Source: Candidatus Saccharimonadota bacterium (GTDB lineage Bacteria; Bacteroidota; Bacteroidia; Cytophagales; Amoebophilaceae). Taken from it: DNA of 32,000 nucleotides. This document shows positions 1 to 32,000 of the stretch, piece by piece. Numbering within the stretch: the stretch's first letter is position 1; the number at the start of each line of letters is the position of its first letter. The position numbers and the translations under genes were made by a program. Location of the stretch: assembly GCF_964030745.1 (NCBI RefSeq), contig NZ_OZ034918.1, positions 900,001-932,000 of the forward strand, read 5' to 3'. The notes beneath the pieces are model-generated. The model worked only from the letters and a program-made list of their open reading frames with translations. It was not told the origin of the DNA and made no database searches.

Positions 1-21
1 ATTGTTCTAAGCGCAAGCTAC

Positions 22-487
22 GTATCTATTCACGCCTTTGGCTGGCCGCCTTATCTCCTTCGATAAAAAGTCTGGCCCGATAGTAAATAGCTGAATCGAT
101 ATATTTTTCAGCTGTTAGTGTTTTACTAGAGCGCCATTTTTTATCGAAGGAGACGCGGGAGGGGTACTTGGTCAGCTATTTGCTTTTTCGTATCTGTTCA
201 ACACTATGGCCATAGTGATAAAATGCCTCTGTAAAAAGTTTCGAAATAGAAGCCACCCCTTGCAGATGATTGGGAAAAACAGATTCCTTTGAAGCCCGCG
301 CAGCGGGCGACTTCTGTTTTTCCATCTGTAAGGGGTGGCTTCCGGAACTTTTTGCCGAGGGCTTGATTTTTTGTCCACTTTTTTATCAAGAAAAAAGTGG
401 AATACAATTCATTATTAACCAGTGACGTGAATAGATACCAGCTATTTGCTTTTTCAGAAAAACGTAATCACAGTGATGAATAGATAC
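22..487 (+). repeat. Composite palindromic MITE-like element (family A; termini GTATCTATTCAC ... GTGATGAATAGATAC) with a nested second element, lacking the central core of the copy at 28219-28496
   Basis: 22-189 and 439-487 are near-identical to 28219-28310 and 28381-28496. The terminal inverted repeats are visible directly. The interior is an imperfect long palindrome (CTCCTTCGATAAAAA ... TTTTTATCGAAGGAG). Confidence 0.85.
190..438 (+). repeat. Nested palindromic MITE-like element (family A-prime; termini GTATCTGTTCAAC ... GTGAATAGATAC) inserted into family A
   Basis: Flanked by a 17-bp direct duplication CAGCTATTTGCTTTTTC (173-189 and 439-455). The uninterrupted site is seen at 28449-28465. 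The centre has the GC hairpin GAAGCCCGCGCAGCGGGCG. A deletion derivative lies at 4755-4886. Confidence 0.85.
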
Positions 488-545
488 GTAGATTTTGCTA
501 TATAAGGGAACTGATGCTCCCCATGCTCCACTAAAAAAAGTATGG

Positions 546-3050
546 TTAGGTATAGTAAATCCGTTTCACCCTTTGGCTGATTTGGGTCAATAGCTCATAA
601 GGAATCGTACCCAGCTGTTCGGCTAGTGCATCTATTGAGTGTACTGCATTAAAGATAATCACCTCATCGCCACGTTGTGCGGTTATATTGGTCACATCAA
701 CCATAGCCATGTCCATGCATACATTTCCTATAATGGGACATGCATGACCTTGAATGATAACCCTTCCTTTACCACAACCAAATGATCTGCTTAAACCATC
801 TGCATACCCTATTGGTATGGTCGCAATCGTTATATCTTGCTGGGCTATCCCTTTTCGATCATATCCTATACTTTCCCCTTTTTGAATCGATTTGATCTGT
901 GAGATGGTCGTCTTCAGTGTGCTAGCTGGTAGGAGATACGGCTGAATGGTTTGATCAACACCTACGCCATGTAACCCAATCCCTAGCCGCACCATATCAA
1001 ATTGAAACTGCTGAAAACGTAGTATGCCATTGGTGTTTAAAAGATGTTTTAAAGGTTTGATGGCGAGCTGCTGTTCTATATATTGCGTCATTTTTATAAA
1101 CCTATCGGCTTGCAAAAGCGTATATGCATCATGCATGTCTTCTTGTGAAGCAGCTAAATGGCTAAAAATGCTTACGATATGTAGGGCAGGTATTTGTTTT
1201 AATTGCGTTATGAGCTGGTCTAGTGCTGTTTCTTCTATTCCCAAACGGTGCATACCTGTTTCTAGTTTAAGGTGAATGGGTATAGATTGGATCGATTTTT
1301 CTGATATAAAACACGCCAGCTCATCTAATAAGGGCAGGCTGTATACTTCTGGTTCTAAATGATGGCTTAGCATGGCATCAAAGTGGTCGTCGGTTGGGTT
1401 CATTACCATGATGGGTAAGGTAATCCCTTGTTGGCGTAAATGGATGCCTTCATCCATATAGGCAACGCCGAGATATTCTACACCATGGCGCTGTAGTGCA
1501 GAAGCGAGCTCAAAACTATTGCTACCACTTCCATAGGTAGAGGCCTTGACCATAGCCATGATTTTGGTACCTACTTGTAGTTTGCTTCTAAAGTAGGAGA
1601 GGTTGTGCCTAATGGCATGCATATCTATCTCTAAAATGGTTCCATGGCTATTTTTTTCCATCGTTTGCACCACCCGTTCTAGTCGAAAGCTGCGTGCTCC
1701 TTTTACTAAGATGGTTTCATCTTTAAAGGAGGGCTTTGCTGCTATAAATGCCTCTACACTATTAAAAAATATAGTTTCTGGTATTTCAAATAGTGTGCTG
1801 TGGTGACTGATAACTGGTCCAATACCTATCAATCGATGGATCGCATGTTTGGCCAATAGTGCTGCTAGTTCCTGATAAAGTTGATGGTCAGGTGTAGCAG
1901 ATTGGAGCATATCAGATAGGATAACCGTTCGTTTGGTGGGCTGTTGTTGTTGCATAAAATCTAATGCAAGTCTTAAGCTGGCGATGTCATTGGTGTAGGT
2001 ATCATCTATAACCTGGCAGCGATTCATGCCAGCTTTAAGGGTCATGCGCATCGGTATGGCTTTAAGCTGTAATAGTGAACGTTGCAGTAGTGCTGGATCA
2101 AGCCCATTGTCTAGTAAGTAGACCAGGCAATGGGTGATGTTTTCTATGGAAGCACTATCTCGAAAAGGGACTATAAAGGTGTTGGCGCGCTTATGGTTTT
2201 GGGTTGATCTAGTAATTTGTAACTTAGTTTGGCCAGTTAGCTGCTTGCATCTAACCAAATAATCTGCTGTTGGGTTGTTAAAAGACCAGTTTATCAGTTC
2301 GTTCTTATATCGTTTTCTAAGGACTTGGTCTACTAGGGGATGGTCTTTGCAGTAGTAAATGGTGCTACAGCCTGCAAACAATTTTATTTTCTCCTCGATC
2401 TTTTGCGTTATGGTTTGAAAGCCTTGGCTATGGGCAGGGCCGATATTAGTAAATAGCCCATGGGTGGGTTGTATGAGTCGAGCCAATTTTTCCATTTCAC
2501 CGGGTTGAGAAATGCCTGCTTCAAAAATGCCATATTCATGGTTGGGTTGTAATAAACTGATGGAAAGAGGTACGCCTACTTGAGCATTATAACTGTGTGG
2601 GTTGCTAACGGTTTTGTACTTTCTGGATAATAATTCATGCATCCATTCCTTGACAATCGTTTTGCCATTGCTGCCTGTAATGCTCAATAATGGTAATTGA
2701 TATTTTGATCGGTAAAAAATAGTGAATTGGTGTAAGGCTTCTAATGGGTCAGTTACCGCTAGAATATTTACATCGTTGTATTTTTCTATTATGGAATGAT
2801 TATATGCGTGGTTGACTACAAACTGGCGTATGCCTTTCTGATAAGCCTCTATTATATAATCATGACCATTATGGTTAATCCCTATAATCGCAAAAAAAAG
2901 CGGAAATGGCGTAAAGGTTTTGTTTCTGCTGTCTATACTTAATTCCGTTATGGGCAAGTTGGCTGTTTCAGCTACTGGGTAGCCTGCTGTAACCGCTACT
3001 AAGTCATTAAAGTGGCCCAGAATATGTGGGAAGGATATGGTTGATTCCAT
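546..3050 (-). CDS. murF-alr: Bifunctional UDP-N-acetylmuramoyl-tripeptide--D-alanyl-D-alanine ligase (MurF) / alanine racemase (Alr) fusion
   Basis: 834-aa ORF with an ATG start. The N-terminal half has the Mur ligase ATP-binding motif ITGSNGKT. The C-terminal half has the alanine racemase PLP-lysine motif MVKASTYGSG plus IPIGYADG and GNVCMDM. Confidence 0.93.
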   Translation of the reverse strand: MESTISFPHILGHFNDLVAVTAGYPVAETANLPITELSIDSRNKTFTPFPLFFAIIGINHNGHDYIIEAYQKGIRQFVVNHAYNHSIIEKYNDVNILAVTDPLEALHQFTIFYRSKYQLPLLSITGSNGKTIVKEWMHELLSRKYKTVSNPHSYNAQVGVPLSISLLQPNHEYGIFEAGISQPGEMEKLARLIQPTHGLFTNIGPAHSQGFQTITQKIEEKIKLFAGCSTIYYCKDHPLVDQVLRKRYKNELINWSFNNPTADYLVRCKQLTGQTKLQITRSTQNHKRANTFIVPFRDSASIENITHCLVYLLDNGLDPALLQRSLLQLKAIPMRMTLKAGMNRCQVIDDTYTNDIASLRLALDFMQQQQPTKRTVILSDMLQSATPDHQLYQELAALLAKHAIHRLIGIGPVISHHSTLFEIPETIFFNSVEAFIAAKPSFKDETILVKGARSFRLERVVQTMEKNSHGTILEIDMHAIRHNLSYFRSKLQVGTKIMAMVKASTYGSGSNSFELASALQRHGVEYLGVAYMDEGIHLRQQGITLPIMVMNPTDDHFDAMLSHHLEPEVYSLPLLDELACFISEKSIQSIPIHLKLETGMHRLGIEETALDQLITQLKQIPALHIVSIFSHLAASQEDMHDAYTLLQADRFIKMTQYIEQQLAIKPLKHLLNTNGILRFQQFQFDMVRLGIGLHGVGVDQTIQPYLLPASTLKTTISQIKSIQKGESIGYDRKGIAQQDITIATIPIGYADGLSRSFGCGKGRVIIQGHACPIIGNVCMDMAMVDVTNITAQRGDEVIIFNAVHSIDALAEQLGTIPYELLTQISQRVKRIYYT

Positions 3051-3174
3051 TTTTCTTGTTTTTAGCTAGTGTTACCAAGAGGTTGTAAAGTGCAGCAATT
3101 CAGTAGGAGGGAAGGGCAAGCGAATATCATGGCTAGCGCCAAACGCTATAGAGTGGCTAAACTACTTGGTGGTG

Positions 3175-3247
3175 TGATCCCGCTGGGACTCGAACCCAGG
3201 ACCCTCTCCTTAAAAGGGAGATGCTCTACCAGCTGAGCTACGAGATC
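3175..3247 (-). tRNA. tRNA-Lys (anticodon UUU), 73 nt, CCA not encoded
   Basis: The reverse complement folds as a cloverleaf. Acceptor GATCTCG/CGGGATC. D arm GCTC-AGCTGGTA-GAGC. Anticodon arm TCTCC-CTTTTAA-GGAGA. Variable loop GGGTC. T arm CTGGG-TTCGAGT-CCCAG. Discriminator A. Confidence 0.95.
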
Positions 3248-3315
3248 AACATGAACTGTATAATTGTAAATTTATTCATTTTTTAGCAAAAATAAAAATT
3301 ATTACAATCTTACTT

Positions 3316-3657
3316 GTATCTATTCACGCAGAACAGCATTTTTTACATGGAGTATTGGTATACGCAGCACTTATGGCCACCGATAAAAAACTTCCGCTTT
3401 ACTGAAGCGCCGCATTCCTTTATCGGCGGCCACAATAGCTTTTCTGATCATTATCAGCCTCGCGTCTCCTTCGATAAAAAAATGGCGCTCTAGTAAAACA
3501 CTAACACTTGAGTGATATCTTTTTCAGCGGATTAGAAAATCGTCTGTTTGAAGCCCGCTTGCGGGCTGAGTTCACGATTTTCCCGCTGAAAAAGATATCG
3601 ATTCAGCTATTTACTATCGGGCCAGACTTTTTATCGAAGGAGATAAGGGGGCCAGCC
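3316..3657. repeat. Composite of nested palindromic elements: GTATCTATTCAC terminus, short family-B derivative (3371-3439) and reverse-oriented family-A body with GC-hairpin core (3460-3657)
   Basis: 3460-3657 matches the reverse complement of 28232-28435. 3371-3439 matches the two ends of 28501-28691 with the interior missing. The core TTTTCAGCGG...GAAGCCCGCTTGCGGGCT...CCGCTGAAAA lies at 3521-3593. Confidence 0.8.
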
Positions 3658-3673
3658 ATAGCTAGGCTAAAGG

Positions 3674-4747
3674 CTATTCCTCTGTTCCTGCTTGTAATTT
3701 TTCTGCATTATCTGCCACACGCAGCGCTTTGATCATGTCCAATATAGCTCCATCTAATATAGCTGCTAAATTATGTTCGGTATAGCCAATCCGATGATCG
3801 GTTGCACGGGCTTGAGGAAAATTGTAGGTTCTAATCTTATCCCCTCTGTCCCCCCGTTTGACCATAGATCTCCGTTCCATACCAATCGCTTCTTGTTGTT
3901 TTTTTACTTCCATATCATAGAGGCGGGAACGCAATACCTTTAAGGCTTTTTCATAATTTTTAATTTGCGATTTCCCATCTTGGCAGGATACAACTAGCCC
4001 AGTGGGTATGTGGGTAAGCCGTACAGCTGAATAGGTTGTGTTTACCGACTGTCCTCCTGGACCAGAAGAGCAAAAAGTATCTTTCCGTACATCATTTAAA
4101 TCCAAGTTGATTTCCACATCTCCTGCTTCTGGTAACACCACTACACTGGCTGCTGAAGTATGTATACGGCCTTGTGTTTCAGTAGTAGGGACCCGTTGTA
4201 CACGATGTACCCCAGATTCATATTTCATCAGACCATATACATCTTCACCCGCTACCGTACAGACGATTTCTTTCCAGCCCCCAGCAGTACCTTCTATCGT
4301 ATATACAACAGAAAAATCCCATTTCATTTTTTCTGCAAAACGCTTGTACATACGAAAAAGATCTCCGGTAAAAATGGCTGCTTCGTCTCCACCAATACCA
4401 GCCCGAATCTCTAAAACAATGTTTCTGCTGTCATTGGGATCGCTTGGTGTAAGTGCATCGCGCAATTGAGCTTCTAAGTTGGATTTTTTATCTAAAGCAG
4501 ATGCTAGCTCTTGTTTGGCAATTTCACGGAAGCCCTCTTCTTTTTCAATATTTAATACCTCTTTCGCTTCTGTTATATTTGCTAATACAAGCTCATAGTG
4601 GTTGTATAAGTCAACAATTTTAGATAGCTTGCTGTATTCCTTATTGAGTGCGGCATAGGCCTTGATGTCAAGTACCGCATCTGGCTGATGGATAGCTGCC
4701 TCTACCTCGTGAAACCGCTCCTTGATGGATTTTAATTTGTCAATCAT
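3674..4747 (-). CDS. prfA: Peptide chain release factor 1
   Basis: 357 aa. GGQ motif SGPGGQSVNTT. RF1-type P-x-T tripeptide context RVPTTETQGRIHTS, with no SPF motif. Confidence 0.96.
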   Translation of the reverse strand: MIDKLKSIKERFHEVEAAIHQPDAVLDIKAYAALNKEYSKLSKIVDLYNHYELVLANITEAKEVLNIEKEEGFREIAKQELASALDKKSNLEAQLRDALTPSDPNDSRNIVLEIRAGIGGDEAAIFTGDLFRMYKRFAEKMKWDFSVVYTIEGTAGGWKEIVCTVAGEDVYGLMKYESGVHRVQRVPTTETQGRIHTSAASVVVLPEAGDVEINLDLNDVRKDTFCSSGPGGQSVNTTYSAVRLTHIPTGLVVSCQDGKSQIKNYEKALKVLRSRLYDMEVKKQQEAIGMERRSMVKRGDRGDKIRTYNFPQARATDHRIGYTEHNLAAILDGAILDMIKALRVADNAEKLQAGTEE

Positions 4748-4754
4748 ATAATCC

Positions 4755-4886
4755 CTATCTGTTCACATCACTGGTAAATAATGGATTGTATCCCACTCTT
4801 TTTTCTTGATAAGAAAGTGGACAAAAAATCAAGCCCTCGGCAAAAAGTTGGGGCAGTTTGCTATAGCCATAGCGTTGAACAGATAC
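4755..4886 (-). repeat. Deletion derivative of family A-prime MITE (reverse orientation) between rplT and prfA; partial second fragment at 4887-4920
   Basis: Both ends match the reverse complement of the ends of 190-438 (TATCTGTTCAC ... GTTGAACAGATAC). The central hairpin region is replaced by GGGGCAGTTTGC. Confidence 0.8.
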
Positions 4887-4917
4887 ACTGCCTTTATCAA
4901 GAAAAAAGTAAAATACA

Positions 4918-5262
4918 TTACGCTACCTTTTGTACAATGGCCTCAAATGCGCTTGGATGGTTCATGGCCAAATCAGCTAATACCTTTCGATCCATATCCA
5001 TATTGTTTTGCTTAAGCTTGCCCATAAACTGAGCATAAGCCATTCCATGTAAGCGAGCAGCTGCATTGATGCGTTGTATCCATAGCGCCCTTATGCTTCT
5101 TTTTTTTGTTTTACGGTCTCTATAGGCATATAAGAGCCCTTTTTCAACAGCATTCTTGGCTACTGTCCAAACATTTTTTCTTTTGCCCCAGTAACCTTTT
5201 GCTAATTTTAATACACGCTTTTTGCGTGCTTTGGAGGCTACTGAATTAACTGACCTTGGCAT
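4918..5262 (-). CDS. rplT: 50S ribosomal protein L20
   Basis: 114 aa. Canonical L20 sequence ([26 protein letters not shown]...[11 protein letters not shown]...[11 protein letters not shown]). Confidence 0.97.
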
Positions 5263-5355
5263 GGTTATCTTCTAAATTTATAGGTTGATAGTATGTATAA
5301 AACTACAGAAAAATCAATATTACAGTTGCGTGGCAAATGTAGAGATAGGCAACCA

Positions 5356-5556
5356 TTAAATGGCTAGCAGTTTGCGGATAGTTGGCGCATTGGTCTCATG
5401 TACCAGTGCACTGTGTGTAAGATGCCTTTTTTGCTTTGTACTTTTAATTTTCTTTGCCAAGCAATGGTTCTTAAAAGCATGCTTCCGCTTAATCTTACCG
5501 CTACCTGTTACTTGAAATCTTTTTTTTGAACCAGAATGTGTTTTAACTTTTGGCAT
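5356..5556 (-). CDS. rpmI: 50S ribosomal protein L35
   Basis: 66 aa. [31 protein letters not shown] is the canonical L35 N-terminus. It sits in the conserved infC-rpmI-rplT order. Confidence 0.96.
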
Positions 5557-5814
5557 AGGTTATAACGGATGTTTAATGGTTTAACTAACGCAAATAGCTC
5601 ATTTGCTGGCTGATACTTTGCTCGCCCTTCTTTTCAAAGCAAGGGCAAGGCAACCAATCTGTTTGTTGGCCTATTATAGGCCTATACAGCCACCTAAATG
5701 TAGTGAAAAATATTCAAATAGCAATACCCTCTTGCGAAAGTGATTTGTGGTACGCATTTTTAGGGGAAGTAGCCTATGAGCACTGCAGCATGCTCAGCTG
5801 TATCTAAAATGGAC

Positions 5815-6342
5815 CTACTTCTTAGCTGTTAGTGGCGCTATGGTTAGGCTCATTTTTCTGCCTTCTAGTTTAGGTAGTTGCTCCACCCTTCCATAGGCTT
5901 CTAATCCTTGAGAAAATCTAAGCAAGATGAGCTCGCCCCTTTCTTTAAACATAATCTCTCTGCCTACAAACTTAACACAAACCTTAACTTTAGCACCAGC
6001 TTGTAAAAAATTAATGGCATGTTTTAATTTAAAGTCAAAATCGTGATCACTGGTATTAGGACCAAAACGAATTTCCTTTATAACAATCTTTTGGGCATTA
6101 TTTTTTATTTCCTTATGCTTTCGTTTTTGTAAATACTTGAACTTAGCATAATCCATTACTTTACATACAGGAAAATCACTGGCTTTGGTAATTTCTACCA
6201 AGTCAAGCTCTTGTGCTTCCGCAATGGCTAAAGCTTCACGAATGCTATACACACCGGAAACGACATTATCACCAACCAAACGTACCTCTGATGCAGTGAT
6301 ACGCTCGTTTACGTTATGGGCTTCTTTTATTGTGTTTTTCAA
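5815..6342 (-). CDS. infC: Translation initiation factor IF-3 (non-AUG start; exact start uncertain)
   Basis: 175 aa. IF-3 N- and C-domain pattern (INERITASEVRLVGDN...EALAIAEAQELDLVE...). The codon at 6340-6342 is TTG. There is an in-frame ATA at 6352-6354 and an in-frame stop further upstream. Confidence 0.93.
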   Translation of the reverse strand: MKNTIKEAHNVNERITASEVRLVGDNVVSGVYSIREALAIAEAQELDLVEITKASDFPVCKVMDYAKFKYLQKRKHKEIKNNAQKIVIKEIRFGPNTSDHDFDFKLKHAINFLQAGAKVKVCVKFVGREIMFKERGELILLRFSQGLEAYGRVEQLPKLEGRKMSLTIAPLTAKK

Positions 6343-6486
6343 ATGGCGTAATATTGATTATGATTTGTTGTAGACATTAATAGAGCCAGGGTCTTCCTAG
6401 CTTCCTGCATTAATATACAAACACTTAAACAAATTTTCAATAAATCAAGTCAAAAAACAAGCTATTTGGTTGTTTCCTTAGCCTAT

Positions 6487-7671
6487 TTAGGTTACAGGGT
6501 TTTGCTTGGATGCCACTTTAGCCCTTGGTCGCAAGATAAAAAATAGTCCTGCGATTGCCCAAGGCAAGCTAAGCAATTGGCCCATGTTCAACCACATGGT
6601 ATCTTCAAACTCAACTTGATTTTCTTTATAGAATTCATAAAGAAAGCGAATGCAAGCGGCTGCTAATATAAGTGTGCCAAAAATTCGACCAGGTGCGATG
6701 GCTTGACCTCTTTTGTACCACCATAGAAGTAGCATTAAGAAAAGCAAAAAGTAGGACAATGATTCATAAAGTTGTGCTGGGTGTCTTGGAATACCCCAGG
6801 TATGGATACGTGCCTGATAGCCTCCATTTTGTTTTTCCAAGGTGTAGGATAAAGGCGTTCCATAGGCTTCATAGATCTTAGGAGAGCTGTTAAAGTAGGA
6901 CTCTTGGATTAAATCGTTTTTTAAAGTTTTTTCAAGGAATTTTTTAACCTTCATTTCATCTGTCATCTCTTTTTTGAAATCAATAGTCAGTTCAATGGGT
7001 TGGTAATTGGTTTTTGTCGCTATTCTGTGGTCGGTAGATGGTTTGCCTATGGTTAAATTCTGAATAGTAGTGTCATATTTTGTGCATAAAGCCTCGTGTA
7101 ATTCTCTGACAAATATGATACCATAGTTGCCCCCAGTTGGTTTGCCAATGATTTCAGAATTCATAAAATTACCAATACGAATCAGTGTGGCACCTAAAGG
7201 AAATAGAACAGATAAGTGATCTAAGATCCACATAAATTCTCCAGGGGACCGACGGTTTTTAAAATAGATACGGGGAGGAGAAAGGGAAATTTTAATCCGT
7301 TTTGCATATAAGAAAACAGCAAGTACTATTCCCATACCCGCTCCATGACTGGCCAAGCCGCTGAATCCAGTTATTTTAAAGGTAGGGGAAAAGACAACAG
7401 GTAAAAATATTTCCAATAGGTGATCTTTATAGTAGCTCCATTCATAAAAAATAACATGGCCCAAACGAGCGCCAACCATTACGCTGATTACAATATACCC
7501 CTTGATTTGGTCGGCTGCTTCTCTTGGTTTACCAGCTTGGGCAAACATACGATACCAAATGGGAATGCCTCCCAATACACCGGTAGCAAAGAGTAAGTTG
7601 TACCAACGAAGTTTTAACAATCCTTTTGCAAATAGCTCTGGAGATACATCCCATATGATGGCGCTGGGCAT
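6487..7671 (-). CDS. lgt: Prolipoprotein diacylglyceryl transferase, long form with an insertion of about 100 aa
   Basis: 394 aa, polytopic. Lgt motifs RIGNFMNSEIIG and RHPAQLYESLSYF. A hydrophilic insert lies between them. Confidence 0.88.
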   Translation of the reverse strand: MPSAIIWDVSPELFAKGLLKLRWYNLLFATGVLGGIPIWYRMFAQAGKPREAADQIKGYIVISVMVGARLGHVIFYEWSYYKDHLLEIFLPVVFSPTFKITGFSGLASHGAGMGIVLAVFLYAKRIKISLSPPRIYFKNRRSPGEFMWILDHLSVLFPLGATLIRIGNFMNSEIIGKPTGGNYGIIFVRELHEALCTKYDTTIQNLTIGKPSTDHRIATKTNYQPIELTIDFKKEMTDEMKVKKFLEKTLKNDLIQESYFNSSPKIYEAYGTPLSYTLEKQNGGYQARIHTWGIPRHPAQLYESLSYFLLFLMLLLWWYKRGQAIAPGRIFGTLILAAACIRFLYEFYKENQVEFEDTMWLNMGQLLSLPWAIAGLFFILRPRAKVASKQNPVT

Positions 7672-7747
7672 AGATATAAAAAATAAATAAAGTGATATAA
7701 GGTACGTTTTTTTAGCGGTGCTATGCCGCTGAATAAAAGATAACCAA

Positions 7748-9235
7748 TCAACTATTGAGTAGCCAATCTACTAGCAAGCGTACGCCAAAACCTGTGGCAC
7801 CTGCATTATAGTAGGACCAAGGTTTTTCTGTCCATACTGCACCAGCTATATCTAGATGGGCCCAAGCTGTTTTTTCAACAAATTGTTGCAAGAATAGCGC
7901 AGCTGTAATAGATCCAGCGCCTTTTTTGCTACCTGTATTGCGCATGTCTGCAACAATGGAATGCATATGCTCAAAATAAGCTGACTCTAATGGCATTTGC
8001 CAAATTTTTTCTCCTGTTCTTGGCGAAGCAGCCATCAAGCTATTGATCAGCTGTGCATCGGTGCCAAATATACCGGCCATACGCGTGCCCAGTGCAACTA
8101 CCATTGCACCTGTTAAAGTAGCTAGGTCGACAATGGCATCTACACCCAGCTTTTCTGCATAGACCAATGCATCTGCCAGGGTAAGCCTTCCTTCCGCATC
8201 TGTATTGTCTATTTCAATAGTCTTTCCATTGGAAGCAGTTACGATATCACCAGGCTTGGTAGCGTTCCCATTGATCATATTTTCTGTCGCAGCAATAATA
8301 AAATGAATCTCTTTATTGGGCTTAATAGCGCCAATAGCTTCTGCTGCGCCAAGCACCGCTGCTGCACCTGCCATATCATATTTCATTAACTCAATCTGAG
8401 CATTGCCTATTTTTAAGTTGAGCCCACCAGAATCGAAGGTAACGCCTTTTCCTATTAGCGCAATCTTGGCAGATGGAGGATTAGGTGATTTTGGCTTATA
8501 ACAGAGATGAATAAATTTAGGTGGCTGACTAGAACCTTGTGTAACGGAAAGGTAAGCCCCCATACCCAATCGTGCACAATCCTCTTTTTCTAAGATATTG
8601 AGCGTTAGATGGTGCCTTTGTGCCAATTCAGTGGCCGTTTCCGCCAACATGGAAGGGGTGACATGGTTGGCCGGAGCATTTACCAAATCTCTTGCCAAAT
8701 TGGCCCCTGTTATAATTTGTTGGGCTAGTTGAATGGTTTGGTCATCCTCTATGGCATTTAAAAGGTATACCTTTTTAAGGTGGGTGATTGTTGTATCCTT
8801 TTTGGATTTAAAACGTTCATCTAAATAGGCAGCAAGTAAGGTGCCTTCTGCAAAAGCTTTTAAATGGTTTTGTTGGGTTAATAGGGTGGCAAAATGGATT
8901 ACTACAGATGGACTGTGTAACTGGGCACATGTCCTATAAACTAGGCCTGCTGCTTGTCGAATGGTTTCCTGATCAATGGCTTCTTGTTTGCCTAGACCTA
9001 CCAGTATCACTTTACCTGCTGTATGGAAACAGTTGGCCGTAGCGGTCGTGCCTTGTTTGCCAGTAAACTGAGATTCTTTTATCAAAGGCATCAAGACGTC
9101 ATGATACAAAGGCTCACCAGTCAGATGGGTAGTGTCAGGTGTTGTATCATTCTTTTCAAAGATACCAAATGCATAACAACGCTGTTCTGCTTGCGAGGCT
9201 TTGCTGCTCAAAAATTGAAATTCAGGATATTGCAT
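7748..9235 (-). CDS. pepA: Leucyl aminopeptidase (M17 family)
   Basis: 495 aa. M17 signature NTDAEGRLTLADAL and metal-binding context GKGVTFDSGG. Confidence 0.94.
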   Translation of the reverse strand: MQYPEFQFLSSKASQAEQRCYAFGIFEKNDTTPDTTHLTGEPLYHDVLMPLIKESQFTGKQGTTATANCFHTAGKVILVGLGKQEAIDQETIRQAAGLVYRTCAQLHSPSVVIHFATLLTQQNHLKAFAEGTLLAAYLDERFKSKKDTTITHLKKVYLLNAIEDDQTIQLAQQIITGANLARDLVNAPANHVTPSMLAETATELAQRHHLTLNILEKEDCARLGMGAYLSVTQGSSQPPKFIHLCYKPKSPNPPSAKIALIGKGVTFDSGGLNLKIGNAQIELMKYDMAGAAAVLGAAEAIGAIKPNKEIHFIIAATENMINGNATKPGDIVTASNGKTIEIDNTDAEGRLTLADALVYAEKLGVDAIVDLATLTGAMVVALGTRMAGIFGTDAQLINSLMAASPRTGEKIWQMPLESAYFEHMHSIVADMRNTGSKKGAGSITAALFLQQFVEKTAWAHLDIAGAVWTEKPWSYYNAGATGFGVRLLVDWLLNS

Positions 9236-9388
9236 CGTAAGTAGTTGTTTTGAAGTGTTTGTAAATATTTTTTGTTTGTATGCCCAACGGTGTACAACAA
9301 GGTGTACACAAGAAATACCTCTCTAAATATAAGTAAATAATACAGAATAGATGGATGGTTACACGCTTGAAAATTGCACTTGGTTGTT

Positions 9389-9808
9389 TTATAGTGGCAA
9401 CTCATTCATGTCATCCTTTGCATATGGCCTGTTTGGTGGCGTATGATTGATTACATGGACACCTTCATTTTTGGCTTTATGGCCACCCAATAACACCAAC
9501 TGTTGCCCAATAATCTGTACAATATGTTTTTGGTGACCATCTTTATCTGTATAAAACCTATGGTTTAGTTTTCCTTCTATGTATACTTGTTCACCTTTGC
9601 TTAAATATTGCGCTGCAACTTCTGCCTGAGGGGTCCAGAGTACTACTTCGTGCCAATCTGTATGATTGACTTTTTCACCCTCTTTGGTTTTATAGCTATC
9701 ATGTGTAGCCAATGTAAGTTGTACCCGCATGCGCCCATTTTCTAAATGGTGTATGGTTGGATCTTTACCCAGATTGCCCAGAATGATTACTTTATTAACG
9801 GTTGCCAT
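9389..9808 (-). CDS. ssb: Single-stranded DNA-binding protein
   Basis: 139 aa. OB-fold N-terminus MATVNKVIILGNLGKDP...TDWHEVVLW and an acidic C-terminal tip DDMNELPL. Confidence 0.92.
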   Translation of the reverse strand: MATVNKVIILGNLGKDPTIHHLENGRMRVQLTLATHDSYKTKEGEKVNHTDWHEVVLWTPQAEVAAQYLSKGEQVYIEGKLNHRFYTDKDGHQKHIVQIIGQQLVLLGGHKAKNEGVHVINHTPPNRPYAKDDMNELPL

Positions 9809-9823
9809 ATCGATGCTTTACAA

Positions 9824-9972
9824 AGACTTCTTTGGAAATGCTACTTCTGCTGGTAATTTGCACGTCGATCCGGATCCGGTGCTTAAAGCCTCACGTACAT
9901 CTAGTACGCTGCGGTTTTGCGTTCCGTGTCTCCTACAAATTCTTGAGCATAAGCGCGTTTCGAAAGCAGTCT
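9824..9972. repeat. Divergent copy of the 144-bp palindromic element family (family P)
   Basis: Termini AGACTTCTTTGGAAATGC / GCGTTTCGAAAGCAGTCT are inverted repeats. The interior shares blocks with 19466-19609 and 27561-27704 (ACATCTAGTA..CTGCGGT, CTCCTA.AAATT). Confidence 0.65.
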
Positions 9973-10074
9973 AATGGCTAATTATTTATGAGCAATCTAA
10001 GCTATTCATACCTACTTTGCAAGCGGGTTGCGTTACTGTTTTGCAAGAGGCCTAATGAATGTTTTGGGGTTTAT

Positions 10075-11469
10075 TTATAGGCCAGCTTCAACTCTTTTTA
10101 GAAGGGTATGGGCAATAAGGAATCCTTTATCTCTTCTTACCTCAAGAGAACGTTTGATGATAAAGGTGAGCAGTTGGGTGGGGTGTAGCCCAATTTCTGC
10201 TGCTTGATGGAATAAAAAGGAAGCGGGATTCATGCCGGCTGTAGTATTGGGATCGTTTAAAATGATTTGATTTTCATTGGTAATAAAACCATCTATACGG
10301 GCATATACTTGACACTCCAGTAGTTGGAACAAGGTGGCTGCTTTTTTACGAATGGCATCCAGCAGGGGGGCAGACAATACCATAGGGGTTTGTTTTCGTA
10401 CAATACCAGGCAGGTATTTTGCTCTATAGTCAAAATGCAGTTTTCCTTTTAGGATTTCAGTTGGTGGCAGCGCAATGGGTTTGCCTTTTTCTGCTTCTAA
10501 TACAATACAAGAAAATTCCCGGCCTTCTATAAAGGCTTCTATAATGATGGCTTCTTCTGCTTGGGCACTTATTAATACAATTGCATCTTGTTTTGTTTGA
10601 AAATAAATTTCTATATGGTCTAGTAAGTCGTGAGGGGTGTAGAACAGTTGATCTTCTATCCATAAGGGAAATCCTATGCCTTCGCGTACATCTATAAGGT
10701 TATTGAACCAATCTTTTTTGCCAGCTGGTGTATAGCTTTTCCAGCGCTCATAGCCTATTGTTTCGATAAAAAATGCTTTGTCAACAGCAGTGGAAAAGGA
10801 ATGCAGTGCACGGTTGTGCACAATGGTGACCCCTACAGAGGAGCCTTGCCTGCTGCTTTTCACAACAAAAGGCAGGCCAATGGTAGCGATGATTTGATCT
10901 AGTAGCTTGCCTGTATCTTTCCTGTTTAGCCATTCTTTTTGTGTTAAAATGCAAGAAGGGGGGGCTACAAAACCTGCATTTTTCAATAGTTTGTGTTGAC
11001 ATATTTTATGGATTCCCAGTGCAGCGGGTAATATATCAGATCCTGTATAAGGCACTTGGTACCACTCTAGTAGCCCTTGAATCGTTCCATCTTCTCCGAA
11101 AGGGCCATGCAAGCAGAGAAAAGCCATATCGAAGTATTTTGAAAAATCAGCAGGCTCTATTTTTTTTCCTATTTTTACAGCTTCATAATTCAGGGGAATA
11201 GGTAGTGATTCTATGTAAAGGGGAATTCCCCCAAAACTGGCTTCAGGAGTAGCTGGATAAAATTCTCGAATGGTACCCTGGTAAAGGTATTGTTTATGAA
11301 GGAGGATAAAATTTCCCAGGCTATCTACAAAAATAGGGACTGGTTCAAATATTTTCCGATCCAGGTGGTCGTAAACGGTACGTCCGCCTGCAAAAGAGAT
11401 TTCCCGTTCTCTGGACTGCCCGCCAAAAAATACCCCTACTCTAATGGGAGATGATAAACAATTATGCAT
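10075..11469 (-). CDS. ddl: D-alanine--D-alanine ligase family ATP-grasp enzyme, long form
   Basis: 464 aa. Ddl-like motifs FFGGQSREREISFAGG, LHGPFGEDGTIQGLLE, PFVVKSSRQGSSVGV and ARIDGF...LNDPNTTAGM. It is about 100 aa longer than typical Ddl because of two inserts. Confidence 0.8.
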   Translation of the reverse strand: MHNCLSSPIRVGVFFGGQSREREISFAGGRTVYDHLDRKIFEPVPIFVDSLGNFILLHKQYLYQGTIREFYPATPEASFGGIPLYIESLPIPLNYEAVKIGKKIEPADFSKYFDMAFLCLHGPFGEDGTIQGLLEWYQVPYTGSDILPAALGIHKICQHKLLKNAGFVAPPSCILTQKEWLNRKDTGKLLDQIIATIGLPFVVKSSRQGSSVGVTIVHNRALHSFSTAVDKAFFIETIGYERWKSYTPAGKKDWFNNLIDVREGIGFPLWIEDQLFYTPHDLLDHIEIYFQTKQDAIVLISAQAEEAIIIEAFIEGREFSCIVLEAEKGKPIALPPTEILKGKLHFDYRAKYLPGIVRKQTPMVLSAPLLDAIRKKAATLFQLLECQVYARIDGFITNENQIILNDPNTTAGMNPASFLFHQAAEIGLHPTQLLTFIIKRSLEVRRDKGFLIAHTLLKRVEAGL

Positions 11470-11506
11470 GAAAAAGGAATGTATATCCTACTTTTAGCCC
11501 TATCCT

Positions 11507-12772
11507 TTACGCCATCTTTTTTAATGCACCCCCTTGCCCCTGCTTTTCTGCTTGTCTAAGCAGCTCCAATCGTGTTCTACTGAGTTGCTCTAATGCATAC
11601 TGCTTATCAATAACCAATGTTTGTTGATCTTTTAGGGATGGAGCAGTATACATTGCCTCCCCCATAATGGTTTCACAGATAGAACGGAGCCCCCTGGCAC
11701 CAAGTTTTAGAGATATAGCTTGTTCCGAAATAAAATCAAGCGTTTCTTCTGTAAAGGTTAGGGTAATGCCATCTATTGCGAACAACTTAGTGTACTGCTT
11801 TACCAATGCATTTTTAGGTTCTGTAAGAATGCGGCGCAGGTCAGACTTTGTAAGTGGTTCCAACCCTTTTATAACCGGAAGACGGCCTACTAGTTCAGGA
11901 ATAAGCCCATATCCTTTTATATCTGAGGCAGAAACATACTTAAGCATATCTTTGTCCTCTATTTTGGCACTGCGTTTTGCACAAAATTCAAACCCTATGC
12001 TATTAAAATTGATGCGATTGCTAATGGTTCTGGAGATACCATCAAAGGCACCCCCGCAAATAAATAAAATCTTTTCTGTATTAACAGCTGTTAACTTCTG
12101 ATCTGGATGTTTTCTTCCACCATGTGGCGGCGCATTGACAATAGAGCCCTCTAATAATTTTAGTAAAGATTGCTGGACCCCTTCACCACTTACATCTCGG
12201 GTAATGGATGGATTGTCTCCTTTACGTGCAATTTTATCGATTTCATCTACATAGACAATCCCCCGTTCAGCTGCAGTTACTTCATAATTAGCAGCATGCA
12301 ACAAACGACTGATAATACTTTCCACATCCTCCCCAACATAACCTGCTTCTGTTAAAACGGTTGCATCTATAATACAGAAGGGCACCTCTAGCATCTGTGC
12401 TAAAGTACGGACCAAATAGGTTTTACCTGTACCTGTTTCGCCAACCAACAAGATATTCGACTTTTCAATCACCACGTCATCTTCTATACTTGCTGGGTGG
12501 GCCAGACGTTTATAGTGGTTGTAAACAGCAATCGATAATGCTTTTTTAGCCTCTTCTTGCCCAATCACATATTCATCTAGATAGGCTTTAATTTCCTTTG
12601 GTCGTAATAGATTAACCGGTTTGATATCATTGATAACGTTATCCTCCTTTTGGAGTTGAATAATCTGTGCAGCTTGTGTCACACATTGGTCACAAATACG
12701 CCCCTCTGGACCAGTTACCATCATGCTGACTATCTCACTAGCTTTTTTACAAAAAGAACAATGTGTTTTCAT
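11507..12772 (-). CDS. clpX: ATP-dependent Clp protease ATP-binding subunit ClpX
   Basis: 421 aa. N-terminal C4 zinc finger (CSFCKK...CDQCV) and Walker [11 protein letters not shown]. It lies directly downstream of clpP. Confidence 0.97.
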
Positions 12773-12791
12773 AATGGTAATAATTGCATGA

Positions 12792-13469
12792 TTAATGTTT
12801 TTGCTCTTGCCCTAAGACAGAGTCAATGACTCCATATTCTTTGGCCTCGTTTGCGCGCATCCAATAATCCCTATCTGAGTGGCGCTCTATAGAAGCATAA
12901 TCCTGACCGGTATGCTTAGATAAAATATTATAAATATCTTTTTTAATTTCAATGATTTGCTGTATGGTAATTTCCATATCTGCAGCTGTTCCTTTAGCGC
13001 CTCCTAGTGGCTGGTGAATCATAATTCTGGCATGTGGTAGGGAGGAGCGTTTATTTGGAGCTCCTCCAGCCAATAGCACAGCAGCCATAGAAGCGGCAAG
13101 TCCTGTGCAAATGGTGGCTACATCAGGCGAAATATATTGCATGGTATCATAAATACCTAAACCAGGGTATACAGACCCTCCTGGACTGTTGATGTAGAGC
13201 AAGATATCTTTTTTAGCATCAACAGACTGCAAAAAGAGCAACTGTGCAATGATAATATTGGCAATATTGTCATCCACTTGTGTGCCCAGAAAAATGATTC
13301 TGTCCATGATCAGTCTGGAGAAGACATCCACTTCTCTAAAGTGGGCAGACCGTTGCTCAATGACCGAGCGTGTCATGTTTTCAACATCTGATATATAGTT
13401 ATGAACTTGTAAACCAGTTGCATAACCGTTTTTTACTGCAAATTTTTCAAATTCTTTTTGATCTAACAT
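12792..13469 (-). CDS. clpP: ATP-dependent Clp protease proteolytic subunit ClpP
   Basis: 225 aa. Catalytic contexts [11 protein letters not shown] (Ser), IMIHQPLGG (His) and RDYWM (Asp). Confidence 0.97.
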
Positions 13470-13582
13470 AGGTAATATGGCGGGTAAAGTATATCCTGGC
13501 TTCTACACAGGTAGTTTTTTGGAAAGGTAGTACAAAATACTGTATTAACCAAATCTATACTTGGATTTTGGTCTAAAGTCGT

Positions 13583-14557
13583 CTAGAGGTTGAGTTTCGA
13601 AAGGGGGCTATTTGGTTTTGGTGCTAAAGTAGCAGGTGGTTGCCATGAGCCTATGATCTGGTTAATATGGCTTTGTACTTGTGGCAAGTCATATGGCCCA
13701 AACCAGCTTATATTTTTATCTTTTTTAAACCAAGTCATTTGTTTTTTTGCATACTGTTTGGTGTGGGTTTTGATATGGTTGATTGCGGTTGTTAAACTAT
13801 ATGCGCCATCCATGTAGCCAAATAATTCTTTATAGCCCAATGTTTGTAAGGCATTGGTTGTTTTGTAGGGATATAATTTTTCAGCTTCTTGCAGCAATCC
13901 TTGTTCCATCATAGCATCGACACGCAGGTCAATCCGTTTGTGTAGCAGTGGGTTGTCTTGGGCAAGGCCTATGGTAATGATGTTAAATGGTCTGATTGCT
14001 TTGGCTGGTTTGCGTAGCGTAGAATAGGGTTGTCCTGTACCTAGGCAGACTTCTAATGCTCTGATGACTCTGTTGGGATTGTGCAGGTCTACTATGTTAT
14101 AGTAATTGGGGTCTTTTTCTGCCAGCAGCTGGGTCAGGTAGGGGAGCCCTTTTTCGGCCAAATGGGTGTTTAGAGTGGCGCGTAGGCTAGGAGATAGGGG
14201 GGGGATTTCAGCTAATCCTTCGCAAAGTGCCTTTAGATAAAGTCCGGAGCCACCCGTTGCGATTACTATATCTTGATGGGTAAACAGCGTGTCAAGCTTC
14301 TGTAAGGCTTCTTGAGCAAATCTACCAGCTGTGTAGGTTGCTTGAATGGGCAAGAAGGCTAAAAAATGGTGGGGGATGCCTTTCATTTCAGCTTGAGTAG
14401 GTTGTGCGCTGCCAATTACTAGGTCACGATAAAATTGTCTGGAATCAGCTGATAGAATCTCTGTTTGCAGTGTTTCAGCCAGTTGAATGGAAAGCGCAGT
14501 CTTTCCTATAGCGGTTGGGCCAACTATAACGATTAAATGTTTACGCTTGGTTGGCAT
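13583..14557 (-). CDS. miaA: tRNA dimethylallyltransferase
   Basis: 324 aa. P-loop GPTAIGKT, DSRQFYRDL and IATGGSGLYLKAL motifs typical of MiaA. Confidence 0.94.
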   Translation of the reverse strand: MPTKRKHLIVIVGPTAIGKTALSIQLAETLQTEILSADSRQFYRDLVIGSAQPTQAEMKGIPHHFLAFLPIQATYTAGRFAQEALQKLDTLFTHQDIVIATGGSGLYLKALCEGLAEIPPLSPSLRATLNTHLAEKGLPYLTQLLAEKDPNYYNIVDLHNPNRVIRALEVCLGTGQPYSTLRKPAKAIRPFNIITIGLAQDNPLLHKRIDLRVDAMMEQGLLQEAEKLYPYKTTNALQTLGYKELFGYMDGAYSLTTAINHIKTHTKQYAKKQMTWFKKDKNISWFGPYDLPQVQSHINQIIGSWQPPATLAPKPNSPLSKLNL

Positions 14558-15008
14558 CTTTCTCGTCTTCCTTGTCTTCTTCGTCTTCCTTTTTTTCCTC
14601 GTCGTTGTTGTCTTTAGTTACTGGTTGCGGAACAGGTCTCTGTATGATGGTATTATTAGATCCTATCACTGTAATTCCATCAGGATTGTCTAAGGTGATG
14701 GTTATAGATGTGTGCTCATCAGCTGGTGTATTTTTTTTATTATCTGGTGTGCTATCATCTGGAGCTTTTATGCTTTTGTTGGTCTGTATTGCTTCATCAG
14801 TTTGGTTGACCTCAATGGTATTGTACTGCCCCACGCATACAACCGTACCCTTTGATGTAATGTTTACAGATCGGTTGCTATTTTTTTTCTGATTTTCTGG
14901 ACGGGGCTCGGGTAATTCCATTTTGGGTCTGATCTCATTGTCACATGCGCCTGCTATTAAGAAAGTAAAGCAAAAATATATTTTTAGTATAAATTTCGTG
15001 GTATGCAT
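14541..15008 (-). CDS. Orphan lipoprotein, short paralog of 17216-18397, with an acidic E/D/K-rich tail
   Basis: 155 aa. Signal peptide with lipobox FLIAGAC. GxxNTI motifs (VCVGQYNTIEV, VIGSNNTIIQ) are shared with the paralog. The 3' end overlaps the miaA start by 17 nt. Confidence 0.7.
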   Translation of the reverse strand: MHTTKFILKIYFCFTFLIAGACDNEIRPKMELPEPRPENQKKNSNRSVNITSKGTVVCVGQYNTIEVNQTDEAIQTNKSIKAPDDSTPDNKKNTPADEHTSITITLDNPDGITVIGSNNTIIQRPVPQPVTKDNNDEEKKEDEEDKEDEKDANQA

Positions 15009-15261
15009 TGCACTAAATATTATTGGTCAAGGCGCTTGGTTGGTAAATTCTTATTTTTTTTGATTTTTAAAGCTTTTTGCTCTAAATGTTTATTGCTATG
15101 GCTGAATCTACATAGACCTTCGTTAGAAGGTCAGACTATAGCATGTCATTGGCCAATTTTAAGAAATTGGCCAATCTTTCCTTTGCAAACTTACAAAAAT
15201 ATTCCATATCATCCTTTTATCTTTTGATCGTTTAGATTGGGTATGGTTCAGAGACAGAACT

Positions 15262-16023
15262 CTATTTTAGTTGTGCTATCTGCTTAATGGATAAGCCAGT
15301 AATACGTATAATCTTTTCTACTGAGTCTCTTTCTTTTAGCATAGCTTTAGCAATTTCCAGTTTTTCTTCTAGTTTTCCCTCTAGCTTTCCTGCTAGTCGC
15401 GCTTTCTTTTCAGCTTTCTCTATTGTATTGGCTTCTATTCTGAGCCATTTCAAGTGATCTTCATAAGCCATCCTTTCCTCATCGGTAAAGTTCATCGTCT
15501 CTAAAACATGCAATGCCTTTTTTAGGCTGTCGTTATTCAAGGGTTGAGGTAAGTTATCTTTGTTGAGTAGGTCGTTGCGGGTAAGAAAAGCAGTCCAAAT
15601 GTCTAATCCATTTTTTACCTTTGCCAATAAGGTTTTTAGATCTTCATTGGGATCGTTGCTGAATTTAATCAGCTCTATGGTATGCAATTCTAAATCGGTA
15701 AAATAAGGCAGCCCACTCTCTTTTTCTTTTATATGAAATACATTATGATACTTATCTGCACCGACAATAGAAGTAAAGTTCAATATATGAATCCCTATTG
15801 CTTTATTAAGGGTATCATATCCTGCTCCAGTTTTTAACTGTTCTGTATACAGCTTAGCCCAGTAATATAAGGCACGCTTATCATAATCTGATTCATCTGT
15901 GATTTGGATCTCTATATTAAACCTTTTGCCTGTTTCTCCTACTGCTTTTATATCTAATATAGAAAGTTTATCTGTTCTAAAATTTTTTGGGTTATAGGGA
16001 TTTAGTAGGGTAACATCTACCAC
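15262..16023 (-). CDS. Rpn/YhgA-like (TIGR01784-type, PD-(D/E)XK) recombination-promoting nuclease / putative transposase, apparently 5'-truncated by the adjacent IS
   Basis: 253 aa from a GTG start. Core KLSILDIKAVGETGKRFNIEIQI...RALYYWAKLY is typical of the family, but the usual N-terminal 50 or so residues are missing. The reading frame runs into the IS inverted repeat at 16031. Confidence 0.7.
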   Translation of the reverse strand: MVDVTLLNPYNPKNFRTDKLSILDIKAVGETGKRFNIEIQITDESDYDKRALYYWAKLYTEQLKTGAGYDTLNKAIGIHILNFTSIVGADKYHNVFHIKEKESGLPYFTDLELHTIELIKFSNDPNEDLKTLLAKVKNGLDIWTAFLTRNDLLNKDNLPQPLNNDSLKKALHVLETMNFTDEERMAYEDHLKWLRIEANTIEKAEKKARLAGKLEGKLEEKLEIAKAMLKERDSVEKIIRITGLSIKQIAQLK

Positions 16024-16030
16024 TTGATCT

Positions 16031-17219
16031 TGTAGTAGTTGATATTTAATCTGACAGGCAGTAAAAATTAGACTGTATAGATGTCAGTTAAGTTTAGTTT
16101 GTCAGGTATGCTCTTAAGATACGCGATTTGATTATTTTTTTCAAAGGCTAGTTTTTTACTATCTTCCCAAGTTTGTATAGGCGTTTTACCGTAACAGTAC
16201 TTTCCAGAATGTGGTCGCTCATGATTATAATAATGTAACCAGCTATCTAAATCTTGTTTCAAGACATCCAGGTCTGTATAGATCTTCTTACGCATAGCTG
16301 TATCAAAGAATTCCTGTTTCATCGTTTTATTAAACCGCTCACAGAACCCGTTGGTTTGCGGTGAATAGGCTTTAGTAACAGTATGTTCTATGCCTTCTAT
16401 GCTTAAAAACAACTCAAAGGCATGATGCTCTATTTTACCTTTATACTCAGTACCACGATCTGTTAGAATGCGCAAGAGGGGTATGCTTTGTTCTTGATAC
16501 CAAGGCAATACTCTATCATTTAACATATCAGCAGCTGTCAAGGCTGTCTTATCAGTATAGAGTTTTGCATGAGCTACCCGAGAATAACTATCTATAAATA
16601 CTTGCGTATAAACCTTACCTATCCCTTTAAAGTTACCAACGTAATAAGTATCTTGACAGCCTAAATAACCAGGGTGTTCTGTATCTATTTCTCCACATGC
16701 TTCTTGTTCATGCTTACGTTTTTCTAATGCGGATAGCTGAGATTCCGTTAAAACAAGGCCATCTTGAGCCATTTTAGCTTCTAAGGCTTTAAGACGTTTT
16801 TTTATATTATTTAAGTCATTACGTAACCAGATAGACCTGACACCGCCAGGAGAGACCAGGATACCTTGTTGCTTTAGTTCATTAGATACTCTAAGCTGGC
16901 CATAGGCTGGATAATCTATCGCCATATCTACTACTGCTTTTTCTATACTAGGATCTACTCTATTAGCCATAATCGGCTTCCTACGGCTTATCTCTTGTAA
17001 AGCCTCTTGACCGCCTGTTTCATACAAGGCTTTGAAGCGATAATAGCTATCTCTACTATAACCCATAGTTTTACACGCCGATGAAATGTTCCCCAACGTT
17101 TTTGCTAGCTCCAATAAGCCTACTTTCGGCTTGATGATTTTTTGATGTAAATTCATAATAGTAGTCGGTATTTATATCAACACAAATTAATAAATGTCAG
17201 ATTAAATATCAACTACTAC
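16031..17219 (-). mobile_element. IS481-family insertion sequence, 1189 bp, perfect 26-bp terminal inverted repeats, no flanking target-site duplication
   Basis: TGTAGTAGTTGATATTTAATCTGACA (16031-16056) is the exact reverse complement of 17194-17219. TGT...ACA tips. A single DDE (rve) transposase ORF lies inside. Confidence 0.92.
16068..17156 (-). CDS. IS481-family DDE transposase (integrase core domain)
   Basis: 362 aa. N-terminal HTH region. DDE contexts [19 protein letters not shown] and [14 protein letters not shown]. Confidence 0.93.
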
Positions 17220-18397
17220 ACCTTACCCTTACCCTTACTCATCATACTCTTAGGATTCTTTTTATTGTTAGCTCGCTTGCTTGGGTACATATCATATAGT
17301 TCATTTTCTTCTTGTTCTCTTGCTTTCTTATTTTTGATTTCTTTCGCTGCTGCTGTTACATTGGTTATTGCTTGTGTTATAGCTTCTTCTGTTTTTTTTA
17401 TATCTCTAGATTGGTTTAATGCCTTGGTCTTTAATGCTTCTGCTATTGAATTTAATGTTGGTTGTAATTTTATCTGATTCTCTGGTTTTTTTATTTCTTT
17501 TCCTAGCTCTTTTATTTCTTTTCCTAGCTCTAGCGCCTCTTTTTTTTGAGTTTGTAAAGATTTTTCATGTTTTTCTATGCACTCGACCCTTCTTTGCACC
17601 TTATTAGACTTCGTTGAGTTTTGTAGTTGTTCTATGATACTACTTATTTCTTTTTCTTTGAACTTGATTTCTAATTTTTTTATCGTACCTATTGTTTGTT
17701 CTACTAATTTTTTACATTCCTGTAGTTGACTATCAGTTTCTACACTAGGTGTAACAAATACTACATCAGGTCCTTTTTGCGTTGGTTTTTGTTTCTGTTT
17801 CTGTTTCTGTTTCTGTTTGTCCTTGTTCTTGTTCCTGTTCTTGTCCTTGTTCCTGTTCTTGTTCTTGTTCTTGTTCCTGTCCTTGTTCTTGTTCCTGTCC
17901 TTGTTCTTGTTCTCTGTGTTTCCCTTTTTTGCTATATCCTGCGTTGTTTCTATCCTTTGCGCTGTCTTGTTCGCATGCTCTATCTGTTTTACTTCTTCTT
18001 CACCTCCTTCCTTTTCTAGTGTTGTTGTATGCTGTTGGTTTGGCTTGTTCTTATCTACATCCTTTATCTCTTGCTCTTGGTTGTATTGAGTTTTTGGGTC
18101 AGTTGCGCCTTCATCGTTATTATTCTTGTTTGCCTGCTCTTTCCTTTGTTGAGTAGGTATACCTTTGTTGCGCTGCGTTGCTTGATCAGTTATGGCTGTT
18201 TCACTAATGATGGTATTGTTTGATCCAATACATGCCAACCTACCTCTTGATGAAATTGTTATATGATCCTGAATATATTCCTGACCGTTTAGAATGGGTG
18301 GGCGGGGCAAGTTGTATTTCTTAATGTTTTTGCATGCAGCTGCTATTAAAAACGTTAAGCACAAACATAGTTTTACTATAGATTTAATGGTATCCAT
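17216..18397 (-). CDS. Orphan lipoprotein with K/N/Q low-complexity tract and coiled-coil-like C-terminal part; the stop codon is supplied by the IS481 inverted repeat, so it is probably 3'-truncated
   Basis: The preferred start is ATG at 18395-18397, giving MDTIKSIVKLCLCLTFLIAAAC (lipobox). This aligns with the MHTTKFILKIYFCFTFLIAGAC of the 155-aa paralog. The ORF-track start at 18418 is TTG. TAG at 17216-18 lies inside the IS terminal repeat. Confidence 0.7.
   Translation of the reverse strand: MDTIKSIVKLCLCLTFLIAAACKNIKKYNLPRPPILNGQEYIQDHITISSRGRLACIGSNNTIISETAITDQATQRNKGIPTQQRKEQANKNNNDEGATDPKTQYNQEQEIKDVDKNKPNQQHTTTLEKEGGEEEVKQIEHANKTAQRIETTQDIAKKGNTENKNKDRNKNKDRNKNKNKNRNKDKNRNKNKDKQKQKQKQKQKPTQKGPDVVFVTPSVETDSQLQECKKLVEQTIGTIKKLEIKFKEKEISSIIEQLQNSTKSNKVQRRVECIEKHEKSLQTQKKEALELGKEIKELGKEIKKPENQIKLQPTLNSIAEALKTKALNQSRDIKKTEEAITQAITNVTAAAKEIKNKKAREQEENELYDMYPSKRANNKKNPKSMMSKGKGKV
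17791..17910. repeat. Hexanucleotide tandem array (20 units: GTTTCT x4, then YYTTGT variants) encoding the (QK)n/(NK/NR/DK)n tract
   Basis: The period-6 repeat is directly visible. An adjacent 21-bp tandem duplication at 17491-17532 encodes the repeated KEIKELG. Confidence 0.9.
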
Positions 18398-18595
18398 TAC
18401 ACTAATATGGTCAGCCAAAATGGTGCGCTGGCCAATCCTTTTGATTGCTTAGATTTGGCATACGGCTTGTATAGAGGGCAGCTTTAGCTGCTGCTATTAA
18501 AGTTAAGCAAAAACATTACTGTAATGTATACTTAGTAGCATGATGCAATTAGTGCGTGTTGGCTATCGCTTATTTTTATGTTTTTTGCTAAACTT

Positions 18596-19312
18596 TTAGT
18601 TTTTTCTTTCCTCTGGTATAGGGATTTCTGGTAATGTCTTGCTGATTATATCATCTATTTTTTCGTCTAACAATGGTAAATAAGATTCTATTATACCAGT
18701 TTTTTTTAACCTGTCTATGTAGTTATCATAACTGTCTAATTCTTTGATTAAATCTTGAAATTGTTTATGCATTGTCTTCCATAGATTGGCATCAATTGCT
18801 TTGTTTTCTATTCCCTTTACCTCTTCTTCTGCTATCACCTTTTTACGTTCCGCTATTTTTTTTTTAGTCTCACTACACCATTTTTGTAATTCTGTGTTTG
18901 TTAGGAGCTTAGCAGTACTACTAACAGCCTCAGTAGCCTCGCTAGTCTTTTCAACATTCCGCTTGTTCTGATATCCAGATGGAATAGAGGCTCCTTTTTT
19001 AAGATCTTCTGTTGTGGTATCAGTAGCTTTAGGGGGATTCTGAACAGGCAGAGTAGCCTGTTGGCTACCAGGCGTTTGGTTATCAGGGATTATAGGTGCT
19101 AAATCAGATTGACCTGTTTGGTTTTTTGTTGAGACTTGGCTTGGTGTTGGTGCTTGCTTATCCTGATCGATGGTGTAATTAGATTTTTTGACTTTACTGA
19201 TATCTGCTTTTGGTGTGGTTTTTCCTTTACACTTGCATCCTTCTCCAGCTAAACCTACTATAGATAAGTAGAGTAAAGCGCTGCTTGCATAATATTTTAT
19301 ATTGATTTCCAT
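18596..19312 (-). CDS. Hypothetical secreted or lipoprotein-like protein with a P/Q/T-rich disordered region
   Basis: 238 aa. Hydrophobic N-terminus ending GLAGEGC, a low-complexity middle and a charged helical C-terminus. No recognisable family. Confidence 0.6.
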   Translation of the reverse strand: MEINIKYYASSALLYLSIVGLAGEGCKCKGKTTPKADISKVKKSNYTIDQDKQAPTPSQVSTKNQTGQSDLAPIIPDNQTPGSQQATLPVQNPPKATDTTTEDLKKGASIPSGYQNKRNVEKTSEATEAVSSTAKLLTNTELQKWCSETKKKIAERKKVIAEEEVKGIENKAIDANLWKTMHKQFQDLIKELDSYDNYIDRLKKTGIIESYLPLLDEKIDDIISKTLPEIPIPEERKN

Positions 19313-19465
19313 ACTTAATAATCTGGCTATATTATTTTAATGCTTTAGTTTATGCTTATCTACCACTTAAGGTAAGTAAGTTTGTAAGCCAAAAGTTACA
19401 AGACTTCTTGCAGTAATCAAAAAATTAATCTTAAATAAATTGATGCGGTTATACAAACTTCACAC

Positions 19466-19609
19466 TAGACCTTCTGCAAAACCTATTTCTAATGGCAATT
19501 TTGGTGTCGAAGCTTGTCTATGCTCCTCAAATACATCTAGTATTCTGCGGTGCTCGACTGCGCTTCTCCTAAAAATTGCTGATCACAAATAGCTTTTGCA
19601 GAAGGTCTA
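19466..19609. repeat. 144-bp palindromic element (family P), intergenic reference copy
   Basis: Perfect 16-bp termini TAGACCTTCTGCAAAA / TTTTGCAGAAGGTCTA. The roughly 105-bp interior is about 90% identical to the reverse complement of 27561-27704. Confidence 0.9.
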
Positions 19610-19642
19610 CTATTGTATGGGGGTAATTTATTCTTTTTATGC

Positions 19643-20509
19643 CTATTTCCACCTTCTATGTGACCAAAGCCAAAAGGCTGGATTTTCTAGAATATTTGCT
19701 TCTAGCCTCCTGGTATAGCCTGCTGCGATTTCTTGAATCGATAGTTGGGTAGGCTTTTCTGCTAGTAATATCGGTTTTGCTTGGTATTTGCCCCGTTTGA
19801 TGCGCTCTATGTGGATGTAAAAAATAGGTTGGTTGCATTGCTGAGCCAGCTTGGCAGCGGTTACTCCAATAGTTGTTGGTTGCGTTAAAAAGGTGGTGGC
19901 GTAGCCATGTCCACTATGCAATGGGGCTTGGTCTATTAAGAGTGTGGTAGCCTCAGGGGCCCCTTTGTGACTTTTTATATGCTTGAATAGGGCAGTCAGT
20001 GGGATGGCTTTTCGTTGAAAACGCGTTCTTAAATGGAGCACAATGCGGTCTATCTCTTTATGGTGTAAAGGTTGATAACCTGCAGTTATTGTATAGGATG
20101 TTTGCAATGCAAGCGCATCTGCAATCCACTCCCAATTGCCAAAATGGCCAGCAACCAGTATAATCGATTGTCCTTTCCGGTAAAACTTTTCTATACTTTC
20201 TATATCCTTAATGGTAACTTGCTGCAACAGCAGCCTCGGAGATATGGTTAAAGCTTTTATATGCTCTACTAGCAAGTCACATAGATGCTGGTAAAAGCTT
20301 TTTGCTATTTCTTGGCGTTTTTGGGGCGTTTGGTGGGCAAAAGCATGGATTAAGTTTTGCACTACCACTTTGTTTCTATAACCTATTAAGTAGTAGAGTA
20401 CTATATAGCATAAGTTTGCCATACAGTATAATAGCCAAAGCGGCAACAAAGAAAGTAGATAGCATAAAGCGCATATAATAGACATAACCAAAATATAAAT
20501 TGTAGCCAC
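19643..20509 (-). CDS. lpxL: Lipid A biosynthesis lauroyl/myristoyl acyltransferase family protein (LpxL/HtrB-like)
   Basis: 288 aa. N-terminal TM helix and acyltransferase motif VAGHFGNWEW. GTG start at 20509, so the exact start is uncertain. Confidence 0.8.
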   Translation of the reverse strand: MATIYILVMSIICALCYLLSLLPLWLLYCMANLCYIVLYYLIGYRNKVVVQNLIHAFAHQTPQKRQEIAKSFYQHLCDLLVEHIKALTISPRLLLQQVTIKDIESIEKFYRKGQSIILVAGHFGNWEWIADALALQTSYTITAGYQPLHHKEIDRIVLHLRTRFQRKAIPLTALFKHIKSHKGAPEATTLLIDQAPLHSGHGYATTFLTQPTTIGVTAAKLAQQCNQPIFYIHIERIKRGKYQAKPILLAEKPTQLSIQEIAAGYTRRLEANILENPAFWLWSHRRWK

Positions 20510-21000
20510 GTAGGTCTATGGATGGAGCAGTAGTAGAGCATTAAATAGCAAAAAAAAGCATGCAGCACAATTAATATTAAAAAACATTGCAACAATATAT
20601 TTTTTTTATTACCATTAGGTATGGAGCAATCCCATTAAGGTTAGCAAACGCGCAAGCAACAGCGTTGCCACCAGTAGAAGTGGTCTCCAGCCGCTCATTT
20701 AGGTAACTACCCTTTTATGATGCGTGCAAACGATAAATTTATAAAAAAACAAAAAACAAAAAGCCTATGTTACTTTTTCAAGACAAAATAAACATAATGG
20801 GTAGCCATTGCCCATTATCTGAGCCTATTTCAGTAACGCAATCATCCATTTTTACATAACTGGCTAGGATTACCTAATAGAGCCTGCTATTGCTTTTTTG
20901 AGCACAAACAGGGGGTCTTCTATCCAAATAGCAGCAGAAATAGTGCGTTACTGGGTGCATATACATTCTGTTAACTTAACCGATCTAAATTTATGTTATT

Positions 21001-21591
21001 ATGTCCATATCTACTAAAGCGCCAATGGTTTTACTACTTATACTGCTGTCAGCATCAGATGCATGCGGAGCGGTAAAGCCGTTAAAATCAAAATCTACTA
21101 CGCAGACCAGTGCAATTATACCTAAAGTATACTATAAAAAAAGATCAACTAACCCAAAATCACAATGCTCTAAAAATTCTACTTCAAAAAATGTGCTGTC
21201 TAACCAGACAAATCCAGAAACATCAGCAGCGTTGCAATTAGTAGGAGGGGTATCATTACAACCAGCAGCATCACCGTCAGTAGGAGTAGTACCACACCAG
21301 CCAGCTACACCTACAGGTATATCCCCAAAAACCAATCAGTTGCCAATTGATCAGCAGCCCAATATGGCTAACAACCAAGGAGATGGTACTGAAGGCAACA
21401 ATATAGAGGATGGGTATAAAACAAACAACCAGCACCAGCAGCCTACTGAAACGTCACCAAAGAAAGGGGGAGGATTCCTATCTAGGCTGACATGGTTGAA
21501 GAAGAGATTGTGGGGAGAAGAAAAACCAAAGGATGGGCGTGGGGGAAGCTTCCACGATTTTACCATGTTTCCTGATGCACACAAGGATTGA
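21001..21591 (+). CDS. Hypothetical secreted protein, S/T/P/Q/N-rich
   Basis: 196 aa. Signal peptide MVLLLILLSASDAC. The rest is low complexity with no family match recognisable. Confidence 0.55.
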   Translation: MSISTKAPMVLLLILLSASDACGAVKPLKSKSTTQTSAIIPKVYYKKRSTNPKSQCSKNSTSKNVLSNQTNPETSAALQLVGGVSLQPAASPSVGVVPHQPATPTGISPKTNQLPIDQQPNMANNQGDGTEGNNIEDGYKTNNQHQQPTETSPKKGGGFLSRLTWLKKRLWGEEKPKDGRGGSFHDFTMFPDAHKD

Positions 21592-21628
21592 TGCCTGACA
21601 TAGTAGTGGCATAAACGGCCCACATCAT

Positions 21629-21664
21629 ATTCCACCTGGCGCTTGACCAAGCGCCAGGTGGAAT
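21629..21664 (+). terminator. Strong GC-rich hairpin downstream of 21001-21591 (terminator-like, no clear U-tract)
   Basis: ATTCCACCTGGCGCTTG (21629-21645) pairs with CAAGCGCCAGGTGGAAT (21648-21664). It lies 38 nt after the stop codon. Confidence 0.45.
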
Positions 21665-21868
21665 CTATTATCCTGTTACCTCCAAACAACCATCTTATAA
21701 AAAACAGAACTTGTTTTTCCTGCTCTTGATCAAATAAAAAATAAAATATGTATGGTATCTATGCCCTATTCCCCTTTATTTTTTTTGATTTTTAACTAAA
21801 AGTCCTTACCATGAGCAATGGTTCCATTGCTGTAACCCATTACCTAACCTTTTTAATGGTTTTTCTTT

Positions 21869-24800
21869 ATGATCTGCTTTAATATCTCTCTATGGATAGT
21901 CTCTGCTTTTTTAGCGTTAACCTTGATGGTAGGTATTTACTTTAGTAGAAAAAAAACCACCTTTCGAGAATATGCGGTGGGAAGTAAACAGTTTTCTACC
22001 GCTACTTTAGTAGCTACAGTATTGGCTACTGCTTTTGGGGGGGGGGGATTGGTGCGTAACGTAGAGTGTGTGCATGAACTTGGCTTATGGTGGATAATAC
22101 TTAGATTTTTAGATTGTTTTGGTGTATGGGTTGTTAGTAAGTTAGTATTACGTATGGGGCCATTTATGCAACATTTCTCTATGGCAGGGACAATAGGCCA
22201 CATCTATGGAAGATGCCCAAGGGTTATTGCTGCACTGATTGGTATTTGTGGTAGTATCGTTATAATTACTATGCAAATCACTGTAATGTCCCAGGCTATT
22301 GGCATGTGTATAAGCTTAGGTAATCCTTATGTAATGCCTATATTGGCTACTTTACTTCTTGTTTTCTATTCTACTTTTGGAGGTATTCGTGCCGTTACCT
22401 TTACAGATGTATTACAATTTATCACCTTTTCGATTATTATCCCTTTACTCTGTTGGTTTATCTTTAGAAAAGCAGGCAAGCCAATTGCGGAGATTTTTCC
22501 TATGCTACAGAGTCAAACTAAGTTTCAATTTGGCACTCTATTTCATTCTAGCATGCAGTTGGTAAGTATGATCTTACTTGCGTTGAGTTGTTTGGTATCC
22601 TATATAAATCCTCAGATGGTACAGCGGATTTACATGGCTTCTGGTTGTGTCCAAGCCCAAAATGTTTTTTCGTATACAACTATTTTTATGATTATTATAA
22701 AAATTTTTATAATACTAACTGGAATATTTGTTTTTGCAGGAGCGCCAGATTTACCCAAAGCAGCAGTTTGGGAATATATAATGGCCAATATTCCCCCCTT
22801 TTTTAAAGGATTTGTTGCTATTAGCTTACTGGCTATGGCTATGTCTACAGCTGATTCTTGCTTAAATGCTTGTGCGGTTATGGTTAGTCATGATATAGTG
22901 CAAAGCTCACAAAAAGAAATAGCTGATGCACGTCAACTTAAAATAGCTAGATGGACCACGTTAGTAGTGGGCTTATTGGCTATGCTTTTAGCTTTTAAGT
23001 GTAGAGACCTATTAAAACTCATGTATTGGTCTCTTGCTTGTAAGATACCTATAACAGTTGCTCCTTTTACATTAGCTGTTTTTGGCTTTCGGGGTACTTG
23101 TCGTACAGCGTTGATCGGTATGGCAACTGGTGGACTAGCTATTTTAGCTTGGAACACATGGGTTAAGCCTTCAACAGGGATGGATGGCTCTTTCCTTGCT
23201 ATGGTAGCAAATGGCCTAGCTATGATGTCAGCCCACTATTTATTCAAACAGCCCAAAGGTGCAGGTTGGGTTGGTCCAGATTACCAATTTAAACAACTGC
23301 AGCAAGCAGATGCACGTAAGCGCGTGGAACGAAAAGAAGCTATTAAGAATCGTTGGTCCAATAAAAAAGTTAGCTTATCCAAGCTGATACCCAGTGATCG
23401 TACCATACGCTTAACAGGGCTTTATATGGTTGCTACTGCCATTTTAGATTATTGGTTTATTAGGCCCGATCACATCTATTGGGCGATTTGTCAAGTCCTT
23501 GTGGGAGCGCTTTTTACCTCTTCTAAAACCTTTTTTAGCAAAACCATTCCAGCTTGGTGCATGGGTTTGTGTTGGCTAATAGGACTAGCGGTTTACCTCC
23601 CTGTAAATCTACTTGAGCACTGGTGGAATCTGGTAGACCCGGTCTTTACCACATCCTTGTCGCTGGCTCATTGTGGAGTAATCTTATCGCTCTTTCCCCT
23701 CTATCTGGGTATAGGGGTTGTAGCTGGCACATTACTACTAGCGCTTTACCCCATCTCTGTGGGCTTGACGCTGCCCATGTTGTGTACCTTGTTGCCACTA
23801 TTTGTGGTGAGCCTATTAATGGTTGCGATTATTGTTTGGTTTAAAGTCAACCAAAATATTTACACAAATAAAATTCTTTACCTTGAAAATCAGGAAAAAA
23901 TCAGAGAATCCCAGCAGCTAAAAGCCTATCTTTATGATGCAGCTGCGGTACCTACCGCTGGTAAGGCCAAAGGGTATGGCGCTATTTTAACGCAAGTAAT
24001 AGGTAAGATTGAGGAATCTATTTCTTTTTTAGATAGCAATATTCCGCTTTATAAACAGGATTTTCAGAGTATTATCAATAAGCTTTATGATTGGGTAGCT
24101 TATTTCAATAGAAGGGCCAAAGCCAAAAAGCATGCGTTGTTGAAGCCTACGCAGATTACATTAGATAAGTTAATCCGTAAGGTAGAGTTGGCCTTGCTGC
24201 AAGAGGTGGCTGATCCGCCTAGACTACTGGTAGAAACCATAACTAGTGCCAATGGGGGGGCATCCCCTTATATGGTATGTGATATCCATCAAGTAGTCTA
24301 CTTATTGGTTAAGGCTGTTTTACGTGTCGGTAAGCTACAGGAGGCGGTTAGGCCCGTTGTGCGGATACAACTCCATTCCACTGCTTTGCAGTTTAAGCTA
24401 GCCGATCCTGTTGATGGCAGCCAGCCTGTATGCATTCTTTTTCAAGCTACTGCGTTGGTAATCAGCCAGGCTACTGTTGCTCCTGAAACACTACCTACAG
24501 TGAAACAGACCTATCGTGATGCTATAGATGCAATCGGCCCTCAAGGTAAACCAGAAACACCACCCTCTATAGACTTGCAACAGGAAACCTTATCCAGTAT
24601 TGTTGGTGCCCATTATGGCTATTGGGAAACGTTGGGTGGGGAAAAACAACCAACCATGTTGTTGGTATTGCCTAATGATGTGACAGATATCCTAGGTAGG
24701 ATGACTACTACACTCCCTCTAGATGCCTTAACCTTAGAAGCACCTGCCACCCCTAAGGAGCAAGCCGATTCGATGATGGCACTCATGAAGTTCCATGATT

Positions 24801-25405
24801 ATGTTTGCAAGTCCTCTTATCAGATGGATCCTGTGGATGTAGGCACTATTTCTGGATTGCTTTTATTGCTGCGGCAACATTTTGGTTTTAAACGACATGT
24901 TTCTGGTCAATTGCTTTATGTACGGGCGGTAGGCATTGCTGAATTGGTAGTAGAGTGGGCTTTTCATTCTCCTAAAGTGATCTATGCTGCTTTGTTGTAT
25001 GAACTGGTGCGTCGCACCTGTTTACCGCTTTCTTATGTCAAGGAACATTATAACTTAGGCGTCTATGCTTTTGTCTTGAATGTGGTAGGGATCGATAAAC
25101 GGCAATCGCTAGACCATCCTTCTTTGCTATATGTGCAGAATCGACTGAAAGAAGCGATCAAGGAAGAACATATACAGCTTTCTGTTCTATTTATTAAACT
25201 GGCAGAACGGCTCTATGACCTACGCCATGCAGCAGGTTATATCCATCCAACAGAGGTGCAACATATGGCACAAGAAACATTGGCTATAGATGTGAAACTG
25301 GCCAATACGTACTTAGGCCCAGAGATAGCTACAGTATTAGAAGTAGCAGCTAGAAAGGCACTAAAGATGGGCCAAGAGATTAGGCAAGCTAAAGGGGCAA
25401 AATAG
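21869..25405 (+). CDS. Multidomain membrane protein: sodium:solute symporter (SSF) domain, then extra TM bundle, then histidine-kinase-like module lacking catalytic motifs, then degenerate RelA/SpoT-type HD (ppGpp-hydrolase-like) domain
   Basis: 1178 aa. Residues 1-470 are SSF-like (FREYAVGSKQFS, TAFGGGGL, about 12-13 TM). Residues 510-650 form about 5 more TM helices. Residues 660-930 resemble the DHp/HATPase layout (MVCDIHQVVYLLVKAVLRVGK ... LSSIVGAHYGYWETLGGEKQPTMLLVLP). Residues 990-1170 align to RSH hydrolase blocks (HFGFKRHVSGQ, AALLYELVRRT, LFIKLAERLYDLRH, AQETLAIDVKLA). Confidence 0.8.
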   Translation: MICFNISLWIVSAFLALTLMVGIYFSRKKTTFREYAVGSKQFSTATLVATVLATAFGGGGLVRNVECVHELGLWWIILRFLDCFGVWVVSKLVLRMGPFMQHFSMAGTIGHIYGRCPRVIAALIGICGSIVIITMQITVMSQAIGMCISLGNPYVMPILATLLLVFYSTFGGIRAVTFTDVLQFITFSIIIPLLCWFIFRKAGKPIAEIFPMLQSQTKFQFGTLFHSSMQLVSMILLALSCLVSYINPQMVQRIYMASGCVQAQNVFSYTTIFMIIIKIFIILTGIFVFAGAPDLPKAAVWEYIMANIPPFFKGFVAISLLAMAMSTADSCLNACAVMVSHDIVQSSQKEIADARQLKIARWTTLVVGLLAMLLAFKCRDLLKLMYWSLACKIPITVAPFTLAVFGFRGTCRTALIGMATGGLAILAWNTWVKPSTGMDGSFLAMVANGLAMMSAHYLFKQPKGAGWVGPDYQFKQLQQADARKRVERKEAIKNRWSNKKVSLSKLIPSDRTIRLTGLYMVATAILDYWFIRPDHIYWAICQVLVGALFTSSKTFFSKTIPAWCMGLCWLIGLAVYLPVNLLEHWWNLVDPVFTTSLSLAHCGVILSLFPLYLGIGVVAGTLLLALYPISVGLTLPMLCTLLPLFVVSLLMVAIIVWFKVNQNIYTNKILYLENQEKIRESQQLKAYLYDAAAVPTAGKAKGYGAILTQVIGKIEESISFLDSNIPLYKQDFQSIINKLYDWVAYFNRRAKAKKHALLKPTQITLDKLIRKVELALLQEVADPPRLLVETITSANGGASPYMVCDIHQVVYLLVKAVLRVGKLQEAVRPVVRIQLHSTALQFKLADPVDGSQPVCILFQATALVISQATVAPETLPTVKQTYRDAIDAIGPQGKPETPPSIDLQQETLSSIVGAHYGYWETLGGEKQPTMLLVLPNDVTDILGRMTTTLPLDALTLEAPATPKEQADSMMALMKFHDYVCKSSYQMDPVDVGTISGLLLLLRQHFGFKRHVSGQLLYVRAVGIAELVVEWAFHSPKVIYAALLYELVRRTCLPLSYVKEHYNLGVYAFVLNVVGIDKRQSLDHPSLLYVQNRLKEAIKEEHIQLSVLFIKLAERLYDLRHAAGYIHPTEVQHMAQETLAIDVKLANTYLGPEIATVLEVAARKALKMGQEIRQAKGAK

Positions 25406-25541
25406 GTAGTAGGTATGGGAACTGGCTACTCATTTTTAAGAGGGCGTTTGCCTATAGATGATTCAAATGTAGGATAATGGCTATAAGCCCATTATATTTG
25501 TGATGTTTTTAACATTTACAACTTTTTAGCCTTCTTTCGAA

Positions 25542-28157
25542 ATGACTAAGCCCTTCTTGCCACAACGGTATAATTTTTTAGAACGGGAAAGCCATTGGCG
25601 CCGCTTTTGGGAAACAGAGGCGTTATATAGCTGGGACCCCACTGCTTCTCGTTCAGATACTTTTGTAGTAGACACACCGCCTCCTACTATTTCTGGGCAG
25701 CTGCACATAGGCCATGCTTGCAGCTATGCACAAGCTGATTTTATTGTACGCTTTCAACGCATGTTGGGTAAAAATATTTTTTATCCGATGGGATTTGATG
25801 ACAATGGTTTGCCTACAGAACGGTTGGTAGAAAAACAAAAAGGTGTGCGTGCAGCCAGTATGGATAGGGCAGCTTTTATAGGGTTATGTCAAGAGGTAGT
25901 GGCTACACAAGAGGAACATTTTAGGAATCTTTTTAAGGCTATGGCATTGTCTGTTGACTGGAGCCTAGAATATCAGACGATTAGCCCATTGTCTCGTAAG
26001 CTTTCGCAGATGTCTTTTTTGTCACTTTTAAAGAAAGGTGAGCTATACCGTAGTGCACAGCCTATGTTGTGGGATCCAGTAGATGGTACTGCTTTGGCAC
26101 AAGCGGATATTGAAGATAAGGAGCGTACTGCTTATATGCATGAGATCCTATTTACACATGAAGCGACGCAGGCTCCCTTAGCCATTGCTACGACCAGGCC
26201 GGAGTTGTTGCCTGCTTGTGTGGCTTTGTTCTACCATCCAGATGACCCGCGTTACCAACAGCTTGCCCATACTTATGCCATTGCCCCTATATTTAACATC
26301 AGGGTTCCTATTTTAGCAGATACCTTGGTGCAACCCAATAAGGGAACTGGTTTGGTGATGTGTTGTACTTTTGGAGACCAAACTGATATTATATGGTGGA
26401 AAAAGCATCAACTACCTACTTGTATCATTCTGAATAAGCAGGGTAGGGTTACGCATGCTGGTCCATTGGAAGGGTTAAAGGTCACAGAAGCACGTGAAAA
26501 AATCATTCAAATCTTAAAAGAGCAGTCGTTTTTGGTCAAGCAAACGCTCGTGCATCAATCTGTAAAATGTGCAGAACGTTCTGGCGCGCCCTTAGAGATT
26601 TTGACGACTCCTCAATGGTTCGTACGGACCATAGACCATAAAGCAGCACTGTTGGCTAAAATTGATCAACTCAAATGGCACCCTGCTTCGATGCAGCATA
26701 GGCTCAAGGAATGGGTAGGTGGTGTGGCTTGGGATTGGTGTATGAGCCGCCAGCGTTATTTTGGCGTACCTTTTCCTGTTTGGTATTCTAAGAGGGCTGG
26801 AGAGGAAGGTAAAGTTTTGTTGCCCACTATAGCCCAACTGCCTGTGAATCCTCTTGAGGATCTGCCGATAGGCTATACAAGGGAAGAGGTAGAGCCGGAC
26901 TATGATGTGATGGATACTTGGGCAACGAGTAGTATTTCGCCACAGCTTTCTTCTCATGCGATTGATAAGGACTATAGTGTGGATTATAATAGACATCTGC
27001 AGTTATTTCCTATGGATTTGCGGCCACAAGCCCATGAAATTATACGGACTTGGGCCTTTTATACCTTGCTGAAAGCCCATTTGCATGAGGATAGTCTGCC
27101 TTGGAAAAATGTTATGATCCATGGGTGGTGTCTGGCGTCAGATAAGCAGAAAATGTCTAAGTCTAAAGGCAATGTGTTGCTACCTGAAAAGCTTTTAGAA
27201 ACATATGGGGCGGATGTTATCCGTTATTGGGCAGCCAATGCGCGTTTGGGTGCAGATACGCACTATTGTGATAATGTGATGAAAAATGGAAAACGGTTGG
27301 TTACGAAGTTATGGAATGCCGGCAAGTTTATTTTGAGCCATTTTGATCAAGTAGAAGGGTTCAATCAGCTGTTTGAGTGGCAAAAGATCACCCATACGCT
27401 AGATAAATGGCTGTTACAATCACTAGCAGAACTGACTAAAAAGGTTCATCTGCAGTTCCTATCCTATGGGTATGCCGAGGCGTTGGAGTCGGTAGAAAGA
27501 TTTTTTTGGTCTGTGTTTTGTGATGATTATATTGAGATTAGTAAAGCCAGGGTTTATGATAGCCCTCTTTCGAAAGCGGTTTGTGATGCGCAATTTTTAG
27601 GAGAAGTGCAGTCGAGCACCGCAGAATACTCGCCTGTATTTGAGGAGCATAGACTAGCTTCGACACCAAAATTGCCATTAGAAATCGAGTTTCGAAAGAG
27701 GGCTGGGTTGCAGCAGGATAGGCAGGGGCAGTCTAGCGCTATGCTAACGCTTTACCATGCCTTTTATGGTCTGTTACAGCTTTTTGCGCCTATTTTACCC
27801 TATATCACGGAAGAACTTGCTCAGGGGATGTATCCCCATAAAGGCTCTATTCACCAAAGGGGTAATTGGCCCAAATGGCCATTGGATACTATGCTCAGTC
27901 AAGCGGAATTAGACCAGGTTGCCCATCTTAGGGAAATCATTGGGTTGGTACGTAAGGCGAAAGCTGATGGTAAGCGTTCTATAAAGGCGCCGATTGAGTT
28001 GTTGGCCATTAGGGGTACGGTTTTAGATGAGGATTTACGTGAAGACCTTCAAGCTGTGACGGCTGCTACAGAGGTTGTGTTTGGTGACCTGGCGTTGGAT
28101 GGTATGGAGTTGCAGGTGGTGGGTAAACAGTGTGCGATAGGGATTGTGTGGGGGTAA
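25542..28157 (+). CDS. valS: Valine--tRNA ligase, archaeal/actinobacterial-type, carrying a 48-codon in-frame palindromic-element insertion
   Basis: 871 aa. HIGH (SGQLHIGH) and KMSKS (QKMSKSKGN) motifs. Also [12 protein letters not shown], editing-domain block [23 protein letters not shown], and [17 protein letters not shown]. Confidence 0.93.
27561..27704. repeat. 144-bp palindromic element (family P) inserted in frame within valS
   Basis: Termini AGCCCTCTTTCGAAA / TTTCGAAAGAGGGCT are perfect inverted repeats. The interior is about 90% identical to the intergenic copy at 19466-19609 in reverse orientation. Length is 144 bp, or 48 codons. Confidence 0.9.
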
Positions 28158-28218
28158 GGGTTTGGTTTTCAATCAAATAAAGCTATTAGGGGGGGCTTAT
28201 AGCTATTAAAGGACTTAT

Positions 28219-28496
28219 GTATCTATTCACGTCTCTGACTGGCCGCCTTATCTCCTTCGATAAAAAGTCTGGCCCGATAGTAAATAGCTGAATCGATATA
28301 TTTTTCAGCGGGAAAATCGTGAACTCAGCCCGCAAGCGGGCTTCAAACAGACGATTTTCTAATCCACTGAAAAATATATCGCTCAGGTGTTAGTGTTTTA
28401 CTAGAGCGCCATTTTTTATCGAAGGAGACGCGGGACGGGTACTTGGTCAGCTATTTGCTTTTTCAGAAAAACGTAATCACAGTGATGAATGGATAC
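28219..28496 (+). repeat. Full-length family A palindromic MITE-like element (278 bp) flanked by the 8-bp direct repeat GGACTTAT
   Basis: Termini GTATCTATTCAC / GTGATGAATGGATAC. GC-hairpin core at 28302-28374. GGACTTAT at 28211-28218 and 28497-28504. Confidence 0.9.
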
Positions 28497-28500
28497 GGAC

Positions 28501-28691
28501 TTATAGCCGCCGATAAAAAATGGGACACTTCAGTAAACTGTAGTTTTTAAAATATCTGTTTTTCAGCGGATCAGAAAATCATCTTGTTCGAAGCCCGCGT
28601 AGCGGGCTGAGTTTATGATTTTACCGCTGGGAAACAGATATTTTCATTTTTTTTACTGCGTGTCTCATTTTTTATTGGCGGCTGTAATAGC
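28501..28691 (+). repeat. Family B palindromic element (termini TTATAGCCGCCGATAAAAAA / TTTTTTATTGGCGGCTGTAATAGC) with the same GC-hairpin core
   Basis: The inverted termini are visible. The core at 28560-28634 is about 85% identical to 3521-3593. A short derivative without the core lies at 3371-3439. Confidence 0.8.
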
Positions 28692-28789
28692 ATTGACATC
28701 TTAACTTGACTAGATATCTAATTATTAATTAGAGTAAGTTAATCCATCAAGTTCGCGCCATTGAGGACACACTTTCTGAGTGTAACTCT

Positions 28790-29272
28790 TTAATAAGAAG
28801 GGGGGAGTTCTTCAAGAATTTGCAAGGAATTGGGATAATTCGATTCTGTGTTAGGTTCTGTTTCCGTAGAGATGTTAGGGATCCAGTCACGTATAAGAGT
28901 AATATGGAACAGTGACAACCAATTCATAAACTTTTTAATATATTCTTGCTCTTGCTCTATAAATGAGCTATTATGCACTTTCAAATTAAGTACGTACTGG
29001 CTACGCGTTGAAAACGTATTAATATAATTCACTAATACGTCTAATTGCTTCAACCACCTAGTTTGTTCTAGCTTTTCTATAGTTTCTAGTAACTCTTTTG
29101 GTTCTTTTTTATATAGATTTATATCCATATTTGGTTCTGCATCAGGTCCATGGATTTGCTGATAAAGCATCTTATAAATATCGTATATGAATTCGATTTT
29201 TACGTCTTCATCTTCTGTCGAATTGAGTATATCATGGCTGTCTGTTACAAAATCGCTAATATGCTTATGCAT
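28790..29272 (-). CDS. Hypothetical protein, paralogous to repeat modules of the 566-aa lipoprotein; possibly the 3' part of a disrupted gene
   Basis: 160 aa. IYKMLYQQIHGPD...KEPKELLETIEKL and LVNYINTFSTRSQYVLN match modules in 30143-31843. The frame stays open upstream to about 29390 without an ATG. Confidence 0.55.
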   Translation of the reverse strand: MHKHISDFVTDSHDILNSTEDEDVKIEFIYDIYKMLYQQIHGPDAEPNMDINLYKKEPKELLETIEKLEQTRWLKQLDVLVNYINTFSTRSQYVLNLKVHNSSFIEQEQEYIKKFMNWLSLFHITLIRDWIPNISTETEPNTESNYPNSLQILEELPPSY

Positions 29273-29456
29273 TTTTAACTGTTCGCATTCTGTTAATCTG
29301 ATGGCTTGCAGCTTTTTTATAGCTTCTAGTAACTCTTTTGGGTTGTTATTTTGACTTGAATTCAGTACACTAAATACAGGGTTTTTTTACAAAGTATCGT
29401 GTAAATCTGGTGTATTTTCATTACACAATTTTCTAGGGAAGGTTTGTCATATTTAA

Positions 29457-29693
29457 TCAGATCATTTTTAAATCGATGATCGATAGGTAAGGTAATTCAT
29501 TCGGTTGTGTGTCATTGTTGTTGTTATTATTATAAGATGTGGATTCTAGCTCTCTAATCTCATTCTTTATTTGGCTTGCATTACACCCAACTAAATGGAT
29601 AAATAAACCATTAGATACAGCCAGCATTATCGGAAATTTTTTCTTTGAAAAGAAAAAACCCTTGCGGATTGATTTGTTTTTGTTTATACTCAT
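29457..29693 (-). CDS. Lipoprotein signal-peptide fragment (78 aa), N-terminal paralog of the 566-aa lipoprotein; probably the 5' part of a disrupted gene
   Basis: MSINKNKSIRKGFFFSKKKFPIMLAVSNGLFIHLVGC is near-identical to the N-terminus of 30143-31843. The ORF stops after a poly-N tract. Confidence 0.5.
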   Translation of the reverse strand: MSINKNKSIRKGFFFSKKKFPIMLAVSNGLFIHLVGCNASQIKNEIRELESTSYNNNNNNDTQPNELPYLSIIDLKMI

Positions 29694-29793
29694 ATGTGTA
29701 ATTGGTTTTTAATTATAATTTTAGTTTAGGTCCATGCATTAAGAGGCGATACCTTTAGGTGTACGCTACACTTAAAGGTAAATTGGTCAGTTC

Positions 29794-29945
29794 GTATTAT
29801 TCACTGCTGTGGCAGAAAATGCATTTTTTCTAGCTTTTTATGAAAATTTTAACCAAAAATTGGGCAGTTATGTACAATAACTGCCCTAAAATCATGTCTG
29901 AAATAGGTCGAAAAGTAAATTTTAGCCACAATGGTGAATAGATAC
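29794..29945. repeat. 152-bp MITE-like element sharing the GTATCTATTCAC-type terminus but with an unrelated interior
   Basis: GTATTATTCACTGCTGTGGC (left end) versus GCCACAATGGTGAATAGATAC (right end), with 16 of 20 positions matching as an inverted repeat. Central perfect hairpin GGGCAGTTAT-GTAC-ATAACTGCCC. Confidence 0.7.
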
Positions 29946-30142
29946 GTTGATTCATGTATTAGCTCTATATATCGTTATGGCTAAACAAAGTACAAGGAAT
30001 AGTTTAGAGGTTATCTTACTCGAATTCCTGAATCAATTGAACCGGTATCAGAGCCTGAATCGATAAACGGCAACTCATCGAATCTTGCATCGATATCAGA
30101 GGTTGAAGCCGTAAATGAAGATGCATCATATCCTGAATCGAT

Positions 30143-31843
30143 TTAGTTGGTATCTGAATCTGAATCCATAGGGGAATATTTAGTGCATTTTGGACCGAAT
30201 TTTTGTTTTTTATGAGGAAGCAGAGATACGGCACCAATTAATTTACTCAATTTGCACTTCACCTTTTTCAATAGGTTCTCTTTTGTATTAGGTTGTAGTT
30301 CACTATAAACGTTAACCACCAAGTCGTCATACACAGCGTAGAACTTTGTTTCCCAATCAGAATAATCTTGAGGGTTAGTAAGTACCTTACGGCTAGATTC
30401 TACAAAATCATTAATATTTTGTATTAATGAAGCTAGTTTATTGAACTCGGTAGCGCATTTTTCTGTTAACTCTTCTAGAACGTGTGATGGCGATTGTGGT
30501 TTTTGATTTCCATATGACGCTACTGGCTTATATCTATTGATAATGTCATTATAAAGAATAGTATCGAGCTTGCATAGGCTTTGTATTGCCAAAGCATATG
30601 CAACGTTTAATGCCATTTCCTTAGCATATTTTTGGTTTCTTCCAATTTCCTGCGCTTCTTCTTCTTGTAAAAAAACCATAGATAGCATGAACCTTACAAT
30701 CGGGTCAAGCTTCCTAACCAACACTATTAATGAATCTTGCTCGTGGGGGGATAAAGCTGATTGGTTCTTAATATTTTCTTCGTTTGTTAGAACTTGTATA
30801 TCCTCTAATAGCGCTTTTGGTTCTTTATCTATATTCGAATATCGATCACGTTTGTAGATTTTTTTATATAGAATCTTGTGCAAATTATCAAGATTTTCTA
30901 GCGATTTTGGGTTTATACACTGCTGGGCTCCTTTATAAAAGCTCTTGCACAAAGCGTCAATATTCCGGGTTGCTAGTTTGTGGACTTCTCTATAAAGAGA
31001 CGCATAGAATAATGTGTCATCATCATTCCTTTTGATAGCATCCTTTTTGATTGCGCGTATTTTGTTGTCTCTGGAATGAAGGATGCCCCGTATATTGGTT
31101 GCAGCATCGTAAAACGGCTTGCATATAAGCTTCGTTAACTTGATAACCAATTTTGTTGCTAGCTCTTCTATACCGCTTAATAAGCGTTCTAAATTTTGAT
31201 TGCTAATTTCCTCTATTGCATCATATTCGTGTACTTTTTCATAAAGCATCTTGTAGAGTTTGTACGCTTTGTCTGTACAATTTAGAGCTGGAAAATACGA
31301 TAGAATAGCATAGAAGCTCGTTTCGAAATCAGTCATCAAGTTTTTATCAATAGTTTTTTCATTAGTCAGTATGTTACGGCTTGCCTTTACAAATCTATTC
31401 ACCCAATTTATTAATTGGCCTGTTTCCGTCGAATCCACAGCATCTAGGATCGGGTAACCAGGTCCTTTTTGATTTACTACAAAGAGAATTCTGTTCTTTT
31501 GTATGCAGTCTTTTTGATTTTCTATAATTTTTAGTAGCTCTTCTAGCCCTTTATATTGTAGATCAGATCTTTTATTTTCTTCACAAAGAAATTCGCAAAC
31601 CTTGAGTATGTAGTCTTTTAGAGGTTGGTTTGATATTATATAGGATTCTCCATCAAGACCGTATTCTTTGTAAGAACCCACATTGTTTGTTTGTTCTTTC
31701 TCAAGAATAAACCCATTCTTAACCTGGTTATTACACCCCAGTAAATGGATCAACAAACCATTAGATACAGTCAGCATTATCGGAAATTTCTTTTTTGAAA
31801 AGAAAAATCCCTTGCGGATTGATTTATTTTTGTTTAAATTCAT
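30143..31843 (-). CDS. Orphan lipoprotein with internally repeated helical modules
   Basis: 566 aa. Signal peptide with lipobox LLIHLLGC. Repeated modules LINWVNRFVKASRNILTN...DFETSFYA / LIQNINDFVESSRKVLTN...DWETKFYA, and KLYKMLYEKVHEYD...LERLLSGIEEL / LHKILYKKIYKRD...KALLEDIQVL. Confidence 0.75.
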   Translation of the reverse strand: MNLNKNKSIRKGFFFSKKKFPIMLTVSNGLLIHLLGCNNQVKNGFILEKEQTNNVGSYKEYGLDGESYIISNQPLKDYILKVCEFLCEENKRSDLQYKGLEELLKIIENQKDCIQKNRILFVVNQKGPGYPILDAVDSTETGQLINWVNRFVKASRNILTNEKTIDKNLMTDFETSFYAILSYFPALNCTDKAYKLYKMLYEKVHEYDAIEEISNQNLERLLSGIEELATKLVIKLTKLICKPFYDAATNIRGILHSRDNKIRAIKKDAIKRNDDDTLFYASLYREVHKLATRNIDALCKSFYKGAQQCINPKSLENLDNLHKILYKKIYKRDRYSNIDKEPKALLEDIQVLTNEENIKNQSALSPHEQDSLIVLVRKLDPIVRFMLSMVFLQEEEAQEIGRNQKYAKEMALNVAYALAIQSLCKLDTILYNDIINRYKPVASYGNQKPQSPSHVLEELTEKCATEFNKLASLIQNINDFVESSRKVLTNPQDYSDWETKFYAVYDDLVVNVYSELQPNTKENLLKKVKCKLSKLIGAVSLLPHKKQKFGPKCTKYSPMDSDSDTN

Positions 31844-32000
31844 GCGTGTAATTGGTTTGCAATTATATGTTTATAGTCTCGTCTAGACCCATGCATTGAG
31901 AGACGCTACCAGTGTGCGCAGCATGCACCTGACAGTAAAACGATCACTTGATGTATGGGTTCTTTTATACACCTTACTAGCCGTGTAAAAGATTATGCAA

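What the first reader, a model, noticed from the sequence alone, without database searches (positions are those of the whole stretch)
22..487. Filled-site versus empty-site pair shows one palindromic element inserted into another with a 17-bp duplication
Family A occurs twice in the same orientation, at 22-487 and 28219-28496, with near-identical arms. In the first copy a 249-bp element (190-438, termini GTATCTGTTCAAC / GTGAATAGATAC) interrupts the right arm. It is bracketed by an exact 17-bp direct repeat CAGCTATTTGCTTTTTC (173-189 and 439-455). The second copy has the uninterrupted sequence GGTCAGCTATTTGCTTTTTCAGAAAAACG, so the window contains both the occupied and the unoccupied site. A 17-bp duplication is unusually long for classical DDE transposition. 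Together with the near identity of the copies, this argues for recent mobility by an unidentified mechanism. No cognate transposase is encoded in the window, and the IS481 termini are unrelated.
Basis: seen in the sequence. Interest (0 to 1): 0.7.

Follow-up and report, generated by a model that had tools for sequence, protein, structure and literature searches.

The report
Nested IS66-derived MITEs in Cardinium
Two small non-coding transposon relics (MITEs) sit one inside the other in a Cardinium insect-symbiont genome; their ends match an IS66-family insertion sequence that normally duplicates 8 bp of target, so the 17-bp duplication here is a one-off oddity and not evidence of a new mobility mechanism.

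Summary
Element A occurs at 22-487 and 28219-28496 (97.5% identical). A 249-bp element B (190-438) interrupts the first copy, flanked by an exact 17-bp repeat, and the second copy carries that 17-mer once.

The "unidentified mechanism" reading does not hold. The window comes from a Cardinium endosymbiont. The termini of A and B (GTATCTRTTCA...) match the inverted repeats of a single-ORF IS66-family (ISBst12-group) insertion sequence:
- a 1498-bp copy in a Cardinium-like metagenome has the TIR GTATCTGTTCAAGTCTGTGG, and B matches it at 17/20 and 16/20 positions;
- Cardinium DF plasmid p_B carries pseudogenised copies;
- Wolbachia ISWen3 has the same kind of ends.

These ISs, and 12 of the 13 small elements with these termini that still show a flanking repeat, have 8-bp target duplications. 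That includes A copy 2 itself (GGACTTAT). The 17-bp repeat is therefore a single outlier. It is either an off-register strand transfer, or a recombinant between two 8-bp-duplication insertions 9 bp apart (8+9=17).

No IS66-type transposase is encoded in the window. This is a new IS66-derived MITE family, distinct from the published Cardinium MITECca01/02. Interest is modest.

The parts
22..189 (+). Element A copy 1, left part, up to and including the left copy of the 17-bp repeat. The left terminus is GTATCTATTCACGCCTTTGG (22-41).
   Evidence: (D5, D6). There are 4 mismatches in 168 nt against copy 2. The 78-bp central hairpin of copy 2 is absent after position 112.
173..189 (+). Left copy of the 17-bp direct repeat CAGCTATTTGCTTTTTC.
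   Evidence: It abuts the B terminus exactly.
190..438 (+). Element B, a 249-bp MITE. Termini are GTATCTGTTCAACACTATGG (190-209) and, read on the reverse complement, GTATCTATTCACGTCACTGG (438-419). It has a long internal palindrome (arms 249-268 / 323-342) and a central GC hairpin at 294-308.
   Evidence: I20, I25; DNA fold -63.8 kcal/mol, z = -11.6. Searches show homologues in Cardinium DF p_A and cBcalN2. One search gives TIR identity of 17/20 and 16/20 to the IS66-family IS. One search shows the right end aligning with the IS right end beyond the TIR.
439..455 (+). Right copy of the 17-bp direct repeat.
456..487 (+). Element A copy 1, right end. The terminus read on the reverse complement is GTATCTATTCATCACTGTGA.
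   Evidence: D8, D11: 98% to copy 2. No target duplication flanks the outer A1 ends.
28211..28218 (+). Left copy of the 8-bp target duplication GGACTTAT of A copy 2.
28219..28496 (+). Element A copy 2, 278 bp and uninterrupted. It contains the single 17-mer (the empty site) at 28448-28464 and a 78-bp central hairpin module at 28310-28387.
   Evidence: (fold -61.4 kcal/mol, z = -8.8).
28497..28504 (+). Right copy of the 8-bp target duplication GGACTTAT of A copy 2.
3316..3661 (-). Third A-family copy, inverted, chimeric and truncated. It has one GTATCTATTCAC terminus at 3316. The A-homologous arm plus central hairpin span 3452-3661, and the other terminus is missing next to the prfA stop codon.
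   Evidence: (I1: 185 nt, 96% to copy 2; I2, I8).
4755..4886 (-). B', a 132-bp deletion derivative of B that lacks the central palindrome. It lies between rplT and prfA and has no recognisable target duplication.
   Evidence: (I4, I11).
29794..29945 (+). Element E, a 152-bp MITE with termini GTATTATTCACTGCTGTGGCAG / GCCACAATGGTGAATAGATAC. Its flanking 8-mers match at 5/8.

Best explanation
Positions 22-487 hold two non-autonomous transposable elements (MITEs), one nested inside the other. Both carry the terminal inverted repeats of a single-ORF IS66-family (ISBst12-group) insertion sequence that circulates in Cardinium, Wolbachia and other bacteria.

Shown:
- A and B are non-coding, strongly palindromic and multi-copy.
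- They are bounded by GTATCTRTTCA... termini that match the TIRs of ISs encoding a DDE_Tnp_IS66 transposase.
- B interrupts A exactly at its termini.
- Those ISs and nearly all sister MITEs carry 8-bp target duplications.

Inferred:
- B was mobilised in trans by such a transposase, encoded elsewhere in the genome or since lost, and pasted into the right arm of an A copy.
- The 17-bp duplication arose in that single event, because the two strand transfers were staggered by 17 nt instead of the canonical 8 nt. The extra 9 nt is roughly one helical turn. The target is A/T-tract-rich and palindromic (TTTTTCAGAAAAA).
- Gap repair then duplicated the 17 nt.

I put the identity of the elements and their transposase family at about 0.9. 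I put the single-event origin of the 17 bp at about 0.45.
For: Nested structure and empty site.

Organism: Cardinium. RF1 is 91% identical to C. hertigii and cBtQ1.

B homologues:
- Cardinium DF plasmid p_A has a B homologue with an exact 8-bp duplication, TCAGTTTG.
- The cBcalN2 contig L021 carries two copies.

TSD table:
- exact 8 bp in 9 elements;
- 7/8 in 3 elements;
- 17 bp only here.

Link to the IS66 family:
- ISDge4 (IS66 family, ISBst12 group) has TIRs GTGACTACTCAGCA and GTAACTGCTCAGCA and an 8-bp DR (PMC12898284).
- Cardinium DF p_B carries frameshifted ORFs with DDE_Tnp_IS66 (1.3e-19) and zf-IS66. They start 90 nt inside a GTATGTGTTCAGCGCAGTGG terminus. A second fragment ends in GTATCTATTCACCGCAGTGG.
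- Its homologues are annotated as IS66-family transposases of several Cardinium strains, Wolbachia ISWen3 and Rickettsia. ISWen3 is assigned to IS66 in PMC3205602.
- An intact 1498-bp IS (L156 5910-7407, also L157-L161) has one 460-aa ORF, the TIR GTATCTGTTCAAGTCTGTGG and the 8-bp TSD AAACGAGA.
- B's termini are 17/20 and 16/20 identical to that TIR. B's right end also aligns with the IS right end for some 20 nt beyond the TIR, by my reading of the alignment.
- A Wolbachia ISWen3-like copy (L163) has the TIR GTATCCGTTCAGCGGAGTGG and the 8-bp TSD AGTAAAAA.

Non-coding status: the longest ORFs are <=74 aa and have no database relatives.
Against: - No IS66-type transposase lies in the 32-kb window, and I could not search the rest of this genome. 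An active partner in this strain is therefore unproven.
- 17 bp is outside the 8-bp duplications seen here for this IS clade, so a single-event origin needs an unusual strand-transfer geometry for which there is no direct evidence.
- The empty site is a paralogous copy, not the orthologous pre-insertion allele.
- Only 13 elements with recognisable flanking repeats were available. Some of the metagenomic ones were picked up by a pattern that already required the termini.
Confidence: 0.55

Rival explanations
1. Two ordinary insertions followed by recombination. B inserted independently, in the same orientation, into two different A copies at sites 9 bp apart. One insertion made the 8-bp duplication CAGCTATT and the other made GCTTTTTC. 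Homologous recombination or gene conversion within B then joined the left junction of one to the right junction of the other. That yields exactly GGTCAGCTATTTGCTTTTTC[B]CAGCTATTTGCTTTTTCAGAAA, a 17-bp (8+9) repeat.
For: The arithmetic reproduces the observed junctions exactly (sequence). The clade's duplication is otherwise a strict 8 bp. The genome shows abundant recombination among these repeats: chimeric A3, A1 without a target duplication, module gain and loss, and loss of synteny next to prfA.
Against: It needs two independent insertions within 9 bp in paralogous copies, and the known 8-bp targets show no strong site preference. No such single-site intermediates appear among the three A copies in the window.
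Confidence: 0.2
2. A canonical 8-bp insertion followed by a local 9-bp duplication at one junction, caused by replication slippage or repair synthesis at the hairpin-prone junction. This would extend the repeat from 8 to 17 bp.
For: The region is extremely hairpin-prone. The A copies differ by a 78-bp hairpin indel bounded by TCAG microhomology, which shows that slippage-type events occur here.
Against: The extra 9 bp would have to copy precisely the adjacent target sequence and land exactly between the B terminus and the 8-bp duplication, without any scar. No simple slippage template gives this.
Confidence: 0.1
3. Site-specific integration. B is a small integrative element and the 17-mer is an att core shared by the element and its target, so the repeat marks attL/attR and is not a target duplication.
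For: 17 bp is a typical size for an att core. One unrelated metagenomic hit (L147) does show a 19-bp repeat that includes the terminus.
Against: The 17-mer is absent from every other B copy and from every other locus held. The B copy on Cardinium DF p_A has a different, 8-bp duplication. B has TIRs matching a DDE transposon. No recombinase lies nearby.
Confidence: 0.03
4. One reading: the elements move by a novel, non-DDE or otherwise unidentified mechanism that characteristically makes long (about 17-bp) duplications.
For: One exact 17-bp duplication, and no transposase in the window.
Against: The termini and the subterminal right end match IS66-family ISs. Twelve of the 13 sister elements with recognisable repeats, and both intact ISs examined, have 8-bp duplications.
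Confidence: 0.04

Closest known systems
IS66 family, ISBst12 group (single-ORF members such as ISDge4, Wolbachia ISWen3, and probably ISCca16 of Cardinium)
   Same: The terminal inverted repeats are of the same type. ISDge4 has GTAACTGCTCAGCA, the ISWen3-like copy has GTATCCGTTCAGCGGAGTGG, and the Cardinium-like IS has GTATCTGTTCAAGTCTGTGG, against GTATCTGTTCAACACTATGG in B. An 8-bp target duplication is seen in A copy 2 and in sister MITEs. B's right subterminal sequence aligns with the IS right end.
   Different: A and B encode no transposase, are 132-278 bp long against about 1.5 kb, and have palindromic interiors unrelated to the IS. The B-in-A insertion has a 17-bp duplication, not 8 bp. 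The ends read GTAT, whereas (from memory, not tested here) the IS66 family is characterised by GTAA ends.
MITECca01 / MITECca02 of Cardinium cOegibbosus (Halter et al. 2022, PMC9769881)
   Same: They are MITEs of about 240 bp in a repeat-rich Cardinium genome. They are intergenic and often inserted into other mobile elements.
   Different: They derive from ISCca4 (IS982 family), with the IRL ACGTGAATTCGGGATT. That terminus has no match in the window. The elements here belong to a different IS family.
Nested or composite palindromic repeats of intracellular bacteria (Rickettsia palindromic elements, Wolbachia palindromic elements, Neisseria Correia elements) - comparison from general knowledge, not tested
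   Same: They are short, hairpin-forming, intergenic repeats that insert into one another and into gene ends.
   Different: Here clear TIRs, target duplications and a matching autonomous IS family are identifiable.
IS families said to make long or variable duplications (IS1634/IS1549, IS1202 group, IS1182) - recalled from memory as a lead
   Same: Duplications well above 10 bp.
   Different: No similarity of termini, and no such transposase is associated with these elements. The clade here is otherwise a strict 8 bp.

Membership tests
MITE (miniature inverted-repeat transposable element) | Small size (under about 300-500 bp) and no transposase gene | tested here: met
   A is 278 bp, B 249 bp, B' 132 bp and E 152 bp. 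The longest ORFs are <=74 aa and found no relatives among 5.8 billion proteins.
MITE (miniature inverted-repeat transposable element) | Terminal inverted repeats | tested here: met
   GTATCTRTTCA... at both ends of A, B, B' and E.
MITE (miniature inverted-repeat transposable element) | Flanking target-site duplication, with an empty site available | tested here: met
   A2 has 8 bp (GGACTTAT). B-in-A1 has 17 bp, with a paralogous empty site at 28448-28464. A1 (outer ends), B' and E have none or a decayed one.
MITE (miniature inverted-repeat transposable element) | Multiple copies, and termini shared with an autonomous IS | tested here: met
   There are at least 6 copies or fragments in 32 kb. 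TIR identity to a 1498-bp IS66-family IS is 17/20 and 16/20.
IS66 family / ISBst12 group (as the mobilising family) | The partner IS encodes a DDE_Tnp_IS66 transposase bounded by the same termini | tested here: met
   Pfam PF03050 and PF13005 hit ORFs next to a GTATGTGTTCAGCGCAGTGG terminus in Cardinium DF p_B. Intact copies are L156-L161. The Wolbachia ISWen3-like copy is L163.
IS66 family / ISBst12 group (as the mobilising family) | Single ORF, with no tnpA/tnpB accessory genes (ISBst12 group) | tested here: met
   About 90 nt separate the IRL from the ATG, and 24 nt separate the stop codon from the end of the IRR, in L161 and L156. A recalled TnpB sequence found nothing in the loci held at that point, which did not yet include the intact ISs L156-L163.
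IS66 family / ISBst12 group (as the mobilising family) | 8-bp target duplication | tested here: inconclusive
   Met for A2, the two intact ISs examined and 11 other MITEs. Not met for the B-in-A1 insertion itself (17 bp).
IS66 family / ISBst12 group (as the mobilising family) | A functional partner transposase is present in this genome | not testable with these tools
   There is none in the window.
MITECca01/02 (IS982/ISCca4-derived Cardinium MITEs) | Termini ACGTGAATTCGGGATT / ACCTGAGTTCGGGATT | tested here: not met
   0 matches in the window at <=2 mismatches.
Integrase-mediated insertion with a 17-bp att core | The same core sequence flanks, or is carried by, other copies of the element | tested here: not met
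   The 17-mer is found only at 173, 439 and 28448, and in no other locus held at the time.

The most novel reading that the evidence does not exclude
The IS66/ISBst12-type transposase has a second, rarely used strand-transfer register about one helical turn wider (17 nt against 8 nt). This register would be favoured when the target is a bent, A-tract-rich or cruciform-prone palindrome such as another MITE. Target-duplication length in this family would then depend on target structure and would not be fixed.
Probability: 0.2. Interest if true: 0.45.

Novelty: new member of a known kind. Interest (0 to 1): 0.3.

Why it matters
The finding adds a second, IS66-derived MITE family to the repeat-rich Cardinium genomes. 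Only IS982-derived MITEs had been described there. The same terminus type occurs on MITEs in Wolbachia-like, Flavobacteriia and Desulfobacterota sequences. ISBst12-group elements therefore appear to be a widespread but little-noticed source of MITEs.

In practice these nested palindromes break short-read assemblies. The Logan contig for this strain ends inside B'. They also sit at gene ends and synteny breakpoints, so annotating them improves endosymbiont genome curation.

The 17-bp duplication is a useful test case for how strictly IS66-type transposases measure their target stagger. A single example does not establish a new mechanism.

Tried and rejected
1. The genome-contig scan with GTATCTATTCACNNYNNTG had only 14 fixed bases. 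It did yield the Cardinium cBcalN2 contig and, on re-inspection, MITEs in Desulfonatronovibrio, Syntrophales and Lutibacter.
2. A metagenome scan with a 23-nt TIR consensus found 0 hits. A viral scan gave 2 chance hits in one phage gene.
3. A protein search with concatenated MITE ORFs, meant to find more copies, found 0 hits.
4. BLAST of bare TIRs against plasmids found only the known p_A copy.
5. IS982/MITECca01 as parent was rejected because the termini differ.
6. The Cardinium IS6 element (pcBtQ1) as parent was rejected. Its TIR is GGCTCTGTCGCATCT, which is only a loose resemblance, and (from general knowledge) replicative cointegrate transposition is a poor fit for MITE spread.
7. The IS481 element in the window as mobiliser was rejected because its termini (TGTAGTAG...) are unrelated.
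8. Orthologous empty sites in C. hertigii, cBtQ1 and the Tipula Cardinium could not be used. Their intergenic regions are too diverged to align, although they contain no elements with these termini.
9. A terminator function for the central GC hairpins is not supported statistically. Consensus terminator hits are not above the shuffle expectation.
10. Exact-protein look-ups for this strain returned only short Logan contigs that end inside the repeats.
11. The look-up of the Philonthus Cardinium IS66 transposase was not on record.

Full report
**1. The observation**

Reading the window directly confirms every coordinate in the finding.
- Element A occurs at 22-487 and at 28219-28496, in the same orientation.
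- In the first copy, a 249-bp segment (190-438) begins GTATCTGTTCAAC and ends GTGAATAGATAC.
- That segment is flanked by the exact 17-mer CAGCTATTTGCTTTTTC (173-189 and 439-455).
- The second copy has the 17-mer once (28448-28464), in the continuous context GGTCAGCTATTTGCTTTTTCAGAAAAACG.
- The 17-mer occurs nowhere else in the window, and in none of the 155 loci held at the time.
- With B removed, the two A copies differ at 5 of 200 aligned positions (97.5%).
- The shared 12-nt terminus GTATCTATTCAC is over-represented: 13 matches at <=2 mismatches against 2.4 expected.

**2. What else is in the window**

- A copy 2 is itself flanked by an exact 8-bp direct repeat, GGACTTAT (28211-28218 / 28497-28504).
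- A copy 1 lacks a 78-bp central hairpin that copy 2 (28310-28387) and a third copy both carry.
- The third A copy is inverted, chimeric and truncated. It lies at 3316-3661, between tRNA-Lys and the stop codon of prfA.
- A 132-bp deletion derivative of B (B') lies at 4755-4886, between rplT and prfA.
- A 152-bp element E with the same termini lies at 29794-29945.
- All copies are intergenic. A and B fold into very stable hairpins as single strands (z = -8.8 and -11.6).
- They encode nothing recognisable. ORFs are <=74 aa, and a protein search with their concatenated translations found no relatives.

**3. Organism and relatives**

Housekeeping genes place the window in Cardinium (Amoebophilaceae, Bacteroidota). 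RF1 is 91% identical to C. hertigii and cBtQ1. The same strain was found only as short Logan contigs from SRR15069915, and one of those ends inside B'.

B has homologues in other Cardinium:
- A 262-bp copy on plasmid p_A of the Dermatophagoides farinae Cardinium (CP101109.1) is flanked by an exact 8-bp duplication, TCAGTTTG.
- Two adjacent copies sit on a 394-bp contig of Cardinium cBcalN2.

About 21 kb around prfA in each of C. hertigii, cBtQ1 and the Tipula Cardinium contains no such termini. The family is therefore expanded in particular lineages.

**4. The canonical duplication is 8 bp**

A structural scan of metagenomes (left terminus, 215-245 nt, right terminus), together with re-inspection of the earlier genome scan, recovered small elements with these termini in several places:
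- low-GC contigs (WNGO01);
- a Lutibacter MAG;
- Desulfonatronovibrio MAGs;
- a Syntrophales MAG.

The summary table shows an exact abutting 8-bp repeat in 9 elements:
- window A2;
- Cardinium DF p_A;
- L139, L153, L144 and L150;
- Desulfonatronovibrio L053;
- Syntrophales L059;
- Lutibacter L110.

Three more match at 7/8 (L141, L151, L091). Only B-in-A1 has 17 bp. No repeat is recognisable for A1 (outer ends), B', E or L056. None of these small elements has a transposase beside it.

**5. The cognate transposase family**

The published Cardinium MITEs (MITECca01/02, derived from IS982-family ISCca4) have different termini, ACGTGAATTCGGGATT, and are absent from the window.

The lead came from ISDge4 of Deinococcus geothermalis. 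It belongs to the IS66 family, ISBst12 group, has TIRs GTGACTACTCAGCA and GTAACTGCTCAGCA, and makes an 8-bp direct repeat (PMC12898284).

A local tblastn with a recalled IS66 TnpC sequence then hit Cardinium DF plasmid p_B.
- ORFs at L133 39003-40428 carry DDE_Tnp_IS66 and zf-IS66. They are frameshifted, and they start 90 nt inside the terminus GTATGTGTTCAGCGCAGTGG.
- A second fragment ends in GTATCTATTCACCGCAGTGG.

The closest homologues are annotated as IS66-family transposases of several Cardinium strains (72-79% identity, including a partial one from cBcalN2), Wolbachia ISWen3 (57%) and Rickettsia. ISWen3 is listed under IS66 by Cerveau et al. (PMC3205602).

An intact element was recovered from metagenome and Logan assemblies (L156-L161).
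- It is 1498 bp long and has a single 460-aa ORF.
- Its TIR is GTATCTGTTCAAGTCTGTGG, with 19-20 of 20 positions matching between the two ends.
- In L156 it has the exact 8-bp duplication AAACGAGA.
- L156 also carries an IS481 copy that is 84.5% identical to the one in the window, so its host is a Cardinium-like relative and not the same strain.

B's termini are 17/20 and 16/20 identical to this TIR, and A's are 14-16/20. By my reading of the alignment, B's right end aligns with the IS right end for some 20 nt beyond the TIR.

A Wolbachia ISWen3-like copy (L163) has the TIR GTATCCGTTCAGCGGAGTGGCAGAATAAGGTAGAC and the 8-bp duplication AGTAAAAA. Its terminus is almost identical to that of the WNGO01 MITEs.

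The window itself encodes no IS66-type transposase.

**6. Mechanism**

The best-supported picture is ordinary trans-mobilisation. A and B are MITEs carrying the ends of an ISBst12-group IS66-family element. A DDE transposase encoded elsewhere, or since lost, binds those ends and pastes the element into a staggered cut, and gap repair creates the duplication.
- Shown: the termini match, the partner ISs encode DDE_Tnp_IS66, and 8-bp duplications are the rule.
- Inferred: that such a transposase actually moved B into A in this lineage.

The 17-bp duplication is a genuine outlier. I see three ways to obtain it.
- (a) A single insertion whose two strand transfers were 17 nt apart instead of 8. The extra 9 nt is close to one helical turn. 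The right boundary of the duplication lies within 1 nt of the centre of the small palindrome TTTTTCAGAAAAA, in A-tract-rich, hairpin-prone DNA.
- (b) Two canonical insertions of B into two A copies, 9 bp apart (duplications CAGCTATT and GCTTTTTC), followed by recombination within B. This reproduces the observed junctions exactly, because 8+9=17.
- (c) A canonical insertion followed by a 9-bp junctional duplication.

I rank them (a) about 0.45, (b) about 0.2 and (c) about 0.1. They cannot be separated without the rest of the genome.

A site-specific (att core) origin is contradicted, because the 17-mer is absent from all other B copies.

**7. Comparison with what is known**
- The elements work like, and qualify as, MITEs. 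All the defining features were tested and met.
- Their mobilising family is IS66/ISBst12. The TIR match, the transposase domain and the single-ORF organisation were tested and met.
- The 8-bp duplication criterion is met for the family but not for this particular insertion.
- They are not MITECca01/02.
- Nested MITEs are commonplace, and MITEs in Cardinium are published.
- What is new: (i) an IS66/ISBst12-derived MITE family in Cardinium, and (ii) the same terminus type on MITEs in other phyla. I found no report of either in the literature I searched.
- Also new is a single 17-bp duplication in a clade that otherwise makes 8 bp.

**8. Verdict**

The finding is real but largely ordinary: a new member of a known kind. 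"Recent mobility by an unidentified mechanism" is not supported. The A copies are 97.5% identical and not identical, several copies are decayed or chimeric, and the mechanism is identifiable. Interest is about 0.3. The residual novelty lies in whether IS66-type transposases can use a wider target stagger in structured DNA.

Noticed in passing
window 99-120 versus 28296-28395: A copy 1 lacks a 78-bp central GC-hairpin module (28310-28387) that A copies 2 and 3 carry. The breakpoints share TCAG microhomology, which suggests hairpin deletion by slippage. Similar GAAGCCCGCnnnGCGGGC hairpins sit at the centre of B (294-308) and of the palindrome at 28549-28644.
   Followed up: partly
window 3316-3680: The third A copy is chimeric. 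It has a different, D-like palindromic module at about 3370-3440 and is truncated 13 nt from the prfA stop codon. The RF1 C-terminal tail is 5-6 residues shorter than in most other Cardinium compared, so the insertion may have reshaped the gene end.
   Followed up: partly
window 28505-28693: Another long palindromic element, without GTATC termini, lies immediately downstream of A copy 2. A copy 2 appears to have inserted at its left edge, so this is a second case of repeat-in-repeat nesting.
   Followed up: no
window 16031-17220: An apparently intact IS481-family element: a 362-aa ORF with rve and HTH domains, a perfect 26-bp TIR (TGTAGTAGTTGATATTTAATCTGACA), and no obvious target duplication. 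A copy that is 84.5% identical lies next to the intact IS66-like element in L156.
   Followed up: partly
window 546-3050 (-): A single 834-aa ORF fuses a Mur-ligase (MurF-like) module to a complete alanine racemase (Pfam).
   Followed up: no
window 21869-25405 (+): A 1178-aa ORF fuses a sodium:solute symporter domain to an HD_4 domain. Similar symporter and HD-domain genes are annotated on the Cardinium DF plasmids, and on p_A one lies next to the B-like MITE. This hints at plasmid-chromosome exchange.
   Followed up: no
window 19466-19609 and 27560-27704: A separate inverted-repeat family, with arms 71 nt at 86% and 58 nt at 93% plus local palindromes (I3, I5, I7, I10). It is unrelated to the GTATC-terminated elements.
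   Followed up: no
window 17216-18418 (-), repeats 17777-17942: A 400-aa ORF with no Pfam match contains about ten 12-nt tandem repeats (CTTGTTCTTGTT-like), so it encodes a low-complexity repeat protein.
   Followed up: no
L139 3549-3802, L141 2642-2897, L153 1856-2108; L163 524-2005: MITEs of about 255 bp on low-GC metagenome contigs (WNGO01) share their first ~35 nt (GTATCTGTTCAGCAGAGTGGCAAAATAAGGTAGAC) with a Wolbachia ISWen3-like IS. This indicates an ISWen3-derived MITE family, which I did not find described.
   Followed up: partly
L053 315-398, L091 4856-5090, L059, L110 764-964: Short elements (72-235 bp) with the same terminus type and 8-bp duplications occur in Desulfonatronovibrio, Syntrophales and Lutibacter MAGs. 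ISBst12-type MITEs therefore extend well beyond arthropod endosymbionts.
   Followed up: partly
L159/L160 1501-1589: In the Cardinium-like metagenome, the intact IS66-like element lies 8 nt from a degenerate B-like MITE arm (…CTTTTTTCTTGATAAAAAAGTAAGCAAAAAATCAAGC), so the IS and its MITEs co-occur in one genome.
   Followed up: no

Follow-up and report, generated by a model that had tools for sequence, protein, structure and literature searches.

The valS locus and its in-frame insert

The window, by which we mean the whole 32-kb stretch of DNA that was analysed, carries an intact valS gene, a palindromic element lying in frame inside it and further copies of this element elsewhere (Table 1). 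The best matches of the encoded protein (ValRS) are from Cardinium, with 81–86% identity, and judging from these matches the host of the window is a Cardinium endosymbiont (Bacteroidota, Amoebophilaceae). ValRS matches the Pfam families tRNA-synt_1 and Anticodon_1, the latter being cut into two stretches by the insert, which is situated inside the anticodon-binding domain, at a long sequence distance from the catalytic core. As the first-pass annotation of this DNA had stated, the valS frame reads through the insert, which adds exactly 48 codons between the motifs ISKARVYD and GLQQD...LYHAF, and the terminal inverted repeats of the element are perfect (valS copy, 15 bp; intergenic copy at 19466–19609, 16 bp).

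Table 1. The valS gene, its insert and related elements in the 32-kb window (positions counted from the first nucleotide of the window)
Feature	Position	Strand	Details
RPE-1 half copy, truncated, model positions 65-142	5728..5805	-	downstream of infC; nhmmer E 1.1e-8
RPE-1, Rickettsia/Tisiphia-like subfamily, intergenic, between ssb and ddl	9824..9972	+	149 bp; nhmmer E 1.6e-35
RPE-1, intergenic	19464..19611	+	core 19467-19608 (142 bp), ACT both sides (19464-19466, 19609-19611); nhmmer E 8.4e-37
valS, valine--tRNA ligase, Rickettsia/archaeal type, 871 aa, intact	25542..28157	+	NF009687, 1035 bits
GAT codon directly 5' of the core, likely target triplet	27558..27560	+	three Cardinium empty sites and family duplication statistics
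RPE-1 core, 144 bp	27561..27704	+ (minus vs family model)	48 codons, ValRS residues 674-721; nhmmer E 6.5e-38 (family HMM)

The description of the insert as a reverse-oriented copy of the intergenic element at 19466–19609 held on formal alignment with MAFFT and blastn. Positions 27561–27704 of the plus strand and the reverse complement of 19466–19609 are 92% identical over 113 bp and 88.9% identical over 126 bp, with within-window E-values of 1e-42 to 1e-43, and the two copies have in common an exact core of 23 nt, for which 0 matches are expected by chance. Their interiors are 92% identical and their stems only 55–65%.

That the insert is specific to this lineage, with exact borders, was borne out by an alignment of 25 orthologues (20 Cardinium/Amoebophilaceae-like and five Rickettsia sequences), all of which lack the 48 residues. 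The DNA of the closest valS orthologue is shorter by exactly 144 bp, and the same difference in length holds against the empty sites of three Cardinium valS genes, which read TAT GAT/GAA, TAT AAT/GCA and TAC AAT/CAA (the slash marks the site of insertion). The absence from orthologues and the presence of empty sites indicate that the insertion in valS is derived. The triplet before the insertion site is GAT in the window and AAT in two of the three orthologues, the target of the family being ANT (see below), and the core is followed by GGG (27705–27707), with no recognisable right-hand duplicate at this copy.

Assignment to RPE-1 and distribution of the family

When scored alone, the 48-aa insert reached 32.3 bits on the NCBIfam profile TIGR01045, ‘RPE1 domain’ (48 aa, cut-off 30 bits), in a match (E 7e-8) that spans positions 3–47 of the 48; within the whole ValRS the domain scored 25.4 bits, which is below the cut-off, and it passes only in isolation. 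Relatives found by a shared DNA motif scored higher on the same profile, with 50.6 bits for a Wolbachia copy and 75 bits for a Rickettsia copy. This motif, AGTANNCTGCGGT-N13-TCTCCTA, was taken from three window copies and scanned over 185,579 species genomes, where it gave 78 loci. Seventy-five of these belong to Wolbachia, Rickettsia, Tisiphia, other Rickettsiales or alphaproteobacterial MAGs and Cardinium, and the remaining three, which are not recognised by the family HMM, are due to chance. At best, the window copies are 84–86% identical over their full length to Wolbachia or Rickettsia copies, and the copies of Cardinium and Rickettsiales have length, ends, hairpin register and reading frame in common.

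The first-pass annotation was thus right in seeing a palindromic element that sits in frame within valS and behaves like the Rickettsia palindromic elements (RPEs); its further reading, convergent selfish DNA in an unrelated lineage, is refuted by the profile score above the cut-off and by the DNA identity to Wolbachia and Rickettsia. The possibility that Cardinium evolved a palindromic, translation-tolerant repeat of its own, independently of the Rickettsia RPEs, would agree with the different phylum of the host and with the borderline score of the valS peptide, but given the full-length DNA identity and shared architecture, the 50–75 bits reached by sister copies and a motif that retrieves almost only Rickettsiales and Cardinium, we regard it as the least probable of all the explanations considered here. 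The DNA identity and the TIGR01045 match therefore argue for one family spread across phyla, not for independent invention.

Cardinium frequently shares its host with Wolbachia or Rickettsia, and another explanation would be that the insert, or even the whole family in ‘Cardinium’ assemblies, came from misjoined reads of such co-infecting bacteria. In line with this, the exact ValRS protein with the insert has no record elsewhere, and the valS-RPE junction was not found in JGI metagenome contigs. However, the insert is exactly 144 bp long, in frame and stop-free, it starts between two codons, and the valS sequence to its left and right is of the Cardinium type. Its interior most resembles that of other copies from Cardinium (89–92%), and the three other copies in the window lie between Cardinium housekeeping genes. 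Furthermore, the family occupies several loci in complete Cardinium chromosomes, of which OZ239769.1 is an example, and four further Cardinium genomes have copies as well. An assembly or binning artefact is, in our judgement, extremely unlikely.

A word-indexed peptide search gave three matches, all from Cardinium, an exhaustive HMMER search gave 32 representatives, JGI metagenome contigs had no match to a motif of the Cardinium subfamily, and ORFs with an RPE1 domain are already named as such by NCBI in the Cardinium of Dermatophagoides farinae and Philonthus spinipes. The Cardinium chromosome from Nabis limbatus carries four copies at different loci, 95–98% identical to each other. In a rough neighbour-joining tree, calculated on about 150 columns, the Cardinium copies were nested at three places within alphaproteobacterial clades; as the aligned copies came from an exact-motif search, this sample is biased to well-conserved members. 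We consider it highly probable that the valS insert is an in-frame, MITE-like copy of RPE-1, from a family that was acquired horizontally from Rickettsiales and then multiplied in Cardinium.

Other copies in the window

A census with the family HMM revealed three full copies and one half copy, of which one is genic; the corresponding density of about one copy per 8–9 kb is extrapolated from these 32 kb alone. The intergenic copy at 19466 is 90–92% identical to the four copies from the Nabis limbatus Cardinium, and indels and stop codons interrupt its RPE1 frame. The copy at 9824–9972, whose best match is a Rickettsia copy (84%), contains an internal 6-bp duplication and has a weaker hairpin (z −2.1); its right flank is AAT, and its left flank, CAA, is degenerated. 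The half copy ends abruptly beside another repeat. Extra segments of approximately 65–100 aa in Ddl and Lgt were also considered as RPEs, and these are not RPE-1 by the family HMM, are not palindromic and match no NCBIfam RPE model.

State of the interrupted valS gene

A real element could also reside in a gene that is decaying, or be removed before the protein matures, in which case tolerance of translation would not be at issue. Pseudogenes are abundant in symbiont genomes, and the 144-nt segment, folded as RNA, gives a very stable hairpin of −67 kcal/mol. Yet the frame is open over 871 codons, with a dN/dS of 0.089 against its nearest orthologue (from the Nabis limbatus Cardinium), the alignment with orthologues shows every catalytic and anticodon-domain block to be conserved, and features of inteins or introns are absent. 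Moreover, the valS copy retains the single stop-free RPE1 frame that the intergenic copies of the same window have lost, and in Rickettsia the RPE inserts stay in both mRNA and protein, e.g. in guanylate kinase, according to literature that cites Ogata 2000 and Abergel 2006. Decay of the gene or removal of the insert is hence very improbable, and the substitution ratio indicates that valS is under purifying selection.

We infer that the insert is transcribed and translated, adding 48 aa that may protrude from the surface of a ValRS that would still be functional, with indirect support from the dN/dS and the retained open frame. An AlphaFold model built with 26 sequences places it, at a pLDDT below 50, between two confident helices (residues 644–671 and 727–748); with a mean pLDDT of 61 the model is poor overall and thus does not demonstrate surface exposure.

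Target-site duplication, reading frame and hairpin

The core of the family begins with AGAC, ends with GTCT and is modally 144 bp long. It is surrounded by a 3-bp direct duplication of the form 5'-ANT-3', seen as identical flanking 3-mers in 50 of 68 copies, compared with 18.6 ± 3.4 identical pairs, and a maximum of 32, when flank pairings were permuted. Both flanks read ANT in 54 copies, and the identity of the middle base in 50 of these 54 marks the repeat as direct and not inverted. The first-pass annotation had seen no target-site duplication at any of three copies, which is correct for the valS copy itself, between GAT and GGG, and mistaken for the ACT-flanked copy at 19466 and for the family.

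After trimming, 49 of 67 copies measure 147 nt, corresponding to the 144-bp core. A typical insertion amounts to 144 + 3 = 147 bp, or 49 codons, and therefore causes no frame shift. The RPE1 frame is free of stops in 40 of 67 copies (2.5 expected). Of 73 sampled copies, 25 lie within open frames that encode 200 aa or more, and all but one of these (24/25) are oriented as in valS; about half of the Wolbachia copies sampled were inside long ORFs. Survival within genes is common (25/73) because core and duplication are multiples of three and one frame is open in most copies.

Folded as DNA, the copies in valS (−35.4 kcal/mol) and at 19466 form full-length hairpins with z-scores of −7.3 and −7.7, respectively, and none of 200 shuffles was as good. 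Across 67 copies, 93.5% of cells are paired in the consensus hairpin, compared with 39–48% when the partners were slid, compensatory double changes occur in 25 of 37 pairs, and none of 500 shuffles reached any of five measures of hairpin conservation. The covariation indicates that the full-length hairpin is maintained by compensatory changes.

Such very strong covariation, preserving the whole hairpin, would be in agreement with hairpin-dependent single-strand transposition (IS200/IS605 or REP/RAYT-like) or an RNA-mediated route in place of a cut-and-paste MITE of the DDE type, as would the failure to find a DDE partner whose ends match in the 614 kb of sampled loci and in the window. Against this stand the regular 3-bp direct target duplication, a signature of the staggered double-strand cleavage made by DDE-type transposases, and the 15–16-bp terminal inverted repeats, which also fit a MITE. 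IS200/IS605-type elements are not known to duplicate their target on insertion. We therefore consider a single-strand or RNA-mediated route unlikely.

To our knowledge, no enzyme that moves RPEs has become known since 2000. In the same 614 kb and the window, we found no longer element of any kind with RPE-1-matching ends, and a scan of the sampled loci for RPE-like ends 200–4000 bp apart gave nothing consistent. A second scan, for any ANT-flanked pair of inverted repeats 300–3500 bp apart, produced three leads. One consisted of two separate RPE copies around queD/cutA-like genes, which do not make up an autonomous element, and the others, an IS630-like element and an IS3-like one that is degenerate, are unrelated to RPE-1. 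As regards a vehicle of transfer, there were no RPE-1 matches in IMG/VR viral contigs or INPHARED phages, and PLSDB plasmids had no match to either subfamily. With RPE-1 multiplying in Rickettsiales and Cardinium alike, its mover would be expected among the few mobile-element genes that the two have in common.

Proposed history and its significance

In the history that we propose, RPE-1 is a non-autonomous, MITE-like element that inserts with a 3-bp ANT target duplication, as the family statistics show, and one orientation and frame of its core is without stops, so that insertion in this orientation into a tolerant loop spares the host protein. The valS copy would have inserted directly behind an (A/G)AT triplet, into a loop that connects two helices of the anticodon-binding domain, after the lineage of the window had split from the other sequenced Cardinium. 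The right-hand duplicate would then have been lost or never made, which would account for a net gain of 144 bp. This history requires an extra step, such as a loss of 3 bp or an ancestral loop that was one codon shorter. The family itself would have reached Cardinium horizontally, and probably more than once, from Rickettsiales symbionts with shared arthropod hosts, and would have multiplied within Cardinium genomes after the transfer.

A more general proposition is that RPE-1 is not an heirloom of the Rickettsiales but a currently mobile, phylum-crossing MITE of arthropod endosymbionts (Wolbachia, Rickettsia, Tisiphia and Cardinium), frame-neutral by design, with a 144-bp core and 3 bp of ANT making up 49 codons, an open frame and a hairpin kept by compensatory change. 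We put it forward tentatively, as something that falls slightly short of an even chance; if true, the mechanism is directly testable.

RPEs are textbook selfish DNA surviving within essential protein genes. In the publications covered they are treated as specific to Rickettsia and Wolbachia and as probably inherited from a Rickettsiales ancestor. In-frame insertion of RPE-1 is already known, and what is new here is modest, namely the Bacteroidota host, the implied transfer across phyla and the 3-bp duplication. A young in-frame RPE-1 in a Bacteroidota valS shows that the family crosses phylum boundaries and can still remodel core enzymes of translation, while the near-identical copies at separate loci of another Cardinium genome support activity after the transfer. 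The frequent sparing of genes is explained simply, by the ANT duplication, the multiple-of-three core, the open frame and the covarying hairpin. The search for the mover is narrowed to an enzyme that should cut with a 3-bp stagger and be common to Cardinium and Rickettsiales. Among insertion sequences, 3-bp duplications are made by some subgroups of the IS5 family. For annotation, there is a warning that extra segments of approximately 48–49 aa in housekeeping proteins of symbionts may be insertions of mobile elements.

Comparison with known systems

Within Cardinium, a similar type of element has been reported from strain cOegibbosus: MITECca01, of 240 bp, is derived from the IS982-family ISCca4, was described as unique to this strain, and is mostly intergenic or inside other mobile elements, with no description of translation (Halter et al. 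2022, PMC9769881). The valS element resembles MITECca01/02 in being a non-autonomous inverted-repeat element that has multiplied in a Cardinium genome. It belongs to a different family, set apart from MITECca01 by the published size, origin and distribution.

Like bacterial MITEs in general (ERIC/IRU, Correia/NEMIS, Nezha), RPE-1 is small, with terminal inverted repeats, a target-site duplication and a stable stem-loop, has no transposase of its own and produces intragenic in-frame copies, which occur occasionally in MITEs. According to reviews, bacterial MITEs mostly have a TA duplication and are rarely found in genes, whereas in RPE-1 the core and duplication are multiples of three and the frame is kept open. 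MITEs are also recognised by an autonomous parent IS that shares their ends and provides transposase in trans, and for RPE-1 no such IS was found in the sampled loci (614 kb) and the window.

The copies nearest to the valS insert outside Cardinium are from Wolbachia genomes, with 83–84% identity in wCori, WolPenNig and the symbiont of Cantharis cryptica, and may correspond to the Wolbachia palindromic elements (WPE) that other papers credit to Ogata, Suhre & Claverie 2005. The sharing of RPEs by Rickettsia and Wolbachia was read as vertical descent from a Rickettsiales ancestor (Blanc et al. 2007); in contrast, their presence in Cardinium cannot be vertical.

The closest known system is RPE-1 itself, the first-described family of Rickettsia palindromic elements (Ogata et al. 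2000; TIGR01045). The valS insert agrees with it in the length of its 48-aa translated unit and in matching TIGR01045, and the family in Cardinium agrees in size (about 144–147 bp, RPE-1 being by definition an imperfect palindrome of roughly 100–150 bp), the long hairpin, dispersed genic and intergenic copies, in-frame insertion into a housekeeping gene and a single preferred coding frame. Ogata 2002 is cited as placing RPE peptides at the surface of proteins and remote from the active site. The valS gene does not figure among the RPE-bearing genes named in the publications covered, and these do not mention a 3-bp duplication of ANT, Delihas 2008 giving the RPE duplication as ‘?’. Two things differ from RPE-1 as described: the subfamily of the valS copy is Wolbachia-like or a Cardinium one, with a low score on the Rickettsia-built model, and the host of this copy, a Cardinium of the Bacteroidota, lies outside the traditional range of Rickettsia and other Rickettsiales. 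Host range is a historical and not a structural criterion, and the element is still filed as RPE-1.

Insertion of the element in valS

The valS insertion is real: the ORF runs on uninterrupted through the element, which adds 48 codons as the first-pass annotation had stated, and places the 48 residues between ...ISKARVYD and GLQQD...LYHAF. The product is a valine--tRNA ligase (NF009687, 1035 bits). It resembles Cardinium ValRS most closely, above all that of the Nabis limbatus Cardinium endosymbiont (86% identical without the insert), so the window comes from a Cardinium (Bacteroidota, Amoebophilaceae), one whose exact ValRS was absent from the protein collection. The suggested alignment with orthologues bore out a lineage-specific insert, the 48 residues being missing in 25 of 25 ValRS sequences (20 Cardinium/Amoebophilaceae-like and five from Rickettsia). 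At the DNA level the site was empty in three orthologues, namely those of the Cardinium of N. limbatus (GTC TAT GAT GAA CTG), the Cardinium of Sogatella furcifera (GTT TAT AAT GCA CTG) and a further Cardinium (P0006; GTC TAC AAT CAA ATG); the filled site of the window (GTT TAT GAT, 144 bp, GGG TTG) is longer by exactly 144 bp.

With a whole-gene dN/dS of 0.089 (dS 0.97; NG86, against the Nabis orthologue), valS is, to judge from its substitutions, under strong purifying selection, and a decaying gene is very unlikely. The insert splits the Pfam Anticodon_1 match, at a site where loop length varies among the aligned orthologues, and lies between confidently modelled helices (644-671 and 727-748) with a pLDDT below 50, in an AlphaFold model that is poor overall (mean pLDDT 61); it may be exposed at the protein surface. 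As mRNA, the 144-nt segment could fold into a hairpin of -67 kcal/mol. We infer that the insert is translated and that the ValRS enzyme is active.

In Cardinium and other Amoebophilaceae, valS as such belongs to the Rickettsia/archaeal type, the score with NF009687 standing against 471 bits for PRK05729, the usual bacterial model. These ValRS are 59-63% identical to Rickettsia ValRS and lack the bacterial C-terminal coiled coil (ValRS alignment A2), which suggests that the gene was replaced through horizontal transfer long ago, in an event separate from the insertion of the element.

Copies of the element and family identity

On formal alignment, the valS copy (27561-27704, + strand) proved to be a reverse-oriented relative of the intergenic 19466 copy, as had been proposed, with 92% identity over 113 bp or 88.9% over 126 bp; a 23-nt exact core common to both was reproduced by no window shuffle. 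The perfect terminal inverted repeats of 15-16 bp noted earlier were recovered in both copies, each of which forms a single full-length hairpin (DNA z-scores of -7.3 and -7.7 for the valS and 19466 copies). An HMM built from copies of Rickettsia palindromic element family 1 (RPE-1) detected four members only in the window (see table). The open RPE1 frame is kept in the valS copy and has been lost through indels and stops in both full intergenic copies, the pattern expected from selection on valS.

The first-pass annotation had proposed convergence to explain the likeness to Rickettsia palindromic elements. Two independent tests, one on protein and one on DNA, place the element in the same family instead. 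The isolated 48-aa valS peptide matches the NCBIfam profile TIGR01045 'palindromic element RPE1 domain' (32.3 bits, cut-off 30, E 7e-8), whose length is likewise 48 residues. Furthermore, the motif AGTANNCTGCGGT-N13-TCTCCTA, which all three full copies in the window share, was found at 78 loci among 185,579 bacterial and archaeal species (one genome each), 75 of them in Wolbachia (wCori, WolPenNig and others), Rickettsia, Tisiphia, unclassified Rickettsiales/alphaproteobacterial MAGs and Cardinium (Nabis limbatus chromosome OZ239769.1; Cardinium sp. TP). The three remaining loci, in a Bacteroidetes MAG, a spirochaete and a Prevotella, match by chance and get no hit from the family HMM. The retrieved copies align with those of the window from end to end, and one Rickettsia copy and one Wolbachia copy, when translated, score 75 and 50.6 bits with TIGR01045.

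In a rough neighbour-joining tree, Cardinium copies stood at three separate places within alphaproteobacterial clades, which argues that RPE-1 reached this other phylum horizontally, and probably on more than one occasion. The direction would have been from Rickettsiales to Cardinium, since the family is broad in Rickettsiales and elsewhere restricted to Cardinium. Exchange of genes and insertion sequences among Cardinium, Rickettsia and Wolbachia is documented in the literature, where Duron 2013 and Penz 2012 are cited for it, and a transfer of RPE-1 fits this known route.

Features of the window; nearest relatives of the RPE-1 copies with nucleotide identity
Feature	Position	Strand	Family HMM E	Nearest relatives or remarks
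RPE-1, valS copy	27560-27704	+	6.5e-38	Wolbachia copies, 83-84%
RPE-1, 19466 copy	19466-19609		8.4e-37	four Nabis-Cardinium copies, 90-92%; then Wolbachia, 86%
RPE-1, 9824 copy	9824-9973		1.6e-35	Rickettsia copy, 84%
RPE-1, half copy	5728-5805		1e-8	
valS ORF	25542-28157	+		
Second repeat family	19-500, 3452-3661, 28216-28690			185-500 bp, 95-98% identical
Palindromic units of second family	54-153, 3465-3643, 28251-28428			
MurF-alanine racemase ORF	546-3050	-		834 aa
Lgt	6487-7671	-		394 aa
D-Ala-D-Ala ligase	10075-11469	-		464 aa
ORF with tandem repeat	17216-18418	-		400 aa, no family match
Tandem repeat	17777-17942			
144-nt direct repeat	29580-29723, 31730-31873			88% identical, 2150 bp apart
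Paralogous ORFs	28790-29272, 30143-31843			no family match

Target-site duplication and reading frame

When RPE-1 copies were aligned with the HMM and the triplets flanking the core AGAC...GTCT compared, identical triplets stood on both sides in 50 of 68 copies, against 18.6 +/- 3.4 in permuted pairings (maximum 32 in 2000 permutations). Their consensus is 5'-ANT-3', chiefly AAT and ATT with some ACT and AGT. The free middle base agrees in 50 of the 54 copies that have ANT to the left and right of the core, so that the triplets form a direct repeat and do not prolong the palindrome. This 3-bp duplication points to RPE-1 being a MITE that is mobilised through staggered cuts.

The statement that no copy in the window shows a target-site duplication is contradicted by the 19466 copy, whose 142-bp core lies within a perfect ACT/ACT duplication (19464-19466 and 19609-19611). 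The valS copy directly follows a GAT codon, a position held in two of the three orthologues by AAT, one of the two commonest RPE-1 target triplets. The triplet after the core is GGG and the net gain 144 rather than 147 bp, so that no right-hand duplicate can be recognised. Two histories would account for this, a subsequent loss of 3 bp or an ancestral loop with one codon fewer.

The core measures 144 bp in 49 of 67 copies, so a typical insertion amounts, with the duplication, to 147 bp (49 codons) and is unable to alter the reading frame. Of 67 copies, 40 have no stop codon in the frame that valS uses (approximately 2.5 expected), the other five frames being at expectation, and 25 of 73 copies lie inside open frames of at least 200 aa, 24 of them in the valS orientation. 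Duplication, core length and open frame together provide a mechanical reason for the frequent survival of RPE-1 inside genes.

Conservation of the hairpin

The consensus hairpin of 67 copies comprises 37 pairs. Standard pairs occupy 93.5% of cells, compared with 39-48% after the partners have been shifted by 1-3 columns, and compensatory double changes occur in 25 pairs, compared with 9-15 in these shifted controls; on any of five measures, none of 500 shuffles reached the observed values. Part of this covariation stems from the existence of two old subfamilies and not from numerous separate changes, yet three or four pair types are found at many terminal-stem positions despite this effect. 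An instance within the window is the valS and 19466 pair, with interiors 92% identical and terminal stems only 55-65% identical, yet each stem perfectly self-complementary.

Two alternative terminal-stem versions were observed, ...CTTGCAAAA.../...TTTTGCAAG... and ...CTTTCGAAA.../...TTTCGAAAG... (columns 17/152 and 19/150 of the RPE-1 copy alignment A3). Both are present in Wolbachia, Rickettsia and Cardinium copies and cut across the interior-based subfamilies; the valS copy joins a Cardinium-like interior to Wolbachia-like stems. Recombination between copies or repeated switching could account for this pattern.

Activity and spread

At four different loci, the chromosome of the Nabis limbatus Cardinium carries copies that are 95-98% identical and each have different flanks, which indicates recent multiplication inside a Cardinium genome. 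The Nabis valS locus, fetched independently of RPE matches, also holds an RPE fragment. Peptide searches revealed small RPE1-like ORFs in two other Cardinium symbionts, those of Dermatophagoides farinae and Philonthus spinipes.

On a metagenomic contig (L080; ENA NODE_2236, sample ERZ1030128), a 494-aa ORF (2494-3978) has an ArnT/PMT-like N-terminal part connected to a NusB domain by an RPE1 segment (residues 286-333, 36 bits); two adjacent genes seem to have been linked into a single open frame by an RPE-1 copy. This contig starts with another copy. In the Tisiphia endosymbiont of Hybos culiciformis (L039, 5677-6873), two inverted copies, both flanked by ATT, surround queD-like and cutA-like genes, an arrangement that is composite-transposon-like and may or may not be mobile.

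No autonomous element with RPE-1-matching ends was found in 614 kb of sampled loci and the window, no RPE-1 on plasmids, phages or viral contigs (PLSDB, INPHARED, IMG/VR), and no trace of the valS-RPE junction or the Cardinium-subfamily motif in JGI metagenomes.

Other features of the window

A second repeat family, unrelated to RPE-1, contains short palindromic units with perfect 16-17-bp inverted repeats, e.g. TCTCCTTCGATAAAAA / TTTTTATCGAAGGAGA. The 144-nt direct repeat at the 5' ends of two paralogous ORFs is not RPE-1: its equal length is coincidental and the RPE HMM gave no match. The D-Ala-D-Ala ligase and Lgt each match their family in two stretches separated by approximately 65-100 additional residues, the DNA of which is neither palindromic nor RPE-1. 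MurF and alanine racemase are fused (NF008897 bifunctional ligase/racemase model, 1009 bits), and the tandem repeat consists of about ten 12-nt CTT/GTT-rich units.

Comparison with known elements

RPEs have been described from Rickettsia and Wolbachia, and an origin in a Rickettsiales ancestor was suggested since one family is shared with Anaplasmataceae (Blanc et al. 2007). Our literature search found no report of RPEs in Cardinium or any Bacteroidota; some Cardinium RPE1-like ORFs are named 'palindromic element RPE1 domain-containing protein' by NCBI, so automated annotation had already flagged RPE1 there. The Cardinium MITE of Halter et al. 2022 (PMC9769881) is, by its published description, IS982-derived and 240 bp long, and thus distinct from RPE-1. 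In-frame insertion of RPE-1 into a housekeeping gene is an already known phenomenon, and reviews give the RPE target-site duplication as unknown (Delihas 2008). Relative to the literature found, the new elements are a Bacteroidota host phylum, valS as an RPE-1 target, evidence for several cross-phylum transfers and recent activity in Cardinium, and a 3-bp ANT duplication around a core whose length is a multiple of three.
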